Below are positions 1-64,000 of a DNA stretch of 64,000 bases, in pieces. The stretch covers positions 25,327 through 89,326 of the forward strand of contig JAZDOD010000008.1 in NCBI GenBank assembly GCA_043798995.1, read 5' to 3'. Position numbers and translations under genes: made by a program. The notes beneath the pieces were generated by a model. It did no database searches. It was not told the origin of the DNA and saw only the letters and a program-made list of their open reading frames with translations. The DNA comes from a bacterium. GTDB lineage: Bacteria; Patescibacteriota; Patescibacteriia; JAACEG01; JAGUWE01. Every line of letters starts with the position of its first letter. The stretch's first letter is position 1.

Positions 1-2059
1 TTGCTTCTTTTATAATTTTATCAAAGTGCCACCAGTAATTATTAATCACAAAATAAGCTTCTTTGACGCCGACTAATTTCATGGCTTCAGTCGTAATTTC
101 AGGTGAGGGATTATCATAAACCATTGAAAGATAATAAGTGTAAAGAGGGGAGCTGGTGGGAATAGGATAATAGAATTGATGATAAGTTTCTTTTTCATCA
201 ATTTTTATGGGATAAAAGTTTTTAAAGCCAAATTCGCGGATGGCCGCGGCCGAAACCTGCTGATTGGCCAAAACGATAAAGGGAGATTTTGCTTCTTTGT
301 CAATGTAATGCACGGCTTTGATGTCAGAGGCGGAGAGGCTGTAGCCGGGATTAGTTTGATATTCATCATCTCGGGGATAAGAGAGATAGAAAGAACTGGT
401 TATGAATAAACTTAAAAGAATTAAGAAACTGAATTTATAAATGAAAGATTTATTTTCCAGTTTTTTAACCATCAGGTAGCCGAAATAAAGAAGAATCGGC
501 ACCAGAAAATAAAAACTAATTTCCAAAACTCTCTGGCTGTAGTCACTTTGCTCATAACTGATAACAAAAGCAAAAAAGATAAAAAGCCGCAAAAAAAGAA
601 AATTGATAAAAGTCACCACAAAAGCCAGTAAGAAGCTGGCCAGAAATTTAAGTTTGTCTTTAAAGATATAAAGCGCCAACATTGTCAGAATAAAAACAAA
701 GAAATAAAAATTAATTTTATAAAAATAAGCTAAATCAAAGAGGAAATTGTATTGGTTAATAAAATAAAGACGAAGCCAGCCTAAAACACTGGCAAGATTT
801 GAAGCATTGGTTAACTGTTTGAAAGCCACGGCAAAGCCGCCTTGAATCAAATAATTAAGAAAGAATAAAATCGGCAGCGAGAAGCTTAAAAGAAAAAGAG
901 CGCCGGCCAAAATAATTTTTTTTTTCTTTTGAGGGATATTTTGATTGTCCCGAAAGTAACGCCCCAGATAAAGTAGCAGCGTCAAAAAAGCGGTCGGAAT
1001 ACCGGCTAAAGGATGAATCGCCAAAGAAGTAACCGATAGAATCAAAAGCGGGAAAATTTTAATTTTATTTTTAAGGTAAAGGAGCCCCAAGAAGATGGTA
1101 ATGAGAATATATAAATTAGCCAAATTCTGCGGTGTGGTAAAGGTAAAAGAAGCAAAAGGCCAGGCCAAAAAAGAAAAGGCCAGAAGCGCGCTTATCCTTT
1201 TTTCAAATCCCAGGGCCTGATTAAGAGAATAATAAATCAGAGGCGGCAGAAAAAGAGAAAAGGAGAGCGGGGTCAGGAGTTTGTCCAGTGTAACAAAATC
1301 AGCAGCAAATAATTTAGCCAAGATTACAACCAGCGAATATTGGCCAAGATAAAAAAGATTTTTAGGCAGGATCATGCCTTGCGCTAAAATTTCTTTTTCG
1401 GTGGCCTGATGGATTAAGCTGTCAAAACCAAAACCCAGTTTATAAACGATAATCGCAACTAAACTTGAAAAAAGCCAATGAAAAATAATTAAACCCAAAG
1501 TCAATTTTCTTTGCCGATCCTGCCAGATAATAGTCAAAAGAATAAAAGTGGCCAAAAAATAATAATAAAAGAGTTTAGCTGGCAGCAATTGCCAAGGCGA
1601 ACGGATTGCCTCGGTTGTTGATTGAGCTGAAACAAAGGAAAATAAGCTCAGAATTATTATTAGATAAACCAAAACTAAAATTAAATAGGGCAGAGTCAGG
1701 TGACGGGTCTCTTTTTCTTTAGTTTTTTCTTTTGGTTTTTTTTCTTCACGGCGCTTGGTTAATTTGGCAAGCGCCAAAGGAATTAAAATTAGAATTAAAC
1801 TAATCGCCAAATTATTTAATTTATAAAAGAAATAAACTACGGCGCCTACGAAACTAATTAAAGACAAAACAAAAAAAACGCCAAAGAAATTTTTAAAAAT
1901 TCGTTCTTGATTTGGTAAAAGCCAGTTGCCGGTTTTTTTGCCGCAAATAAAGAGATAAAGCAGGCCGGTTAAAAGGCCAATGACAAAATTGTGCCAAAAC
2001 CAAAGATTGGCTAAAATCAGAATAAGTAAAAGTATGATTTTAAAATTTTTGAAAAGCAT
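1..2059 (-). CDS. Large polytopic integral membrane protein, C-terminus off-window; GT-C-like or YfhO-like envelope protein
   Basis: Reverse-strand ATG at 2057-2059 opens a frame that runs to the window edge with no stop in my hand translation (MLFKNFKIILLLILILANLWFWHNF...). The product has many hydrophobic helices and K/F-rich loops. The ORF track omits it only because no stop lies inside the window. Confidence 0.55.
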   Translation of the reverse strand, partial: MLFKNFKIILLLILILANLWFWHNFVIGLLTGLLYLFICGKKTGNWLLPNQERIFKNFFGVFFVLSLISFVGAVVYFFYKLNNLAISLILILIPLALAKLTKRREEKKPKEKTKEKETRHLTLPYLILVLVYLIIILSLFSFVSAQSTTEAIRSPWQLLPAKLFYYYFLATFILLTIIWQDRQRKLTLGLIIFHWLFSSLVAIIVYKLGFGFDSLIHQATEKEILAQGMILPKNLFYLGQYSLVVILAKLFAADFVTLDKLLTPLSFSLFLPPLIYYSLNQALGFEKRISALLAFSFLAWPFASFTFTTPQNLANLYILITIFLGLLYLKNKIKIFPLLILSVTSLAIHPLAGIPTAFLTLLLYLGRYFRDNQNIPQKKKKIILAGALFLLSFSLPILFFLNYLIQGGFAVAFKQLTNASNLASVLGWLRLYFINQYNFLFDLAYFYKINFYFFVFILTMLALYIFKDKLKFLASFLLAFVVTFINFLFLRLFIFFAFVISYEQSDYSQRVLEISFYFLVPILLYFGYLMVKKLENKSFIYKFSFLILLSLFITSSFYLSYPRDDEYQTNPGYSLSASDIKAVHYIDKEAKSPFIVLANQQVSAAAIREFGFKNFYPIKIDEKETYHQFYYPIPTSSPLYTYYLSMVYDNPSPEITTEAMKLVGVKEAYFVINNYWWHFDKIIKEA

Positions 2060-2082
2060 AATATAGTATCATGTAATTAGTT

Positions 2083-2175
2083 TAGCCAAGATTAGCAAAT
2101 TTTCTTCTGTGGAACTCGCCCCGCCTTTGGCGGGGCTCAAACAATCCTCGTGCGAAAATTTGCCAATCTTGGCTT
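2083..2175 (+). repeat. Family-1 structured element, copy 1; candidate ncRNA or REP-like element
   Basis: Outer stem agccaagattagcaaatttt / aaaatttgccaatcttggct. Conserved core ATTTTCTTCTGtGGAACTC, then hairpin gccccgcctttggcggggc, then TCAAACAATCCTCGTGCGAAAAT. Homologous copies lie at 8554 and 14521. Confidence 0.6.
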
Positions 2176-2212
2176 CGGCGTCCCTTTTATTCATCATCAT
2201 TTTAACACCCTC

Positions 2213-2241
2213 TTGACAAAGAAGCAACAAGGTGATAAGAT
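2213..2241 (+). promoter_or_regulatory. Sigma70-like promoter: TTGACA, 17-nt spacer, TAAGAT
   Basis: TTGACA at 2213-2218, a 17-nt spacer and TAAGAT at 2236-2241. It sits upstream of the 2306 gene, whose RBS is AAGGAGG. Confidence 0.35.
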
Positions 2242-2305
2242 AAGAAGTTAATAAGGAGCTCTTTTTATTTTAGTACAAACCAATTACAAAACAAGGAGGT
2301 TAAAG

Positions 2306-2926
2306 ATGAGTCAATTAGTTACAAAAAAAAGGAAAGATAAGGAAGAGTTGGAAATGTTATTTTATAATCAGTGGTTAATGCTGAAGAAACGCGGTTGCCC
2401 CAAGCAGATTTTGGAATTTTTTAATAATCAGAAAAACGAGGTTGTTTCCGTTGCCAGCCGGATTTCATTTACCAAAGGCAATCTCCCTATTCTTTTAGTT
2501 CTTCCCCGGACTTCTCTAACTATTCATACTCAGATGACAATGGTGCGAAATGGCAAAATCAAAGGTTATACTATGATTGATCCTGTCGGGGTTTTTGAGA
2601 TGATTAAAACTCCCTCACGGCCATATTATCTTTTTGATGTAGAAAACGGCCGGGAAACCCTTGGCCAAAGCCCTGAAAAAGCCGAAAAGATAATTAAAAA
2701 ACAAAGACGCCTTTGTTCAACAGAAGTAGAAATTATTAACCTGGCTCTCCAAACCAATGTTTTAAAAAGACATTACCTTGACGCTACTGGCTGCCGCTAC
2801 ATTGATGAATCAAAAGTTCCCTATCTAGGCATGATAAAAGATAAACCAATTCTTCACTGGTATCGTTTAAAAAACGGCCATCCTTTCTGGGGTTCGCCTT
2901 CTTGTGGTAAACGTTTAGCACTTTAA
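2306..2926 (+). CDS. Hypothetical protein
   Basis: 206-aa ORF with a strong RBS (caaggagguuaaag ATG). I recognise no motifs. Confidence 0.6.
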   Translation: MSQLVTKKRKDKEELEMLFYNQWLMLKKRGCPKQILEFFNNQKNEVVSVASRISFTKGNLPILLVLPRTSLTIHTQMTMVRNGKIKGYTMIDPVGVFEMIKTPSRPYYLFDVENGRETLGQSPEKAEKIIKKQRRLCSTEVEIINLALQTNVLKRHYLDATGCRYIDESKVPYLGMIKDKPILHWYRLKNGHPFWGSPSCGKRLAL

Positions 2927-2937
2927 ATATTATTTAA

Positions 2938-2978
2938 AGGGGTAGATTAACCAAATTCTACCCCTTTTCTTTTTTTAG
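2938..2978 (+). terminator. Rho-independent terminator
   Basis: Hairpin aggggtaga ... tctacccct followed by a T-run (ttttcttttttt). Confidence 0.5.
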
Positions 2979-3021
2979 TTGTCAAAAGAAGAAATTTAAA
3001 CTAAAATAAAGTAAGGAAATT

Positions 3022-4626
3022 ATGCTTAGCTTAAAGGAAAAATTTAATTTTGATTGGCAATTTTTGGTTTTGGCCGGTTTAGCTATTGTTTTTTTCTTCG
3101 TTTATTCTTATCTGCCTTTGCAAGCGCCCGAAAAGTTTGTTTCGCCGGATGAAACAGCTAATTTTGTCTTTATTAAAACTTTAGCCAAAGAAGGCGTGCC
3201 GCGGATTTATGAGCCGCTTAACCGCGAGGTTGATAATTTGATTCATCCGCGCAGTATCAATGTCTATGGCGATTATTTGGTGCCGGGCAGTTTTTTGGGT
3301 TTAATTTTAATTTACGGACTGCTCGGTAAAATATTCGGTCTTTGCGTTGTTTCTTTTTTGACGCCTCTTCTAGCTATTTTGGCAGCTTTATTTTTTTATT
3401 ACCTGATTAAAAAAATTTTCAGCGCCGATGTTGCTTTTTTTTCCGGCCTTTTTCTACTGATTCACCCCGCTTTTTGGTATTGGACGAGCCGTTCCTTAGC
3501 TAATAATGTTTTATTTGTTTCTTTGGTGATAGGAGGACTCGCGATTTTAACTGTCAGGAAAAAGAAAAATGAATTAACTTTTGCCCTGGGAGGTTTGTTT
3601 TTTGGTTTAGCGGCAATAGTCCGAACTTCGGAAATAGTTTGGCTTGGTTTCATGCTTTTGGCTTTAGCTCTAATTTACCGTAAATATCTTTCCTGGCGCA
3701 GGATTTTTGTTTTTATCTTTTTCTTTGTTTTGGTGATGTTGCCAATTTTTTATTATAATCAAATTCTTTATCAGAGTCCTTTTGCCAGCGGTTATTCACA
3801 GCTTCAGGAAAATCTGCCACCGCCGCGCTTTTTTATTTCCAAAGCCCAAATTAAACATTTCTTTTTCCCCTTTGAAGTGGTGAGTGATAATTTTTTGAAA
3901 AATTTTTTCAATTATTTTGTTTCATTTTTTCTTATTTATTTTATTTTTTTTATTTTAGGGACCTTTCTTTTTATTTGGCGGTTAAAAAAAGAAAAACGGC
4001 CGCAGAAAATTTATTTCATTTTTTTTCTTATAATTTCGGTGTATTTAATAATATATTATGGCAGTTGGAATTTTCATGACAATTTAGATCCTGCTAAAGT
4101 TACGATTGGCACTTCTTATGTCCGTTATTGGCTGCCTGTCTATATTTTTTCTCTGCCCTTTGTGAGCTTGATTTTTTTAGCTTTTTTAGATATTTTTAAA
4201 AAGAAGTATTTAAAGTTGCTTATCGGCGGCTTAGCCATTTTAATTTTATTTGTTTATTCAGTCAATTTGGTTTTTTCCAATGAGGAGGGTTTATTGAGAA
4301 TCAAAGAGAATCTTTGGGATTATCAGGAAAAATCCAAAACTATCCAACGGCTAACCGAATCTAACGCGGTTATCGTAGCTGATCGCAACGATAAGACAGT
4401 TTTTCCCGAGCGAAGAGCGGTAAGTTGTTTGATTGCCGATTGCCCGAAATTTAAATCTTTAGGCAAGTTGATTGAACGCACCCCGGTTTATTATTACCCC
4501 AGCTCTCTCAATTTTAAAGCCGGGGAATTTAACAAAAATGTTTTAATAAAATACGGACTAGAGATTGATGAGGGCAGGGCGGTGAAAGAGAAAGAGAAAA
4601 TTTATAAATTTAGAATTAAGAATTAA
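3022..4626 (+). CDS. GT-C family glycosyltransferase (ArnT/PMT-like polytopic membrane protein)
   Basis: 534 aa with at least 10 predicted TM helices. A first periplasmic loop with a PDE motif (FVSPDETANF) is typical of GT-C enzymes. It lies next to the rml sugar-nucleotide genes. Confidence 0.6.
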   Translation: MLSLKEKFNFDWQFLVLAGLAIVFFFVYSYLPLQAPEKFVSPDETANFVFIKTLAKEGVPRIYEPLNREVDNLIHPRSINVYGDYLVPGSFLGLILIYGLLGKIFGLCVVSFLTPLLAILAALFFYYLIKKIFSADVAFFSGLFLLIHPAFWYWTSRSLANNVLFVSLVIGGLAILTVRKKKNELTFALGGLFFGLAAIVRTSEIVWLGFMLLALALIYRKYLSWRRIFVFIFFFVLVMLPIFYYNQILYQSPFASGYSQLQENLPPPRFFISKAQIKHFFFPFEVVSDNFLKNFFNYFVSFFLIYFIFFILGTFLFIWRLKKEKRPQKIYFIFFLIISVYLIIYYGSWNFHDNLDPAKVTIGTSYVRYWLPVYIFSLPFVSLIFLAFLDIFKKKYLKLLIGGLAILILFVYSVNLVFSNEEGLLRIKENLWDYQEKSKTIQRLTESNAVIVADRNDKTVFPERRAVSCLIADCPKFKSLGKLIERTPVYYYPSSLNFKAGEFNKNVLIKYGLEIDEGRAVKEKEKIYKFRIKN

Positions 4627-4647
4627 GATTTATGATTTAAGAATTTT

Positions 4648-5250
4648 ATGGATAAAGATAATTTAAAAAGATGGCATAAGCGAATCAGGATAATTTTAAT
4701 TATTATTCCAATTTTAACTTTCATTTGGCTGGTCAACAAAAACCTTGTTCCTTCGGGAAAACTCTCGGCAAATTATAATTTACAAGAACTTTCTCCTTAT
4801 ATTAGTCGGCTTTATCCGGCTGGACGAGTTTTGGGCGTTGAACAAAGTAAAAACGGCGATTATTATCAGTCAATTGTCATTGACCCGGTTTATTTTAAAG
4901 TTTATTTGCCAGTAAGTTTTGAGCGTGCTAAAATTATTTTAAAATTTCAAACGAATAAAGTTAATAATTTACGCCTTGGCTATCAAATCGGCCCTGACTT
5001 TCAATATTATTTTAAAAATGTTGTGCCGATTAAAAGAGAAGGCGGGTGGCTGATGTCCGAGGTTGATTTTAATTTAGCCAACGCTTATATTAAAGATAAT
5101 AAACTAAAATTTGCCATCTCCTCGCCCCGGCTTGATGAAACTGAAGGAGAGATTAAAATTAATTCAATTCAAGTGGTTTTAGAAAAAGAACCATTAACAA
5201 TAAAAGATGTGCTAATGTTGATTAAAAAGTTTGTTAAAAAGATTTTGTAA
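4648..5250 (+). CDS. Hypothetical membrane-anchored protein
   Basis: 200 aa with an N-terminal TM helix (IILIIIPILTFIWLV). Confidence 0.5.
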   Translation: MDKDNLKRWHKRIRIILIIIPILTFIWLVNKNLVPSGKLSANYNLQELSPYISRLYPAGRVLGVEQSKNGDYYQSIVIDPVYFKVYLPVSFERAKIILKFQTNKVNNLRLGYQIGPDFQYYFKNVVPIKREGGWLMSEVDFNLANAYIKDNKLKFAISSPRLDETEGEIKINSIQVVLEKEPLTIKDVLMLIKKFVKKIL

Positions 5251-5254
5251 ACTT

Positions 5255-5473
5255 ATGTTTTTCAAAAATTCGGAACAAAAAAAATCAATTAATAAATTTA
5301 TTTTAGAAGTTATTGACGATATTTTTAAAATTTCGGTGGTTACGTTTTTGATTTTTGCTTTGTTTGAACTTTGGCGGCCGGGTTTTGCGGTTAATTATCT
5401 TAATATGAATATGCTTTTAGGATTAGTTTTGGCAAGCGGGATAGTGAGTTTGCTTTTTAATATAAATGATTAG
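5255..5473 (+). CDS. Small membrane protein, 2 TM
   Basis: 72-aa ORF with two hydrophobic helices. The start could be 5231 or 5255. Confidence 0.3.
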   Translation: MFFKNSEQKKSINKFILEVIDDIFKISVVTFLIFALFELWRPGFAVNYLNMNMLLGLVLASGIVSLLFNIND

Positions 5474-5507
5474 TTTATATATTTTATTTAAAATAAATTA
5501 GATTTTT

Positions 5508-5843
5508 ATGAAAAAGACTAAATTAATCTTGGGAATTTTTGTTGCGTTATTTCTTGTTTCATTTATTATAGCTTATTGTTTTAATTCGCTCGGTTTTTTA
5601 GGGCTGTGTAGGGTTGGTTATAAAATTGGTCAAGGAATGGGATTGCGTTTTTGTTATAAGCCAACTGGTTTTGATGGAAGACCTTGCGATAGAAAAACTG
5701 ATTGTGGTGGAGGCGAATGCTTTTTAGTTGATCAAAATAGATTAACGGGAAGGGGGATCTGTAATGATTTACCCTATGGTTGCCATACACGAATAAACGA
5801 AAAAGGTAATTTTAACGCAGGAGAAATCCTTTGTATTGATTAA
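5508..5843 (+). CDS. Secreted cysteine-rich small protein
   Basis: Signal peptide or TM (LILGIFVALFLVSFIIA) and a mature region with about 10 Cys (…PCDRKTDCGGGECF…GICND…GCH…LCID). Confidence 0.5.
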   Translation: MKKTKLILGIFVALFLVSFIIAYCFNSLGFLGLCRVGYKIGQGMGLRFCYKPTGFDGRPCDRKTDCGGGECFLVDQNRLTGRGICNDLPYGCHTRINEKGNFNAGEILCID

Positions 5844-5871
5844 TAAAAAATTTTTACAAAGGTAAATTTTT

Positions 5872-6330
5872 TTGATTATGATCAATGGAGTAAAAATTAT
5901 TGAGCTTAAAAAGAAGGAGGACGCCAGGGGGTGGTTAGCTGAGATTTACAGAAAAGACGAGATTAATTATCAGCCGGTGATGAGCTATGTAAGCGTGACC
6001 AAGCCGGGTGTTATTCGCGGGCCGCATGAACACAAAAAACAAGCTGATTTTTTTGTTTTTTTAGGGTCGGGCAAATTTCGTCTTTATCTTTGGGATAATA
6101 GGCCAGATTCTCTAACTTATCAAAAACAAGAAATTGTTGAAGCCGGCGAAGATAATCCAATGGCTGTTTTAGTTCCGGCCGGCGTGGTTCATGGCTACAA
6201 ATGCATTTCCGAAATCCCAGGCTGGTGCATTAATTTGCCGGATAAGCTTTATAAAGGCGAAGATAAAAAAGAAGAGGTTGATGAGATAAGATGGGAAAAC
6301 GATCCCAATTCGCCATTTAAGATAGAGTAG
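5872..6330 (+). CDS. dTDP-4-dehydrorhamnose 3,5-epimerase family cupin (RmlC/FdtA-like)
   Basis: DARGWLAEIYR and RGPHEH…FFVFLGSGKFRLYLWD resemble the RmlC cupin core. An alternative ATG start lies at 5878; 5872 is a TTG. Confidence 0.6.
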   Translation: MIMINGVKIIELKKKEDARGWLAEIYRKDEINYQPVMSYVSVTKPGVIRGPHEHKKQADFFVFLGSGKFRLYLWDNRPDSLTYQKQEIVEAGEDNPMAVLVPAGVVHGYKCISEIPGWCINLPDKLYKGEDKKEEVDEIRWENDPNSPFKIE

Positions 6331-6339
6331 ATTTCATTT

Positions 6340-6460
6340 AATTAAGTCAAAGGTCAAAATTCAAAAGTCAAAAATTCAAGTCAAAAGTTAAAAGTTTTTA
6401 AATTAATTTTGCATTTTGAATTGTCATTTTGCATTTTGATTTTTGCATTTTGAATTTTTT
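6340..6460. repeat. AT-rich degenerate tandem repeats forming an imperfect long palindrome
   Basis: Left half repeats (g/t)tcaaaa about 7 times; right half repeats ttttgca/attttga. The two halves are roughly reverse-complementary. Confidence 0.5.
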
Positions 6461-6856
6461 ATGGATTGTATTTTTTGTAAAATTATTGCCGGAGAAATTC
6501 CAAGCCACAAAGTTTACGAAGACGACAATTATTTTGCTTTTTTGGATATCAGGCCGTTAAATCCGGGGCATACTTTAGTGGTGCCAAAAAAACATTATCG
6601 CTGGGTTTGGGACGCGGAAGACATTGGCGGCTATTATCAGGTGGTGCAGAAGATTGCCAAGACCCTGAGAAAAGTTTTTGCGACTGAATATATTGTTTCT
6701 TTGGTTTTTGGCGAAGAAGTGCCGCATGCCCATGTCTGGTTGGTGCCAAGATTACCCGATGACGGTCATGGCGGCGCGATTAAATTAGATAGTATTAAAG
6801 AAATAAGCAAAGAAGAAATGGCCGAAATCGCGGTAAAAATAAAGAACAATTTGTAA
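6461..6856 (+). CDS. HIT-family (histidine triad) nucleotide hydrolase
   Basis: MDCIFCKIIAGEIP…NPGHTLVVPKKH…EVPHAHVWLVP matches the HIT motif HxHxHxx. Confidence 0.7.
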   Translation: MDCIFCKIIAGEIPSHKVYEDDNYFAFLDIRPLNPGHTLVVPKKHYRWVWDAEDIGGYYQVVQKIAKTLRKVFATEYIVSLVFGEEVPHAHVWLVPRLPDDGHGGAIKLDSIKEISKEEMAEIAVKIKNNL

Positions 6857-6867
6857 ATTTTAAAATT

Positions 6868-7875
6868 ATGAAAATTTTGGTCACTGGCGGAGCAGGTTTT
6901 ATTGGCTCCAACTTCATACACTATATCCTTAAAAAATACCCTGATTACAAAATTATCAATCTGGATTTTTTGACTTACGCCGGCAATTTGGAGAATTTGA
7001 AAGAGGTTGAAAAAAATCCAAATTATCAATTTGTTAAAGGCGATGTGGCTGATAAAAATTTAGTGAATAATTTGGTCAAAGAAATTAATCTTATTGTTCA
7101 TTTTGCTGCCGAATCTCATGTTGACCGTTCTATTATGGACGCTAAGGCCTTTCTTCACACCAATGTTATCGGCACTCACAATTTAATAGAAGCGGCCAAA
7201 AATAACAGCAATATTCGTTTTCATCATATTTCCACCGATGAAGTTTTTGGTTCTCTTGAGCCGAATAATCTGCTTTTCAATGAAAATACGTCCTACAGCC
7301 CTCGCAGTCCTTATGCTGCCTCTAAGGCCGCGGCCGATCATTTAGTCAGAACTTATTATCATACTTACAATCTGCCAATCACAATTTCTAATTGTTCTAA
7401 TAATTATGGGCCTTATCAATTTCCGGAAAAATTAATACCCCTTTTTATTACTAATTTAATAGAAGGAAAGAAAGTTCCGCTTTATGGCGATGGCTTGAAT
7501 ATTCGCGATTGGCTTTTTGTAGAGGATCATTGCGAGGCGATAGATTTGATTATTCATCAAGGAAAAATCGGTGAGACATATTGCATCGGCGGAAACTCTG
7601 AAAAAACCAATAAAGAAATCACTAATAAAATTTTGGAGATTATGGGTAAGTCGGAGGAAATGATTGAATATGTCAAAGATCGTCCGGGCCATGACCGCCG
7701 TTACGCTATTGATTTTTCCAAGATTAAAAAAGAATTGGGTTGGCAGCCGAAAATAGATTTTGAGGAAGGACTAAAAAATACCATTGAGTGGTATAAAGGA
7801 AACGAGTCCTGGTGGCAAGACATTAAATCAGGCGCTTATTTAGAATATTATCAAAAGCAATATCATGAAAGGTAA
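6868..7875 (+). CDS. rfbB: dTDP-glucose 4,6-dehydratase
   Basis: MKILVTGGAGFIGSNF…, YAASKAAADHLV (YxxxK), 335 aa SDR-extended fold, in the rml cluster. Confidence 0.85.
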   Translation: MKILVTGGAGFIGSNFIHYILKKYPDYKIINLDFLTYAGNLENLKEVEKNPNYQFVKGDVADKNLVNNLVKEINLIVHFAAESHVDRSIMDAKAFLHTNVIGTHNLIEAAKNNSNIRFHHISTDEVFGSLEPNNLLFNENTSYSPRSPYAASKAAADHLVRTYYHTYNLPITISNCSNNYGPYQFPEKLIPLFITNLIEGKKVPLYGDGLNIRDWLFVEDHCEAIDLIIHQGKIGETYCIGGNSEKTNKEITNKILEIMGKSEEMIEYVKDRPGHDRRYAIDFSKIKKELGWQPKIDFEEGLKNTIEWYKGNESWWQDIKSGAYLEYYQKQYHER

Positions 7876-8563
7876 GAAAATTTTATTAGGTCTAACCACT
7901 ACGTCGCGTTCTGATTGGCGAAAAAAAATTAAAGAGATAGAATTTTATAATATTAAGGAGATAGCTTTATTCCCAACAGTTTTGTTGCCAGAAGAGAGAA
8001 AAGAATTATATCAATTATTAGAAAAAAGCCCGGTTGAAAAAATTACGCTTGTGCATTTGCGCAGTGATATGGAAATTTGGGAACTTGACTATTTAACAGA
8101 AAGATACAAAACAGAAGTTTTTAATATTCATCCGATTAAAAAGCATCCTTTAAAACATGATTATTCAAAATACGCTGATAAAATTTATATTGAAAATCTA
8201 ACCGAATTACCGCGTATTCCAAATCTTAAAAAATTTGCCGGGCTATGCCTTGATTTCAGCCATTGGGAAGATAAAGCCAGCACTATTGTCGATTACGATA
8301 AAGAAATTCGTTTTCTGATTAAAAAATTTAAAACAGGTTGCTGTCATATTTCAGTGACTAAAAGTTATCTGCAAAAAGATCCAGGTCGGCCGGGGAAGTT
8401 TGAATGTTCATCGCATTGGCTGGATGATTTAAGCGAATTAAATTATATTAAAAAATATTTAGTATTTTTGCCTGAAATAATCAGCATTGAATTAGAAAAC
8501 TCGTTTGTCGAGCAGCTTAAAGCGAAAAAATATTTAGAGAAAATGATAAACAATCAGGGTTAG
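7865..8563 (+). CDS. Hypothetical protein embedded in the rml operon
   Basis: 232 aa, overlapping the rfbB stop by 11 nt. I recognise no motif. Confidence 0.5.
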   Translation: MKGKKILLGLTTTSRSDWRKKIKEIEFYNIKEIALFPTVLLPEERKELYQLLEKSPVEKITLVHLRSDMEIWELDYLTERYKTEVFNIHPIKKHPLKHDYSKYADKIYIENLTELPRIPNLKKFAGLCLDFSHWEDKASTIVDYDKEIRFLIKKFKTGCCHISVTKSYLQKDPGRPGKFECSSHWLDDLSELNYIKKYLVFLPEIISIELENSFVEQLKAKKYLEKMINNQG

Positions 8564-8637
8564 TAAATTTTCTTCTGCGGAACTCACTCGCTTCGCTCGT
8601 TCAGACAATCCTCGTGCGAAAATTTACTGACCCTGAT
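8554..8637 (+). repeat. Family-1 structured element, copy 2
   Basis: Outer stem tcagggttagtaaatttt / aaaatttactgaccctga, which overlaps the stop codon of the upstream ORF. The core is the same as copy 1, ATTTTCTTCTGCGGAACTC…TCAGACAATCCTCGTGCGAAAAT. Confidence 0.6.
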
Positions 8638-8657
8638 TTAAAAGGCATCAATATTTT

Positions 8658-9506
8658 ATGAAAAAAATTTTAATTATTGGCGCCAAGGGTATGCTGGGTC
8701 AGCAGTTGATTGAAGTTTTTGGCGAGGATAAAAATTATCAAGTTATCGGCTGGGGCAAAGAGGAAATTGATATAACCAATTTTGACCAAATTCGCGAGAA
8801 AATTTCAGCAGAAAGGCCGGACATAATTATTAACTGCGCTGCCTATAATAATGTTGACGGCTGTGAAGAAAATGAGGAGCTAGCCAACTTAATCAATGGC
8901 TACGCGGTTGGTTGTTTAGCTAAAATTTCTCAAGAAATCGGCACTTTACTTATTCATTACAGTAGCGGTTATGTTTTTGACGGTAGTAAAGAAGGTTACA
9001 TTGAAGATGATAAGCCACAGCCAATTTCCAAATATGCCCTTTCAAAATATTTAGGGGAAAAAGAATTAACCAGGGAAAATAAAAAATTTTATTTAATTCG
9101 TACTAACTTACTTTTTGGTCCCGGGGCTTTAACCCCTGGCGCTAAAAAAAGTTTTGTTGATTTGATTTTGGATTTGGCCGAGGTCCGTGATTCTTTTAAA
9201 TTTGTCACCGATGAAATAAGCAACCCAACTTATGTTGTTGATTTAGCAGAGGTAACTAAAAAATTAATTGAAGAAAAATATCCTTTTGGTATTTATCATT
9301 TAGTTAATGATGGTCAAGCTTCTTGGTATGATTGGGCCAAGGAAATTTTTAGACTTGAGAAGATTGAAAAAAAAATTATACCCATTAAAGCTGAAGAATA
9401 TCCGCGGCCGGCCAAACGGCCAAAAAATTCAGTTTTACTTAATACCAAATTTCCGAAATTGCGAAGTTGGCAGGAGGCTTTAGCTTCCTATTTGCAAAAA
9501 AGATAA
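8658..9506 (+). CDS. rfbD: dTDP-4-dehydrorhamnose reductase
   Basis: MKKILIIGAKGMLG…, INCAAYNNVDGCE, 282 aa, typical RmlD. Confidence 0.8.
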   Translation: MKKILIIGAKGMLGQQLIEVFGEDKNYQVIGWGKEEIDITNFDQIREKISAERPDIIINCAAYNNVDGCEENEELANLINGYAVGCLAKISQEIGTLLIHYSSGYVFDGSKEGYIEDDKPQPISKYALSKYLGEKELTRENKKFYLIRTNLLFGPGALTPGAKKSFVDLILDLAEVRDSFKFVTDEISNPTYVVDLAEVTKKLIEEKYPFGIYHLVNDGQASWYDWAKEIFRLEKIEKKIIPIKAEEYPRPAKRPKNSVLLNTKFPKLRSWQEALASYLQKR

Positions 9507-9574
9507 AATGTGGTAAAAGTAATATATCAGATATTTAGTGAGTTAAGAGTTAAATTTAGTAATTCTTAATTGTT

Positions 9575-10300
9575 ATGCGCGGAATAATTTTATCAGGCGG
9601 AAGCGCTACTCGGCTTCGCCCTTGCACTAAGGTAACGAGCAAGCAACTCTTGCCAGTTTATAATCGGCCAATGATTTATTATCCTTTGAATACTTTAATT
9701 AAAGCGGGAATTAAAGAGATTTTAATCATTGTGGCGCCAGAGCGGGCAGGGGATTATCTTAATTTGCTCGGCAGCGGCAAAGAATTTGGCGTTAAATTTA
9801 CTTATGAAATTCAGGATAAACCTCGTGGCCTGGCCGAAGCGTTTATTATTGGAGAAAATTTTATTGACAAAGAAGATGTAGTGATGATTTTAGGCGATAA
9901 TATTTTTGAAGATGATATTAGCCAAGAAATTCAGAGCTTTAAAAAGGGCGCAAAGATTTTTGCCAAAAAAGTGCCTGACCCAGAAAGATTTGGTGTAGTC
10001 AAATTCAATGAGAGCCAGAGAGCTGAAAAAATAGTTGAAAAACCGAAAGAATGGCTTAGTGATTATGCCATTACCGGACTTTATATCTATGATGGTCGGG
10101 TGGTAGAAGCAGCCAAGCAGGTTAAGCCAAGCGTTAGAGGGGAGTTGGAAATTGTTGATTTACATAATTGGTATCTGGAAAAAGGTGAACTTGAGGTGGC
10201 GATGGTTAATGGTGAATGGATAGATGCTGGAACTTTTGACAGCCTGCTTCGGGCCCAAATTTTGGCTAAAGAAAAATTGCAGGGCAAATTAGTGATATAA
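9575..10300 (+). CDS. rfbA: Glucose-1-phosphate thymidylyltransferase-like sugar nucleotidyltransferase
   Basis: MRGIILSGGSATRLRPCT…KQLLPVY is the nucleotidyltransferase G-rich loop; short-form RmlA. Confidence 0.75.
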   Translation: MRGIILSGGSATRLRPCTKVTSKQLLPVYNRPMIYYPLNTLIKAGIKEILIIVAPERAGDYLNLLGSGKEFGVKFTYEIQDKPRGLAEAFIIGENFIDKEDVVMILGDNIFEDDISQEIQSFKKGAKIFAKKVPDPERFGVVKFNESQRAEKIVEKPKEWLSDYAITGLYIYDGRVVEAAKQVKPSVRGELEIVDLHNWYLEKGELEVAMVNGEWIDAGTFDSLLRAQILAKEKLQGKLVI

Positions 10301-10317
10301 AATTGTAGTTAAAAATA

Positions 10318-10424
10318 AAGGGTATTAAACCCTTTGATATCAGCGCCTGCCTGCGCAGGCAGGCTCGTTCGGAAATGAATCCGCCAGCTGGCGGATTCAT
10401 TTCTCTCGCTTGCTTGATAATAAA
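10318..10424 (+). repeat. Family-2 mosaic palindromic element, copy A (modules M1-M2-M3)
   Basis: aaaccctttgatatcagcGCCTGCCTGCGCAGGCAGGCtcg contains a perfect 20-bp palindrome. It is followed by aatgaatCCGCCagctGGCGGattcatt and ctcgcttgcttgataataaaa. Related copies lie at 17023 and 46862. Confidence 0.6.
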
Positions 10425-10456
10425 AAACAAGTTTTAAGCTTGTTTTTTATTTTGGT
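10425..10456. terminator. Bidirectional intrinsic terminator between convergent genes
   Basis: aaaacaag tttt aag cttgtttttt flanked by A/T runs on both strands. Confidence 0.45.
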
Positions 10457-10473
10457 TAAATATTGAATTTAAT

Positions 10474-11859
10474 TTATTGGATTTCAATTTGGTATAAATT
10501 AAAAAGCCCAGTTTCTTTTTTTAAAGTTAAATATAGTTTATCACCATTACTGTTTATAAATAAATCGTTAATTTTTCCTTTAACCGGATAATTAACAATG
10601 TTGATTTTGTCCCTAAGATCTAACTCAACAATTTTAATCTCTTCTTCGGAACTGAAAATAAGATGATTCCAATCCGGATACCAGATAATTCGACCGATGG
10701 GTTGACTGAATCTTGAAATAAGTTCTTTTTTATTTTCTTTTTGGTAATAAACAATAATTTCAAAGTCGTTATAATAGAGAAGTTTATCATTATCTTTTTC
10801 TTCTGCCCAACTGGCATCTTTGGCAGTAGCAGTTAAAATTTCCCCTAAATCATCATTGACCACTATTAATTTAGTTGCGGTTTTATCCAACAAGGTTAGT
10901 AAATTAGGCGAATCAATAAAACGATAGTTTTTGCCATCTAAGCCAAAAGAGTTGGTCAATTGCTGTTTTAATGCACTTCTATCGGCTTTGGCTAAATAAT
11001 TAGTTTCAGGAGTTGAAATTATGAGATAAAAATCATTGCCTTTGATTAAAAAATCATTGATTTTAAGATTGCTCGGTACTATTTCTAAAATACTTTTTTC
11101 GTTTCCGTTGCCCAAATCTAATTGAATAATTTTATTTTTTTGAACGTAATATAGAAAATTATTATTTTGTTTATCCAATTTGATATTTTGCCACAAAACA
11201 GCTGCCGGCAGAACAACTCTTTGCTGGCTGAAATTTTCTAAATTGTAAATGTAAAATTCTGGACTTGATCTTTTTTTGTCCAAGTGACGATCTATAGCAT
11301 AGAAGATTTTTTTATTATCAAAGGATGGGATAAAATCAACAAATTCAGCGGTAGTGGTAGCTAAAGTTGTTTCCTGAACATTTACTAAATTTAAAAGATT
11401 TAAACTGGAAAAATCATTTTCCCCCTTTACGGATAAGATTTTATCGTTATTTTTAGTCGATTTAATTAATTTTAGATTTTGAGAAAATTTTATCGGTAAA
11501 ATTTTATTTTTAAAAAGTTTTATATTCTGAGCAAAGGTGGTTAATTCAGGGTAAATGGCCAATGTTTTTTGCCAGTCAAAGTAATTGCTTTTACTAACTT
11601 TTATTTTATATTCGCCGGGCAAAAGCCGTGTTAAACGGACAAAATTATCAAAAATCGTGGTGCTTAATTTGAATTCATCGTTTAGGAAAACATTAGCTTC
11701 TTTCGGTTGATATGTTAAAATTAGAGCCCCTGTTTTTTCAAAAGTATTTTTTTTGAAATTAAATTGATAACCTTGGGTATGCAAAACAATCAAGTAGGTG
11801 AAAATAAAAAAACAAAGAACAAAAAATAAAAAAATTATTCTCCTGGTGCGAAGAGTCAT
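10474..11859 (-). CDS. Membrane-anchored secreted protein with a PEGA-like domain and beta-rich repeats
   Basis: N-terminal TM helix (IIFLFFVLCFFIFTYLIVL), a PGEYKIKVSKSNYFDWQKT PEGA-like motif and repeated NxxLYY-type beta strands. Confidence 0.5.
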   Translation of the reverse strand: MTLRTRRIIFLFFVLCFFIFTYLIVLHTQGYQFNFKKNTFEKTGALILTYQPKEANVFLNDEFKLSTTIFDNFVRLTRLLPGEYKIKVSKSNYFDWQKTLAIYPELTTFAQNIKLFKNKILPIKFSQNLKLIKSTKNNDKILSVKGENDFSSLNLLNLVNVQETTLATTTAEFVDFIPSFDNKKIFYAIDRHLDKKRSSPEFYIYNLENFSQQRVVLPAAVLWQNIKLDKQNNNFLYYVQKNKIIQLDLGNGNEKSILEIVPSNLKINDFLIKGNDFYLIISTPETNYLAKADRSALKQQLTNSFGLDGKNYRFIDSPNLLTLLDKTATKLIVVNDDLGEILTATAKDASWAEEKDNDKLLYYNDFEIIVYYQKENKKELISRFSQPIGRIIWYPDWNHLIFSSEEEIKIVELDLRDKINIVNYPVKGKINDLFINSNGDKLYLTLKKETGLFNLYQIEIQ

Positions 11860-11865
11860 AATTAT

Positions 11866-13119
11866 TTAGATGATTTTTATTTTGGCGCCGATTTGTTGAA
11901 GGCGTTCGGCAATATTTTCATAGCCTCTTTCAATTTGATAGACATTGTCAATGGTTGTCTGACCCTCGGCAATCAAGCCCGCCAGAATTAAAGTCATGCC
12001 GGCTCTCAGGTCGGGGCTGTCAACTTTTTTGCCATAAAGCTTGGTTGGGCCATTGACAATAACACGATGCGGATCGCACATAATAATATTCGCCCCCATC
12101 TGGTTAAGTTTATCAGTAAAAAAAAGGCGGCCTTCAAAAATAGGGTCATGAATTAAACTTGTACCTTGGGCTTGGGTCATAAGCAGTGTAAATGGCGCCT
12201 GAAGATCAGTGGGGAAGCCGGGGTATTCATGGGTGATGAGATCCGTGGCTTTAAATTTTTTCACCTGTTTGGTTAAAAGATAATCGTTGCCGATTTCAAA
12301 AACTCCGCCGACTTTTTTTATCATAGCTAAAAAAGTTTCTAAACGAGCTGGTTCGCAGTTATTTATCTTTAAGGAATTGCCGGTTAAAAGGCCCATAATA
12401 ACAAAAGTGCCGGTTTCAATTCGATCAGGCATAATAGTCAGATCTCGGCCATTAAGCTTTTCTACGCCCTCAATAATTATTGTCGGCGTACCAGCCCCAT
12501 TAATTTTAGCGCCGCAGTCATTGAGCCATTGGGCTAAGCTGGAAATTTCAGGCTCCATGGCGCAGTTTTTAAGAATAGTTTTGCCTGGCGTAAGAGTTGC
12601 CAACATTATTAAGGTCTCGGTGCCAGTCACGCTGACTCGAGTAAAAATAAAATTAGCGCCTCGTAATTTATTGGCTTTAATAACAAAAAAATTTTCTTCT
12701 TCAATAATTTCTGCTCCCAGGGCCTTAAAACCCGCCAAAAACATATCAATCGGTCTTTGGCCGATAGGGCAGCCGCCCGGTTTGGTAATTTTAACTTCCT
12801 TGAGACGAGCTAAAAGCGGGCCTGACAAAACTATAGAGGCTCTTAAGCTTTGAGCAAGTTTAGTGTCCAGTTGGGTTTTAGAAACTGATTTAGTGCAAAT
12901 TGAATATTTACCATCCTTTATTTTTTCAATTTTTGTCCCCGAATCTTTTAGAATTTCGATCATTCTTAAAACATCACCGATTTCCGGTACATTATCAATA
13001 GTTATTTCTTCATCTATCAAAATACAGCCGGCTAAGACCTTTAAAGCCAGGTTTTTTGCTCCTTTAACCTCAACTTCACCGCTAAGTTTATGGCCACCTT
13101 CAATCAAATATTGATTCAT
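11866..13119 (-). CDS. murA: UDP-N-acetylglucosamine 1-carboxyvinyltransferase
   Basis: Full-length similarity to MurA, with KNLALKVLAGC…, the catalytic Cys region KPGGCPIGQRPIDMF, and GFPTDLQAPF. Confidence 0.9.
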   Translation of the reverse strand: MNQYLIEGGHKLSGEVEVKGAKNLALKVLAGCILIDEEITIDNVPEIGDVLRMIEILKDSGTKIEKIKDGKYSICTKSVSKTQLDTKLAQSLRASIVLSGPLLARLKEVKITKPGGCPIGQRPIDMFLAGFKALGAEIIEEENFFVIKANKLRGANFIFTRVSVTGTETLIMLATLTPGKTILKNCAMEPEISSLAQWLNDCGAKINGAGTPTIIIEGVEKLNGRDLTIMPDRIETGTFVIMGLLTGNSLKINNCEPARLETFLAMIKKVGGVFEIGNDYLLTKQVKKFKATDLITHEYPGFPTDLQAPFTLLMTQAQGTSLIHDPIFEGRLFFTDKLNQMGANIIMCDPHRVIVNGPTKLYGKKVDSPDLRAGMTLILAGLIAEGQTTIDNVYQIERGYENIAERLQQIGAKIKII

Positions 13120-13248
13120 AAATTTTTAGTCTTCAAATTACTTATAGTTTAATTTATTAAACTTAAATTGTAAAGATGGCATTGTCAATTAATACTATCT
13201 GTGTTAAAATTAAAAAAATTGTGAATTTAAAATTTAATTTTTTAATTT

Positions 13249-14496
13249 ATGTTTTTATTTTTACAAAATCAAAATCAAAAACCGAAAAATAAAGGCGTTA
13301 AATTTTTAGCTTTCTTTTTGGTTATTATTTTAATTGTTAGCAGTTTTACTTTGGGAATTTTAGTTGGGCAAAGACAGATTTTTTTGGGCAGTAGTTTTAG
13401 AACAGTTAATAGCGGTCTTTTAAGCAGTAAAGCTAATGAAAAAATTGATTTTTCTCTTTTTTGGCAGGTTTGGAATTTTGTTAAAGATAATTATGTTAAC
13501 CAGCCGGTTGAGGATAAAAAATTATTTTATGGAGCGCTTTCCGGGATCGTGGCCTCGCTTGAAGATCAGCATTCAGTTTTTTTGGAACCTGAAACAGCCC
13601 AAAAATTCAGTCAGGAATTAAATAGTGATTTGGAAGGAATCGGCGCCGAAGTCGGTATTAAAAAAGACCTTTTAACAATTGTGGCACCATTGCCTGATTC
13701 GCCGGCCGAAAAAGCTGGGCTCCGGGCAGGCGACAAGATTTTAAAAATTGATGATTTGGAGACCCAAGGCCTGGATTTAGATTATGCTATTAATTTAATT
13801 AGAGGCAAAACCGGGACGCAAGTTCGTTTAACTATTGGCCGGGAGGGCTGGACCGAACCAAAAGAATTTACTATTACTAGAAAAAAAATCCATTTTAAAA
13901 CCGTTAAGTGGGAAAAGAAGGATAACAATATCATTTTATTGACCATTTCCAATTTTAATGAGGATACCGAAGCCGAGTTTAATTTAGCCGCCAAGGAAAT
14001 TTTAGCCCAATCACCGCGCGGTCTAATTTTGGATTTGCGCAACGATCCAGGCGGTTATTTGGATACGGCTGTTCATGTAGCTAGTTTTTGGGTGGAAAAA
14101 GGACAAGTAGTAGTTAAGGAAAAATTTAGCAATGGTCTTGTGACTGAGCATAAATCAAACGGTCCGGCTTATTTTAAAGATTATAAAACAATTGTTTTGG
14201 TTAATCAGGGCAGTGCTTCTGGTTCAGAAATATTAGCCGGCGCGCTTCAGGATTATGGCTTGGCGACTTTAGTTGGTAAAAAAACTTTTGGTAAGGGATC
14301 TGTTCAGACATTGGAGGAATTAAAAGATGGATCAGCCGTTAAATTAACCATTGCTAAGTGGCTTACGCCACGCGATCGTTCGATTGAAGAAGAAGGCGTT
14401 AAGCCGGATACGGAAATTGATTTAACCGAAGATGATTATAATAATGATAAGGACCCGCAATTGGACAAGGCGATTGAATTGATTAATAAAAAATAG
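13249..14496 (+). CDS. ctpA: Carboxyl-terminal processing protease (S41, PDZ-containing)
   Basis: N-terminal TM helix, a PDZ domain (GIGAEVGIKKD…AGLRAGDKILKID) and S41 motifs LILDLRNDPGGYLD and GSASGSEILAGAL. Confidence 0.85.
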   Translation: MFLFLQNQNQKPKNKGVKFLAFFLVIILIVSSFTLGILVGQRQIFLGSSFRTVNSGLLSSKANEKIDFSLFWQVWNFVKDNYVNQPVEDKKLFYGALSGIVASLEDQHSVFLEPETAQKFSQELNSDLEGIGAEVGIKKDLLTIVAPLPDSPAEKAGLRAGDKILKIDDLETQGLDLDYAINLIRGKTGTQVRLTIGREGWTEPKEFTITRKKIHFKTVKWEKKDNNIILLTISNFNEDTEAEFNLAAKEILAQSPRGLILDLRNDPGGYLDTAVHVASFWVEKGQVVVKEKFSNGLVTEHKSNGPAYFKDYKTIVLVNQGSASGSEILAGALQDYGLATLVGKKTFGKGSVQTLEELKDGSAVKLTIAKWLTPRDRSIEEEGVKPDTEIDLTEDDYNNDKDPQLDKAIELINKK

Positions 14497-14520
14497 TTTT
14501 AGTTTGTCAATTTTAAAATT

Positions 14521-14607
14521 AGCCAAGATTAGTTAATTTTCTTCTGCGGAACTCTCCGCCAGCCGGCGGATCAAACAGTCCTCGTGCGAAAATTAGCTAA
14601 TCTTGGC
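14521..14607 (+). repeat. Family-1 structured element, copy 3
   Basis: Outer stem agccaagattagttaatttt / aaaattagctaatcttggc, with G-U compensatory changes relative to copy 1. Same core, with inner hairpin tccgccagccggcgga. Confidence 0.6.
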
Positions 14608-14634
14608 CGTGATAGTTATAAAATAAATAGTTCT

Positions 14635-14907
14635 ATGAAAACCTTGCAAATCAAAGTTTATGGCCGGGTGCAGGGAGTATTTTTTCGTTCAAGTATCAAA
14701 GAAAAAGCTGAAAATTTTGGGATTAGTGGCTGGGTGAAAAATGAGCCGGACGGAACAGTTTTAATTGTTGCTCAGGGTCCTGAAAATAGCTTGAAAGAGT
14801 TGATTAAATGGTGTTATAATGGAATCGGAGGAGCTCGGGTCACTAAAATTGAAAGTGAGCCGATTGAGCCAAGAGAAAAATTTGAAAAATTTGAGATAAA
14901 ATTATGA
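14635..14907 (+). CDS. acyP: Acylphosphatase
   Basis: [11 protein letters not shown] and [11 protein letters not shown] are acylphosphatase signatures in a 90-aa protein. The track's upstream start at 14584 lies inside the repeat and is unlikely. Confidence 0.75.
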
Positions 14908-15350
14908 AGGTCGTTTTACTTAAAAAAGTGCCGGGGTTAGGGGAGAAGGGCGAAATCAAGGAGGTTTCCGATGGTTACGTCCGAAATTTTTTATTACCCA
15001 AGAAATTAGCCAAAATTGCTTCCTCTGATGCTCTGGATCAGCTTCAGCAAGAAAAAGAACAGCAAGCCAAAGCCGCCGAACTTGATTTGCTTAAAACCCA
15101 AAAAACAGCCGAAAAGTTGGAAAGTTTAGAATTGGAAATAAAAGTTAAAGTCAACGAAACCGGCAAGCTTTTTGGCGCCGTCAATAAAGCTTTAATTTTG
15201 GAAAAAATAAAAGCCAAAGGAATTAAAAATTTGACCGAATCGCAAATTATTTTAACAGAACCGATCAAAGAAGTTAGTGAGCGCGAAGTATTAATTAATT
15301 TACCCCACGGCTTGGAAGCTAAGGTGATGGTGAGAGTGATTGCAGAGTAA
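14904..15350 (+). CDS. rplI: 50S ribosomal protein L9
   Basis: [36 protein letters not shown] is the canonical L9 N-terminus. Confidence 0.85.
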
Positions 15351-15409
15351 ATTAAACAAAATTTAAATATAAAAAATAAAAATGATTTTAGAATTTTAAA
15401 TTTTAATTT

Positions 15410-17020
15410 ATGTCTCGTTATATTTTTGTCATTGGGGGTGTGATGTCGGGAGTAGGCAAGGGAATTGCCACTGCTTCTATTGGCAAAATTTTACAAAGCA
15501 AGGGCTTTAAGGTTACGGCCGTTAAAATTGATCCCTATATCAACGTTGACGCCGGCACTATGAACCCGATTGAGCACGGCGAAGTTTTTGTCACCGAAGA
15601 CGGCGATGAAACTGATCAGGATATCGGCAATTATGAACGATTTTTAAATACGGACATTTACCGCGATAACTATATGACCACCGGCCGGGTTTATTTGACT
15701 GTGATCCAGCGGGAGCGCAATTTGGAATATGAAGGCAAATGCGTTGAAGTGGTGCCGCACATTCCCGAAGAGGTGATGAACCGGCTCAAAAAAGTGGCCA
15801 GAAAATCACGGGCCGACTTTGTTATCATTGAAATTGGCGGCACGGTTGGCGAATATCAGAATATGCTTTTTTTGGAAGCAGCCAGAATGATGCATCTTAA
15901 AAATCCGCGCGATATAATGTTCGTGATGGTAAGTTATTTGCCCATTCCCTCAATGATCGGTGAAATGAAAACTAAACCTACGCAATACGCGGTAAGATCG
16001 CTTAATTCCGCCGGTATCCAGCCGGATTTTATTATTGCCCGTTCGCGGTTGCCGCTTGATGAACCGCGCAAAAGAAAAATTTCCACTTTCTGCAATGTGA
16101 CTGAAAATGATGTCATCAGCGCTCCGGATATTGAATCAATTTATGAAGTGCCGCTTAATTTTGAAAAAGAAAAATTAGGCAATAAAATTCTTAAAAAATT
16201 CGGTCTTAGTCCGTGCCGCAGAGATTTAAAAGATTGGCAAAAGATGATCAAGGCGGTCAAAACCGCTAAACGTGAAATCAAAGTCGGCATTGTCGGCAAA
16301 TATTTTGATACCGGCAACTTTACTTTAGCCGATTCTTATATTTCGGTTATTGAAGCGGTTAAACACGCCTGCGCGGTTAATCATTGCAAACCAAAATTTC
16401 ACTGGTTAAGCACCAAAATTTTAGAAAAAGAAGGAACGGATTGCCTTAAAGAAGTTGACGGCGTGATTGTGCCGCAAGGGTGGGGCAGTCGCGGATCCGA
16501 AGGCAAAATCAAAGCTATTCAGTATTGCCGGGAAAATAAAGTGCCGTATTTTGGCCTTTGTTACGGCATGCAGATGGCGGTTATTGAGTTTGCCAGAAAT
16601 GTCTGCGCCATGGAAAGGGCTAATTCAATGGAAGTTGATCCCCAGACGCCAAATCCGGTTATTCATATTATGCCCGATCAGCAAAAATATCTGGAACGCC
16701 GTCAGTACGGCGGCACCATTAGATTAGGCGCCTGGCCCTGCGCTCTGAAAAAGGGAACAAAAATTTTTCAGATTTACAAAAAGAAAGAAATTTCCGAGCG
16801 CCACCGCCACCGCTATGAATTTAATAATGATTACCGCGAAACAATGGAGCAAAAAGGGCTTACCATTGGCGGCACCTCGCCCGATGATAAATTAGTGGAA
16901 GCAGTTGAAATTACAAATCATCCTTTTTTCATCGGCACTCAATTTCATCCAGAATATAAATCGCGGCCATTGGCGCCTCATCCATTATTTGTCGCTTTTA
17001 TTAAGGCCTGTTTAAAATAA
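15410..17020 (+). CDS. pyrG: CTP synthase
   Basis: YIFVTGGVMSGVGKG N-terminus, a glutamine amidotransferase domain with GLCYGMQ and HRHRYEFN. Confidence 0.95.
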   Translation: MSRYIFVIGGVMSGVGKGIATASIGKILQSKGFKVTAVKIDPYINVDAGTMNPIEHGEVFVTEDGDETDQDIGNYERFLNTDIYRDNYMTTGRVYLTVIQRERNLEYEGKCVEVVPHIPEEVMNRLKKVARKSRADFVIIEIGGTVGEYQNMLFLEAARMMHLKNPRDIMFVMVSYLPIPSMIGEMKTKPTQYAVRSLNSAGIQPDFIIARSRLPLDEPRKRKISTFCNVTENDVISAPDIESIYEVPLNFEKEKLGNKILKKFGLSPCRRDLKDWQKMIKAVKTAKREIKVGIVGKYFDTGNFTLADSYISVIEAVKHACAVNHCKPKFHWLSTKILEKEGTDCLKEVDGVIVPQGWGSRGSEGKIKAIQYCRENKVPYFGLCYGMQMAVIEFARNVCAMERANSMEVDPQTPNPVIHIMPDQQKYLERRQYGGTIRLGAWPCALKKGTKIFQIYKKKEISERHRHRYEFNNDYRETMEQKGLTIGGTSPDDKLVEAVEITNHPFFIGTQFHPEYKSRPLAPHPLFVAFIKACLK

Positions 17021-17022
17021 AG

Positions 17023-17128
17023 GGTGTTAAACCCTTTGATATCAGCGCCTGCCTGCGCAGGCAGGCTCGCTCGCCCGCCTAAATTTTTTTCAAAAATTTT
17101 GGTGGGTCTCGCTCTCTTGATAATAAAA
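17023..17128 (+). repeat. Family-2 mosaic palindromic element, copy B (M1-M4-M3)
   Basis: Overlaps the pyrG stop. It contains the 20-bp palindrome GCCTGCCTGCGCAGGCAGGC and the module cgcccgcctaaattttttt…ggtgggtctcgctctcttgataataaaa. Confidence 0.6.
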
Positions 17129-17131
17129 CCT

Positions 17132-17686
17132 ATGGACAGCGTTAAAAAAAAATCTAATTTTGCCAACAAAATTGTTTTTTTGATTTTTTTTTTGTTGATT
17201 ATCATTTTAATTGTAATTCTGATTAATAAAAATTTTGGGGAAAAGTCATTAAAACCGGAAATAACCATTTTTAAGGCCGAGCCAATTAACAAGGCCATTA
17301 AAGTCAATCTTCAGGCAACTGACAAGTTAGGGCTTAAAGAAATGGTTTTGCAGTTAAAAGAAGAAAAAATAGTGACTGATTGTAACTTGCAAAAATTATG
17401 TAGCCGCGAATTAGTAATTGACAATCCGCCACAAATGCCAAGCGATTTAATAACCTTAGTCGCCACCGTTACCAACATTCAGGGAGAAAAAGTTTCCGAG
17501 CAAAAGGTGGTGGAAATAAAGAAAAATGAGGTTAAACCTTGCGAGCAGCCAACTGACTGCGGCGAAATAAAAGACTGCGGCGAAAGCTGGCTTTGTCTTG
17601 AGGGATTTTGTGAGCCAGAATTTAAAAATTGCACCAGCACGGAAAATACAATCCCTAGTCCAACCAGTACGCCAGAGTTATATTAA
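17132..17686 (+). CDS. Hypothetical membrane-anchored protein with a Cys-rich C-terminal module
   Basis: ATG at 17132 follows the repeat; the track's upstream start lies inside the repeat. N-terminal TM helix, and a C-terminus PTDCGEIKDCGESWLCLEGFCEPEFKNC. Confidence 0.45.
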   Translation: MDSVKKKSNFANKIVFLIFFLLIIILIVILINKNFGEKSLKPEITIFKAEPINKAIKVNLQATDKLGLKEMVLQLKEEKIVTDCNLQKLCSRELVIDNPPQMPSDLITLVATVTNIQGEKVSEQKVVEIKKNEVKPCEQPTDCGEIKDCGESWLCLEGFCEPEFKNCTSTENTIPSPTSTPELY

Positions 17687-17700
17687 AAATTTTCAAAATT

Positions 17701-18183
17701 ATGATTCTAAATATATTAAAATATCCCAGTAAAATTTTACTTAAGCCGAATCAAAAAGTAGAAGTAATTGATGAAAAAATTAAGAAACTTATTTCTGATA
17801 TGGCAGAGACGATGTATGCTGCCGAAGGACGTGGTTTAGCTGCGCCGCAGGTAGGGGTAAATCTGCAAATTATTGTAGTTGACTCCGGAGATAAATCACA
17901 GGCCTTTGTTAATCCAGAAATTATTAAAATTTCAAAAAAATCTGAAATAATGGAAGAGGGTTGTCTGAGCTTGCCTGGAATTGAGGTTAAAGTTAAACGC
18001 TCTTGGCAAATTGAAGTTAAAACTCTTAATATAGAAGGTAAAGAAATTAAATTCAAAGCCGAAGATCTTTTAGCGCGGATTATTCAACATGAAATTGACC
18101 ATCTCAACGGCAAATTAATTTTAGATAGAGCTAATTTTTTGATTCGCCGCAAGATAATTAAAAAGTTAACCAATAAAATATGA
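17701..18183 (+). CDS. def: Peptide deformylase
   Basis: GLAAPQVG, EGCLSLPG and QHEIDHLNG are the three PDF motifs. Confidence 0.9.
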   Translation: MILNILKYPSKILLKPNQKVEVIDEKIKKLISDMAETMYAAEGRGLAAPQVGVNLQIIVVDSGDKSQAFVNPEIIKISKKSEIMEEGCLSLPGIEVKVKRSWQIEVKTLNIEGKEIKFKAEDLLARIIQHEIDHLNGKLILDRANFLIRRKIIKKLTNKI

Positions 18184-18650
18184 AAGAAAAAGAATTAAAA
18201 ATTTTAATTCTTATCTTTGTTGGCATTTTAATTTTGGCCGCTATCTTTATTTTTTTTATACCCTATTTTCAGGTTAATATTAGTTTTAATCCTGAAAGAA
18301 AGCCAATACCAAAAATAGAAGCCCAGCTTGCCAGCTCCAAAAGTCTTTATCAAAATAATGAAAAAATAACATTGGCGGCCAAAATTAAATCAGATAACCC
18401 GGTTGAAAATTTAACTGTCCATATATATGGATTTAAAGATAAAAAAGATCGCTATCTTCTTGATCAAACTAGAAACGTCAATTTGCCAGCCGGTCAGGAT
18501 TATTCAATCCAATTTGTTTTTCGCCTGCCTAACTGTTTTTCTTGCGCCGGCTTAAGTTCGGGTCCTTATCAGATAAAATTAGAAGTAATAAAAAACAGTC
18601 GTGTGCTTGATGCCGCCACCGCGGAAATTAATTTAGTTTCAGTCCAATAA
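18180..18650 (+). CDS. Hypothetical membrane-anchored protein
   Basis: 156 aa with an N-terminal TM helix; overlaps the def stop by 4 nt. Confidence 0.5.
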   Translation: MKEKELKILILIFVGILILAAIFIFFIPYFQVNISFNPERKPIPKIEAQLASSKSLYQNNEKITLAAKIKSDNPVENLTVHIYGFKDKKDRYLLDQTRNVNLPAGQDYSIQFVFRLPNCFSCAGLSSGPYQIKLEVIKNSRVLDAATAEINLVSVQ

Positions 18651-18672
18651 TTTAAATTATTAATTTAGAATT

Positions 18673-19914
18673 ATGGAAAAATTTTCCAAAGAAAAGACCG
18701 AGATAAGAAAACCGCCGACTTATCTTTATTATTTAGCGGGGGTTATTTTATTATTTTTTTTAGGTTTTGGTGTTTATTATTTTGGCTACGATAAATATTT
18801 ACAAAAACAATTTCGCCAAGAAAACCAAAACCAAAATTTAAATTTAAGTAATGTGTCAGAAAAGCTTAATCAAAATCAAGCCGCCCCAACGCAGAAAATT
18901 TATATTGACTCGCCGCAAGAAAATGAAACCGTTGGCAATCCGATAGTGGTTAAAGGAAGAGCTCTTACCTTAGGAAAAGGAGGAAGATTGAATATCAGAA
19001 TTCGCGATGCTAATGGTAAAATTTTAGGTGAAACTGCTACTTTAGTGGAAGACGAAGCCAGAAGGTCAGATCCAACTAATTACCAAACTAATCTTTCTTA
19101 CGCCACCTCCACCACCGAATTTGGTTTAATTGAGGCCTTTGACTACTCGGCCAAAGACGGCGGAGTTCAAAATTTAGTTTCTGTCAAAATCAAATTCGCT
19201 AATTATGGCCAGACTAATAATATAAATTCAGAATGTTTATTACAACCTCATGTTCAGAAATATGAAGGGTTGGGATATAATAATGAAGCAAGTGTTAAGG
19301 AATACATCGTTCCATTTTTTAAATGTAATCAATCTTTACTCTTTGTAAGAAAAGATCAGGGTGAAAAAAACAATGAATGGGATGGAACGTTTAATGTTTA
19401 TTTTCGAGAAAATGATAAAGATAAAGATACTTATTTATTTGAGCATAAAGGATTATTAATGGATATTGCTGGTGGAGGAACGTGGGATATTTCTGATTAT
19501 ACAAAAGATATAATCAAAATTTCTCTAGGGTCAAGCGATATGGGGGCAAGTGCTTATTGGGATTATTACATTTCTATAAAAAATAAAGAATTGATATTAG
19601 GATTGTCGGGAGGAAGAGGTCTTAATGTGCTTACTAAATTAAATAATTATAACTTTTTATTAAATACCGATCCTGTTTGGTGCGATAAAGAATCAAAAGA
19701 AAGAACAACGACCGCCATATTTATAAATGAAAAAAAATATAATTTAGAAAACAAAATTATTGAAGATTGCCCTAAAGATTTGACAGATAATTTTTTTCCT
19801 CCACCAAAAATTAAATTAGTGTCATTTGATCTAAATAAAAAACAAATAGTTATTAACATTCCTGAAAATGAGAATAAAATATTTAATTATGAGACAGGAA
19901 TTTTAAATGATTGA
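18673..19914 (+). CDS. Hypothetical secreted/anchored protein
   Basis: 413 aa with an N-terminal TM helix, an N/Q-rich linker and a beta-rich domain. Confidence 0.5.
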   Translation: MEKFSKEKTEIRKPPTYLYYLAGVILLFFLGFGVYYFGYDKYLQKQFRQENQNQNLNLSNVSEKLNQNQAAPTQKIYIDSPQENETVGNPIVVKGRALTLGKGGRLNIRIRDANGKILGETATLVEDEARRSDPTNYQTNLSYATSTTEFGLIEAFDYSAKDGGVQNLVSVKIKFANYGQTNNINSECLLQPHVQKYEGLGYNNEASVKEYIVPFFKCNQSLLFVRKDQGEKNNEWDGTFNVYFRENDKDKDTYLFEHKGLLMDIAGGGTWDISDYTKDIIKISLGSSDMGASAYWDYYISIKNKELILGLSGGRGLNVLTKLNNYNFLLNTDPVWCDKESKERTTTAIFINEKKYNLENKIIEDCPKDLTDNFFPPPKIKLVSFDLNKKQIVINIPENENKIFNYETGILND

Positions 19915-19954
19915 TGTTTGTTTTTTATTTTAATTTTTCATTATTGAATTTTTT

Positions 19955-19990
19955 ATCCTCTCCACTTTCAAGTTTATTGAGTAGCTTTCC
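19955..19990 (+). other. Orphan 3'-end remnant of the 21044/21920 paralog family
   Basis: tcctctccactttcaagttta matches the last codons (ILSTFKF) of both paralogs at 21690-21718 and 23328-23350. Confidence 0.4.
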
Positions 19991-20036
19991 CGCAGTCGAT
20001 CAATCCTGAATTAAAAATGAAATGTATAGCTTGTGT

Positions 20037-20071
20037 TTTCCGCATATGCAGGAAATGCAAGTCGATATAAT
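20037..20071 (+). promoter_or_regulatory. Putative operator palindrome plus -10 box for the toxin-antitoxin operon
   Basis: Imperfect palindrome tttccgcatatgcaggaaa immediately upstream of TATAAT (20066-20071). Confidence 0.35.
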
Positions 20072-20094
20072 ATAGGTGATATGAAAGGTCTTTT

Positions 20095-20349
20095 TTGTAT
20101 GCTAAACCGCTTGCGAATAAGCTTATTTTGTGCTATGATCCCAATATGTACAACTGGTCAGTAGACGTCAAAAAATTGAAAAAAGACAAGAAAAAATATG
20201 CCATCTGGCGCTTGGAGCAGATGGTAAATTTTGGTTTGACTGGGGAAAAAATCAAAGCCGGAGAATTAAGGAAAAGCTGGCGCAAGTTGGAGCTGGATCC
20301 CCTTAAAAAGAAGTATTTAAAAATGCTTTTATGGCCAAGACGATCTTAA
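20095..20349 (+). CDS. Small basic protein; candidate cognate antitoxin of AbiEii
   Basis: 84-aa ORF starting at TTG (alternative ATG at 20146). It overlaps the downstream toxin gene by 19 nt and has an RBS-like AAAGG 7 nt upstream. Confidence 0.4.
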   Translation: MYAKPLANKLILCYDPNMYNWSVDVKKLKKDKKKYAIWRLEQMVNFGLTGEKIKAGELRKSWRKLELDPLKKKYLKMLLWPRRS

Positions 20350-20996
20350 GTCCGAATCAGAAAATAATTCTGGATGTTTTAAGCAGCGACGATAACCTCC
20401 GTCGTGATTTTTATCTTACCGGAGGTACGGCGCTATCCGAATATTATCTTCATCATCGCCTGTCGGAGGATCTGGATTTTTTTTCCGAGAAAGAGTTTGA
20501 TCCGCAAATAATTTCCGTATTTTTTAAAAAAAACAAATCCGCGATAGGCATCAGAAAAATTGCCTTTGAAAGCAGTTTCAACCGCAATCTTTTTTTTCTG
20601 CATTTGCCAAAAAGCGAGATTATTAAAACCGAATTTACTTATTTTCCCTTTCCACGAATCGAAAAGAAAAAAGGAGCAGACAAGCTGGCCATCGATGGTA
20701 TTTTGGATATTGCTGTTAATAAAATTTTCACCATCTATCAGAAACCGCGCTCAAGGGATTTTATTGACCTGTATTTTATTCTCAAAAAAACCGGCTGGAG
20801 AATCGAAGATATTGTGACAAAAGCCAAAATTAAATTTGACTGGCACATAGATTACCTGCAGCTGGGTAGCAAATTCTTGCTGGCAAAAGAAGTCGGCGAT
20901 CGTCCGCGGATGCTTGTGAAAATCAATGACAAAGTTTGGCAGAATTTTTTTGTCAAAGAAGCCAAAAACTTCAAGAGCAAGATATTGGTGAAATAA
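20331..20996 (+). CDS. AbiEii/AbiGii-family nucleotidyltransferase toxin (type IV TA / abortive infection)
   Basis: YLTGGTALSEYYLHHRLSEDLDFF matches the AbiEii GGTAL…HRxSxDLDF nucleotidyltransferase motif, in a 221-aa protein. Confidence 0.7.
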   Translation: MAKTILSPNQKIILDVLSSDDNLRRDFYLTGGTALSEYYLHHRLSEDLDFFSEKEFDPQIISVFFKKNKSAIGIRKIAFESSFNRNLFFLHLPKSEIIKTEFTYFPFPRIEKKKGADKLAIDGILDIAVNKIFTIYQKPRSRDFIDLYFILKKTGWRIEDIVTKAKIKFDWHIDYLQLGSKFLLAKEVGDRPRMLVKINDKVWQNFFVKEAKNFKSKILVK

Positions 20997-21043
20997 TTTT
21001 TTTAATGCAGTATTAAAGCATACTGCAGCAAAACAAAATATCT

Positions 21044-21727
21044 ATGAACACAAAAATCAAAACAGGGTTAGGGCTAATAATTATCATAATTCTCGTCACA
21101 ACGATTGGAGTTTTTGTTTGGCAGATTCAGAAAAAAGCTCAAAATCCTACTCAACCCGAGGAACAGCAGTGCACGATGGAAGCCAAAGTATGCCCTGACG
21201 GTTCATCTGTCGGCCGCACTGGACCAAAATGTGAATTTGCGCCGTGCCCGAGCGGAAATGATGTTTCTGACCTTGTTCCGAGCGAAGTCGAGGGATGGCA
21301 AACTTACCGGAATGAGAAGTATGGGTTTGAGTTTAAGTATCCGAATGGCTATGCTATCTATGATGATTATAACGGTTCGCTTGTTTATAATGCATATCCA
21401 AGCAAGAATTTGTTTTTTGTTGGTGAAAATAGGGAAGATAACATTAGATCTCCAATTGATGGCTTAATGTTTTTAGAAAATTCTGAAAGCATGAATAAGG
21501 CAATTGTGAAACTTAAAAAAAGAGATGTTTTAACCGAAGTATTGGAAGAAAAAGAATTGATTATAAATGATATGGCCGGTAAAAAAATTATCTTGACTGC
21601 TGCAATCGGATATAATGATGCTCATTATTTTTTTAGTAAAAATAATAAGAACTTTGAAATAATTTATGATGGTGATAATAAAGTTCATGACCAAATCCTC
21701 TCCACTTTCAAGTTTACCCCGCACTAA
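21044..21727 (+). CDS. Secreted/anchored paralog-family protein A
   Basis: N-terminus MNTKIKTGLGLIIIIILVTTIGVFVWQ is about 90% identical in nucleotides to 21920. Shares the WQTYRNEKYGFEFKYPN domain and the ILSTFKFTP C-terminus. Confidence 0.6.
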   Translation: MNTKIKTGLGLIIIIILVTTIGVFVWQIQKKAQNPTQPEEQQCTMEAKVCPDGSSVGRTGPKCEFAPCPSGNDVSDLVPSEVEGWQTYRNEKYGFEFKYPNGYAIYDDYNGSLVYNAYPSKNLFFVGENREDNIRSPIDGLMFLENSESMNKAIVKLKKRDVLTEVLEEKELIINDMAGKKIILTAAIGYNDAHYFFSKNNKNFEIIYDGDNKVHDQILSTFKFTPH

Positions 21728-21907
21728 AGCTAGACACATAAGTGCGTGGTCATAAAGAGAAGAAATAAAAAGTAACATTATCCCATAGCTGCAGATGCAA
21801 GCTTTTAGTGCGGGGTTTATAGCACCCGAATAGCGGTATGCGAATAGCGCATAACGAAAGCGCGCACTCGAATTAAATTTCTGCGAAAGCGCCCACTCGA
21901 ATAATTT
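21716..21907. promoter_or_regulatory. Structured intergenic region: 15-bp inverted repeat plus two 22-nt direct repeats
   Basis: ccccgcactaaagct … agcttttagtgcgggg, then gcgaaagcgcgcactcgaat / gcgaaagcgcccactcgaat, directly upstream of paralog B. Confidence 0.35.
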
Positions 21908-21919
21908 AATAAATAATTA

Positions 21920-23356
21920 ATGAACACAAAAATTAAAACCGGATTAGGGCTAATAATTATCCTAATCCTCGTCATAACAATCGGAGTTTTTGTGTGGCAG
22001 GCGAGGAAAAAACAACAGGGAACGAGCAATATTGATACTGGGCAGGTGAGCGAACAAGCAGATAATTATCAAAATTCAACCCAAATTGCTAATCCGGCTT
22101 CAGTCTACTGCGAACAGAATGGCGGAAAATCAGAAATTTTGAAAAATGAAAACAGCGAACCGAAGGGTTTTTGTATTTTTCCAGATGGAGTTGTTTGTGA
22201 AGAATGGCAAAATTACAGAGGAGAGTGTAGATTAAGAGATGTAAAAAAGGTTGATACAACTAACTGGAAATTATATCGAAGTGATAAATATGGATTTGAG
22301 TTCAGATATCCAGAAGAATGCGGCCAAGTTCAAGTTTCTGAATCAGAAAATGATTGTGGGCCTAGGTATAATTGCACAGGCAAGACGATGTGCATCAAAT
22401 TTTCTAATGGTAAATGTTTAGTCAGGGGCAGTTCAATTTCTCATGATTGGGAAGGTCCAGCGACAGAAGGTATCCCGCCTTTTTATAAATTTGACGGAAA
22501 CTTATGGACAACAAGATGTGATTTTAATTGTCAAATTATTAATCCCAGTAATAATATTCAGGATGCAAGAGTTCTTGGTTTTATTTTTCCTTGCTATAAA
22601 TCAGGCGAAATGTGTTTTTCGAGTGAATATTTTGAATATAACGCATGGATTAATTATGAAAATGATAAATTTGTTGGTATGAATTTTTTTGTTACGTTGA
22701 GCAATGACCAGATTATTAAACAAACAAGAGAGGCGCATATATTATATACCGATAGCCAAGACGAAGAATCTTATAAAAGGCTTAGAAATATTTTTGAAAA
22801 AACCGTTTTAAATGATCAGAATTTAAACTTTCAAATGGATTTAATAAGCGGCATTGCACAAACTTTTCATAATTATTATTTTGATAATTGGCAAACTTAT
22901 CGGAATGAGAAGTATGGGTTTGAGTTTAGGTATCCAAATGATTGGGTTATAAATACGAATAATTCTCAAAGAATTACCTTAAATAGTTCTGAAAATGAAC
23001 AAAACAAGAAGGATATAGAGAGTGGTAAAATGTATGGGGAGGGGTATTTAGAAGATATAATATTTTCATATTATAATAGTTTGTTAGATGAGCCAGAAAA
23101 TTCAGGGAACAACATTAATGCCAAAACTCTTGAAGAATTCGTTAATAAAAATCAGTTAATTTCAAATAAAGAAAAGATAAATTTTTCAGGTGATATTGCT
23201 TGGTCAATGACCCGCGGCGGATTTGGGGCATATTATACAATTCTTGACGTTCATAATGAGCATCTTTATGAAATTATGTTTGGCAGGAAAAGTAATAAAT
23301 CCGATTTATCGGCAACAGAAAACCAAATCCTCTCCACTTTTAAATTTATCCCTTAA
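21920..23356 (+). CDS. Secreted/anchored paralog-family protein B, carrying an internal domain duplication
   Basis: Same N- and C-termini as 21044. Two copies of the YGFEF(R)YP domain, at about 22262 and 22888; the second is about 90% identical in nucleotides to the paralog A copy. Confidence 0.6.
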   Translation: MNTKIKTGLGLIIILILVITIGVFVWQARKKQQGTSNIDTGQVSEQADNYQNSTQIANPASVYCEQNGGKSEILKNENSEPKGFCIFPDGVVCEEWQNYRGECRLRDVKKVDTTNWKLYRSDKYGFEFRYPEECGQVQVSESENDCGPRYNCTGKTMCIKFSNGKCLVRGSSISHDWEGPATEGIPPFYKFDGNLWTTRCDFNCQIINPSNNIQDARVLGFIFPCYKSGEMCFSSEYFEYNAWINYENDKFVGMNFFVTLSNDQIIKQTREAHILYTDSQDEESYKRLRNIFEKTVLNDQNLNFQMDLISGIAQTFHNYYFDNWQTYRNEKYGFEFRYPNDWVINTNNSQRITLNSSENEQNKKDIESGKMYGEGYLEDIIFSYYNSLLDEPENSGNNINAKTLEEFVNKNQLISNKEKINFSGDIAWSMTRGGFGAYYTILDVHNEHLYEIMFGRKSNKSDLSATENQILSTFKFIP

Positions 23357-23401
23357 TAAATTCGGGACAAGTTGATTAAATTTTGATTTTAGTTTTTTCT
23401 A

Positions 23402-23863
23402 ATGTTTTTTATAAAACAACAGAAAAACAGTGGCTTTACTTTAATTGAGTTAATTATTGTCATTGCCTTGATTGGTATTTTGGCTATTTTAGCCATACCT
23501 TTTTATCAATCGCTTCAGCTTAAGGCGGATTTGAATCAGGTTGGGGAAAAACTGGCTTCGGATCTTCGCCGCCAGCAAACCTACACTATTTCCGGCAAGG
23601 GAGCGAGCGCCTGGGGTGTGAGTTTTAATGCCGATTCCTACACCTTGTTTAAAGGCGTTTCTTTTGTTTTACGCAATCCGACGGCTGATGAAGTGGTTAA
23701 TTTGCCAAAATCAGTTCGTTTGTCTTTTCCGGCAGCGGAATTAGTTTTTAGCGTTCCGACAGGCAATACTTCATCTCCGGGCCAATTGACTTTAACCAAT
23801 TTAGTCAATAATCAGACCTTAACCATTAATATTTTTTCTCAGGGCTTGGTGCAATTAAATTAA
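23402..23863 (+). CDS. Type IV pilin-like protein (prepilin-type N-terminal cleavage/methylation domain)
   Basis: NSGFTLIELIIVIALIGILAILAIPFY is a class III signal peptide, G|FTLIE. Confidence 0.7.
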   Translation: MFFIKQQKNSGFTLIELIIVIALIGILAILAIPFYQSLQLKADLNQVGEKLASDLRRQQTYTISGKGASAWGVSFNADSYTLFKGVSFVLRNPTADEVVNLPKSVRLSFPAAELVFSVPTGNTSSPGQLTLTNLVNNQTLTINIFSQGLVQLN

Positions 23864-23882
23864 ATAGTTTAGAAATATATTT

Positions 23883-26819
23883 ATGAAAAGAGGGGGAGAA
23901 GGTTTATCTTTAATTGAGGTTATCATTGCCGTGGCCTTTTTTTCATTAGTAGCCGCGGCTTTGTTTAATTTATTAGGTGGAAGTTATATTGGTTTAAATA
24001 GTTCTTTCTCGTATCAAAAAGCTCTTTTTTACGCTCAGGAAGGCGCCGAAGCGGTTCGCAGTGTTCGCAATCAGGCCTGGAGTAATTTGCGCGCCGGAAC
24101 TTTTGGCTTAAGCTCAAATTCCGGTCGCTGGCAATTTTCCGGCAGCAGTGAATTACTTGATAATTTTTTTACCAGAAAAATAATTGTTGAGGATGTTTAT
24201 CGCGATGGCTCGGGGAATGTGGTTCAGCCGAGCGCGCCGGGAGCAGTACTTGATATTCATACTAAAAAAATTGTGTCCCAAGTTTCCTGGCCAACGCCGG
24301 GCGGAACTAATAATCAGGTTAGCTTGCCCTTTTTTGTTTCCAGCTGGCAAACTAAAAACTGGATTCAAACCGATTGGAGCGGCGGCTCGGGCCAGTCTAT
24401 TTGGAATAATGCAACAAGGTTTTTTAGTGATGACGGCAATGTTGATTACGCAACGGCCGACGAAATTAAACTAAAAGAAACAACTACCGGCTTGGTTTCT
24501 AAGACCTGGGATTTTGATTCCGCCCCTGATTATGATTTTGATCCGCAAAAAATTGAAGTTGTTTCAAGTTACGCCCAACTAAAGCCCCAAATCCAGACCT
24601 TTACCGGTCAAAGCATTAACAGTGAATTTTCTTCTGATATCAGCGGCTGGTCGTTTTATGCTTGGGATGTAGGCAGTGGCGAGGTGACGCCTCAAGGCAA
24701 TTGGCGCGCTAGCGGCGGTAATCCCGGCGGTTTTGTTGAAACAGAAATTCCCTATGATGCTAGGGGCAACAATGTCGGTGGTTATTGGCAGCAAGCTATT
24801 AATATTACTCAAGCTAATCCGGATAATGTCACTTGTGCCTTTGATTGGCGTTTACTGAATTTCGTGGCACCAAGTGGAGTCAATGAATTAAGATTTTATG
24901 TCTTTTTAGATAATTTTTCCGGCACGCCGACTCTTAATCAAGCAGTTTGGTCAAGTCCGAATTTAGCCGGCGTAATGAGCTGGTCCGGTGTGCAAAATAT
25001 CAATTGCACGGCTAAGGTTACCAGCGCCAGAACTTATTATTATAAAATTGGTATTTTCTTGCGCGCCAAAAATAAACCCACCGGCCCAATTATTGGCGAC
25101 TATGATAATAGCGGCGTTTCTTGGACAAAAACAATAATTAGCTATCCGACTGATAATCCTTCGATTAATCCCATTGTTTCCTTCAATTCTTCGGCGGTTT
25201 CTATGTGGACTGGCTTTAGCGAAGCGGCGATAAAAAATGGCGGTCAAATTTACTATCAATTATCAGATGATGACGGAGCTAATTGGTATTATTGGAACAA
25301 TAATGTCTGGGCTTTGGCCGGATCAACTAATTACAACACGGCCTCAGTTATTAATGCCAATATCAATTCTTTTCCGGCAGTTAATAAGAAAATTAATTTC
25401 AAAACTTTTTTGTCAAGTTCCGGCACTGAACAAGTGCAGCTGGATTCAGTCACAATTTCCTATCAGGTGCCGGTTTTGGGCAATTTATTTTGGGGCAATC
25501 GTTTTTTAGTCACGGCTTTGGATTCTTCATTTAGATTGACTTCCGCAAATCGGCGGCAAAGTTTGCGTTTTACCACTCAAAAAACAAAGACAATTAATAT
25601 TTTGCGCGTTTACGTTGATTTATTAAATAATCCGCCGACTTATCGTTTTGGTTTGCAAGCCGATAATGGCATCGGTTGGCCAAGTGGAGTTTATCTTGCT
25701 TATGGCGATTTAGGGCCAACTTTAGCTGGTTGGCAGACCATTACCCTGAATCAGCCGCTTAATTTAGTTCAGGGCCAAACTTATTATTTAGTTGTCAGTT
25801 GGCAATCGGGCCAAATCGGCGCCAACCGTTACATTGCTTTAAGGCGAACTTCACCGCTTAACAATCTTATTCCTTATGACCAAGCTGTTGATCCGCAGGC
25901 CAATGCCTTAAACTCAACCAATGGCGGCAGTAGTTGGCAGACCACTAATTTGCAGCCGCTTTATCAGTTGACTTTTCAGGATAATGACAGCGAAGGTAAT
26001 CCTTATGAAAATTTTATGGAAATGCCGGTTTATGGCAATTTTTTCCAAGGACAAAAGCTGACCTTGGCTGAAAATAAAGAATTTTCTGAAATCAGTTTTT
26101 ATGTCAAGCGTATCGGCAGTTTACAGCCGCTTGATAATTTATATTTCACCATTGATAATCTGACCGATAATGCTCGGCTTGTAAACGGCGTTCTGGCTAC
26201 TCCTTCAACGGTTGCCACGAATTATACCTGGCAGACCTATCAATTTCCGCAAAGAATTCATTTAGAAAAAGACAAAACCTACCGGCTTTATTTATCATCG
26301 CCCGGTTCCAGCATTAATTATTATTTAGTTTTGGCGCCAGTCACCTCCAATCAGGAATATTTTAAGACAATAACTTTTTTGGGTAAAAGCGGCTTAGCGG
26401 AGCAAAGCTCTGACCGCGGTGCCAGTTGGCAAGCTGCCGAGGAGCGGGACTTGAACTTTTATTTTGGTTTAATTCGCAAGACTTATGCGCCGCAAGGGGA
26501 GCTTATTTCCTCGGCTTTTAATACTACTGCGCCGGCCGCTTTTGATTTTTTGAGTTGGCAGGAAATTATTCCTTCGCCCAACGCTGATATCTGGGTTCAA
26601 TTGTCAACCGCGCCGAATAATGCCGGCTCGCCGGGAGTGTGGGGGCTTTGGCAAGGGCCGACCGGTCCCGGCTCTTATTACCAAAGCGGTCAGGAACAAC
26701 TTATTCCGGCTGCCAATAATCATAATGACAACCAATTTGTCCGCTATAAAATAATTTTGCTAAGCGACAGCACCGAGACACCGGTCTCTCAAGAAATAAA
26801 GGTTAATTTTACGCCGTAA
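23883..26819 (+). CDS. Giant pilin-like protein (978 aa) with a prepilin N-terminus; candidate tip adhesin
   Basis: GEGLSLIEVIIAVAFFSLVAAALFNLL is a prepilin-type motif, followed by about 930 aa of beta-rich, Asn/Ser/Thr-rich sequence. Confidence 0.65.
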   Translation: MKRGGEGLSLIEVIIAVAFFSLVAAALFNLLGGSYIGLNSSFSYQKALFYAQEGAEAVRSVRNQAWSNLRAGTFGLSSNSGRWQFSGSSELLDNFFTRKIIVEDVYRDGSGNVVQPSAPGAVLDIHTKKIVSQVSWPTPGGTNNQVSLPFFVSSWQTKNWIQTDWSGGSGQSIWNNATRFFSDDGNVDYATADEIKLKETTTGLVSKTWDFDSAPDYDFDPQKIEVVSSYAQLKPQIQTFTGQSINSEFSSDISGWSFYAWDVGSGEVTPQGNWRASGGNPGGFVETEIPYDARGNNVGGYWQQAINITQANPDNVTCAFDWRLLNFVAPSGVNELRFYVFLDNFSGTPTLNQAVWSSPNLAGVMSWSGVQNINCTAKVTSARTYYYKIGIFLRAKNKPTGPIIGDYDNSGVSWTKTIISYPTDNPSINPIVSFNSSAVSMWTGFSEAAIKNGGQIYYQLSDDDGANWYYWNNNVWALAGSTNYNTASVINANINSFPAVNKKINFKTFLSSSGTEQVQLDSVTISYQVPVLGNLFWGNRFLVTALDSSFRLTSANRRQSLRFTTQKTKTINILRVYVDLLNNPPTYRFGLQADNGIGWPSGVYLAYGDLGPTLAGWQTITLNQPLNLVQGQTYYLVVSWQSGQIGANRYIALRRTSPLNNLIPYDQAVDPQANALNSTNGGSSWQTTNLQPLYQLTFQDNDSEGNPYENFMEMPVYGNFFQGQKLTLAENKEFSEISFYVKRIGSLQPLDNLYFTIDNLTDNARLVNGVLATPSTVATNYTWQTYQFPQRIHLEKDKTYRLYLSSPGSSINYYLVLAPVTSNQEYFKTITFLGKSGLAEQSSDRGASWQAAEERDLNFYFGLIRKTYAPQGELISSAFNTTAPAAFDFLSWQEIIPSPNADIWVQLSTAPNNAGSPGVWGLWQGPTGPGSYYQSGQEQLIPAANNHNDNQFVRYKIILLSDSTETPVSQEIKVNFTP

Positions 26820-26821
26820 TT

Positions 26822-27352
26822 ATGATGAAAAATACCAAATCCCAAAAAACAAAAGAATGGCGGGGAAGATCAAAAGGATTCACCTTAGTTGAATTGGTGA
26901 TTTATCTGGCCATTGTCAGTTTTGTTTTGTTGGTTGTCAGCGGATTTTTTTATAATATTCTGCTTGGCCGCAGCAAATTCAGCGCCCGCAGTGAAATTGC
27001 TTATAATGCTAATTTTGTTGAAAAAAAATTAGCTTTTTATATTCAGCAAGCCCAAAGCCTTCAAAGCGTCAGTCCCCAAACTTTGGTTTTAAATTTACCG
27101 CTAACGCAGACCATTACTTTTAATTTTAATGCCGCCAGACAGAAGCTAACCATGCAGGAAAGCAGCGGCCCCGTGGTTTATTTGAATACTGATAAGGTGG
27201 CGGTCAGCGGCAGTTTTTCTGATCTAAGTTATTTCCGGAGAAGCAGGAATATTTTAGTTGATTTAAAAATTTTAACCAAAAGCTCCAACCCCGCGCCATT
27301 TTGGCAAAATGAAACTGATTTTAAATTAAGTTTTGAATTAAGAAGCAAATAA
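26822..27352 (+). CDS. Minor pilin / pseudopilin-like protein
   Basis: SKGFTLVELVIYLAIVSFVLLVVSG is a prepilin motif. Confidence 0.65.
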   Translation: MMKNTKSQKTKEWRGRSKGFTLVELVIYLAIVSFVLLVVSGFFYNILLGRSKFSARSEIAYNANFVEKKLAFYIQQAQSLQSVSPQTLVLNLPLTQTITFNFNAARQKLTMQESSGPVVYLNTDKVAVSGSFSDLSYFRRSRNILVDLKILTKSSNPAPFWQNETDFKLSFELRSK

Positions 27353-27355
27353 AAT

Positions 27356-27739
27356 ATGAAAATAAAGTTTAAAAAAGATAGTCAGGGTTATATTTTAATT
27401 TTGACAGTTTTAGTTATCTCGGCTGCCTCGCTGATAATTGCTTTAGGGTTAAGCAAATTACTGATTGACCAAATAGTTTTAGAGGCCGAACAGTCGAGCA
27501 GTTTTAAAGCTTTGGCGTCGGCGGAAACCTGCAATGAAGATGGTTTGGAAAAATTAAGAAACATTTGGCAGAATTATAATTATTCATTGTCAATTGATGG
27601 CAATTCTTGTACAATAAATATAAATGCCACTGGTTTGCAGGCCCAACTCACCTCAACAGGTACCAGCGGCGGTTATACTAAAAAAACAAACATTACGATT
27701 GATAGGGCGATGAATGTTGTTTTTTGGCAGCAGATGTGA
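27356..27739 (+). CDS. PilX-like minor pilin
   Basis: N-terminal hydrophobic helix QGYILILTVLVISAASLIIALGL lacking E5, as in PilX-type proteins. Confidence 0.5.
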   Translation: MKIKFKKDSQGYILILTVLVISAASLIIALGLSKLLIDQIVLEAEQSSSFKALASAETCNEDGLEKLRNIWQNYNYSLSIDGNSCTININATGLQAQLTSTGTSGGYTKKTNITIDRAMNVVFWQQM

Positions 27740-27754
27740 TTAATAAAATTATTT

Positions 27755-29371
27755 ATGTTTTTTCTTCATAAAAATTATTTTGCGATTGATATTTCAGACG
27801 AAGCGCTGATAGCGGTTAAATTAAAATCCGAAGGCAACACGTTTTCTCTTGAAAACTGGAATAGGGCCGAATTGCCGGACGGTTTGGTTACCGCCGGCAG
27901 AATTTTAAATGCCGAGGCCTTAGCCAAAGAAGTTGAAAAGTTGCTCAATTCAGCCAAGCCCTCGGCTATTAAAGTAAAAGCAGCAATTTGCCATTTGCCC
28001 GACGAGCAGGTTTATTTTCATATTTTAAAATTGCCAAAAACTCTAAACCAATTACAAATTAAAAGGATCATTGATAATGAAATTGACGAGTTTTTCCCTT
28101 TCAGCAAAGAGGAGCTTTATTGGCAGAATCGTTTGCTTGGAGTTTCTGGCGAGGAGCAGGAAATCTTGGTTACGGCGGCGCCAAAGGAAGCGGTTGATAA
28201 TTACCTCAAATTATTTAAATTTTTGAATGTAAAATTACTGGCTTTGGGCATATCTTCGGAAAGTATTGCCCGATCTTTAATAAAAGAGTATAATAATAAT
28301 GAAATATTCTTACTTGTGGATATCGGCCGGAAAAGGAGTTTGTTGGCTTTATTTGATAAAACCGGCATTAGAACTTCTTTAAATATCAATCTTGGCGGTC
28401 GGACTTTAACCGACACTTTGGTTGAGAAACTGAAAGTTAGCCCCCAGCAGGCCGAAAATCTTAAATCAGGTTCCGGCTTTGACGAAACAAAAGAAGAGGG
28501 AAGAATTTTTCTGGTTTTACAGGCAGTTTTACAGGGTTTAATCAATGAAATTAAAAAAACAATTGATTTTTATAAAAGCCAGACCGGTCAGGAGATTAAA
28601 AAAATAGTTATAAGCGGCGAAGGGCTGAAACTGGCCAAACTTGATGAATATTTGTTTAAAAATTTGTCTTTGGAAGTTAAAAAAGGCGAACCATGGTTTG
28701 CCCTGCCAAAAGAAGCTGATTCGGCTTTTTATGCCAAAGCAGTAGGGCTGGCTCTTTTGGGACAAAAAGAAAATTTAGCCAGAAGCATTAATTTTTTAGG
28801 CCGTTCCGGCGAAGAGAAAACAAAAATTTTAGAAAAATCCCAGTCATTTTTGACTAAGTGGCAGATAAAAATACCGAAAAGATTTTTTATTTATTCAACA
28901 ATTATTATTTTTTTAGTTTTTATATTTTTTTGGCTGATATTTTTTAATCAACTCCCAAAAATTGATTTAGGAAAAGAGCAGTTGCTTTCTTTGCCAGCTA
29001 ATCAATTATTAGCCAATGTCAATAAGTTAACGCTAAATGAAGGAGCTGATAATTCAAGCGCCGATATTACCGAAGAAGTTCTAAACGGAAACAATAGCGC
29101 CAGCGCCGGACAGCCAACAGCCACTTCTTCGGCGGAAGTTGAAATAACTCCGTTGACTCAGGAAACAACCAAAGTTAAAATTAACAAAACGCCAACCGGC
29201 TGGCTCAATGTCCGCCAAGGCCCGGCTATAACTTATTCAATAATTAAAAAAATTTATCCGGGAGAAATTTATTATTTGGTCTCCACCACCACTGATTGGA
29301 TCCAGATTGATTTAGGCGAAGAACTTCGTGGCTGGATTAAATCAGATTATGGAGAGATAATTAAAGAGTAA
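27755..29371 (+). CDS. PilM-like actin-fold assembly protein fused to a PilN-like TM segment and a C-terminal SH3 domain
   Basis: N-terminus FAIDISDEALIAVKL and an approximately 350-aa actin-like fold. A single TM helix (FFIYSTIIIFLVFIFFWLIFF) follows. The C-terminus WLNVRQGPAITYSIIKKIYPGEIYYL…WIQIDLGEELRGWIKSDY is a bacterial SH3 signature. Confidence 0.6.
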   Translation: MFFLHKNYFAIDISDEALIAVKLKSEGNTFSLENWNRAELPDGLVTAGRILNAEALAKEVEKLLNSAKPSAIKVKAAICHLPDEQVYFHILKLPKTLNQLQIKRIIDNEIDEFFPFSKEELYWQNRLLGVSGEEQEILVTAAPKEAVDNYLKLFKFLNVKLLALGISSESIARSLIKEYNNNEIFLLVDIGRKRSLLALFDKTGIRTSLNINLGGRTLTDTLVEKLKVSPQQAENLKSGSGFDETKEEGRIFLVLQAVLQGLINEIKKTIDFYKSQTGQEIKKIVISGEGLKLAKLDEYLFKNLSLEVKKGEPWFALPKEADSAFYAKAVGLALLGQKENLARSINFLGRSGEEKTKILEKSQSFLTKWQIKIPKRFFIYSTIIIFLVFIFFWLIFFNQLPKIDLGKEQLLSLPANQLLANVNKLTLNEGADNSSADITEEVLNGNNSASAGQPTATSSAEVEITPLTQETTKVKINKTPTGWLNVRQGPAITYSIIKKIYPGEIYYLVSTTTDWIQIDLGEELRGWIKSDYGEIIKE

Positions 29372-29400
29372 TTTTTCCCGAGAGTTTAAACAAAAAAATT

Positions 29401-29877
29401 ATGGTCGAAAAAAAATCAAAGGGTTTTACCCTGATTGAGCTTTTGATCGTCATTGCGATCATCATCATTCTGGCAGCCATTGTTTTTGTGGCCTTGAATC
29501 CGTTGCAGCGCTTTCAGCAGGCGCGTAATGCCAAAAGATGGGCCGACATCACGGCTGTGCTTAATGCCATCAAAATTGATCAAATAGATAATGGCGGTAG
29601 TTATATGGCCGCTATTGATCCTGGCATGGCTAACGGCACTTATCACGAAATTGGCACTTGCGCCAGTGGCGCGAGTTGTACCGGTCAAGCAGTAGAAGCG
29701 GGTTGCGTTGATTTAGCCGGATTAGTGACTGATGGCTATCTGGGCATTCTCCCAACTGATCCTCAAAGCGGCACAGCGGCTCAAACCGGTTATTATTTAA
29801 TGAAATCAGCTACCGGCATCATTACTGTTGGCGCTTGCGAAGCAGAGGCAGGGGAAACCATCAAGGCCTCACGCTAA
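29401..29877 (+). CDS. pilA: Type IV pilin (candidate major pilin)
   Basis: KGFTLIELLIVIAIIIILAAIVFVALNP is a canonical prepilin motif. The C-terminal Cys pair (GTCASGASCTG…GCVD) forms a disulfide loop. 158 aa. Confidence 0.7.
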   Translation: MVEKKSKGFTLIELLIVIAIIIILAAIVFVALNPLQRFQQARNAKRWADITAVLNAIKIDQIDNGGSYMAAIDPGMANGTYHEIGTCASGASCTGQAVEAGCVDLAGLVTDGYLGILPTDPQSGTAAQTGYYLMKSATGIITVGACEAEAGETIKASR

Positions 29878-29915
29878 AAACAAAACCAAAGTTTTAATTA
29901 GAAAATCTTAATTAG

Positions 29916-29960
29916 TTTGATAAAACTGTCAATTTTCAAATTGGCAGTTTTATCTACTTT
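29916..29960 (+). terminator. Inverted repeat after the pilin gene; terminator or operator
   Basis: gataaaactgtcaat tttcaa attggcagttttatc, a 15-bp stem with one mismatch, then tacttttgtt. Confidence 0.35.
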
Positions 29961-29964
29961 TGTT

Positions 29965-31758
29965 ATGCTTGAAATCACCGACGAAATAAAATCACGGCTT
30001 GATATTGCTGAAGTTATCCGGGAGTATATCAAATTAAATCCGGCCGGGACCAATTTTAAGGCCCTCTGCCCTTTTCATAATGAAACAACCCCATCGTTTA
30101 TGGTTTCGTCGGAAAAACAGATCTGGCATTGCTTTGGCTGCGGCGAGGGCGGGGATATTTTCGGTTTTGTTATGAAGATGGAAAATATTGAATTTATTGA
30201 CGCCCTGCGGCTTTTGGCCAAAAAAGCCGGCGTTAGATTAACCCGCCAGGATCCGAAATTAGCCAGTTTGCGCGGCCGTTTGACCGAAATAATGAACGAA
30301 GCAATTGAATTTTATCAATATAATCTCTGGCAGGCGCCCTTGGGTCAGTTTGCCCGCGATTATTTAAACCAAAGAAAAATTTCAAAAGATTCGGCCCAAG
30401 AGTTCAAATTGGGTTTTGCACCTGCCAGTTGGGATAGTTTAATTAATTTTCTTAAAAAGAGAGGGTTTCAAGATCAGGACATTTTAGCCGCCGGTTTGAT
30501 AATTAAAAAAGATTCAGGCGCTGGTTTTTACGATCGTTTTAGAAATCGTTTAATTTTTCCGATTTTTGATGTTCATAATCAGCCAGTTGGCCTGGGCGGC
30601 CGAACTTTGGCTTTTGGCGGCGATGAGGAAAAGACCGCCAAATACATTAATACGCCCCAGACTTTAATTTACAATAAAAGCCAGGCAATTTACGGCCTTG
30701 ACAAAGCCAAGCTGGAAATCAGAAAAAAAGAATTGATTATTATAGTGGAGGGCTATCTGGATGTTATTTCATCTCATCAGGTCGATATAAAAAATGTGGT
30801 GGCGACTTCCGGCACGGCTCTGACAGCCGAGCATTTAAAAATTTTAAAGCGATATTCGCAAAATTTGGCTTTGGCTTTTGACGCTGATTTGGGCGGCGAT
30901 TCGGCTCGCAGCCGCGGCCTGGATTTGGCTTTGGCGCATGGGCTTAATGTCAAACTAATTTTAATTCCCCAAGGCAAAGATCCGGATGAATGCATTAAGC
31001 TTGATCCGAAACTCTGGCAGCAATCTGTGGCCCAGCCGCTAAATTTTCTTGATTATTATTTTGAAAAAACTTTTGCCAATCTGGATTTAAGCAAAGCCGA
31101 AAATAAAAAGAAAGCCGCCAAAATACTTCTGCCGCTTATTAATAAGATAGCTGATAAAATTGAACAAAACCATTACCTTAAAAAATTGGCTGAAATTCTT
31201 GGCGTGCCGGAGCAGATTTTGCACGAAAGTTTGAGCGCGCCGGCGGCAGAAAGGGGCAGACCTACTTTTCAGCCAGTCAGGGGCGAACGCCATCACCTTT
31301 TAAGTGAACGGATTTTGTCCCTGGCCCTAAAATACGGCCTAAACCTCGATTATTTAATAAATAATTTAACGCCAACAATGTTAGCCGATGATACGGCCAG
31401 AAAAATTTACAACAATCTTATAATTTATTATACTAATAGCAATGTTAAGGATTTTAGCTTTAATTTTGATTATCCGGAATTTAGAAATTTGCTGGCCGAG
31501 GAAGATTCTTCTTTGACCGCTTACGCCGACCAGTTGGTGCTACTGGCCGAGAAGGATTTTTTTGATTTTAGTCAGGATTTAATTCGCAAAGAAATTTTAG
31601 AAGACGTTAAATCTTTAAAGAAAGATTATTTTAAATCAGAACTCAAAAAAATAGAGGAAAAAATAAAACAGGCGGAGAAAATAAAAAATAATAATGAAAT
31701 CGAAAAACTATTTGAGCAATTTAACCAATTAACCAAACAATTAGCTTTGGTTAGTTAA
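29965..31758 (+). CDS. dnaG: DNA primase
   Basis: Zinc-binding domain [14 protein letters not shown]…[17 protein letters not shown] and Toprim EGYLDVIS. The start is taken at the internal ATG ([14 protein letters not shown]). Confidence 0.9.
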
Positions 31759-31766
31759 ATTTTTTT

Positions 31767-33113
31767 ATGGCCAAAAAGTCAAGAACAAAAACCAAAAAGA
31801 AAAACGTAAAATCACGGAAGAAGCCGGTAAAAAAAATCAAAGCTAAAGTCAAAAAGAAAGCTTCGGCAAAATCTGAGTTTAAAAAAGCAAAAAAAAGCGG
31901 GAAACGCAGCGTCAAGAAAATTAAAAAGAAACCCTTTAGGAAAATTAAAAAAGCGGCCAAAAAAATTACCAAGAAAAAGGTTGCCAAAGAAGTTAAAAAA
32001 ATTCTGACTGATGCTGAAATCAGAAATTTAATAAACAAGGGCCGAAGCCGCGGTTTTTTGACATTAACAGAGATTTTATATGTTTTTTCCGAACTGGAAG
32101 AGTATTTGGAACTTTATGAGGATTTTTTGGATCAGCTTGATAAAAGCGGCGTGCAGATATTGGAAACTGAGCCGGGAATTTTGCAGAAAAAAGAAAAAAT
32201 TGACGAGATTTTGTCCGTCGTCACTTTTTCCAAGGAAAAAGAAAAGAAAAAATTTGATTTAGGCGATATTTCAACTGATTCAATCCAAATGTATCTTCGG
32301 GAAATCGGCAAGGTGCCGCTTTTGACTTCCGAGGAGGAAGTCTCTTTAGCTAAGCGCAAGGAAAAAAATGACAAAGAAGCCGAGCGGCGTTTGATTGAAG
32401 CCAATTTGAGATTGGTGGTTTCCATTGCCAAAAGATTTGTGGGCAAAAAACTTTCGCTTTTGGATTTGATTCAGGAGGGCAATATCGGGCTTTTCCGGGC
32501 GGTGCAAAAATTTGAATACCGCAAGGGTTATAAATTTTCAACTTACGCTACCTGGTGGATTCGCCAGGCCATTACCCGGGCTTTGGCCGATCAGTCGCGC
32601 ACTATCCGCATTCCGGTGCATATGGTGGAAATGATTAATAAATTCCAGCAGGTTGAACGCCAATTAATTCAGGACTTGGGCCGCGAACCAATGCCGGAAG
32701 AAATTGCGGCTGAAATGAGTGAAGACATTGATAAAGTCCGCCAGATTATTAAAATTTCCCAGGACACGGTTTCTTTGGAAACCTCGGTGGGCGATGATGA
32801 GGAAGACAGCACTTTGGAAAATTTCATTGAAGACATCAAAAGCATTAGTCCCGACCGGGCCACGGCCTTGCAACTTCTTAGAAACTATGTCCAGGATATT
32901 ATTCAGGGTCTGACACCCCGTGAAAGAAAAATTCTGGAAATGCGTTTTGGTTTAATTGATGGCATTTCCCACACTCTGGAAGAAGTGGGCAAAGAATTCA
33001 ATGTCACTCGCGAACGCATCCGCCAAATAGAAGCCAAGGCCTTGGAAAAAATAGAGGGCCTTAAAGGTATTGAAAAACTGAAGGATTATCGGGGAAAAGA
33101 GGGTAATAACTAA
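31767..33113 (+). CDS. rpoD: RNA polymerase sigma-70 factor with an approximately 80-aa lysine-rich N-terminal extension
   Basis: Region 2 [30 protein letters not shown] and region 4 [15 protein letters not shown]…[20 protein letters not shown]. The N-terminus is [29 protein letters not shown]…. Confidence 0.9.
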
Positions 33114-34130
<1,017 letters not shown>

Positions 34131-34150
34131 AATAAATTTTTAAAAATAAA

Positions 34151-34178
34151 AAAAGGTCACAAAATTTGTGGCCTTTTA
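34151..34178. terminator. Intrinsic terminator after gap
   Basis: ggtcacaaa at ttgtggcc followed by ttttaaaattttt. Confidence 0.5.
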
Positions 34179-34378
34179 AAATTTTTAAAATTTGGCTTAA
34201 TTTAGTAAATGTTATATAATATCAAAAAGAGGGCCCGATTGTCCAGACAAACAAGCTGAAAATTACGGCAACGCTAAGAATCAGCCAGATAATTTTTTGC
34301 CATTTTCGTTTATTTTTCTTAAGCATAGAAGATAGATTTTTTTACATTATAATTTAAAATTTCTAAAAAAGCAAATTT

Positions 34379-34894
34379 ATGGAGAATTTCACCTTCCCAT
34401 TTTTCAGAATATTTTCAATTTTAGTTTTTAGTTTCCTTTTCTATTATTTAATTAAAACTATTAGCCAAACTTTTTTCCAAAAAGTGGTTAAGAATTTAGC
34501 GGTTAAATTGGCAGCCAAAGAAGATGAAAAAAAACGCCTTAAAACAATTCTTCATGTGGTCAACCGCGCCACCATAATTTTGATCGTGATCATTGCTGCC
34601 TTAATGATTATTGCTGAATTAGGAATTAATATCGCTCCACTTTTGGCCGGCGCGGGGATTTTGGGTATTACTATCAGTTTTGGGGCGCAGACCTTAATTA
34701 AAGATATGATTAATGGTTTATTTATAGTTTTGGAGGGACAATTTTCGCGGGGAGATTTGATTAAAATTGGCGATATTGAAGGCCAAGTTGCTGATTTTAA
34801 TTTAAGGCGCACTTTGCTTAGAGATAATCAAAATATTTTATATTATGTTCCTAATAGTGAAATAAAAATTATTGCCAATAAAAGCCGAAAGTAA
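34379..34894 (+). CDS. Small-conductance mechanosensitive channel (MscS family, short form)
   Basis: TM helices, then GAQTLIKDMINGLFIVLEGQFSRGDLIKIGDIEGQV, which resembles the MscS pore and beta domain. Confidence 0.7.
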   Translation: MENFTFPFFRIFSILVFSFLFYYLIKTISQTFFQKVVKNLAVKLAAKEDEKKRLKTILHVVNRATIILIVIIAALMIIAELGINIAPLLAGAGILGITISFGAQTLIKDMINGLFIVLEGQFSRGDLIKIGDIEGQVADFNLRRTLLRDNQNILYYVPNSEIKIIANKSRK

Positions 34895-34896
34895 TT

Positions 34897-36639
34897 ATGC
34901 CCAAAAAGTGGCGGGTTTTACCAAAAATTAGTCAAGAGCAAGAAAAATTATTCCCCGAGTTGAGTTCTATTATTTTACAACTTTTGGCCAATCGGGGGTT
35001 AACTTACCAAGCTGCGATTGAGAGCTTTTTTAATTTTGATTATAAAAAAGGACTTCATGATCCATATTTGTTTTCCGATATGAAAAAAGCGGTGGAAAAG
35101 ATTTTCAGCGCTATTTCGGAAAAGAAAAAAATTGTTGTTTATGGTGATTATGATGCCGATGGCGTCTGCGCCGTAGTCGTTTTAGTTAAAACCCTAAAGG
35201 AACTTGGCGTTGAGGTTGAAATTTACATTCCTCATCGCGACAAAGAAGGCTATGGGCTTAATAAGGCGGCGTTGAAACATTTGGCCAAAGAAAAAACAAA
35301 ACTTATTATTACTGTTGATTGCGGCATCAGCAATTTTGAAGAAGTTCTTTACGCCAATAAATTGGGCCTGGAAATAATTATTACCGATCACCATCATGTG
35401 CCGGAAAAATTGCCGCCGGCTTTTGCCATTATTAATCCTAAAATATTGGGAGGGAAATATCCCTTTTCCGATTTAGCCGGCGTGGGCGTAGCTTTTAAAT
35501 TAGCCCAAGCCCTGATCGGCCAGCATAAAAAGATAATCACCGACGACGGTTTACGACTTAATTGGGAGGGATTTGAAAAGTGGCTTTTGGATTTAGTGGC
35601 TATTGGCACGGTGGCTGATTGCGCTCCGCTTTTGGGCGAAAATCGCACTTTGGTTAAATACGGTCTGACGGTGCTTAACAAGACGAGATTAATCGGCCTT
35701 AAAGAATTAATCAAAGCCGCGCGATTAGGCAGAAATAACAAAATTTTTGGAGCCGAGCAGATCAGTTTTCAGATTGCGCCGCGTCTTAACGCCGCCGGCC
35801 GGATTAATCATGCCAATGACGCCTTTCAGCTGCTCATTACTTCTTCGGCTGACCGGGCTAAAAGATTGGCTGCGGGTTTAGAAAAAAATAACAGCCAAAG
35901 GCAGCGCTTGACTGAAAAAGTTATGACCGAAGCCAGAGAACAGCTGACAGAAAAAAATAAGAATAAGTTAATATTCATTTCTGGGGAGAATTGGCCGGCC
36001 AGCATTATTGGCTTGGTGGCCGGGAAATTTTCCGACGAATTTAATTTACCGGCCGTTATTGTTTCCGAAGTTGAGGGCAAAATAGTCGGCTCGGGTCGCA
36101 GCATTCCGGTTTTTAATATTATTGAGGCCTTGGAAGATTTAGCTCCTTGTTTTTCCCATTTTGGCGGACATGCCCAGGCCTGCGGCTTTGCTTTAAAAAA
36201 TAAAAAAGATAGCCGAGAATTTCAGAGCAAAATAATTAAATTAGCCAATTCATCTTTGGCCGGGCTTGATTTGACGCCGACTCTGGAAATTGACGCTGAA
36301 ATTAATTTAAGCGAGATTACTTGGCCGTTTTATCAGGGAATCAGCCGTTTTGCTCCATTTGGTTTGGGCAATCCGCCGCCAATTTTTTTAACCCGCAATC
36401 TTTCGGTTTTAAGCCATCGGCAGGTTGGTCAGAATGGCAAACATCTGAAATTATTTATTAGTAATCCCGAGGAAACTGAGATTAACCAGATGGATGGCAT
36501 TGGTTTTAATTTGGCCGGCCAGTGGCTGGATAAAATTAAAACAGGCGATAAAATTGATTTGGTTTATCAGCTTGAAGCCAACCAATGGAACGGCGATCAG
36601 CAGCTTCAGCTTAAAGTAATTGATTTAAAAATAGCATGA
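34897..36639 (+). CDS. recJ: Single-stranded-DNA-specific exonuclease RecJ
   Basis: DHH motifs VYGDYDADGVCA and IITDHHH, a DHHA1 GGHAQACGF-like region, 580 aa. Confidence 0.9.
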   Translation: MPKKWRVLPKISQEQEKLFPELSSIILQLLANRGLTYQAAIESFFNFDYKKGLHDPYLFSDMKKAVEKIFSAISEKKKIVVYGDYDADGVCAVVVLVKTLKELGVEVEIYIPHRDKEGYGLNKAALKHLAKEKTKLIITVDCGISNFEEVLYANKLGLEIIITDHHHVPEKLPPAFAIINPKILGGKYPFSDLAGVGVAFKLAQALIGQHKKIITDDGLRLNWEGFEKWLLDLVAIGTVADCAPLLGENRTLVKYGLTVLNKTRLIGLKELIKAARLGRNNKIFGAEQISFQIAPRLNAAGRINHANDAFQLLITSSADRAKRLAAGLEKNNSQRQRLTEKVMTEAREQLTEKNKNKLIFISGENWPASIIGLVAGKFSDEFNLPAVIVSEVEGKIVGSGRSIPVFNIIEALEDLAPCFSHFGGHAQACGFALKNKKDSREFQSKIIKLANSSLAGLDLTPTLEIDAEINLSEITWPFYQGISRFAPFGLGNPPPIFLTRNLSVLSHRQVGQNGKHLKLFISNPEETEINQMDGIGFNLAGQWLDKIKTGDKIDLVYQLEANQWNGDQQLQLKVIDLKIA

Positions 36640-36729
36640 AGTGTTAATTAAAAATTACGAATTAAGGTTAAACTTTTTTATTTGTAATCCCATAATTCAT
36701 AATTCTTGATCCCTAATTCTTAATAATCT

Positions 36730-37164
36730 ATGCAACAAATTGTCATTTACACCGATGGTGGCGCTCGCGGCAATCCCGGCCCGGCCGCTATTGGCGCGGT
36801 AATTCAATACGACCATCAGGAAAAGTATTACAGTCATTTTCTTGGCAAGACCACTAATAATGAAGCCGAATATCAGGGGTTAATCCTTGCTTTAAAAAAA
36901 GCAAAATCTCTTCTTGGCAAAGAAAAAGTCAAAAGAGCTAGTTTAGAATGCTTTTTGGACAGCGAACTGGTAGTCAAACAATTGAATCACGAGTACAAAA
37001 TTGAAGAGGAAAAATTGCAAAAACTTTTTATCCAGATTTGGAATTTGATGCTGGATTTTGGCGCAGTTAAATTTACTCATATAAAAAGAGAGCAGAATAA
37101 AATTGCCGACCGGCTCGTTAACGAGGAATTGGACCGCCAGGAAAGGCAGAGGCAACTAATTTGA
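36730..37164 (+). CDS. rnhA: Ribonuclease HI
   Basis: IYTDGGARGNPGPAAIGAV…NNEAEYQGLILAL gives the RNase H catalytic D and E residues. Confidence 0.8.
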   Translation: MQQIVIYTDGGARGNPGPAAIGAVIQYDHQEKYYSHFLGKTTNNEAEYQGLILALKKAKSLLGKEKVKRASLECFLDSELVVKQLNHEYKIEEEKLQKLFIQIWNLMLDFGAVKFTHIKREQNKIADRLVNEELDRQERQRQLI

Positions 37165-37214
37165 TAAATTTTTATAGGAAAAGCCGTGCCTCTTTATTTA
37201 TTTTATTCATTTTT

Positions 37215-37247
37215 AAGCATCGGATTTTCCGATGCTTATTTTTTTTG
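37215..37247 (+). terminator. Rho-independent terminator of rnhA
   Basis: aagcatcgga tttt ccgatgctt followed by attttttttg. The palindrome gctacggggttgaccccgtagc lies immediately downstream. Confidence 0.5.
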
Positions 37248-37372
37248 CTACGGGGTTGACCCCGTAGCAAATCCCAGCGGAGAATTTTTAAAATTTTGAG
37301 CCAATTTAAGGCGAAGCCGCCTGACGGCTTTATTCTAATTCTTAGCGAATTTTTTTTAGAATTGCTACGGGG

Positions 37373-37401
37373 TTGACAAAATCGGTTATTTATGCTACAA
37401 T
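37373..37401 (+). promoter_or_regulatory. Near-consensus sigma70 promoter: TTGACA, 17 nt, TACAAT
   Basis: TTGACA at 37373-37378, a 17-nt spacer and TACAAT at 37396-37401. Confidence 0.55.
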
Positions 37402-37407
37402 AAAATG

Positions 37408-37626
37408 TTTGAAATAAAGCCCTCTTTAGTCCCAGTCAGAGGTGCCTTAAAAACCTTAAGCATCTTAAATAGAGGCGAACAATTTGTTCTTTACAAAATA
37501 TAAGTCTCTATAAGTTTGGCTGGGAATAAAGAGGGCTGTTCGTTCTTTTATAAACTTTGACCCAATAGGGTCAAAAAACATTCAAACTGCTAAGACAATT
37601 GTCTTAGCAAAAAGGAGGTTTTTGAA
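37408..37626 (+). promoter_or_regulatory. Structured 5' leader or independent small RNA of about 140 nt (37408-37550), unassigned to any known class
   Basis: A 19-bp closing helix pairs aagccctctttagtcccag (37417-37435) with ctgggaataaagagggct (37520-37537) and is followed by guucguucuuuua. Internal hairpins are cttaa…ttaag and atagag[gaacaa ttt gttc]…ctctat. Further hairpins ttgaccc aata gggtcaa and gctaagacaattgtcttagc lie just before the RBS. Confidence 0.4.
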
Positions 37627-38184
37627 ATGAATGAGATGATGGGTGAAAAAGAAGTGGTTGAGAAAGACCACAGTCAAGAATTTTTCTGTATGTTTTGTCC
37701 CGAGAAGCCAGGGGTGGCTTGGAGATCACTGGCCTTGACTCGCGGACCAAAGGGTGAGTATATTATAACCCCGATTTGCAATGATTGCCTTGGAGGAGCG
37801 ATCGAGGTTGCTAAAAGGGAGAGGCGATTTCTCCCGCATTACCCCGTTCAGGAGTCGGTTCAAAGGGTAGCCGAACTTAACACTCGGTTAGGCGAGCCAA
37901 TGGTTTGCGAAATTTGTTTTCAGGAGCGCTTCATAGAGTTTTCCACGGGCGTTGTGCAGGATGGCAATGGTCATTACCGCGCCCAGAGAACTTGCTGTTT
38001 TTGTAAGGCAACCCTTGAAGAGAAGAATGAAAGGATTCACTGGTTCAAAAAGACACAGGAGATCGCGGAGGAAAAAAATCGTCGCATAGCCCAAGCAACT
38101 CAGGTAGTGGCCAACTATAGCCAGCCATTCAACAGGCCGCGCGTTAGCCGCGATAACGGCAAAAAAGACCAGTACAGGAAGTAA
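37627..38184 (+). CDS. Cys-rich putative zinc-ribbon protein (function unknown), GC-rich relative to neighbours
   Basis: Strong RBS aaaaggaggtttttgaa ATG. Cys pairs CMFCPE, CNDC, CEIC and CCFC. By eye the gene is about 50% GC against about 35% for the flanks, with different codon usage (AGG, CTC, GCC frequent). Confidence 0.55.
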   Translation: MNEMMGEKEVVEKDHSQEFFCMFCPEKPGVAWRSLALTRGPKGEYIITPICNDCLGGAIEVAKRERRFLPHYPVQESVQRVAELNTRLGEPMVCEICFQERFIEFSTGVVQDGNGHYRAQRTCCFCKATLEEKNERIHWFKKTQEIAEEKNRRIAQATQVVANYSQPFNRPRVSRDNGKKDQYRK

Positions 38185-38189
38185 CATTT

Positions 38190-38228
38190 CGGCGAGGTCG
38201 CCTTTTTGGTGACCTCGCCTCTTTTTAT
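38190..38228 (+). terminator. Rho-independent terminator
   Basis: ggcgaggtcgcc ttttt ggtgacctcgcc followed by tcttttta. Confidence 0.5.
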
Positions 38229-38231
38229 ATC

Positions 38232-38260
38232 TTGACAAAATTTAAAATAAGTAATATAAT
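38232..38260 (+). promoter_or_regulatory. Consensus sigma70 promoter of rnpB: TTGACA, 17 nt, TATAAT
   Basis: TTGACA at 38232-38237, a 17-nt spacer and TATAAT at 38255-38260. Confidence 0.6.
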
Positions 38261-38266
38261 ATTTTC

Positions 38267-38687
38267 ACTCAGGTAAGTGGATGATCGCTCTCGTTTTTAA
38301 AAAGCGAGAGAGGAAAGTCCGAACACTCTCCGCTTTAGCGGAGAAGTAGGCAGTGGATAACGCCCACCGGAAGCAAGTTTAAGTTAAGAATGACTCTTAA
38401 GAGTTTTTGACTTAATCCCAAGTCCAGGGAAAGTACCACAGAAACTAAACCGCCCGCCTAAATTTTTTAAAATTTAGGCGGGTAAGGGTGAAAAGTGAAG
38501 GAGTAAAACCCTTCTCTCAGCGTGGTGACGCGCTTGAGTGGCAAACCCTGCCTGGTGCAAGAGCAAGTTTTCCCGCCGATGAGGCGGGGAAGGTAGCTCG
38601 CTTGAGTCCGACGGCAACGTCGGACCTAGATAGATGATCATCCCGCCGATGAGGCGGAACAGAATTCGGCTTATAGCTTGCCTGAGT
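38267..38687 (+). ncRNA. rnpB: RNase P RNA, bacterial type A
   Basis: P1 pairs actcaggtaag with cttgcctgagt. P4 5' strand GAGGAAAGUCCG. Also …UAACGCC…, ACAGAAAC…AACCGCC, GGUAAGGGUGAAAAGUG…GUAAAACCC, CUAGAUAGAUGAUCAUCC, and P4 3' strand ACAGAAUUCGGCUUAUAG. All match the type A consensus. Confidence 0.8.
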
Positions 38688-38736
38688 AACAATAAAACAT
38701 TGGTTAAAAACCAATGTTTTATTGTTTTTGACTTAA
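38688..38736 (+). terminator. Rho-independent terminator of rnpB
   Basis: aacaataaaacattggtt aaaa accaatgttttattgtt followed by tttga. Confidence 0.6.
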
Positions 38737-38762
38737 GGCAATAAATTTATTATAATTATATT

Positions 38763-40181
38763 ATGAAGAAATTTGATCTAATTTTTGCCGCCATTTTGGT
38801 GCCGGTAGATTTTTTAATGATTGTTTTAGCCGCTGTTTCGGCTTATTTTTTGCGTTTTACTCCACTCGTGACTGAAATCAGGCCGGTAATTTTTAATCTG
38901 CCTTTTCAGGAGTATTTAGCCATTATTATTTTTATAGCTATTTTATGGCTGCTTCTCTTTGCTTTTTCCGGTTTGTATAAAATCAAAGACAACAAAAATC
39001 CGGCCCAGGAATTTTATAAAATTTTTCTTGCCTGTTCAGCCGGCATAATGCTGGTGATGGTTTTAATTTTTGCCCGCCGCGAGTTATTTTCCTCGCGTTT
39101 TATCATTTTAGCCGCCTGGATTTTCAGCGTTATTTATGTTTCCATCGGCCGTTTAGCTATCAGCCGGCTTCAGACAGCTTTTCGCCGACACGGCTATGGC
39201 ATAAGAAAGGTTCTTTTAATCGGCGCAGACCGGATTGCCGAGATTATCTCTCAGGAAATAAAAGAAAAACCGGAAATGGGTTATCGCCTAATCGGCGCAA
39301 TTAAAAATTATTCGCAGGACATTATTTATCAAGTCAAAAATTTTTTAGCCGAACATCCGGATCTTTATCAGATTATTCAGAGTAAAAATGGCCTTCCGCA
39401 GGAGGTGAGTCTGAAACTGGTTGAGTTTTGCGACGAAAATCATTTGGTTTTTAAATACACGCCGGATCTTTTTGAAACCCAATCAATCAATATTGAAGTT
39501 GGAACTTTGGCCGGTATTCCAATTATGGAACTCAAACGGACCCGACTTGAAGGTTGGGGCAAAATTATTAAACGGATTTTTGATGTTATTGGTTCAACAA
39601 TTTTGGTTATTTTGGCTTCGCCGGTGATGCTGCTTATTGCCATCGCCATCAAACTTGATTCACCCGGCCCTGTTTTTTTTAGCCGTTATGACAATGATGA
39701 AAAATTAAAGCGAGTCGGCGAACATGGAGAACTTTTTCATTATTTTAAATTTCGTTCTATGAAGCCGGGCACTCATCAGATGCGCTATCAGGAACTCTCT
39801 GATTTGAATTTAAGAAACGACGGGCCATTGGTTAAAATTGAAAATGATCCGCGGGTGACGCGCGTTGGCCGGATTTTGCGTCGTTACAGTTTGGACGAAT
39901 TGCCGGAATTATTTTTGGTTTTTACAGGCAAGATGAGTTTGGTGGGCCCGCGTCCGCATTTTCCCGAAGAAGTGGAAAAATATCAGCGCCGTCACAAGAA
40001 AACTTTAATGATTAAACCCGGCATCACCGGACTGGCGCAAATCAGCGGCCGCAGCGATCTGTCGTTTGAAGATGAGGCGCGGCTTGACGCTTATTATATT
40101 GAAAATTGGTCATTAATGCTTGATTTGCAAATTTTATTTAAAACGCCGTTGGCTGTTATTAAGCATTGCAAAAATTGTTAA
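38763..40181 (+). CDS. Polyprenyl-phosphate glycosyl-1-phosphate transferase (bacterial sugar transferase, WbaP/EpsL-like)
   Basis: Four or five N-terminal TM helices. The C-terminal catalytic domain LDELPELFLVFTGKMSLVGPRP…KPGITGLAQISGRSDLSFE is a bacterial sugar transferase signature. Confidence 0.85.
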   Translation: MKKFDLIFAAILVPVDFLMIVLAAVSAYFLRFTPLVTEIRPVIFNLPFQEYLAIIIFIAILWLLLFAFSGLYKIKDNKNPAQEFYKIFLACSAGIMLVMVLIFARRELFSSRFIILAAWIFSVIYVSIGRLAISRLQTAFRRHGYGIRKVLLIGADRIAEIISQEIKEKPEMGYRLIGAIKNYSQDIIYQVKNFLAEHPDLYQIIQSKNGLPQEVSLKLVEFCDENHLVFKYTPDLFETQSINIEVGTLAGIPIMELKRTRLEGWGKIIKRIFDVIGSTILVILASPVMLLIAIAIKLDSPGPVFFSRYDNDEKLKRVGEHGELFHYFKFRSMKPGTHQMRYQELSDLNLRNDGPLVKIENDPRVTRVGRILRRYSLDELPELFLVFTGKMSLVGPRPHFPEEVEKYQRRHKKTLMIKPGITGLAQISGRSDLSFEDEARLDAYYIENWSLMLDLQILFKTPLAVIKHCKNC

Positions 40182-40184
40182 ATT

Positions 40185-41228
40185 ATGGCTAGCTTCTTTG
40201 TTGTTAAAATTTTAATTTTATCAACCATTTCCTTTATGGCGACAATTTTATGGACGCCGCTTTTAACGTATTTTCTTTATAAATATAAACTGGGCAAAAA
40301 TATCCGTTCAGCTGAAAACGCGCCAATTTATGCCCAACTTCATCAAAAAAAAGCCGGCACACCAACTATGGGCGGAGTTTTAATTTGGGCGACAACCTTA
40401 ATTTTAATTTTATTTTTTTATTTGATTTCGGTTTTTTTTCCAGATTCAAATTTGGCTAAACTGAATTTTTTCAGCCGTTCGCAAACACTTTTACCCTTAG
40501 GCGTTTTAGTCGCCACCGCTATAGTGGGGTTAGTTGATGATTTGTTAAATATTTTTAAAATCGGACCTAACGGCGGAGGAATGAAAATCCGCCATCAACT
40601 TGTCATTTATACTTTAATCGCCTTGGTTGGCGCCTGGTGGTTTTATTTTAAACTTGATTGGGATATTATCCGGATTCCGTTTGTCGGTAATTTTAATATA
40701 GGGTCGTGGATTATCCCAGTTTTTATTTTTATTATTGTTGGCACGGCTCACAGCGTTAATTTAACCGATGGACTTGACGGTCTGGCCGGCGGCACACTTT
40801 TGGCCGGCTTTGCCGCCTATGGGGCGATTACTTTTTCTCAAGGTAAATATGATTTAGCTTCTTTTTGCGCCGTCATTGTGGGAGCGCTTTTGGCTTTTTT
40901 GTGGTTTAACATCAATCCAGCCCGTTTTTTTATGGGCGATACCGGAGCAATGAGTTTAGGAATTACTTTGGGAGTTTTGGCCATGCTAACCAATACGGTT
41001 TTAATTTTGCCTATTATCGGCTTGATTTTTGTGGTGGAAACTTTGTCAGTCATTGTTCAGCTTATTTCAAAAAAAATTCGCGGCAAAAAAATTTTTCTTT
41101 CTACGCCGCTTCATCATCACCTGGAAGCCAAGGGTTGGCCGGAGGGAAAAATTGTTATGCGCTTTTGGGTAATTTCCGGCGTGACGGCTGTGGCAGGTTT
41201 GATTATCTTTTTGATGGATAAAAGTTAA
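40185..41228 (+). CDS. mraY: Phospho-N-acetylmuramoyl-pentapeptide transferase
   Basis: VNLTDGLDGLAGG, DDLLNIFK and MGDTGAMSLG are MraY signatures. Confidence 0.9.
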   Translation: MASFFVVKILILSTISFMATILWTPLLTYFLYKYKLGKNIRSAENAPIYAQLHQKKAGTPTMGGVLIWATTLILILFFYLISVFFPDSNLAKLNFFSRSQTLLPLGVLVATAIVGLVDDLLNIFKIGPNGGGMKIRHQLVIYTLIALVGAWWFYFKLDWDIIRIPFVGNFNIGSWIIPVFIFIIVGTAHSVNLTDGLDGLAGGTLLAGFAAYGAITFSQGKYDLASFCAVIVGALLAFLWFNINPARFFMGDTGAMSLGITLGVLAMLTNTVLILPIIGLIFVVETLSVIVQLISKKIRGKKIFLSTPLHHHLEAKGWPEGKIVMRFWVISGVTAVAGLIIFLMDKS

Positions 41229-41234
41229 TTTTTT

Positions 41235-42716
41235 ATGGATTTTAAAGGTAAAAAAATAATCGTCATGGGTCTTGGTATTCTTGGTGGCGGAGTGGCAGTG
41301 GTAAAATGGCTGGCTAAAAAAGGAGCCGAGCTAACCGTGACTGATTTGAAAAATAAAAAAGAACTAAAAAATTCAATCACCAAATTAAAAGATTTAAAAA
41401 TTAAATATGTTTTAGGCCGGCATCGCGAAGACGATTTTAAAAAAGCTGATTTGATTATTCAAAATCCGGCCGTGCCGGCCGATTCAGAATATTTAAAAAT
41501 AGCGCGGGAGTCAGCCGTGCCGATTGAAAATGAAGCCAGTTTATTTTTTAAAATCGTGCCTCAGGACTTAATTATCGGCATTACCGGCACCCGCGGCAAA
41601 TCAACCACCACCACTTTAATTTATCAGATTTTTAAAAAAAAATACCAGTCGGCTTTATGTGGTGGCAATATCAAAGTCAATCCACTCTTTGAAATTATTG
41701 AGCAAGTGAAAAAAGATCCGGTTGTTTTGGAACTCTCTTCGTTTCAGTTAGAGAATTTAGCCGATAGCAAAATCAGTCCGCATTTATCAATTATTACTAA
41801 TATTTTACCCGATCATTTGAATCGTTATAAAAATTTGAAAAATTATATTAACGCCAAAGCTAATATTTTTAATTTTCAAAGCAAAGAAGATTTTGTTGTT
41901 TTAAATTTAGATAACCCTTTAACTAAAAAATTAGGCCAAGACGTTCCCTCGCGGCGTTATTGGTTTTCTGAAAAATATTTTTCCCAGCAAAATGGCGTTT
42001 TCTTGTCTTCGGGCCGGCTAATTTTTAGGCAAAACGGCCAAGAAATCAAAGTTTTAAATGTCAAAGAAATAAAACTGCCCGGCAGTCACAATCTGGAAAA
42101 TATTTTAGCCGCGGTTGCGGCCGCGATGATTTATCAAATACCGGTAAAGCTGATAAGAAAAGCTGTTTCAGAATTTAAAGGTGTGCCCGGCCGACTGGAA
42201 TTAATAAAAGTCATCAAAGGCATTAAATTTTATAATGATACAACCGCCACTATCCCGGAGGCGACAATTGCCGCCCTCGTTACACTCGGGCAGCTCAAAG
42301 ATGAAAATCTCCGCCGAAGGCGGATCTCCGCCAAAGGCGGATGGGCCTCTGGCGCACTCCTCGGGCGGAAAAAATCAAAAGTTAGGAATAAAAATATTGT
42401 TTTGATAGCCGGAGGAGCTGATAAAAAGTTAGATTTTCATTTTTTAGCGCCACAGATTAAAAAATATTGTAAAACCGTGATTTTATTGCCGGGCACGGCG
42501 ACGCCGAAGATTTATAAAGAATTACGAATTACGAATTACGAATTACGAATTATTAATGTTAAAAATATGATCGAAGCCGTTGCCGTTGCTTTTAAATTAG
42601 CGGTAAGCAGTGATATTATTCTTCTCTCACCGGCCGCGGCCAGTTTCGGCTTGTTTAAAAATGAATTTGACAGGGGAGAGCAATATTTAAAGGCAGTTAA
42701 GAAATTAAAATCCTAA
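41235..42716 (+). CDS. murD: UDP-N-acetylmuramoylalanine--D-glutamate ligase carrying in-frame repeat insertions
   Basis: KIIVMGLGILGGGVAVVKWL is the Rossmann fold and GITGTRGKSTTTTLI the P-loop. The C-terminus is LLSPAAASFGLFKNEFDRGEQY. Insertions: two tandem CCGCC-N4-GGCGG hairpins (42313-42352) and a 7-nt (gaattac) x5 repeat (42519-42553). Confidence 0.85.
   Translation: MDFKGKKIIVMGLGILGGGVAVVKWLAKKGAELTVTDLKNKKELKNSITKLKDLKIKYVLGRHREDDFKKADLIIQNPAVPADSEYLKIARESAVPIENEASLFFKIVPQDLIIGITGTRGKSTTTTLIYQIFKKKYQSALCGGNIKVNPLFEIIEQVKKDPVVLELSSFQLENLADSKISPHLSIITNILPDHLNRYKNLKNYINAKANIFNFQSKEDFVVLNLDNPLTKKLGQDVPSRRYWFSEKYFSQQNGVFLSSGRLIFRQNGQEIKVLNVKEIKLPGSHNLENILAAVAAAMIYQIPVKLIRKAVSEFKGVPGRLELIKVIKGIKFYNDTTATIPEATIAALVTLGQLKDENLRRRRISAKGGWASGALLGRKKSKVRNKNIVLIAGGADKKLDFHFLAPQIKKYCKTVILLPGTATPKIYKELRITNYELRIINVKNMIEAVAVAFKLAVSSDIILLSPAAASFGLFKNEFDRGEQYLKAVKKLKS
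42519..42553 (+). repeat. Heptanucleotide tandem repeat (gaattac) x5 inside murD
   Basis: gaattacgaattacgaattacgaattacgaattat encodes ELRITNYELRII in frame. Confidence 0.6.
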
Positions 42717-42729
42717 ATCCTAAGCACTA

Positions 42730-42885
42730 AATCCCAAACAATATCTAAATTCCAAATTATAAATAACAAACGGTTTGGAATTTAATAATTAGAATTTGTC
42801 TCCCTTTGGGAGATCCCCCGTAGGGGGAAAATTTATTTAGGATTTGTTTAGAATTTAGGATTTCGTGTTTAGAATTTAATTTTTT
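42730..42885. repeat. Low-complexity intergenic region with two adjacent GC hairpins (family-3)
   Basis: aaatcc(t/c)aa and ttagaattt / ttaggattt repeats. tctccctttgggaga and tcccccgtaggggga lie at 42799-42828. Confidence 0.4.
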
Positions 42886-43986
42886 ATGAAGCCCCATCAG
42901 CCGGATTATTTATTTTTAACTCTTGTTTTTGTGATTATTGTTTTTGGCTTGGTAATGTTATCCTCAGCTAGTACCGTGGTTTCTTTTCAAAAGCATCAGA
43001 ACAGCTTTTATTATTTTAAACATCAGTTGCTTTATGGCTTTTTGCCCGGCGTGATTTTATTTTTTATTTGTCTTCGGCTTAACTATCAGATTTGGCGAAA
43101 GTGGGCGAACGGTTTTTTGATTTTGTCATTGGTTTTATTGGTTTTAGTTTTTATACCCAGCATTAGTTTGACCGTTAATAACGCCAAAAGTTGGATTAAT
43201 TTAGATCTTTTTTCTTTTCAGCCCTCCGAAATTGTCAAATTAGCTTATATTTTGTATTTAGCCCAATGGATTGAAAGACAAGGCAAAGAGAGGATTAAGG
43301 ACTTTAATTTTGGTTTCCTGCCTTTTTTAGTGGTTTTGGGGTTAATTATGGTTTTAATTGCTTTAGAGCCAGACATGGGGACAATGTCGGTTATTGTTTT
43401 AATAGCTTTAATAATTTATTTTTTGGCCGGAGCACGGCTTCGTCATTTAGCATCGTTTATTTTAGTGATGAGCGGTTTATTTTTTATTTTAATTAAACTT
43501 GCGCCGTATCGTTTAGCCCGGCTGACAACTTTTTTAAATCCTGCCTTAGATCCGCAAGGCACTGGTTATCATATAAACCAAGCTTTTTTGGCTATTGGTT
43601 CTGGCGGTTGGCTTGGTCGGGGGTTTGGGCTTTCACGGCAGAAATTCCAGTATTTACCCGAATCAATGGGCGATTCAATTTTTGCCATTATTGCCGAAGA
43701 ATTAGGTTTTGTAATTTGTTTACTTTTTCTTTTACTTGTCTTGGCTTTGATTTTACGCGGCTATAAAATTGCCAAAAACGCTCCTGACAGATTTTCCCAA
43801 ATAACTGTTATCGGGGTTATTTCCTGGTTTGTGGTTCAGTCATTTGTTAATATCGGCGCTATGGTTGGCCTTCTGCCCTTGACCGGCGTGCCATTGGTTT
43901 TTGTTAGCTATGGCGGCACATCATTGGCAGTTTCTTTAGCCGCCGTTGGCATTGTGGCTAATATTTCACGTTGGACGGTGAGGTGA
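42886..43986 (+). CDS. ftsW: SEDS-family peptidoglycan glycosyltransferase (FtsW/RodA)
   Basis: Ten TM helices, with …GSGGWLGRGFGLSRQKFQYLPESMGDSIFAIIAEELGF…, the conserved SEDS block. It follows murD. Confidence 0.8.
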   Translation: MKPHQPDYLFLTLVFVIIVFGLVMLSSASTVVSFQKHQNSFYYFKHQLLYGFLPGVILFFICLRLNYQIWRKWANGFLILSLVLLVLVFIPSISLTVNNAKSWINLDLFSFQPSEIVKLAYILYLAQWIERQGKERIKDFNFGFLPFLVVLGLIMVLIALEPDMGTMSVIVLIALIIYFLAGARLRHLASFILVMSGLFFILIKLAPYRLARLTTFLNPALDPQGTGYHINQAFLAIGSGGWLGRGFGLSRQKFQYLPESMGDSIFAIIAEELGFVICLLFLLLVLALILRGYKIAKNAPDRFSQITVIGVISWFVVQSFVNIGAMVGLLPLTGVPLVFVSYGGTSLAVSLAAVGIVANISRWTVR

Positions 43987-44058
43987 TCGCCAATATTTGT
44001 TATTCAATTTAAAATTGGTTATAATAATAAATAAAGATTTGAGATATTTAGTTAAATT

Positions 44059-44979
44059 ATGTTAAAGAAAATTACCTTTCTTATTTTAATCATTTTTCTA
44101 TTTTTCATTAGTGTTAATTTTGTTTTAGCGGATAACTTTCTTCCCGGTCCTCAACCCATCCAACCGCCTGATATTAAGATTAAAATTCCCGGGATGGATA
44201 ATCTTGGTGAAATCAAACCAGCGATGTGCACTTATGACGAAACAAAAACTTGCTACCAAATTCCTTGGATTGCTAATTATATCGGCGGAGTTTATAAATT
44301 CGGCGTTAGCGCCTTGGCTCTTTTGTCGGTGATTGTCATTGCCTGGGGCGGCATTGTCTGGCTGACGGCCGGCGGTTCAGCTACACAAGTTAGCAAAGCC
44401 AAGGATTGGATTTTAGGCGGCATCACCGGTCTAATCTTGGGCCTTTCCAGTTATGTGCTTTTAGTGACAATCAATCCAGATTTTGTTAATCTAAAACCGC
44501 TTGAGGTGGCCTGGCTAGCGGGTGAGAAATTGCCTGAGATAGAACCATGGGCAGCGGGTCCGACAACGGGAACTTATTCTGATGCCAGAGCGCGTGAAGT
44601 TATTAGAATGGCTTCGGCGGGGTCAATTACAGTTAATGCGTATGAGCCTCAAACTAGTTTAAATGGTGTGCGAGTGGAAACAATCAACGGTTTGTTAAAA
44701 ATTTGGCAAGGTTGTGGTCAATGTCAGATTCAAATTAGTGGTGGTACTGAAGGCGGCTATCACAATGTTGGTGAGTTTAGCCATGGAACGGGTTATAAAT
44801 TAGATTTATCATATGTAAGTTCTTCAACGGAATTACATAATTATATTCTAAGACAGATCGGAATAACTAATATAAGCAACGTAGTTTATGACAAAACTTA
44901 TATTGGGGCGGATGGTAATAAGTATAGACTGGAACCAAGTACTGCTCTGCATTGGGATATTTGTTTTGGTTGTCCATAG
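44059..44979 (+). CDS. Membrane-anchored protein with a possible C-terminal M15-like (VanY / D,D-carboxypeptidase-type) zinc peptidase domain
   Basis: Signal peptide plus two hydrophobic helices. The C-terminus ISGGTEGGYHNVGEFSHGTGYKLDL … STALHWDICFGCP loosely fits the M15 SxHxxGxAxD … H pattern. It occupies the usual murG position. Confidence 0.4.
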   Translation: MLKKITFLILIIFLFFISVNFVLADNFLPGPQPIQPPDIKIKIPGMDNLGEIKPAMCTYDETKTCYQIPWIANYIGGVYKFGVSALALLSVIVIAWGGIVWLTAGGSATQVSKAKDWILGGITGLILGLSSYVLLVTINPDFVNLKPLEVAWLAGEKLPEIEPWAAGPTTGTYSDARAREVIRMASAGSITVNAYEPQTSLNGVRVETINGLLKIWQGCGQCQIQISGGTEGGYHNVGEFSHGTGYKLDLSYVSSSTELHNYILRQIGITNISNVVYDKTYIGADGNKYRLEPSTALHWDICFGCP

Positions 44980-45039
44980 AACATAGATAATAAATTAATA
45001 TATAGCTATTTGACAATTAATTAAAGGAGGGAAACTAAA

Positions 45040-46833
45040 ATGGAAAAGAAAAAAGTAGTTTTGATTGAACCAGCTTCACCCGGAGCCCATATTTTTTCGC
45101 GAGTGCCTATTCCACGCTTGGGTATTATTATTTTGGGCACAATAGCTAAGCAAGCAGGTTATGAAGTCAAAATTTATATTGAGGATATGTTTGGCAAGAT
45201 CAATGATTTAAAATCTGTAATTGAAGGTGCTCTCGCGGTAGGCATTTCGACAATTACTTCAACAGCACCAAGAGCTTATCAATTGGCAGATCAAACAAGG
45301 GCTTTAGGAATTACGGTAATTCTGGGCGGCGTTCATCCGACTTTTATGATTGAGGAAGCGCTAAACCACGCTGATTTTGTTGTCCGAGGAGAGGGAGAAA
45401 AGGCGATTTTGCCTTTACTTGAAGCCATAAGCGGCCAAATTAATTTTTCTCAAGTTCCTAATTTAAGTTATTGGCAAGGCGGCCAGATTATGAGTAATGA
45501 AATGGCACCTCACATTGTTGATTTAGATGAGATACCTAGTCCGGATTACTCGGTTATTGAGGGTTGGCAAACGGATAAAAAAGTTCCGGTTGTTTCCATT
45601 ACAACCTCAAGAGGATGTCCTTTTAATTGTGTTTTTTGTTCGGTTGTGCCGATGTTTGGCAGACGTTATCGTTTTACTTCTGTGGAGCGAGCCGTGGCCG
45701 ATCTTGAGGCAGCCGCGAAAATTGCTAAACACATTTTTATTGCCGATGATAATTTTACAGCCAACATCGAAAGAGTTAAAGCTATCCTAAAGGAAGCTAT
45801 TAGAAGAGGATTGAAGTTTGAATGGTCGGCTCAAGTTCGCACGGAAACGGCTAAAGACAAGGAACTGCTGCGACTGATGAAACAAACAGGCTGCTTCATG
45901 AATTTTATTGGTTTTGAATCAATTAATCCCAAAACACTAGTTGCTTATGAAAAAAAACAAACTTTGGCCGAGATTGAACAATCAATTAAAGCTTTCCAAC
46001 GTTTTGGCATCAAAATTCACGGCATGTTTGTTTTAGGAGCTGATGAAGATGAGGTAGCCACGATTAAAGAAACCGTCCGTTTTGCTAAAAGACTTGATAT
46101 TGACACAGTCCAGTTTATGATCCTTACCCCTTTACCCGGCACCAGAGTTTGGCAAGAGTTTGTTGACCAGGCAAGAATTATTGATATTAACTATAGTCAT
46201 TATGATGCCCATCATACTGTTTACAAGCCCAAACGCATGACTAGCTACGAATTGCAGATAGAAACCTTCAGAGCAATGAAAAAATTTTATAGTTGGCGGG
46301 GAATTTTCCAAAGATTGCTCAAGGCGATTATCACCTGGTCGGCGCCAGATTTCTGGATAGTCAATCTGCGTTTTTACGGCCGCAAACAAATTAGACAGGC
46401 CTTTGAAAGCAAACGTCTCTATCTAAAATATTTGCATGAAAAGATATCGCAACATACAGAAAAATTCAAGGCAAATTTGTCTAAGAAAAGAATCAAAACT
46501 GTGGGTTTGCCCGCGGAACTTATGGGCAATTGGGAACCTTCTTATCGGCGGTTTTTGCGAGCTTTTTTAGCTAAGTTAGGAGTTAAAATCATTGATTTGA
46601 AAGCTGATCAAATAATTGACGAACAACCTGACATTGTTTTGTTAGCTCATTGGGCAGTCAAAAATAAGGGTGAGATTTTTCACTCAATCAAGGATAAAAA
46701 ACAAATTAGCTTGGATTTTAATCCTCAAAATTTTAGCGAGCAATGTCTTGGTTTAGGCCTGCTTTTTAAAAGCAAAGTCAGGCGAGTCCGTCGGATTTTT
46801 CAAAAAACCCTGCAAGACAATGTTCTTGCCTAA
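45040..46833 (+). CDS. B12-binding domain radical SAM protein (class B)
   Basis: N-terminal cobalamin-binding Rossmann region (VVLIEPASP…ILGGVHPTFM…DFVVRGEGE). Radical SAM motif SRGCPFNCVFCSV (CxxxCxxC). Strong RBS aaaggaggg. Confidence 0.8.
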   Translation: MEKKKVVLIEPASPGAHIFSRVPIPRLGIIILGTIAKQAGYEVKIYIEDMFGKINDLKSVIEGALAVGISTITSTAPRAYQLADQTRALGITVILGGVHPTFMIEEALNHADFVVRGEGEKAILPLLEAISGQINFSQVPNLSYWQGGQIMSNEMAPHIVDLDEIPSPDYSVIEGWQTDKKVPVVSITTSRGCPFNCVFCSVVPMFGRRYRFTSVERAVADLEAAAKIAKHIFIADDNFTANIERVKAILKEAIRRGLKFEWSAQVRTETAKDKELLRLMKQTGCFMNFIGFESINPKTLVAYEKKQTLAEIEQSIKAFQRFGIKIHGMFVLGADEDEVATIKETVRFAKRLDIDTVQFMILTPLPGTRVWQEFVDQARIIDINYSHYDAHHTVYKPKRMTSYELQIETFRAMKKFYSWRGIFQRLLKAIITWSAPDFWIVNLRFYGRKQIRQAFESKRLYLKYLHEKISQHTEKFKANLSKKRIKTVGLPAELMGNWEPSYRRFLRAFLAKLGVKIIDLKADQIIDEQPDIVLLAHWAVKNKGEIFHSIKDKKQISLDFNPQNFSEQCLGLGLLFKSKVRRVRRIFQKTLQDNVLA

Positions 46834-46861
46834 ATAGTTAACTAGTAGCCAATCCAGTTAG

Positions 46862-47050
46862 TGATTCCGCCGAGTGGCGGATTACTACATGGTAAACGCT
46901 ACTAGTTTTTTTATTATCAAGCGAGCGAGACCCACCAAAGTTTTTGAAAAAAATTTAGGCGGGCGAGCGAGCCTGCCTGCGCAGGCAGGCGCTGATATCA
47001 AAGGGTTTTATTATCAAGCAAGCAAGAGTTATGAATCCGCCAACACATGA
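46862..47050 (-). repeat. Family-2 mosaic palindromic element, composite copy C (reverse orientation, nested modules)
   Basis: gtgattCCGCCgagtGGCGGattact (M2), then the reverse complement of copy B (ttattatcaagcgagcgagacccacc…aaaaaaatttaggcgggcgagcgagCCTGCCTGCGCAGGCAGGCgctgatatcaaagggttt), then a second rcM3 (ttattatcaagcaagcaag) and partial M2 (atgaatccgcc). Confidence 0.6.
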
Positions 47051-47096
47051 GATTGTTAATTTTTGTAAATTGCTTTAAAATAGATAAGCAATCTTT

Positions 47097-49064
47097 ATGA
47101 ATAAATTTAAACTTAAAACTAAAATCAAACCGGCCGGAGACCAGCCTAAAGCTATAAAAGAGTTGGTTGCGAGTTTAAAAAACAGAAACAAGCACCAGAC
47201 GCTTTTGGGCGTGACCGGCTCGGGCAAAACTTTTACCATTGCCAATGTGATTGAAAAAATCCAAAGGCCAACTTTAGTGATCGCCCATAATAAAACTTTA
47301 GCCGCTCAACTGACAGCCGAACTGCGGCATTTTTTTCCCGAAAATGCGATTGAGTATTTTGTTTCCTATTATGATTATTATCAGCCTGAAGCTTATCTGC
47401 CAACCACCGATACTTACATTGAGAAAGAAGCGGAGATTAATGAAGAAATTGACCGGCTGCGTCATAGTGCCACCGCTGCTCTTCTTAGCCGCCGTGATGT
47501 AATTATTGTGGCTTCGGTTTCTTGTATTTATGGCTTGGGTTCGCCGGCTTACTATCGCGCCAGTGGCCTTTTTTTGGAAAAAGGAAAAAGCTATCCGCGC
47601 GGAGAGATTATAAAAAAATTAATTGAGATGCATTACAGCCGCAGTGAAGTTTTATCATTGGGTAAATTTCTTGCTCATGGCCAGGTAATTGAAATCGTGC
47701 CGCCGGCTCGGAAAATTATAATCAGAATTGAATTAACAAGTGATGATAAAATTAAGAAAATCTGGGAATTTGATCTTTTAACCCGCAGAGTTTTGCAAAA
47801 ATACAACCAAATTTATCTTTATCCGGCTAAGCATTTTGTCGTGCCAGAACCAATAATGGAGGAGTCCCTGCGAGAAATAGAAAAAGAGCTGGCCGAGAGG
47901 TTATCATATTTTAAAAAAGAAGGAAAATTATTAGAAGCTGAGCGTCTTGAGCGCCGGACACGCTACGACTTGGAGATGATGCGCGAGATCGGCTATTGCA
48001 ATGGTATTGAAAATTATTCTCGTTATTTAACTGGCCGGGCAGCCGGAGAGCCGCCTTATACTTTGATTGATTATTTTCCCGAAGATTTCCTTTTGGTTGT
48101 TGACGAATCGCACGTGACCATTCCGCAACTTAATGGCATGTATGAAGGAGATCATTCGCGAAAGAAAAATTTAGTTGAACACGGTTTTCGACTGCCTTCG
48201 GCTTTTGATAACCGGCCCTTGAAATTTCCTGAATTTGAAACTCATATCAATCAGATTGTTTACATGTCAGCTACGCCCGGTCCTTACGAGCGAAAGCATT
48301 CAGCGCAAATCGTTGAGCAAATTATTCGGCCAACAGGATTAGTTGATCCGGGAATAGCGGTTAAATCAGCCAAAGGCCAGGTAGCCGATTTATTAAAAGA
48401 AATTAAAGAAAGGGTAGAGAAAAAAGAGCGGATATTGGTGACAACTTTAACCAAAAAAATGGCTGAAGATTTGGCCGATTATCTTAAAGAAAATAAAATC
48501 AAAGCCGAATATCTTCACAGCGAAATTAATACTTTGGACAGAATTGTGATTTTGGAAGATTTGCGAAAAGGCAAATTTGACTGCTTGGTCGGCGTTAATT
48601 TAATTAGAGAAGGTTTGGATTTGCCTGAAGTTTCTTTGGTTGCAATTTTAGATGCCGATAAAGAAGGTTTTCTTCGCTCGGAAACTTCCTTAATTCAGAC
48701 CATTGGTCGAGCTGCCCGCAATGTCCGCGGGCAAGTGATTTTGTATGCTGATAATTTAACCGGTTCAATGAAGCGCGCTATTTCAGAAACCAATCGGCGC
48801 CGTCGAAAACAAGTTGAATATAATAAAAAATATCATATTACGCCCAAGACCATTCAAAAAGCAATCGAGGCCTTTATTGACCATGATTTGCGTCCCGAGC
48901 CAACCGATGAATATATCAATTTGGAAAGATTGGAAGATATCCCTAAAGTGATCAAACTTAAAACCAAGGAAATGGGAGAGTCGGCCAAAAATTTAGAATT
49001 TGAAAAAGCTGCGTTAATTCGCGATGAGATAGCGCAGCTCAGAAGACTGAAGCTAAGACCTTGA
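47097..49064 (+). CDS. uvrB: Excinuclease ABC subunit B
   Basis: LLGVTGSGKTFT is the Walker A motif and the helicase motifs follow. The C-terminus ESAKNLEFEKAALIRDEIAQLRR is a UvrB/UvrC-interaction domain. Confidence 0.95.
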   Translation: MNKFKLKTKIKPAGDQPKAIKELVASLKNRNKHQTLLGVTGSGKTFTIANVIEKIQRPTLVIAHNKTLAAQLTAELRHFFPENAIEYFVSYYDYYQPEAYLPTTDTYIEKEAEINEEIDRLRHSATAALLSRRDVIIVASVSCIYGLGSPAYYRASGLFLEKGKSYPRGEIIKKLIEMHYSRSEVLSLGKFLAHGQVIEIVPPARKIIIRIELTSDDKIKKIWEFDLLTRRVLQKYNQIYLYPAKHFVVPEPIMEESLREIEKELAERLSYFKKEGKLLEAERLERRTRYDLEMMREIGYCNGIENYSRYLTGRAAGEPPYTLIDYFPEDFLLVVDESHVTIPQLNGMYEGDHSRKKNLVEHGFRLPSAFDNRPLKFPEFETHINQIVYMSATPGPYERKHSAQIVEQIIRPTGLVDPGIAVKSAKGQVADLLKEIKERVEKKERILVTTLTKKMAEDLADYLKENKIKAEYLHSEINTLDRIVILEDLRKGKFDCLVGVNLIREGLDLPEVSLVAILDADKEGFLRSETSLIQTIGRAARNVRGQVILYADNLTGSMKRAISETNRRRRKQVEYNKKYHITPKTIQKAIEAFIDHDLRPEPTDEYINLERLEDIPKVIKLKTKEMGESAKNLEFEKAALIRDEIAQLRRLKLRP

Positions 49065-49140
49065 CTTTTTTAAGATTAATGATAAATTTAGTTGATAAAT
49101 GAGACTTTCGTTCATTGAATTTTTAAAAAGGAGGATTAGG

Positions 49141-49842
49141 ATGCATAAAGAGGCAGTTTATATTTATGGAGTAGCTAAAGGAGCAAATTTCCCTTTAACC
49201 ATGAAGGCCATTACGTTGACTACCGAACGCCATAAAGGTCAAACTCGCGCCGATGGGGTTACCCCTTACTCCGAACATCCAATTGAAGTTTGTCGTACAC
49301 TTTTAAATCACGGACTTTTGAAATTAAAACTCAGCTCATCACTTGAGGAAGACAGACACACCAAGGACGTAACTTGCGCTGCGGCTCTTGATCACGATTT
49401 AGAAGAGGATGAAAAAATGACCCACGAAGAGATAATTAATGAATTTGGCCAAGAGGTTGCTTATTTAACGGACCTTTTAACCAAGAGAAAGGGGATGACT
49501 TTTGAAGAACATATTAAAAATGTTTCCCAGGATATTCGGGCCGTGATTATCAAAGCAGCTGACAGGACAAGAAACATTAGCCAAATGGCCAAATTAAAAG
49601 AAGCTTTTCCCATCGAGAGATTAGAGAAAGTTCTTAAAGAAACTAAGGAACATGTTTTACCCATGATGAAGAAAGCTCGCCGAATCCATTTGGAATACTC
49701 CGATATGTTGGTAGCTTTTCGCGATCACATCAAAGCCGTGATGGAAGCGGTTGAAGAAGTAATTAAGGAAAGAAAAGAAAACGAGCAGTTAAGAAAAGAA
49801 AATGAGGAATTAAAAAAAGAATTAGCTAAATTTCAAAAATAA
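49141..49842 (+). CDS. HD-domain hydrolase resembling the RelA/SpoT (p)ppGpp-hydrolase domain (small alarmone hydrolase-like), with a C-terminal coiled coil
   Basis: RBS aaaaggagg precedes the ATG at 49141. HKGQTRADGVTPYSEHPIEVCRTLL resembles the SpoT HD motif (HxGQxR…G.PY..HP). ENEQLRKENEELKKELAKFQK is the coiled coil. Confidence 0.5.
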   Translation: MHKEAVYIYGVAKGANFPLTMKAITLTTERHKGQTRADGVTPYSEHPIEVCRTLLNHGLLKLKLSSSLEEDRHTKDVTCAAALDHDLEEDEKMTHEEIINEFGQEVAYLTDLLTKRKGMTFEEHIKNVSQDIRAVIIKAADRTRNISQMAKLKEAFPIERLEKVLKETKEHVLPMMKKARRIHLEYSDMLVAFRDHIKAVMEAVEEVIKERKENEQLRKENEELKKELAKFQK

Positions 49843-49845
49843 GCA

Positions 49846-49881
49846 TTAAAGGTCTGAAAAAATCAGACCTTATTTTTTGAA
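49846..49881 (+). terminator. Rho-independent terminator
   Basis: aggtctgaaaaaatcagacct followed by tatttttt. Confidence 0.55.
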
Positions 49882-49972
49882 ACATTGTTTGGAATCTAAA
49901 ATTATATTATCATATAGAGGTACCCTTATTTGGGGAGGTTTTTGTATTTCTGGAATTTTTAAGCAAATTTTT

Positions 49973-52798
49973 ATGGAGAAAAAAATCATTATTAAAGGCG
50001 CGAGAGTTCACAATTTGAAGAATATTTCGCTAGAACTGCCTCGGGATAAGTTTATTGTTTTTACCGGCATTTCCGGTTCGGGCAAGAGTTCCTTGGCTTT
50101 TGATACAATTTTTGCCGAGGGCCAAAGGCGCTATCTTGAAAGTTTATCAAGTTATGCCCGCCAGTTTTTAGGGCAGATGGAAAAACCCGATGTTGATTAT
50201 ATTGAAGGGCTAAGCCCGGCTATTTCTATTGATCAAAAATCCGCTTCGCATAATCCGCGTTCAACCGTTGGCACCATTACCGAGATCTATGATTATCTGC
50301 GGCTTTTATACGCTAAAATCGGCATTCCTTATTGTCCGAATTGCCAAAAGCCGCTTGCTAAAGTCAGTTTAGAACAGATGGCTGACAATATTTTAGAATT
50401 GGGCGAGGGAATTAAAATTCAAGTTATTGCGCCGGTTGTCCGCGGTAAAAAAGGCGAGTACAGCAGGCTACTGGATGAAATTTATCATCGCGGCTATGCC
50501 GAAGCCATCATCAACGGCAAGACAATTGATTTAAGCCAAAGAAAAAGAGTTAAACTGGCCCGTTATAAAATTCATAATATTGATGTGGTAATTGATACTT
50601 TAAAAATCAGTTCGGAAAATATCAGCCGGCTTTTTGAGGGCTTGGAATTAGCCGGCAAATTAACTAAAGGCATAGTTAAAATTAAAACTAAAGATAAAGA
50701 AATTTTTTTCAATCAAAGTTTAACTTGCCCGGTTTGTGACTGGAGCTTTCCGGAAATTGAACCGCGCCTTTTTTCATTTAACAGTCCTTACGGCGCTTGT
50801 CCTACTTGTATGGGCTTAGGCGTCAAAACCGAAATTGATCCGCGCCTGATTATTCCCGACAGAAACAAAACCCTGAGCGAAGGCGGGGTTTTGCCTTGGA
50901 GTTATACGCCCAAGAATTATTACGGCGCAATTTTAAATGCCGTGGCCCAGAATTATCGCATTTCTACCCATACCAGAATCAAGGATTTGCCGGCTGATAA
51001 AATCAATTTAATTTTAGACGGGCCAAAAATGCCGCAGCGTTTAAAAATTAGATTCTATATTCATGGCCAGCCGCGGGTTTATTACACTGATTTTAAAGGT
51101 TTGATGCCGTGGCTTAAAGAACGCTATGAACGGACTGATTCTGATAGTATCCGGCAGGAAATAGAAAAATATATGAGCTCCAATCCCTGTCCTGTTTGCC
51201 AGGGCGCCCGACTAAAAACAGAAAGTTTGCTGGTAAAAATTGTTGGTAAAAATATCGCTGAAGTGGCGGAGTTGCCCATTAAAAAAACAATCTCTTTTTT
51301 TGAAAAGCTTAGTTTAAACAAAAAAGAAACTTTAATCGCTGAAAAAATTTTGAAAGAAATCAAGAATCGTCTGAAATTTTTAAATGATGTGGGGCTTGAT
51401 TACTTGACGCTTAACCGTCCGGCCAATACTTTAGCCGGCGGCGAAACTCAGCGGATTCGCTTGGCTTCGCAGGTCGGTTCGGCTTTGATGGGAGTTTTAT
51501 ATATTTTGGATGAGCCTTCGGTCGGACTTCATCCGCGCGACAACAAACGGCTTCTAGACACGCTTTTTCATCTGCGGGATTTAGGCAATACTTTAATTGT
51601 GATTGAACATGACGAAGAAACAATGAAATCGGCTGACTGGCTGGTTGATATTGGGCCGGGCGCTGGCCGATTCGGCGGTAAAATTGTGGCTGAAGGCAAG
51701 ATCTCGGATATTTTAAAAGTTAAAGAATCAATTACGGCTCAATATTTGCGAGGTGAAAAAAGTATTCCGCTGCCTAATCTAAGAAGAAAAATTAAGAATA
51801 AATTTTTGGTTATCAAAGGCGCCAATGAGCATAATCTTAAAAATATCACAGTTTCCATTCCTTTAGGAATTTTTGTTGGCGTGACCGGCGTTTCTGGGAG
51901 TGGCAAATCAACTTTGATTAATGATGTTCTTTACCGCGCCTTGGCCCGCCAGTACCATCATTTTTTAGAGCGACCCGGCAAATACAGCGAAATTAAAGGC
52001 ACAGAATATTTGGACAAAGTTATTATTATTGATCAATCACCGATTGGTAAAACGCCGCGTTCTAACCCGGTGACTTATACCGGCGTTTTTACGCTAATCA
52101 GAAATCTTTTTGCCGCCACTCGCGAAGCCAAACAGCGCGGTTATCAGCTGGGACGATTTTCTTTTAATGTGCCGGGTGGCCGCTGCGGCGAGTGCGATGG
52201 CGAAGGATTTTTGCGCATTGAAATGCAGTTTTTGCCCGATGTTTACATTCCCTGCGATGTTTGTCATGGCACGCGCTATAATCAGGAGACGCTTCAAGTT
52301 AAATATAAAAATAAAAACATAGCCGAGGTTTTGGCCATGTCGGTTGAGCAAGCTCTGGAATTTTTTCGAGCTATTCCGGAAATCAAAGATAAGTTACAGG
52401 TGCTTTATGATGTTGGCTTGGGTTATATTCAGTTAGGCCAAGCATCAACCACGCTTTCCGGCGGTGAAGCCCAGCGCATTAAATTAGCGTCAGAACTTGC
52501 CCGGCGCGCTACAGGCAAAACTCTTTATATTTTAGATGAACCAACTACCGGGCTTCATTTTGACGACATCAAAAAATTATTAAATGTCTTGCAGCGTTTG
52601 GTTGAAGCCGGTAATTCGGTCATTGTGATTGAACATAATTTAGACGTCATTAAATGCGCCGACTGGCTGATTGATCTTGGTCCGGAAGGCGGCGATGAAG
52701 GCGGTCGGGTAGTGGTCACCGGCACGCCGGAAGAAGTGGCTAAATATTACAAGGAATCCTATACTGCTAAATTTTTACGAGAGGTTTTAAAAAAGTAA
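49973..52798 (+). CDS. uvrA: Excinuclease ABC subunit A
   Basis: Two ABC modules (GISGSGKSSLAF and GVSGSGKSTLIN), zinc fingers CPNCQ and CPVCQGAR, 942 aa from the internal ATG (MEKKIIIKGARVHNLKNI). Confidence 0.95.
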   Translation: MEKKIIIKGARVHNLKNISLELPRDKFIVFTGISGSGKSSLAFDTIFAEGQRRYLESLSSYARQFLGQMEKPDVDYIEGLSPAISIDQKSASHNPRSTVGTITEIYDYLRLLYAKIGIPYCPNCQKPLAKVSLEQMADNILELGEGIKIQVIAPVVRGKKGEYSRLLDEIYHRGYAEAIINGKTIDLSQRKRVKLARYKIHNIDVVIDTLKISSENISRLFEGLELAGKLTKGIVKIKTKDKEIFFNQSLTCPVCDWSFPEIEPRLFSFNSPYGACPTCMGLGVKTEIDPRLIIPDRNKTLSEGGVLPWSYTPKNYYGAILNAVAQNYRISTHTRIKDLPADKINLILDGPKMPQRLKIRFYIHGQPRVYYTDFKGLMPWLKERYERTDSDSIRQEIEKYMSSNPCPVCQGARLKTESLLVKIVGKNIAEVAELPIKKTISFFEKLSLNKKETLIAEKILKEIKNRLKFLNDVGLDYLTLNRPANTLAGGETQRIRLASQVGSALMGVLYILDEPSVGLHPRDNKRLLDTLFHLRDLGNTLIVIEHDEETMKSADWLVDIGPGAGRFGGKIVAEGKISDILKVKESITAQYLRGEKSIPLPNLRRKIKNKFLVIKGANEHNLKNITVSIPLGIFVGVTGVSGSGKSTLINDVLYRALARQYHHFLERPGKYSEIKGTEYLDKVIIIDQSPIGKTPRSNPVTYTGVFTLIRNLFAATREAKQRGYQLGRFSFNVPGGRCGECDGEGFLRIEMQFLPDVYIPCDVCHGTRYNQETLQVKYKNKNIAEVLAMSVEQALEFFRAIPEIKDKLQVLYDVGLGYIQLGQASTTLSGGEAQRIKLASELARRATGKTLYILDEPTTGLHFDDIKKLLNVLQRLVEAGNSVIVIEHNLDVIKCADWLIDLGPEGGDEGGRVVVTGTPEEVAKYYKESYTAKFLREVLKK

Positions 52799-52833
52799 AT
52801 AAAAAGCAGTGCCTAAAATTAAGCGACTGCTAA

Positions 52834-53166
52834 TTAATCCTTAAAAGGACTAATAATAATTCCCACAGCAATAAGAGTTATCGAAATCAGAAGTTTTGGC
52901 CAAAAAGCCAAAAAATTTCCACCGCTTGTTAGAATGAATGATCCTAAGAGCATCAAAGATCGTTTAACAACAAAACGAAAAGTGACTGCGGGGTTAAAAA
53001 ATCTTTCCACCAAAAGTAATAGTAGCCCATAGCCAAACATCAGAGCCGTTGTTGTTAGATACCAACTGTAAAGAAAATCATTTGTCTTCAAAAAAGCTGC
53101 TTTTGGCGTCTGGCCAGTGATTAAAATTGTGATGAAATATAAAAGAGCCAAGATCAAACCAATCAT
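52834..53166 (-). CDS. Small 4-TM membrane protein
   Basis: RBS GGAGG 5 nt upstream of the ATG at 53166 (MIGLILALLYFITILITG…). Four hydrophobic helices. Confidence 0.5.
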   Translation of the reverse strand: MIGLILALLYFITILITGQTPKAAFLKTNDFLYSWYLTTTALMFGYGLLLLLVERFFNPAVTFRFVVKRSLMLLGSFILTSGGNFLAFWPKLLISITLIAVGIIISPFKD

Positions 53167-53301
53167 TTTTTCCTCCCTGCACCAAAGAATATTAAAAATA
53201 ATAAATTTTGTCAATGAAGCCTATAAATTTTATCTGAAATTTTAAAATAAAAAAAGCAAGTTGTTGCTTGCCCATGCGATTAATAGTATATTTTTTTCAA
53301 T

Positions 53302-54603
53302 ATGTCAAGCTTTAAAAAGAAAATTGTAAAGGTTCTCAAAGTCCCCGGTGTTTATATTTTCTTCGCCAAAGGCGAATCCGCCTCTGGCGGAAAAGATAAA
53401 CGGGGCGAGATTTTATATATTGGTAAAGCAGCGAATCTTCATTCTCGCGTCTCCTCTTATCTCACCGGTCCTCATGATACCAAAACTGAAAAAATGATAT
53501 CGCAAATTGCTAAAGTTGATTACCAAAAAACCGATTCAGTTTTGGAAGCTTTGATCCTGGAAGCCAACTTGGTTAAAAAATATCAGCCGAAATATAATGT
53601 TAAATTAAAGGATGACAAGTCATTTTCATATTTTGCTATTACTAAAGAAGAATACCCTCGCGTATTGATATTACGCAAGACAGAGTTAGCTAAAGCCCAA
53701 AGCCCAACAAAGCCCAAAGCCCAAAACGATAATTTAAAATTGAAAATTGAAAATTTAAAATTGCGCGCCATTTACGGTCCTTATACCTCAAAAAAACAGA
53801 TGGAATTGGCGCTGCAGATTATAAGAAAGATTTTTTCTTTTCATTCAATGAGCCAAAAAACGGAAAAAGGTTGCTTGGATTTCCAGCTTGGCCGTTGCCC
53901 CGGCCCTTACGCCGGCGCTATTTCTCGCCAAGATTATCAAAAAAATATCCGCGGCATTGAGATGATTTTGGCAGGCAGGAAAAACGATTTACTTAAAAAA
54001 TTAGAAAAAGAAATGAGTTTTTTTTCAAAACATCAGAAATTTGAAAAAGCAGCTCAGCTTCGCAATAAAATTTTTGCTCTTAAGCATATTCAGGATGTGG
54101 CTTTGATTTCGAGAGAAGGATTTGGAAACCTGGTTTCCAAATTGGAAACCAGGTTTCCAAGACGAATTGAGGCCTATGATATTTCCAATATTTTCGGCCA
54201 ATATGCCACCGGCAGTATGATTGTTTTTACTGACGGACAGGTTGACAAATCTGAGTATCGCAAATTTAAGATTAAAACTATTTTCGGCATTGATGATGTC
54301 GGAATGATGAAAGAAGTTTTGCGAAGACGATTGACGCATCAGGAATGGCCCTTACCCAATCTTATTTTCATTGATGGTGGGGTCGGTCAGTTTAATGGAG
54401 CAGTTAGGGTTTTAGAAGAAAAAGGTCTCAAGATTCCGGTAGTGGCTTTAGCTAAAGGCCCAACTCGCCGCGGTGAAAAACTTTTCAGTTCTAAACCGGT
54501 TGATATCAAAATTAATCTAATCAAAGAAATCCGCGACGAAGCCCATCGCTTTGCCATTTCGTATCATAGATATTTAAGAAAGAGGGGATTAGCGGGGGGT
54601 TGA
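53302..54603 (+). CDS. uvrC: Excinuclease ABC subunit C, short form lacking the C-terminal (HhH)2 domain and carrying low-complexity insertions
   Basis: GIY-YIG domain GVYIFFAKG…ILYIGKAANLHSRVSSY. UvrBC-binding region QLRNKIFALKHIQ. RNase H-like endonuclease IEAYDISNIFGQ. Only 433 aa. Confidence 0.8.
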   Translation: MSSFKKKIVKVLKVPGVYIFFAKGESASGGKDKRGEILYIGKAANLHSRVSSYLTGPHDTKTEKMISQIAKVDYQKTDSVLEALILEANLVKKYQPKYNVKLKDDKSFSYFAITKEEYPRVLILRKTELAKAQSPTKPKAQNDNLKLKIENLKLRAIYGPYTSKKQMELALQIIRKIFSFHSMSQKTEKGCLDFQLGRCPGPYAGAISRQDYQKNIRGIEMILAGRKNDLLKKLEKEMSFFSKHQKFEKAAQLRNKIFALKHIQDVALISREGFGNLVSKLETRFPRRIEAYDISNIFGQYATGSMIVFTDGQVDKSEYRKFKIKTIFGIDDVGMMKEVLRRRLTHQEWPLPNLIFIDGGVGQFNGAVRVLEEKGLKIPVVALAKGPTRRGEKLFSSKPVDIKINLIKEIRDEAHRFAISYHRYLRKRGLAGG

Positions 54604-54628
54604 CAAGTTTTTTTATTCTTGATACAAT
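54600..54628 (+). promoter_or_regulatory. Near-consensus sigma70 promoter of the rplJL operon: TTGACA, 17 nt, TACAAT
   Basis: TTGACA at 54600-54605 overlaps the uvrC stop. A 17-nt spacer precedes TACAAT at 54623-54628. Confidence 0.55.
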
Positions 54629-54639
54629 TCTTTTAGAAA

Positions 54640-54908
54640 ATCAAATAGCCACAGACAATGGGTCGCTTAAAGAATTTTAGGCATAAACGTTCCCATCGAG
54701 GCAGATATTTTCCCCTATATTTTAGAGGGTTAATTACTTTCTGTGGCCATCCACAGATTTTTTTGTTTCCCCCTTTAATAAAGGGGGATTAAGGGGGATT
54801 TTAAAAATCACTCTCTGACTCTCCTTTTTATAAAGGGAGAGAACTTAAATCCCTCTTTCATCTCCCTTTTTCAAAGGGAGAAAATAATGAATTATTTATT
54901 TTATTTTT
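54640..54908 (+). promoter_or_regulatory. rplJ 5' leader with an attenuator-like hairpin and three family-3 GC hairpins
   Basis: ctgtgg ccat ccacag followed by attttttt (54741-54764). Hairpins ccccctttaataaaggggg, tctcctttttataaagggaga and tctccctttttcaaagggaga. This is the usual position of the L10(L12)4 autoregulatory leader. Confidence 0.35.
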
Positions 54909-55433
54909 ATGGCCAAAACCAAAGAACAAAAAAAGCGCATTGTGACTGATTTATCAGAAAAATTAAGCCAGTTTAAAGCCCTGGTTTTTACTGGTTTTAA
55001 TAAATTAACGGTCAAAGAGATTCGCGATTTTAAAAAACTTTGCCGCGAGAATAACCTTGATTACGCGGTTGCTAAAAAGAAATTGCTTAAGATTGCTTTA
55101 GAAAAAAATAAATTAGAGATTGAGCCGAAGAACATTGATGGAGAGATTGCTTTGATTATTAGCCGTGATGACGAAGTTATTCCCGCCAAATTAGCAATGC
55201 AGTTTATTAAAGACCATGAAGCCATGATAATCAAGGGTGGCATTTTGGAAAGACGGTGGCTTGATGTTAGTAGCGTGAAAGAATTAGCTAAAATTCCGGC
55301 CAAGCCAGAGCTTTTGGCTAAGTTGGTTGGCAGTCTGCAATCGCCGATTCGGGGTTTTGTCTGTGTTTTACAGGGTAATTTAAGAGGATTGGTTCAGGCG
55401 CTTAACGCGATCAAGGAACAGAAAAATAATTAA
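54909..55433 (+). CDS. rplJ: 50S ribosomal protein L10
   Basis: [42 protein letters not shown] is the canonical L10 N-terminus. Confidence 0.9.
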
Positions 55434-55450
55434 TAATTAAGATAAATATT

Positions 55451-55861
55451 ATGTCAGAAGAAAAAAAAGAAGTTGAAGTCCCGGCTAAATTTAAAAAATT
55501 AGTTGAGGAAATTGAAAAGATGTCTGTTCTGGATTTAGCAGAACTTGTCAAAATTTTAGAAGACAAATTCGGCGTGAGCGCCCAAGCTCCGATAATGATG
55601 GCCGGAGTAATGCCCGGTGCCGGTGCTTCCCAAGAAGCGGTTGAAGAAAAAACTATTTTCAACGTTGAGCTGACTGACTCCGGCTCAAATAAAATCTCCG
55701 TCATCAAAGCCGTTAGAGAAGTGATTGAAATGGGTTTGAAAGATGCTAAAGATTTGGTTGATGGCGCGCCTAAGATGGTCAAGGAAGGCGTCAATAAAGA
55801 AGAAGCTGAAAACATTAAGAAAAAATTAGAAGGAGCCGGCGCTAAGGTGACTTTAAAATAA
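55451..55861 (+). CDS. rplL: 50S ribosomal protein L7/L12
   Basis: The C-terminal domain [53 protein letters not shown] is diagnostic. Confidence 0.9.
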
Positions 55862-55877
55862 GTAATAAAACAATAAA

Positions 55878-55912
55878 ATAACAGGGGCATAACCCTGTTA
55901 TTTTATTTGCGA
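55878..55912 (+). terminator. Rho-independent terminator of rplJL
   Basis: aataacaggg gcat aaccctgttatt followed by ttatttg. Confidence 0.55.
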
Positions 55913-55946
55913 AATTGAGAGATTAGTGTATAATTAAATAAAGTTT

Positions 55947-56519
55947 ATGTTTAATAAAAATTTGTTTAAAAAATTAAAAAAAGAGCATGATGATTTTAGG
56001 CGTTCAAGAAGGGAAGTGGTTCGGCTTGCCAATGACGCTTTGGCTAAGTCAAAGCAAGCAATTTTTGCCTTTCATCGAGGCAATCGCGAGGCAGGAGAAG
56101 CCTTGCTTAAAGAAGCGGAAAATATCCTTGGTTATCTTAATAAAAAATTCAAGAAAAACCAAGCCATACGGCAGGAAGGCGCTCTTAAGGCGGCCCATGA
56201 AGAATTTTTAGAAGCAAAATTTTTTGGTAAAGCATTGCAGGGCGAGAAGCTTGATTTTACCAAAAACCTTGAAATTAGTTTGGAGAGTTACTTGGGGGCT
56301 TTGTGCGATTTAACCGGCGAATTAGTCAGATCTGCCATTAACAAAGCAGCCGTTGGTCAAGCCAAAGAAGTAGAAAAGATAAAAAAAATTATTGGTGATA
56401 TTTTAGAAGAATTGGTTCAGTTTGACTTGACAGGATATCTGCGAACCAAATACGACCAGGCCAAGCACAATCTAAAAAAGATTGAAGAAATTTATTATGA
56501 TATAAAAATAAGAAAATAA
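55947..56519 (+). CDS. Translin-family-like protein (tentative)
   Basis: LESYLGALCDLTGELVRSAINKAA resembles the translin/TRAX motif DYLLG(L/V)ADLTGELMRLAI. All-helical, 190 aa. Confidence 0.45.
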   Translation: MFNKNLFKKLKKEHDDFRRSRREVVRLANDALAKSKQAIFAFHRGNREAGEALLKEAENILGYLNKKFKKNQAIRQEGALKAAHEEFLEAKFFGKALQGEKLDFTKNLEISLESYLGALCDLTGELVRSAINKAAVGQAKEVEKIKKIIGDILEELVQFDLTGYLRTKYDQAKHNLKKIEEIYYDIKIRK

Positions 56520-56530
56520 TTATAAATATA

Positions 56531-56692
56531 TGGAAACCAAAGATTTTTTACTCAAAGAAAGATCAAAGATTCGCCAAGGGGAAGTTGAGGAAAAAGAAAA
56601 ACTCAAGGATTTGTATATGGTGGTCGGAGTGCTGTTTGTTATTATTATGGTGGTAGTAATGATTATCATGAAAGGCGGCAAGTTGATTTAAT
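56531..56692 (+). CDS. Small single-TM protein (53 aa), speculative
   Basis: ATG-to-stop ORF with hydrophobic segment VVGVLFVIIMVVVMIIM. No clear RBS. Confidence 0.25.
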
Positions 56693-56708
56693 TTAATAAA
56701 AATTACCA

Positions 56709-58607
56709 ATGAAAAAGCTAACCCTTATAATTTTAGCTTGTTTAATTATTGTGTGGGGGTTAGTTTTTTGCTTGTCCCCCACCTTTTTAAATAAATTTTT
56801 TTTAACAGGAAATGATTCCAATAACGAAATCGCACCTTTAACTATTAATAGTTTTTCTTTTAAAAAGGTGGGGGATTTGTCCGCTTCAATCAAAGAAGAT
56901 AAAGAATTAGCGGCAGAAAATTTATATTTTTCAGCCGAGACCAGCAAAGAATTTTATGATAAAGCTTATGAAAAGGCAATAAAAATTATTAAGCCAGAGG
57001 AGACAGTTTTTGGGGGAATTATCACCCATCATTTATTGGCGGCTGAACTGGATGCCGCTTTTTTCAAAGGGTTGGAAGGCAAAGATTATGAGACAGTAAT
57101 ACTTTTAGCGCCCAATCATTACGAAGAAGGCAGTTCAGATATTTTAACTTCAAAATTTTACTGGCAGACGCCTTATGGGTATTTGGAAACAGATAAACAA
57201 TTAGTAGATAAATTAGCGGCAGAAAAAGTCCTTGAAATTGATGACGGGCCGTTTAAGAAAGAACATTCTGTTTCAGCCGTCACCAGTTTTATTAAAAAAA
57301 GTTTGCCCAAAGCAAAACTGGTGCCGATAATTTTTAAATTTTACACACCGATAGAGAAAATCCGTAGTTTAGCTCGGGAGCTCAGCCGTTTGAATCAGGA
57401 CAAAACTTTAGTTATTGCCAGCGTTGATTTTTCTCATTTCCAGCCAGCTTTGGTTGCTCAATTTCATGATGAATTAAGCGCCGAAGTCGTTGAAAGTTTT
57501 TTATTAGATGAAATTAGTAAATTAGAAATTGATTCGCCGGCTTCAATTTATACCTTGCTTTCATATCTTGAGATGAAAGGCGCAAGAAAAAGTCAGAGAT
57601 TAGTCAGCAGCAATTCAGCAATTTTGACCAATGATCCCAAAATTGCTGAAACCACCAGTTATTTTTTAGAATATTTTACCAAAGGCGAGCCAAAGGAAAA
57701 GGATAAAATTACAATTTTGGCTTTCGGCGATATGATGCTGGACAGAAATGTTGAAAAGTTGATGTTAAAATATGACTTTAAATATCCTCTGGAAAAAATC
57801 AAAGGCAAAGAAGAAAGATTCTTAAAGGGTATTGATTTAATTACGGCCAATTTGGAAGGCGCAATTACCGATGACTATTATCAGCCGGAAAAAGCAATTG
57901 ATTTTCGTTTTGATCCCCAAGTCGCGCCAATACTTAAAGAATATAATTTTAATGTTTTCGGGTTGGCTAACAATCACAGTTTGGATCAGGGTAAAACCGG
58001 TTTAGAACAAACTAAAAAATATTTAGCCCAAAACAGGATTGATTATTTTGGCAGTCAAACTTCAGACAATTATGAATTTAGCTTAGTTAAAACCATTCGC
58101 GGACAAAAAATTTGTCTGGCTGGCTTTAATAACACTGATAAAGCCATTAATTTTGAGCAAGCCGAAGCCAATATTAAAAAGTTAAGAGGAGAGTGTAAGT
58201 GGGTTTTGGTTTTTTGCCACTGGGGAACAGAGTATAAAAATAAATTTAACAACAATCAGCAAGTTTTCGCCCACAAACTGATTGACTGGGGCGCGGATGC
58301 GGTTATTGGCCATCATCCGCATGTGGCAGAGGGGGTTGAAATTTACAGCCAGAAACCGATTTTTTATTCGCTGGGCAATTTTATTTTTGACCAGTATTTT
58401 TCCCAAGAAACCCAGCAAGGATTGGCCATTGGTTTAGTTTTAAGCGAGAACTTCACTTTTTATTTATTTCCCTTCACTCTTTACAACAGCCAGCCGGAAT
58501 TGATGAATTATGATGAGTCAGCAAAGTTTTATGAATATTTGATTAGTATTTCGGAGATTAGTTCAGAAATAGCCAATCAACTTAAAAGCGGCAAAGTTGA
58601 GTTGTAA
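56709..58607 (+). CDS. Fusion of a MEMO1-like (AmmeMemoRadiSam protein B family) domain and a CapA-like metallophosphoesterase domain, N-terminally membrane-anchored
   Basis: N-terminal TM helix. The MEMO-like half has GGIITHHLLAAELDAAFF … ASVDFSHF. The CapA-like half has ILAFGDMMLDRN, GLANNHSLDQG, VFCHWGTEYKN and IGHHPHVAEGVEIYSQKPIFYSLGNFIFDQ. Confidence 0.6.
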   Translation: MKKLTLIILACLIIVWGLVFCLSPTFLNKFFLTGNDSNNEIAPLTINSFSFKKVGDLSASIKEDKELAAENLYFSAETSKEFYDKAYEKAIKIIKPEETVFGGIITHHLLAAELDAAFFKGLEGKDYETVILLAPNHYEEGSSDILTSKFYWQTPYGYLETDKQLVDKLAAEKVLEIDDGPFKKEHSVSAVTSFIKKSLPKAKLVPIIFKFYTPIEKIRSLARELSRLNQDKTLVIASVDFSHFQPALVAQFHDELSAEVVESFLLDEISKLEIDSPASIYTLLSYLEMKGARKSQRLVSSNSAILTNDPKIAETTSYFLEYFTKGEPKEKDKITILAFGDMMLDRNVEKLMLKYDFKYPLEKIKGKEERFLKGIDLITANLEGAITDDYYQPEKAIDFRFDPQVAPILKEYNFNVFGLANNHSLDQGKTGLEQTKKYLAQNRIDYFGSQTSDNYEFSLVKTIRGQKICLAGFNNTDKAINFEQAEANIKKLRGECKWVLVFCHWGTEYKNKFNNNQQVFAHKLIDWGADAVIGHHPHVAEGVEIYSQKPIFYSLGNFIFDQYFSQETQQGLAIGLVLSENFTFYLFPFTLYNSQPELMNYDESAKFYEYLISISEISSEIANQLKSGKVEL

Positions 58608-58627
58608 GAAACCAAAAAGATAAAACA

Positions 58628-58662
58628 AGGCTGACAATCAAATGTTGGCCTTGTTTTTTTAT
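58628..58662 (+). terminator. Candidate intrinsic terminator between convergent genes
   Basis: aacaaggc tgacaatcaaatgtt ggccttgt followed by ttttttt. Confidence 0.4.
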
Positions 58663-58724
58663 GGTTTGAGATCCTGAAATAAACTTGTCCTGATGAAAAT
58701 CAGGACTCAGGATGACACTAGGTG

Positions 58725-60974
58725 TTATTTTATAAAATCTGCGGTGATTTGGTAGAGCTGCTGGTCGCTAAGAAGGTATATCCCTTTATTTTTTTTATTA
58801 ACAGTAAAATCTTTTAAATTGGAAAATTTTTCGCTGTAATACTGGATAATAAATTTGCCGTTTTTATCGGTAATGACTAATCTTTTTTGCGCCGGTTCCA
58901 GGATATAAATATACTGATCATCAAGTGAGGTATAAATTTTCGTCGGATTAGTCAAGGCCGGCTCTAAATCTTTGATGACAAAATTCTGTTTTTTACCGGT
59001 ATAAAATTTTAAGATTTCGCCGTTATTTTTAAGAAGATAAATGTTTAAGTCAATGGCCATTGAAATCGTGCCACTTAAATCAATATTTTTTTCCGTCAGC
59101 CAATTTTTTGGATTAGTAAAGCCGGCTTCAATTATTTGATATTTATAAATCTGATTATTTTTACTGTCAACTAAATAGAGTTTATTGTTATAGATTTCAA
59201 AATCAGCGATTTCGGCATTGCCCGGCAGCTTTATTTCCTGGGGCGTCAGGGTTTTATCAGCCAAATTTAATTTAGTTAATTTATTATCATCCCGGTGGAG
59301 AAAAAGAATTGCTTTGGCCGACGCGTCATAGGTTGCGGCATTTTTAAATTCACCGATATTAAGCGGAGTGTAATTTATTAGGGAGATTTTTTTATTTGCC
59401 GAATCAATCTGATAAATTTTATTACCCTGGGCCTGCCAAGCAAAGAGTCCGCCGTTATATTCAAGTATTTTATCTATTGAAGAGCCGTTTAATTCCTTGG
59501 CAAAATCCAGAAAAGGGGCATTTTCCAAAATATTGACCAAATGTTTTAGTTTTTGATCCATAGCTTTAATCTCAGCGGACAGCTTTTCAAATTCTTTTTG
59601 CTGGTCAGCATTATTTTTCGGCAGTTGTTCTAAAAGGGTAAGGGCCTCTTTGATGTTTTGCTTGGCTTTAGTTTCATTTTTATAAATCAGGCTTGATTCA
59701 GCCAAGTTTTTCTTTTCCTCAATTTGAGAAACCATTTGTTTGAAAAGATTTTTATTTTTTTCTTGATTTTGGTTCTGGCCCAGGAAGAATAAACTGACAA
59801 TAAAAAGAATAATGAAAATCAGGCCGAAAATCAGCAACGCCTTGCTGAAGCGAGGTATTTTTTTAATGGTAATAATTTTAGTGTCAATTTTTTTCAGTTT
59901 TTGCTGGGACCATTTTTCAACCAATTTATCTCTTTCCGGCTTTTCCATTTTAACAATTGTTTTTGTTTTTTTAAGGGATTTAAAGATTTTTTTAAAGAAC
60001 CGCTTTATTTTTTGCCAAAGAGAATATCTCGGCTGGGATTTTTCAATTTGTTGGGGCAAAGCAGTGATTTTTTCTTGAGCAAGCGGTTTTTTTCTGCCGA
60101 ACAATTTTGCCAAAAAACTTGGCTTTGATTTTTTTTCTTCGGGAAGTCCGGGAATTTTTTTAATTTCCGGCAAGGTCATTTTTTCCGAACCAACTTTGGG
60201 CATAGTCTCAATGCCAATTGTCCGGGTTTCTTCAAAATAATCTTTTTCAAGCCTGAGATTAAAAATAATGAAACTAAAAGGGATTCTTTCATCAACTTCA
60301 ACCAGAAGCGATTTGAAATGTTCAACTAATTTATCCGCCGGCAATGCCGTGGCGGCATTTTTTAATTTATCCAAGGAAATATAATCTAAAATAGCGTAGT
60401 TGCTCAAAACCAAATAATCTTCGTTGGCTAATTTGCCGCTTATAATGTTGGAGAAAAATTTAAAAGGGTTTGGTTTGGCAGTTTCGGGGTCAGCTGATTT
60501 ATTGATCCGAGTAATTTTATAGTTTTTGTAGCCGATTTTTTGGATTAAAATCATTTCAATTTTGCCCGTCTGGCTAAAATGGATATTGAAACTGATTTTT
60601 TTGTCGCTATAATCCGGCTGGATAATGCCGATTATAACATTAATTTTGCCCAGATCAAATAAGGTTTTTTCTCCTTGAATAAGGCGGTGGATTTTTTTAT
60701 TAAGCTGATAAAGAAAATCCTCAAATAAATCTTCTAGGGGTTTATTTACCTCTAAATTTTCTAAAGTATAAAAATTGTTCTGGGCTTCATTGGCAATTAG
60801 ATTAATTATTTTTTGATTAAAATCATCAGTGGCCGGCATTTCAACCAAACAAAAAATTATGCCAATTTTTTTCTCCTGTAAAATTGTGGGAGTGGCAACA
60901 AAAATTTTGCTTAAGGCCTTACTTTCCTGCGGATTGTTGATGATAAAATTGGCTTGGGATAAACGGCTGAGCAT
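58725..60974 (-). CDS. Large hypothetical protein (749 aa): N-terminal alpha/beta domain, central TM and coiled coil, C-terminal beta-propeller-like repeats
   Basis: TM helix ALLIFGLIFIILFIVSLFFLG mid-protein. Coiled coil around 395-480. C-terminal repeats of type NNQIYKYQ, NGEILKFY and QQLYQI. Confidence 0.55.
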   Translation of the reverse strand: MLSRLSQANFIINNPQESKALSKIFVATPTILQEKKIGIIFCLVEMPATDDFNQKIINLIANEAQNNFYTLENLEVNKPLEDLFEDFLYQLNKKIHRLIQGEKTLFDLGKINVIIGIIQPDYSDKKISFNIHFSQTGKIEMILIQKIGYKNYKITRINKSADPETAKPNPFKFFSNIISGKLANEDYLVLSNYAILDYISLDKLKNAATALPADKLVEHFKSLLVEVDERIPFSFIIFNLRLEKDYFEETRTIGIETMPKVGSEKMTLPEIKKIPGLPEEKKSKPSFLAKLFGRKKPLAQEKITALPQQIEKSQPRYSLWQKIKRFFKKIFKSLKKTKTIVKMEKPERDKLVEKWSQQKLKKIDTKIITIKKIPRFSKALLIFGLIFIILFIVSLFFLGQNQNQEKNKNLFKQMVSQIEEKKNLAESSLIYKNETKAKQNIKEALTLLEQLPKNNADQQKEFEKLSAEIKAMDQKLKHLVNILENAPFLDFAKELNGSSIDKILEYNGGLFAWQAQGNKIYQIDSANKKISLINYTPLNIGEFKNAATYDASAKAILFLHRDDNKLTKLNLADKTLTPQEIKLPGNAEIADFEIYNNKLYLVDSKNNQIYKYQIIEAGFTNPKNWLTEKNIDLSGTISMAIDLNIYLLKNNGEILKFYTGKKQNFVIKDLEPALTNPTKIYTSLDDQYIYILEPAQKRLVITDKNGKFIIQYYSEKFSNLKDFTVNKKNKGIYLLSDQQLYQITADFIK

Positions 60975-61076
60975 AAAGTCTTGCGATTAAGAATTGTTTA
61001 TATTATACTATAAATGTGTCAAAAAGACAAAAAGCTTAAAGGTTTAAAGGCAGCTTTCAAACCGAGGTGATAATTT

Positions 61077-61679
61077 ATGCTTGAACAATTATTTGGCTCA
61101 AAAACAAGGGTAAGATTGCTGCGGCTTTTTTTATCCAATCCGGATAACAGTTATTATATTAGGGAGTTAGCAAGAAAAGTCGGAGTGCAAATCAATGCCA
61201 TCAGGCGTGAGCTTATCAATTTGCAAAAAATAGGCCTGCTTAATTCTTACCAGCCGCCGGCAAGCTCAAATCAGGATAAGCTTAAGAATTATTTTAAAGT
61301 GGACACTAATTTTGTTCTTTTTAATGAACTGCGGACTTTATTTTTAAAATCGCAATTATTAATGGAAAGGAAGCTTTTATCCGAAATTGAAAAAGTCGGC
61401 AACATCAGTTATTTGGCTTTAACCGGAACCTTTTTGGGACTGAATAATTCACCAACCGATTTATTAATTATAGGCCGAGTTAATAGGGGAAAATTGGCCA
61501 GTTTGATAAAAAAGTTTGAAAAAGATATGGATTGCGTTATTAATTATACGATAATGAGCCGAGAGGAATTTAAATACCGAAAAGACATAACTGACAAATT
61601 TTTATACCACATTTTAGAAAACAAAAAAATTGTGGTGATTGATAAAATCAAGCAAGAGATTGACCTTGACAAGGAGTAA
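61077..61679 (+). CDS. Winged-HTH domain protein (putative transcriptional regulator)
   Basis: The N-terminus TRVRLLRLFLSNPDNSYYIRELARKVGVQINAIRRELINLQKIGLL is a wHTH pattern. Confidence 0.5.
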   Translation: MLEQLFGSKTRVRLLRLFLSNPDNSYYIRELARKVGVQINAIRRELINLQKIGLLNSYQPPASSNQDKLKNYFKVDTNFVLFNELRTLFLKSQLLMERKLLSEIEKVGNISYLALTGTFLGLNNSPTDLLIIGRVNRGKLASLIKKFEKDMDCVINYTIMSREEFKYRKDITDKFLYHILENKKIVVIDKIKQEIDLDKE

Positions 61680-61746
61680 TGTTTTGTTTAAAATAAGGGA
61701 GTTAAAAAATATAAATCCAAATATCAAAATCCGAATTACAAACCAA

Positions 61747-61848
61747 GCTCAAAACTCAAAATCTAAAACATTTGGCATTGAGATTTTGGATTTTCCGCCA
61801 GAGGCGGATCTGCCCCTGGCACGAGATTTGACATTTGAGCTTTGGATT
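61747..61848. repeat. Long imperfect inverted repeat with an internal CCGCC-N3-GGCGG hairpin, upstream of tRNA-Tyr
   Basis: ccaagctcaaaactcaaaatct … agatttgacatttgagctttgg forms the arms. The loop contains ttccgccagaggcggatct. Confidence 0.35.
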
Positions 61849-61867
61849 TAAGGTCTAATTTAATATT

Positions 61868-61950
61868 GGGTAGGTACCAAAGCGGTCAACTGGACCTGAC
61901 TGTAAATCAGGTGGCTTCGGCCTTCGGGGGTTCGAATCCCTCCCTGCCCA
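61868..61950 (+). tRNA. tRNA-Tyr (anticodon GTA), type II with long variable arm
   Basis: Acceptor gggtagg/cctgccc with one G-U pair. 3-bp D stem. Anticodon stem cctga/tcagg with loop cuGUAaa. Variable arm ggcttcggcc. T arm ggggg TTCGAAT ccctc. Discriminator A; no encoded CCA. Confidence 0.8.
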
Positions 61951-61952
61951 CT

Positions 61953-62597
61953 ATGCTTTACGCTTTTTTTCAAAAAACAATTTGGCCCATTGGGAGGGCG
62001 CTTTTTTGGTTTTTCCTGCATCTTCGCGTTGAAGGCGGAGAAAACTTCCGAAATCCCCGCCAGCAAATACTTGTCATCTGCAATCACCGCAATTTAATTG
62101 ATTCTTATTTAGCCAGCGGTTCCCTTCCTTTTCGCTATTTTTTATTGTCCAGAACTTTTCGTTACCCAGCTTTAAAAAAATATACTAACTCGCCATTTTA
62201 TTGTTTTATTCGTCTTTTTGGCTCTTATCCGATAGAAATTGGGGTTGGCTATGAGAAAGCCTTGGTCTACACTGAGAGGTTAATTAAAAAAGGGCAGAAC
62301 ATTTTTATCTTTCCCGAAGGCAAGGTTGCTAAAGACGGTCATCCTTTGCCCGCCAAACCCGGCGTGGCCTATTTGGCCAAAAAATATAATTTGCCAATTT
62401 TACCAATAGCAAGCGAAGGCACCCGCGGCCTTAACCCCGTTAGGTTTTTTTTAAGAAAAAATCGCGTTCACGTTCAAATTGGACCAAAATTTTATTATCA
62501 GGATGTAGTTCACGAAAACGACGACGTTAAAGTAGCAGCGCAAAAAATTATGGATCGAGTAAATCAGATGCTGTATCATAATAAATTAAAAATTTAA
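61953..62597 (+). CDS. plsC: 1-acyl-sn-glycerol-3-phosphate acyltransferase-like (LPLAT family)
   Basis: H(X)4D motif CNHRNLIDS, FPEGKV motif and an N-terminal TM helix. The ATG at 61953 starts 3 nt after the tRNA; the track's longer ORF overlaps the tRNA and is rejected. Confidence 0.6.
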   Translation: MLYAFFQKTIWPIGRALFWFFLHLRVEGGENFRNPRQQILVICNHRNLIDSYLASGSLPFRYFLLSRTFRYPALKKYTNSPFYCFIRLFGSYPIEIGVGYEKALVYTERLIKKGQNIFIFPEGKVAKDGHPLPAKPGVAYLAKKYNLPILPIASEGTRGLNPVRFFLRKNRVHVQIGPKFYYQDVVHENDDVKVAAQKIMDRVNQMLYHNKLKI

Positions 62598-62612
62598 AAT
62601 GCAAAAATTTCA

Positions 62613-62767
62613 CCCCGCACCTTTCCTAAAGAAAGATTAACTCTTATTAGAACAAGGAGCCGTAAGGCGGCTTCGCCCCGCAGTAGAGCGCTTCGCTCTC
62701 ACTACGGGGCTTCGCCTTTCTTCCAATTTTAATTGTAGACCTATCGTTGGGAAAGGTGCGGGGCAAG
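62613..62767. repeat. Inverted-repeat-bounded GC-rich structured element
   Basis: caccccgcacctttcc … ggaaaggtgcggggcaag, 14-bp terminal inverted repeats, enclose about 120 nt. The interior contains ggcggcttcgcc and gccccgcagtagagcgcttcgctctcactacggggc. Confidence 0.45.
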
Positions 62768-62796
62768 AAATGACATTTTAAAATTAAAAATTTAAA

Positions 62797-62830
62797 AACT
62801 CCTTTTATTCAAGGAGTTTTTGGTTTTTAT
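62797..62830. terminator. Bidirectional intrinsic terminator at the valS 3' end
   Basis: aaaaactcctt ttattca aggagttttt flanked by T/A runs. Confidence 0.5.
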
Positions 62831-64000
62831 ATATTTCAATTTCTATTTCCTTTAATTTGATTTGCGCTGATTTTAATTTTTCTTTACTTAGTTTTAGTTC
62901 GACCTTAGCGAGTTTTTCTATAATTTTTTTTTGCTGGCTGATTAGTTTTTCCTGTTTTGGGGCGTGGATTTTTAAAGCAATCATTGTTTTCCAGTCAATT
63001 TTGTTTTGGGAGCGATAATTTCTGATCTCGGTAACAATATTTTTTATGATTTCAAATTGAGCCTCGGCATTTTTATCAATTAATTTTTCCTCTGCTTTGG
63101 GCCAGTTTTCAATAATGAGCATTTTCTTTTCACCAAACCCCGCATCAGAGCAAACACGGTGCGGGGCAAGCGATTGCCAGATTGTTTCGCTGACAAAAGG
63201 GATAAAAGGATGAAGCAGTTTTAAAAGATTTAGATAACAATTTTTAAGCAATTCATAATTTTTTTCAATTTTACTGATTTCAACCGACCAGTCAGCCAGT
63301 TCGTGCCAGCTGAATTCATAAAGTTCTTCAATAGCCGCGGAAAACTGGAAGCTATCAAATTTTTCGGTAACTGATTTTATTAAATTATGGAAACGGCTTA
63401 AAAGCCATTGGTCGGCTAAAGTTTTTGCTTCAATTTTGTTTTGTTTTGAAACAAATTCCTGAAGTTGAATAAAGCGGCCGATGTTATAAAGCTTGTTAAT
63501 GAATTTGGCATAGCCGGCGATTTTTTCCGGAAGAATTTTAATGTCCGCCCCGGCGGCAGTGCCGATAATTAAACTTAAACGCAAAGCATCAGCGCCGTAT
63601 TTTTCAACCACGGAAATCGGATTAACCGAGGTTTCGGGGCGGGATTTGCTCATCTTTTGCCCTTGTTTGTCCCGAATTAAACCATGAAGATAAACTGTTT
63701 CAAATGGTTTTTCGCCTAAAGCATAATAGCTGGCAATTATCATCCGCGCCACCCAAAAAAATAAAATATCATAGCCGGTTTCCATGACGCTCGTCGGGTG
63801 GAATCTTTCTAAGTAAGATTTTTTTTCCTTTTCGTCTTTTTGATTTTTGTCCGCCGGTTGACGGATTAATTTTTGATTTTGAGCGCAAGCGTTCGGCCAG
63901 CCAAGAGTTGAAAAAGTCCAAAGCGCCGAGGAGAACCAAGTGTCAAGTGTATCCGGATCCTGGATTAAGTTTTTACTTTTGCATTTTGGGCAAGCCGCTG
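62805..64000 (-). CDS. valS: Valyl-tRNA synthetase, C-terminal part; N-terminus beyond window end
   Basis: KMSKS motif, ValRS-specific DILFFWVARM and LDTWFSSALWTFSTLGW (encoded in 63786-64000, upstream of the track's Met), and a C-terminal coiled-coil tRNA-binding arm. The frame stays open to the window edge. Confidence 0.9.
   Translation of the reverse strand, partial: AACPKCKSKNLIQDPDTLDTWFSSALWTFSTLGWPNACAQNQKLIRQPADKNQKDEKEKKSYLERFHPTSVMETGYDILFFWVARMIIASYYALGEKPFETVYLHGLIRDKQGQKMSKSRPETSVNPISVVEKYGADALRLSLIIGTAAGADIKILPEKIAGYAKFINKLYNIGRFIQLQEFVSKQNKIEAKTLADQWLLSRFHNLIKSVTEKFDSFQFSAAIEELYEFSWHELADWSVEISKIEKNYELLKNCYLNLLKLLHPFIPFVSETIWQSLAPHRVCSDAGFGEKKMLIIENWPKAEEKLIDKNAEAQFEIIKNIVTEIRNYRSQNKIDWKTMIALKIHAPKQEKLISQQKKIIEKLAKVELKLSKEKLKSAQIKLKEIEIEIYKNQKLLE

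Follow-up and report, generated by a model that had tools for sequence, protein, structure and literature searches.

The 64-kb stretch of DNA analysed here (the window, which is the visible part of a MAG) comes from an ultra-small bacterium of the Patescibacteria (CPR) and carries a genuine but ordinary type IV pilus gene cluster, and the cluster's two odd-looking genes, encoding a 978-residue pilin and a PilM-TM-SH3 fusion, are conserved in a widespread CPR operon rather than one-offs. The region probably represents the portion of a type IVa-like pilus operon that encodes pilins and alignment proteins, in a member of the Patescibacteria (CPR) with a monoderm-type envelope, for which a mechanism combining a glycan-binding tip adhesin with a wall anchor is inferred.

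Organization of the pilus gene cluster

The six ORFs of the cluster were confirmed, all on the + strand, with exactly the coordinates and lengths first called in a sequence-only reading of the window. That reading had recognised a type IV pilus locus, which is borne out by the pilin and PilM profile matches and by the synteny of the operon. It had also placed five consecutive prepilin genes ahead of PilM; five pilin-like genes are indeed present, but they are arranged as four pilin-like genes, the PilM fusion and then the fifth pilin. The genes are tightly packed, with intergenic gaps of 2-29 bp, and the features are as follows.

23402-23863, +, GspH/PilH/ComGD-type minor pilin, 153 aa (N_methyl, TIGR01708 gspH, ComGD)
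23883-26819, +, modular minor pilin in the GspI/PilV position, 978 aa (N-terminus, homologues, AF2 model)
23883-24347, +, pilin module of the 978-aa protein, aa 1-155 (class III signal, α1 helix, four-stranded sheet)
26484-26810, +, conserved C-terminal β module of the 978-aa protein, aa 868-976
26822-27352, +, GspJ/PilJ/ComGF-type minor pilin, 176 aa (N_methyl, ComGF)
27356-27739, +, pilin-like protein without Glu5, probably PilX/GspK-type by position and motif, 127 aa
27755-29371, +, fusion of PilM, PilN N-terminal motif, TM helix, linker and SH3b, 538 aa (TIGR01175, PilM_2, SH3_3, AF2/Foldseek)
28787-28801, +, INFLG motif, aa 345-349, equivalent to the PilM-binding N-terminal INLLP peptide of PilN (profile alignment)
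28877-28945, +, single TM helix, aa 375-397, with a K/R-rich N-terminal side
29168-29365, +, C-terminal SH3b domain, aa 472-537, predicted extracytoplasmic (SH3_3, SH3_4, AF2)
29401-29877, +, probable major pilin, 158 aa (N_methyl, gspG best match)
29919-29954, +, hairpin with a 16-bp stem followed by a T-rich tail, likely the terminator of the pilus operon

The four minor-pilin genes follow the conserved H-I-J-K order and are succeeded by the PilM fusion and the major pilin, and the pilus gene cluster ends at the hairpin. This hairpin lies upstream of the probable true start of dnaG (Met17 of the listed dnaG ORF); dnaG is 597 aa as called in a 93%-identical locus (L053). Peptidoglycan synthesis genes (murA, mraY, murD and ftsW) are also present in the source genome, in line with the wall anchor proposed below.

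Small pilins

Class III pilin signals are marked by a short leader with positive charge that ends in Gly, followed by a hydrophobic residue at +1, Glu at +5 and ~20 hydrophobic residues. These features are present in the 153-, 176- and 158-aa proteins, the three that pass the N_methyl Pfam cutoff, whose canonical prepilin N-termini show the motifs G/FTLIE, G/FTLVE and G/FTLIE, respectively (the slash follows the Gly that ends the leader). Class III N-termini had been proposed for all five pilin-like proteins; this is correct for these three and for the 978-aa protein, which has Glu5, but fails for the 127-aa protein, which lacks it.

The 153-aa protein (N-terminus ...NSG/FTLIELIIVIALIGILA) matched N_methyl (E = 2.3e-8), TIGR01708 gspH (E = 1.2e-8) and, over residues 10-142, ComGD (E = 3.2e-8), and shares 39% identity with the first minor pilin of a syntenic operon (L001). 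The 176-aa protein (...SKG/FTLVELVIYLAIV) matched N_methyl (E = 3e-7) and ComGF (E = 7e-5), with 33% identity to the third minor pilin of L001.

No Pfam family was matched by the 127-aa protein in the Pfam scan. Its N-terminus (...SQG/YILILTVLVISAASL) carries the motif G/YILIL, and the protein shares 29% full-length identity with the 137-aa gene product found at the same position in L001. A G-[YFV]-[IVA]-A/L-L motif occurs in the gene immediately upstream of PilM in most related loci, and by position and motif the 127-aa protein is probably of the PilX/GspK type rather than a canonical prepilin.

The 158-aa protein (...SKG/FTLIELLIVIAII), which has four Cys in its C-terminal half, matched N_methyl (E = 1e-8) and had gspG as its best match (E = 2.7e-8). 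It is 39% identical over its full length to the L001 pilin that follows PilM, and most loci have a pilin of 143-192 aa directly after PilM-SH3. This protein is probably the major pilin.

The 978-aa modular pilin

The N-terminus of the 978-aa protein reads G/LSLIE and gave a sub-threshold N_methyl match (E = 0.015 for the isolated N-terminus) and a faint gspI match. Of 54 homologues, at least 90% retain Glu at +5, and residues 1-155 share 28% identity (E = 5e-19) with the second minor pilin of L001, a protein of 142 aa. In the AF2 model (overall pLDDT 87.6), a helix at residues 10-64 packs as α1 on an antiparallel sheet formed by strands at residues 72-153, with a pLDDT of ~90 in this region, and is followed by a confident all-β multidomain structure. 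The structure prediction thus bears out the view that the protein is a pilin with large extra modules, as do its homologues, and the protein is a modular pilin as defined by Raynaud et al. 2021 (one or more non-pilin modules attached to an N-terminal pilin module), a class that has already been described.

Downstream of the pilin module (aa 1-155) lie six all-β modules. Among them are one of repeat type (~105 aa, aa 420-527), two that are DUF4082-like (aa 530-865) and the C-terminal module. Most modules matched no Pfam family in the Pfam scan, and the DUF4082 match (PF13313; residues 562-650) scored 27.2 bits against a cutoff of 28.4, which is sub-threshold; precomputed DUF4082 matches are listed for several homologues. 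The earlier statement that the prepilin helix is the only recognisable feature of this protein holds roughly, except for this sub-threshold match and the confident all-β model. The nearest folds were those of phage baseplate, tail-fibre and host-specificity proteins, CBMs and gingipain adhesin domains, all with low TM-scores that indicate only a generic β-sandwich likeness. A PilY1/PilC-type adhesin was considered and rejected, as there was no PilY1 Pfam or fold match and the protein is itself a pilin.

The 98 homologues of the protein range from 594 to 1690 aa. The C-terminal module is found in ~87 of them irrespective of the middle modules, and also in the I-position genes of many related operons, where the length of the I-position gene varies from 142 to 2017 aa.

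The PilM fusion

The 538-aa protein matched TIGR01175 pilM (146 bits against a cutoff of 133), PilM_2 (PF11104; E = 3e-29, 102 bits against a cutoff of 27) and, at its C-terminus, SH3_3 (PF08239; 29.5 bits against a gathering cutoff of 27), with SH3_4 matched as well. A Foldseek search with its AF2 model placed the PilM structures 5EOX, 5EOU, 2YCH and 3JC8 at the top (E ~1e-25, TM to target 0.65-0.75), with FtsA and MreB ranking below them. The single-chain architecture of PilM, PilN-like N-terminal motif, TM helix and SH3 that had been proposed is therefore confirmed by the two profiles, by the TM helix at 375-397 and by the predicted structure, in which the closest folds are PilM and the SH3 strands are confident (residues 472-537, pLDDT 80-90).

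Both the N-terminal INLLP-type motif and the one TM helix of PilN are present in the protein. The family profile 'kesinllgrke' aligned to 'MARINLLPWRE' of 5EOU, an engineered P. aeruginosa PilM:PilN1-12 chimera, and roughly half of the related cluster representatives have an INLLP-like motif at this position. The suggestion that this chain holds an architecture otherwise divided among PilM, PilN and PilO stands for the short motif and the TM helix, but not for the ferredoxin-like domains of PilN and PilO or for any PilO equivalent. The periplasmic coiled coil and ferredoxin-like domain of PilN (PF05137) were absent from the protein by Pfam scan and AF2, and a PilO-type ferredoxin-like domain or protein was found neither in the fusion, nor in the 64-kb window, nor beside pilM in the related operons surveyed. 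A 74-aa linker connects the TM helix to SH3b, with residues 400-469 predicted to be disordered and the SH3 domain directly after. The assignment as GspL was rejected, as T2SSL (PF05134) was not matched and the periplasmic ferredoxin-like domain is absent; a T2SSL match was seen in only 2 of 75 relatives.

The PDB sequences matched by SH3b are the SH3 domains of a cell-wall hydrolase (2KQ8) and an enterotoxin (2KRS), and the same SH3 type occurs at the extreme C-terminus of CPR proteins of 1686-3544 aa. Inferred from the related cell-wall hydrolase SH3 and from context, the most likely ligand of SH3b is the cell's own peptidoglycan. No published description of a PilM-SH3b fusion was found.

Conservation and synteny in relatives

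The 153 closest sequences examined comprised 148 cluster representatives and five close homologues; 113 of them combine PilM, a TM helix and a C-terminal SH3 domain, so that the comparative genomics supports the fusion as a conserved architecture. It extends from 93% down to ~25% identity across more than 100 cluster representatives. In smaller sets, SH3 was found in 7 of 10 homologues and SH3_3 in 56 of 75 sampled representatives; rare relatives have GW or LytR_C domains in place of SH3, and in ~30 of the 113 a further conserved domain of 150 aa separates the TM helix from SH3. In one locus (L036), the PilM-fusion gene is split into two ORFs.

Many Patescibacteria MAGs contain the operon pilB-pilC-H-I-J-K-PilM/SH3-major pilin, and the arrangement in the source genome is not peculiar to it but is the standard layout of this widespread Patescibacteria operon. 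In L053, every gene is kept at unchanged length. Neither in the 64-kb window nor in the related operons surveyed is pilM followed by pilN or pilO. Separate pilN/pilO families have been reported for CPR in general (PMC6744442), and separate pilN and pilO genes could lie elsewhere in the source genome.

Relatives have pilB and pilC immediately upstream of the matching gene set; in the source genome, the first minor pilin is directly preceded by unrelated secreted-protein genes instead, and the pilus operon is rearranged. The 23 kb upstream of the cluster contain neither pilB nor pilC. As the earlier reading had said, PilB/T/C/D/Q are absent from the whole 64-kb window, in which all ORFs of at least 110 aa were read and tblastn was run with the PilB and PilC of relatives; the Pfam scan of uncharacterised ORFs in the window covered ten ORFs. 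A homology search did not recover pilC of the source MAG. Because the window lacks pilB/C/D/T and pilC was not recovered, function in the source genome depends on pilus genes outside the 64 kb.

Discussion

In the mechanism we favour, the four minor pilins would be cleaved by a prepilin peptidase encoded elsewhere and would form a priming complex whose final location is the pilus tip. With ~820 aa of β-sandwich, lectin/CBM-like modules on a pilin module, the I-type subunit would act as a variable, glycan-binding tip adhesin; it would be confined to the tip for steric reasons, and the variation in size and module content at the I position (142-2017 aa) is as expected of a determinant of host or ligand specificity. 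PilM normally contacts PilB, PilT and PilC. In the 538-aa protein, the actin-like PilM domain would be placed beneath the membrane with its binding groove filled in cis by the PilN-type INFLG peptide, while the TM helix and flexible linker would lead to SH3b outside the membrane. SH3b, bound to the cell's own peptidoglycan, would fix the pilus motor in the wall and stand in for the PilN/PilO periplasmic domains of other type IVa systems. It is plausible that a streamlined alignment complex is combined with a tip adhesin serving cell-cell attachment, and this view agrees with published work on Saccharibacteria and modular pilins: CPR type IV pili mediate host binding, with PilX2, a minor pilin with an extra C-terminal domain, as the candidate adhesin (PMC12206443), and modular pilins are widespread, with CPR examples included and a tip location expected (PMC8179133).

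Several known systems share parts of this design. The monoderm/Saccharibacteria type IVa systems (the S. sanguinis pil locus and the N. lyticus TM7x T4P loci) resemble the cluster in their major and minor pilins of prepilin type, in having PilM but lacking a secretin, and in a candidate adhesin that is a minor pilin bearing additional domains (PMC12206443, PMC8179133), but their PilM, PilN and PilO are separate, whereas PilM in the window has a PilN motif and TM helix only and ends in SH3b. A PilM-like cytoplasmic actin-fold domain and a TM helix in a single chain also occur in PulL/GspL, which corresponds to a PilM-PilN fusion (PMC10191384), and in PilMN of Clostridioides difficile (PMC6143707). 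Both retain a PilN-like ferredoxin-fold periplasmic domain and have GspM or PilO as partner, in contrast to the disordered linker and SH3b of the window protein, which neither the T2SSL nor the PilN Pfam model matched. The 5EOU chimera joins the PilM C-terminus directly to the PilN INLLP peptide, and the profile alignment runs across this junction; 5EOU was made in the laboratory and has no membrane or external part, whereas the window protein is natural and continues to the TM helix, linker and SH3b. For the 978-aa protein, the closest parallels are modular pilins (PilB and PilC of S. sanguinis, CofB of ETEC, ComZ of T. thermophilus and catalogued CPR examples), which share an N-terminal pilin module with grafted bulky modules and for which a tip location is expected and lectin-like folds are common (PMC8179133, PMC9934059). 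It differs from them in its much larger multi-module chain (~820 extra residues, most modules without a Pfam signature), its GspI/PilV position in the H-I-J-K set and a C-terminal module conserved family-wide. PilY1/PilC of diderm type IVa systems is likewise a large tip-associated adhesin encoded among minor pilin genes, but it is a non-pilin defined by a C-terminal β-propeller.

Other explanations fare less well. An artefactual fusion of the 538-aa ORF by a frameshift or assembly error, which the sequence-only reading had allowed for, has a negligible chance of being right: nothing was found in its favour, although the split gene in L036 shows that such errors or pseudogenes occur, and it is refuted by the same architecture in independent assemblies at 93, 91, 62, 55, 32 and 30% identity and by its conservation among the closest sequences. 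It is also quite improbable that the cluster is a decaying remnant, parted from pilB and pilC by rearrangement and no longer assembling a filament. The absence of pilB and pilC from the upstream 23 kb, where relatives have them adjoining, and the unrecovered pilC would fit this view, but the six ORFs are all intact, one of them of 2.9 kb, the unchanged gene lengths in L053 point to purifying selection, and the genes for a pilus are often distributed over several loci (PMC12206443), with only 64 kb of this genome visible.

The remaining alternatives concern function. A pilus or pseudopilus serving mainly DNA uptake, with the minor pilins as ComGD/E/F/G equivalents and the large subunit capturing DNA or another substrate, is somewhat less improbable than a remnant, given that ComGD and ComGF are the best equivalog-type matches of two small pilins, that CPR depend on imported nucleotides and that CPR pili have been linked to competence (PMC6744442). 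However, these ComG matches fall far under the curated cutoffs, Com systems are without PilM/N/O (PMC10191384) while PilM is central in this cluster, and the folds that the extra modules resemble are those of lectins, CBMs and phage receptor-binding proteins rather than those of known DNA-binding pilin modules. A different role for SH3b deserves more weight but is still unlikely, namely that it takes over from the periplasmic domains of PilN/PilO as a module that contacts pilins or the platform, or that it senses or binds a wall or host polymer to regulate extension. SH3 domains are generic peptide- and ligand-binding modules, and the additional 150-aa domain in ~30 of 113 relatives shows that, in some lineages, the part outside the cytoplasm does more than tether; on the other hand, the closest solved SH3 sequences come from cell-wall hydrolase-type proteins, the same SH3 type ends very large surface proteins, and the occasional exchange for wall-associated GW or LytR_C modules points to wall binding.

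Extended beyond this genome, the wall-anchor and tip-adhesin reading leads to a more tentative proposal. Much of the Patescibacteria may build type IV pili with an undescribed reduced inner-membrane module in which one PilM-PilN(stub)-TM-linker-SH3b protein replaces the PilM/PilN/PilO alignment complex and directly couples the motor to peptidoglycan. The GspI-position pilin of that operon would be a cassette-like, fast-evolving scaffold (142 to >2000 aa) with interchangeable β-sandwich modules. If this is true, the module content of the GspI-position pilin would set which host surface the episymbiont attaches to.

Organization of the pilus locus

The ORF list for 20–33 kb of the window contains six pilus-locus genes that run in the same direction and are separated by intergenic gaps of 19, 2, 3, 15 and 29 bp.

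Genes of the pilus locus and the hairpin that follows them
23402–23863, + strand, first minor pilin (153 aa)
23883–26819, + strand, modular minor pilin (978 aa)
26822–27352, + strand, third pilin (176 aa)
27356–27739, + strand, pilin-like protein without Glu5 (127 aa)
27755–29371, + strand, PilM-SH3b fusion (538 aa)
29401–29877, + strand, major-pilin candidate (158 aa)
29919–29954, hairpin with a 16-bp stem and a T-rich tail, 3′ of the 158-aa pilin gene and 5′ of the likely dnaG start

These coordinates agree with the sequence-only reading, but its order of five consecutive prepilin genes followed by pilM has to be corrected to four pilin-like genes, the PilM fusion and one further pilin. The dnaG ORF as listed begins at a TTG codon inside the terminator-like hairpin (29917–29970); its true start is probably Met17 of the listed ORF, which would give a protein of 597 aa, as called in L053, a locus 93% identical to the window.

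The remainder of the window is occupied by housekeeping genes (murA, pyrG, def, dnaG, rpoD, gap, recJ, mraY, murD, ftsW, uvrABC, RNase P RNA and valS), and its GC content of ~37% is typical of Patescibacteria/CPR.

RNA features of the window
38269–38689, RNase P RNA, class A (219 bits)
54631–54774, ribosomal protein L10 leader
61868–61951, tRNA-Tyr(GTA), overlapped by a spurious TTG ORF at 61842–62597

As the earlier reading had stated, PilB, PilT, PilC, PilD and a secretin are absent from the 64-kb window, in which every ORF of at least 110 aa was read. A tblastn search of the window with the PilB and PilC proteins of relatives returned a single short, repeat-derived match, and ten uncharacterised ORFs scanned with Pfam yielded nothing pilus-related above threshold. 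The 306-aa membrane protein encoded downstream of ftsW (44059–44979) matches T4SS_pilin, but below threshold (PF18895; E 0.0016; 18.9 bits versus a cutoff of 26.6).

Structure of the PilM fusion protein

The 538-aa protein matches the pilM model TIGR01175 above its curated cutoff over residues 10–321 and SH3_3 above the gathering score over residues 484–532. The AF2 model consists of a PilM fold up to residue ~345 (pLDDT about 90), a TM helix (aa 375–397), a disordered segment (aa 400–469) and an SH3 barrel (aa 472–537), and the solved folds nearest to the model are PilM structures. The family profile aligns through the junction of 5EOU, an engineered P. aeruginosa PilM:PilN1-12 chimera, placing SINFLGRS of the window protein on the PilN peptide ARINLLPW; an INLLP-like motif occupies the equivalent site in about half of the related representatives. 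The alignment to the chimera and the conservation of the motif thus identify the protein as a natural combination of PilM, the N-terminal motif of PilN and a TM helix. The single chain of PilM, PilN-like TM helix and SH3 domain proposed from the sequence is borne out to this extent, PilN contributing only its motif and the TM helix. We also considered whether the segment joining the TM helix to the SH3 domain houses a PilN-like domain; it holds only the disordered 74-aa linker. The protein contains neither the periplasmic domain of PilN nor any PilO equivalent, and in the window, as in the operons surveyed, pilM is not followed by pilN or pilO.

The sequence-only reading had allowed for an artefactual fusion caused by a frameshift. 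We reject a frameshift or assembly artefact because the architecture is retained in independent assemblies, in homologues at 93, 91, 62, 55, 32 and 30% identity and in most of the closest sequences. An exhaustive profile search yielded 42,889 PilM relatives, and among 153 sequences, comprising the 148 best cluster representatives and five close homologues, 113 combine PilM, a TM helix and a C-terminal SH3 domain; Pfam confirmed SH3_3 in 56 of the 75 sampled. In L036, one of the related loci, the PilM-SH3 gene is present as two overlapping ORFs (6827–8474; 184 and 388 aa), explained by a frameshift, by pseudogene formation or by an error in assembly.

The length of the spacer that separates the TM helix from the SH3 domain is bimodal, with about 80 short linkers resembling that of the window and about 30 spacers that carry an additional conserved domain of ~150 aa. 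This extracytoplasmic domain, present in P0006, P0140, P0182, P0252 and other related proteins (alignment A6), has the consensus ...LKIPVA...EYT.DRV.GRIIE...WL.YSE.DA..LFL.EVDKLN... and no counterpart by sequence in Pfam or the PDB; it may be new, or else a highly divergent PilN-like domain.

Our preferred reading of the SH3b domain is that it would act as a wall anchor, based on several indirect indications. The domain is predicted to lie outside the membrane because the residues preceding the TM helix are K/R-rich, and among the solved SH3 domains closest to it in sequence is that of a cell-wall hydrolase. On CPR MAG contigs (L042–L048 and L052), very large ORFs of 1686–3544 aa end in the SH3 type of the PilM fusion, suggesting a common C-terminal surface-anchoring module in CPR. 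Rare relatives of the PilM fusion carry GW or LytR_C domains in place of SH3, and the ORFs of the window indicate that the genome makes peptidoglycan.

Minor pilins and the modular 978-aa protein

The 153-, 176- and 158-aa proteins possess canonical class III N-termini with N_methyl matches above cutoff. Their best equivalog matches, all below cutoff, are gspH/ComGD, ComGF and gspG, respectively. The N-terminus of the 127-aa protein (G|YILIL) lacks Glu5, and by motif and position only this protein is a putative PilX/GspK-type pilin. From the pilin matches, motifs and positions, the gene order of the window corresponds to an H-I-J-K minor-pilin set, as tabulated in PMC10191384, followed by PilM and the major-pilin candidate. 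Assignment of the locus to a type II secretion system (GspG-K with GspL) was rejected: T2SSL and a secretin are absent from the window, the PilM-specific models score above their cutoffs and the organism is of the monoderm type.

The 978-aa protein, which occupies the I position, starts with MKRGGEG|LSLIEV and has a faint gspI match; an alignment of 54 homologues retains Glu5 in at least 90% of the sequences. We identified 98 homologues of 594–1690 aa, several of them labelled PilV, PulG or prepilin, and those bearing a name from their source are assigned by it to Patescibacteria lineages (Falkow-, Magasanik-, Uhr- and Roizmanbacteria). Local alignments divide the protein as follows.

Regions of the 978-aa protein
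aa 1–235, pilin part and linker, conserved
aa 245–410, module
aa 420–527, ~105-aa module, several copies in relatives
aa 530–865, variable middle, common to the closest ~16 homologues only
aa 868–976, C-terminal module, in nearly all homologues

The AF2 model (pLDDT 87.6) exhibits a 55-residue α1 helix with a β-sheet, forming a pilin fold, followed exclusively by β modules, of which D and E are weakly alike; the protein also contains three Asp-box-like motifs. Foldseek detected generic β-sandwich likeness to phage baseplate, tail-fibre and host-specificity proteins, as well as to carbohydrate-binding modules and gingipain adhesin domains. The best single-domain TM-scores were 0.5–0.65, and the whole chain scored low, in line with its beads-on-a-string arrangement. 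Pfam searches with the whole protein and with seven separate modules gave only sub-threshold DUF4082 and N_methyl matches, and a PDB profile search with the family alignment returned only faint matches to the pilin helix. A PilY1-type adhesin was rejected since the protein has no propeller and is itself a pilin. The protein agrees with the published description of modular pilins, a class that includes members from CPR and for which a tip location and an adhesive role have been argued (PMC8179133). It is also consistent with work on Saccharibacteria in which host binding required a minor pilin bearing an additional C-terminal domain (PMC12206443). By inference, the 978-aa protein may function as an adhesin.

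Conservation of the operon and its separation from pilB and pilC

The PilM fusion P0007, which is 30% identical to that of the window, lies on a 184-kb metagenome contig in the operon pilB(562)-pilC(439)-142-142-294-137-PilM/SH3(511)-pilin(148). The proteins of this operon are reciprocal best matches of the window proteins, position by position, with the second 142-aa pilin aligning only to residues 1–155 of the 978-aa protein. A scan of GTDB species representatives with alignment A5 returned 27 loci with full-length PilM-SH3 genes, a set biased towards SH3-bearing proteins because the search patterns lie within the SH3 domain. Most are in MAGs labelled Patescibacteria, a few are labelled 'bacterium' only and one is auto-labelled Gammaproteobacteria. 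The order pilB-pilC-H-I-J-K-PilM/SH3-pilin recurs in the surveyed loci with enough flanking sequence, and the I-position gene spans 142–2017 aa in these operons. The automatic labels 'uncultured Gammaproteobacteria' and 'Bdellovibrionales' in the TPA records of several MAGs with this CPR-type operon or with SH3 proteins (L029, L039, L044, L045 and L052) are probably wrong.

In the nearest relatives with upstream sequence, DeMMO5_21 (62–74% identity) and L054 (55–59%), pilC lies directly 5′ of the first minor pilin. The corresponding site in the window is occupied by an AbiE toxin-antitoxin pair and by genes for two secreted paralogues, and the window copy has thus been split off from pilB and pilC. 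The PilC of the closest relative, used as a query, gave no match attributable to this MAG. The two paralogues (21044–21727 and 21920–23356), secreted or membrane-anchored, have near-identical N-termini (MNTKIKTGLGLIIII...), similar C-terminal motifs (ILSTFKF.P) and a PsbP-like domain, to which the longer one adds DUF333. The AbiEii-type nucleotidyltransferase toxin (20095–20996; PF08843, E 2e-14) is overlapped by a small upstream ORF that could be its antitoxin.

Short GC-rich palindromic elements, located at 5′ ends or in intergenic regions, were observed in the window (10346–10398, 17048–17065 and 46866–46989) and in pilC and pilM of the related loci L003 and L005. The window contains exactly three copies of the element CCTGCCTGCGCAGGCAGG, which is adjoined by a second hairpin, GAATCCGCC..GGCGGATTC. 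The related MAG DeMMO5_21 carries in-frame insertions of the second element both in pilC, where it adds 29 aa ('...EMNPPAGGFIS...') relative to the PilC of L054, and in the PilM fusion. The palindromes resemble REP/MITE-like repeats, and coding regions seem to tolerate them.

Discussion

The earlier observation was essentially correct and its interpretation partly right. The locus is an unexceptional example of a pilus operon that is widespread in CPR. PilM-PilN fusions are known from GspL/PulL (PMC10191384, PMC4471445) and from PilMN of C. difficile (PMC6143707); those proteins retain a PilN-like domain in the periplasm and work with PilO or GspM. The type IV pili of CPR, including the PilM, PilN and PilO families, are well documented (PMC6744442, PMC12206443). 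Full-text literature searches retrieved nothing relevant on PilM with SH3, in Patescibacteria or with peptidoglycan. The PilM-SH3b architecture is present in databases but, within the literature that can be searched, undescribed.

Among the attachment and motility devices of host-dependent CPR bacteria, type IV pili have the best support. To our knowledge, functional work on these pili comes almost entirely from Saccharibacteria, where PilM, PilN and PilO are separate proteins. Because the window holds one typical operon copy, the finding is ordinary for the window alone; it is at the family level that the PilM-PilN(stub)-SH3b protein and the hypervariable I-position pilin merit attention. The former may replace PilN/PilO, and if this is true across many CPR lineages, PilM-SH3b would represent a different, simpler way of building and anchoring the pilus machinery in a monoderm-type envelope. 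The I-position pilin, hypervariable in length within an otherwise conserved operon, is a concrete candidate for a host-range determinant.

Follow-up and report, generated by a model that had tools for sequence, protein, structure and literature searches.

Between rnhA (36730-37164) and rnpB (38269-38689) of an uncultured Patescibacterium (CPR) lies a small gene, here termed gene X, that has promoter and terminator signals of its own and is preceded by a long leader with a highly stable predicted fold and a strongly conserved sequence. The reading that we prefer, and to which we give about an even chance, is that this leader is a functional cis-acting 5′ UTR of an accessory zinc-finger gene, possibly with feedback by the encoded protein. 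By this model, transcription from a near-consensus extended −10 promoter would yield an mRNA whose 5′ UTR is ~220 nt long. While the RNA is being made, its first 130 nt would adopt a very stable three-way junction, and a U-rich strand 3′ of the junction could pair with the Shine-Dalgarno (SD) sequence and AUG, enclosing two small hairpins. The leader would determine mRNA stability, translation or both, and the product would be a small protein with two C4 modules. The coordinates of the features are given in Table 1 and refer to the window, which is the whole 64,000-nt stretch of DNA that was analyzed.

Table 1. Features of the gene X unit and its upstream boundary (window coordinates).
Feature	Coordinates	Strand	Description
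rnhA intrinsic terminator	37214..37246	+	11-bp stem (37214-37238), then T8; terminator scan
Strain-variable spacer	37245..37377	+	117-nt segment between perfect 16-nt direct repeats TTGCTACGGGGTTGAC
Promoter, sigma-70 type	37373..37401	+	TTGACA-17-TACAAT, TGn extended −10; 11/12
Three-way-junction RNA domain	37418..37537	+	fold prediction; first ~130 nt of leader
U-rich tract	37539..37558	+	directly 3′ of P1; predicted anti-SD strand
Hairpin H4	37556..37575	+	UUUGACCC-AAUA-GGGUCAAA; fold prediction
Hairpin H5	37588..37609	+	9 bp, loop AAUU; 5 nt upstream of SD
Shine-Dalgarno sequence	37614..37618	+	GGAGG in AAAGGAGGU; 8 nt before ATG at 37627
Gene X CDS	37627..38184	+	185 aa, 21.6 kDa, pI 8.6; two C4 modules, basic C-terminal tail
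Intrinsic terminator of the unit	38191..38229	+	12-bp stem (38191-38219), 9 G-C pairs, then TCTTTTTAT

The neighbors of gene X were identified by a match of ORF 36730-37164 to Pfam RNase_H/RVT_3 (rnhA) and by Rfam RF00010 at 218.8 bits (rnpB, which has its own 12/12 promoter). The rnhA terminator marks the upstream boundary of the unit, and the terminator that follows gene X was the top-ranked of the 20 kb scanned. A first-pass annotation of this DNA had proposed an independent transcription unit, and this was borne out by the strong promoter and terminator of gene X together with the separate terminator of rnhA and separate promoter of rnpB. The gene order recJ-rnhA-X-rnpB was also found in L001, a strain-level copy of the locus that includes one extra gene of 130 aa. 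A mobile cassette was considered when the downstream context in L001 looked different at first, and was rejected on the basis of this synteny. The closest RecJ among 185,579 GTDB representative genomes (Paceibacterota/Patescibacteria) was just 48% identical, which indicates a lineage without a close sequenced representative. Gene X is best explained as a monocistronic accessory gene of this uncultured organism.

The promoter that had been described at 37373-37401 was confirmed, TG extension included, and transcription would start at ~37407-37409. Only three sites of at least 11/12 were detected in positions 28001-48000, each directly upstream of a transcription unit (the gene X unit, rnpB and a sugar-transferase gene). 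Both hexamers are identical in the four strain-level copies while the 17-nt spacer between them differs at several positions, as expected of a working promoter. No credible second promoter was found at 37540-37626, where a lone −35-like TTGACC faces ATTCAA as −10 candidate (2/6 by direct reading). The strain-variable spacer overlaps the promoter: its direct repeats lie at 37245-37260 and 37362-37377, and the second copy provides the −35 box. A palindrome, GCTACGGGGT-TG-ACCCCGTAGC, is located inside the spacer, and TACGGGGT is confined to the spacer locus within the window. The 117-nt segment is missing in the strain copy L002, and the copy L030 has a different insertion that carries a related palindrome.

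The leader, which spans ~220 nt between the promoter and the GGAGG ribosome binding site and is host-like in GC content (0.35), was predicted to fold to −83.5 kcal/mol over 37405-37630, with a z-score of −8.9 compared to dinucleotide shuffles. Thus, the earlier description of a structured leader of this length before a strong ribosome binding site was upheld. The junction that forms its first part is closed by helix P1 (37418-37438 / 37517-37537; 20 pairs and one G·A mismatch), which encloses two arms, P2 (37439-37466) and P3 (37469-37511). A closing helix had been recognized before, as 19 bp at 37417-37435/37520-37537, and is present; like the other elements of the earlier description, it was located no more than a few bases from the coordinates given. 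It encloses two arms, where "two or three" internal hairpins had been noted. When isolated, the junction reached −54.6 kcal/mol (z = −7.3), and its MFE and centroid structures were the same. By ranking of 140-nt windows on both strands of the 64 kb after GC was regressed out, 37401-37540 on the plus strand was the most stable, ahead of windows overlapping rnpB and the L10 leader. Folding of truncated transcripts had P2 and P3 form first, with the 5′ strand of P1 unpaired until its partner was transcribed. The minus strand of the junction reached −41.4 kcal/mol, 13 kcal/mol weaker than the plus strand, because four G·U pairs exist on the plus strand alone (A·C on the other). Such asymmetry favors a plus-strand RNA over a DNA palindrome.

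Conservation of the leader was examined in four copies (window, L001, L002 and L030) that are 93-99% identical. In the comparison of the window to L030, 3 of 219 leader positions (1.4%) are changed, against 40 of 458 four-fold sites (8.7%) in four flanking genes (binomial P = 3.6e-6); other intergenic stretches of this pair are 91-94% identical, and the upstream spacer, which is rearranged, 44-71%. For the window and L001, identity was 73% in the spacer, 98.2% in the leader, 90% in the CDS and 97.9% in rnpB. The junction domain is 98.5% identical to that of both L001 and L030. These comparisons of sequence argue for purifying selection that would act on the leader as an RNA. A leader peptide was rejected, as the 32-codon ORF that starts at 37405 loses its frame in both L001 and L030 through an indel of 1 nt; this frameshift likewise indicates that the constraint acts on RNA. 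In L002 the flanks are nearly identical to those of the window (2.4% at four-fold sites) and the leader differs by ~5%. Because the leader difference in this pair exceeds the four-fold rate, the conservation seen in the L030 and L001 pairs may partly be due to recent recombination.

The leader changes of L002 are mostly in the 3′ part, which adjoins a divergent block of the CDS (~7% there vs. 27% in the CDS block). One terminal pair of P1 is broken, and one pair of H5 is changed from G-C to A-U. In the predicted anti-SD helix, a swap of CU to UC keeps both pairs to G residues of the SD, and two distal pairs are broken. The change in H5, outside the junction, is the sole compensatory pair among the four copies. 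Nearly all of the 76 predicted pairs are invariant in these copies of at least 93% identity, which makes covariation uninformative among them.

A long inverted repeat at this position might also be an inert DNA palindrome or mobile-element remnant (MITE/REP-like) that was inserted 5′ of the gene, behind its promoter, and is without a role as RNA. Such an origin would fit the adjacent spacer, which is a hot spot of strain-specific palindromic insertions, and a further inverted repeat of 21 bp, likewise with a hairpin inside, is present at 2085-2175 of the window. By contrast to the true insertions next to it, which are 44-73% identical or absent in other strains, the junction is 98-99% conserved; moreover, its four G·U pairs are found on the transcribed strand alone and no flanking target-site duplication was seen by direct reading. 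The junction is also single copy in the 64 kb, as determined by searches with ≤3 mismatches and with a covariance model of the junction (R1). Related sequences were searched for with R1 at 26 related Patescibacteria loci that encode RecJ and at a Portnoybacteria locus, and with a two-anchor DNA pattern in metagenome and viral contigs, and no junction copy was detected in any of these. An R1 match in one locus (L011, E 1.2) was discarded, as it proved to be an inverted repeat that surrounds a DUF559-type insertion and is unrelated to the junction. An inert palindrome is thus highly improbable, the least favored of the explanations that we weighed.

Comparison to known RNA families was by Rfam 15. 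At gathering thresholds, the matches in the whole window were limited to rnpB, one tRNA and an L10 leader (RF00557, 54631-54774). At E ≤ 10 over 37150-38300, the best match to the gene X leader was a plant miRNA model at 21.5 bits compared to a gathering threshold of 100, which is chance level. Thus, the Rfam/Infernal scan of the leader that the first-pass annotation had proposed revealed no known family, whether riboswitch, leader, sRNA, 6S, SRP or T-box, even at this permissive cutoff.

The U-rich tract that follows P1 (UGUUCGUUCUUUUAU) had been likened to an intrinsic terminator or riboswitch OFF switch. The tract is present, and the sequence 3′ of U37537 (GUUCGUUCUUUUA) contains 5 U in the 8-nt windows at offsets 1 and 2, as in terminator tails, which have five or more U among 8 nt that begin 0-2 nt past the stem. 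What did not hold is the canonical form. The U residues are interrupted by C and G, and the tract stands behind a branched 120-nt stem instead of a simple hairpin and is predicted to pair with the SD/AUG region. The terminator scan found no simple G+C-rich hairpin (loop of 3-8 nt) at 37418-37550, where P1 closes a branched interior of 78 nt, and no canonical terminator between the promoter and the CDS. Thus, the tract is not a canonical terminator, and the alternative reading is that of a non-canonical terminator tail.

If it did serve as such a tail, the junction would be a separate small RNA of ~130-145 nt that ends near 37550 with P1 and the U tract, and gene X would be expressed only by read-through (a dual-output or attenuator arrangement). 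The base of P1 is G+C-rich (GCCC/GGGC) and, by direct reading, a window of 5 U in 8 nt begins within 1-2 nt of it; since the 5′ strand of P1 has no partner before the 3′ strand emerges, the helix could zip at termination. Conservation of the junction equals that of rnpB, and the promoters of gene X and rnpB fall into one strength class. Against these points, the branched stem without a simple hairpin fails the terminator scan, and the U tract is interrupted (UGUUCGUUCUUUU) whereas three nearby canonical terminators have clean T runs. In addition, the 85 nt downstream are equally conserved and have no promoter, and Rfam gave no small RNA match. We regard a separate small RNA as unlikely but a serious competitor. 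By our preferred reading of a cis-acting 5′ UTR, transcription would read through from the start site into gene X.

Fold predictions that included the start of the CDS placed the U-rich tract at the ribosome binding site. Both the MFE structure and the ensemble paired 37539-37558 to 37615-37635, with 19 pairs over the SD and AUG, and the predicted probability that the SD/AUG stretch is open was ~2e-4. The energy needed to open this stretch, 5.3 kcal/mol, is mid-range among 53 ORFs, and occlusion of the SD as an outlier property was rejected on this basis. Thus, occlusion by the U-rich tract is plausible from the models and would be unremarkable in degree. Two hairpins had been reported downstream of the junction, one of them abutting the ribosome binding site, and these correspond to H4 and H5. 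The outer pairs of H4 compete with the anti-SD helix, and H4 is retained in L002, though shorter. The SD of gene X is the strongest in the window, where an SD core was found in just 5 of 53 ORFs. An alternative 7-bp helix, 37407-37413/37581-37587, leaves the SD free and is ~4.7 kcal/mol above the ensemble free energy.

An SD-freeing helix of this type would suit a ligand-sensing riboswitch with the junction as aptamer and the anti-SD strand as expression platform; the strong constraint on the leader and the location of an aptamer-like junction directly 5′ of a strand able to sequester the SD and AUG agree with such a device. Known riboswitch families were nevertheless unmatched, even at E ≤ 10, and the 20-bp P1 is so stable that ligand-dependent switching of this helix is implausible. 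Nor does the regulated gene serve metabolism or transport in a way that would hint at a ligand. Known riboswitch classes are usually widespread, with which the confinement of this leader to one narrow lineage contrasts. We consider a riboswitch very unlikely, and it is the points against each that led us to rate it and the inert palindrome lower.

Gene X is a real protein-coding gene. Among the strain copies, the CDS has a dN/dS of 0.17-0.22 with most changes at third positions, and its three indels (3, 3 and 15 nt) are all in-frame, which indicates that a protein is encoded. The fold z-score of the CDS is ~0 throughout, so its structure is not unusual for its GC; this result and the coding-type substitutions ruled out a large GC-rich structured RNA. 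An antisense ORF of 116 aa (37888-38238) was dismissed as a by-product of high GC, as the selection signal is in the plus frame. The GC content of the CDS (0.486 vs. a gene mean of 0.379, sd 0.039) and its GC3 (0.532 vs. 0.362 ± 0.060) are the highest of 53 ORFs, and its codon-fit score (−0.062 vs. 0.153, sd 0.052) is the sole negative value. Thus, the GC contrast and different codon usage noted in the first-pass annotation are real, although its 50% vs. 35% GC was rough and 49% vs. 38% is more accurate. Horizontal acquisition, which had been suggested from these features, is compatible with the high GC, the atypical codons and an SD of a strength that is rare here; on the other side, phage and plasmid searches detected no donor, phage or plasmid relative of gene X, and the leader is host-like in GC.

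Synonymous divergence of the CDS was 0.35-0.49 compared to 0.03 for recJ and 0.11 for rnhA in the same strain pair, or ~3-10 times that of the neighbors; between the window and L001 the CDS value was 0.35. Divergence is concentrated in blocks: nt 1-120 of the CDS are divergent in L002 alone (32/120) and nt 331-440 in L030/L001 alone (26/110), while in recJ the outlier strain is L030. From these site patterns, the gene acquires divergent segments repeatedly by recombination, and the CDS is a recombination mosaic. A diversity-generating retroelement was rejected as the source of the blocks, as no reverse transcriptase is nearby and no A-specific pattern was found; the RVT_3 match is the RNase H fold of rnhA.

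The encoded protein is of 185 aa with four CxxC pairs, as first described. These pairs begin at residues 21, 51, 94 and 123 and form two C4 modules (21 with 51, 94 with 123) that are predicted to bind zinc, with the knuckles 26-27 residues apart in each; similarity between the two modules was not detectable. All eight ligand cysteines are invariant in the strain variants. The C-terminal segment is basic (pI 10.4), and its first part is helical in a full-length AF2 model of low confidence (pLDDT 40). The AF2 model of module 1, also of low confidence (pLDDT 57), has a knuckle, a beta-hairpin and a second knuckle at the N-terminus of a helix. Structure prediction had been proposed in the first-pass annotation, and Foldseek of the model against PDB gave nothing at E ≤ 0.001. 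The lack of a recognizable family was confirmed by sequence searches of Pfam, NCBIfam and PDB, in which the protein had no match, and by PHROGs and PADLOC, in which matches were at chance level (PADLOC had a single marginal one to PglX, E 0.004, 13 bits). Pfam scans of each of four homologues gave two sub-threshold matches and nothing above. The gene X product probably binds nucleic acid.

Homologues of the protein, which evolves rapidly, are few. A word-indexed search of 5.8 billion clusters retrieved two strain variants with 89% and 83% identity, and a HMMER search of 1.84 billion representatives contributed a single genuine relative at greater distance, P0004 (HY764_00210 of Candidatus Portnoybacteria, GCA_016208745.1), a protein of 102 aa that is 36% identical over residues 21-88 and has the four cysteines of module 1. 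A profile that included P0004 retrieved nothing further, and protein searches of genome contigs (by profile) and of metagenome and viral contigs found nothing. P0003 (1301 aa, E 3e-22) was excluded as a homologue because it is a eukaryote-like Ig-repeat protein in which ten repeats inflate the score. The window protein itself is in NCBI as MFH0819715.1 (V1892_01645), and cluster look-up also yielded the fourth strain locus, L030. Thus, ~five sequences of this family are known among the billions searched: three strain variants, the NCBI entry of the window and P0004. The leader of P0004 is short and unrelated, and is without the junction.

Taken together, the reading of a cis-acting 5′ UTR is favored because there is one strong promoter, no canonical terminator before the CDS and a leader that is both stable and constrained. 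It is weakened by the absence of covariation among the near-identical copies, the mid-range energy of SD opening and the two distal anti-SD pairs that are broken in L002, as well as by the short, unrelated leader of P0004 and the low confidence of the protein model. The most economical version would be autoregulation, in which the protein may bind either the leader of its mRNA or, at the promoter, the TACGGGGT palindrome. A bolder proposal, which we find doubtful, is that the junction represents a new class of structured RNA from one Patescibacteria lineage that is partnered with an orphan two-module zinc-finger protein. The two could then act as operator and repressor, or as the halves of a small ribonucleoprotein whose RNA is released from the 5′ UTR, and the protein would have diversified by recombination as expected for a function in conflict or host interaction.

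In Patescibacteria (CPR), very small genes that are lineage-specific and have no known role are numerous, and to our knowledge the regulatory RNAs of these bacteria are sparsely catalogued. The gene X unit joins three oddities, namely the stablest leader in 64 kb, which is conserved like RNase P RNA, a protein family of ~five members, and a gene whose GC, codons, use of an SD and history of recombination set it apart from its genome. An interaction of leader and protein would make the unit a compact model of post-transcriptional control in a CPR genome with few SDs; otherwise, it would be a tidy case of an accessory gene that varies among strains. The narrow distribution of the unit restricts the general impact and blocks comparative proof.

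Among known systems, the unit resembles the autoregulatory leaders of ribosomal proteins, such as the L10 leader, in having a long, structured and constrained 5′ UTR upstream of a gene for a small basic protein, with pairing that extends to the SD/AUG region. Unlike these leaders, it has no Rfam leader match, its product is no recognizable ribosomal protein and binding of the product to the leader is hypothetical. With SD-sequestering riboswitches and RNA thermometers (fourU-type) it shares a CUUU/UUUUA strand that is predicted to pair with GGAGG and AUG by A-U and G·U pairs, and the location of this anti-SD pairing downstream of a structured domain. By contrast to them, it has no family match, its SD opening energy is ordinary and its junction exceeds typical switching aptamers by far in stability. 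The protein is similar to C4 zinc-ribbon and treble-clef fingers in its paired CxxC knuckles, which occur twice, in the second knuckle of module 1 at the N-terminus of a helix (in the model) and in its basic tail; it differs from them in that no sequence family or Foldseek match was found and the modules are mutually dissimilar. The closest likeness to a single known protein is to P0004 of Portnoybacteria, with which it shares module 1, the IxVAKRxxRF helix, a QPF motif in the tail and a TTGACA promoter-like site, whereas P0004 has a single module, a short unstructured leader and a neighborhood with a two-component system and an M48 peptidase. Thus, the RNA and the protein of this unit fall outside every curated family tested, and yet both are of familiar kinds, the one an mRNA leader with structure and the other a small ORFan of the C4 zinc-finger type.

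The 8-mer TACGGGGT was found three times in the 64 kb, and every occurrence mapped to the spacer upstream of the Cys-rich gene (37245-37377). There, copies of the 8-mer build the perfect palindrome GCTACGGGGT-TG-ACCCCGTAGC, and a further half-site adjoins the -35 box of the Cys-rich gene promoter. The 117 nt that lie between the 16-nt direct repeats of this spacer are missing from the related strain L002, and are replaced in the related strain L030 (about 4160-4620) by another insertion with a related palindrome. The spacer palindrome could be an operator, or else the locus could be a hot spot of small palindromic insertions. Within the Cys-rich coding sequence itself, a promoter-like site was detected that is probably a chance occurrence.

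Additional structured elements were identified in the window. The 21-bp inverted repeat, whose enclosed hairpin reads CCCCGCC-TTTG-GCGGGG, is located in a divergent intergenic region directly upstream of the DUF5701 gene promoter, and the 211-nt minus-strand segment that includes this repeat (2030-2240) has a fold z of -7.2. The four successive hairpins, of which two have G+C-rich stems and one a 14-bp A/U-rich stem, are probably stacked bidirectional terminators. An L10 leader and a tRNA were also matched in Rfam, and the segment after the leader (54741-54900) likewise ranked with the most stable in the fold scan.

Features of the window and of related loci.
Feature	Position	Strand	Remarks
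Inverted repeat, 21 bp, GCCAAGATTAGCAAATTTTC...GAAAATTTGCCAATCTTGGC	2085-2175		around G+C-rich hairpin
SD-bearing gene	2306		DUF5701
Gene with SD core only	3022		
Four strong successive hairpins	10301-10473		between convergent genes; z = -8.4
SD-bearing gene	37627		Cys-rich gene
Promoter-like TTGACT-18-TATATT	37735-37764	+	10/12; within Cys-rich CDS
SD-bearing gene	45040		B12-binding radical SAM
L10 leader	54631-54774		Rfam, 47.3 bits; slightly over gathering score of 44
SD-bearing gene	61077		unknown product
tRNA	61868-61950		Rfam
rnpB near recJ	L004 3397-3800; L029 3441-3839	-	upstream of recJ, opposite strand

Among all ORFs of at least 100 aa in the window (n=53), a Shine-Dalgarno (SD) core (GGAG, GAGG or AGGA within -22 to -5) was present in just 5, and just 4 have a duplex with the anti-SD at -6 kcal/mol or below. 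The five genes with an SD core all look accessory, and the genome is largely SD-independent.

In two sister strains, an extra 130-aa gene separates the Cys-rich gene from rnpB (L001 1028-1420; L030 5317-5709); this gene, for which no Pfam match is on record, is absent from the window and L002. The closest RecJ (48% identity) was found in two Paceibacterota genomes (L004 and L029), in which, without the Cys-rich gene, the recJ-rnpB neighbourhood is loosely conserved.
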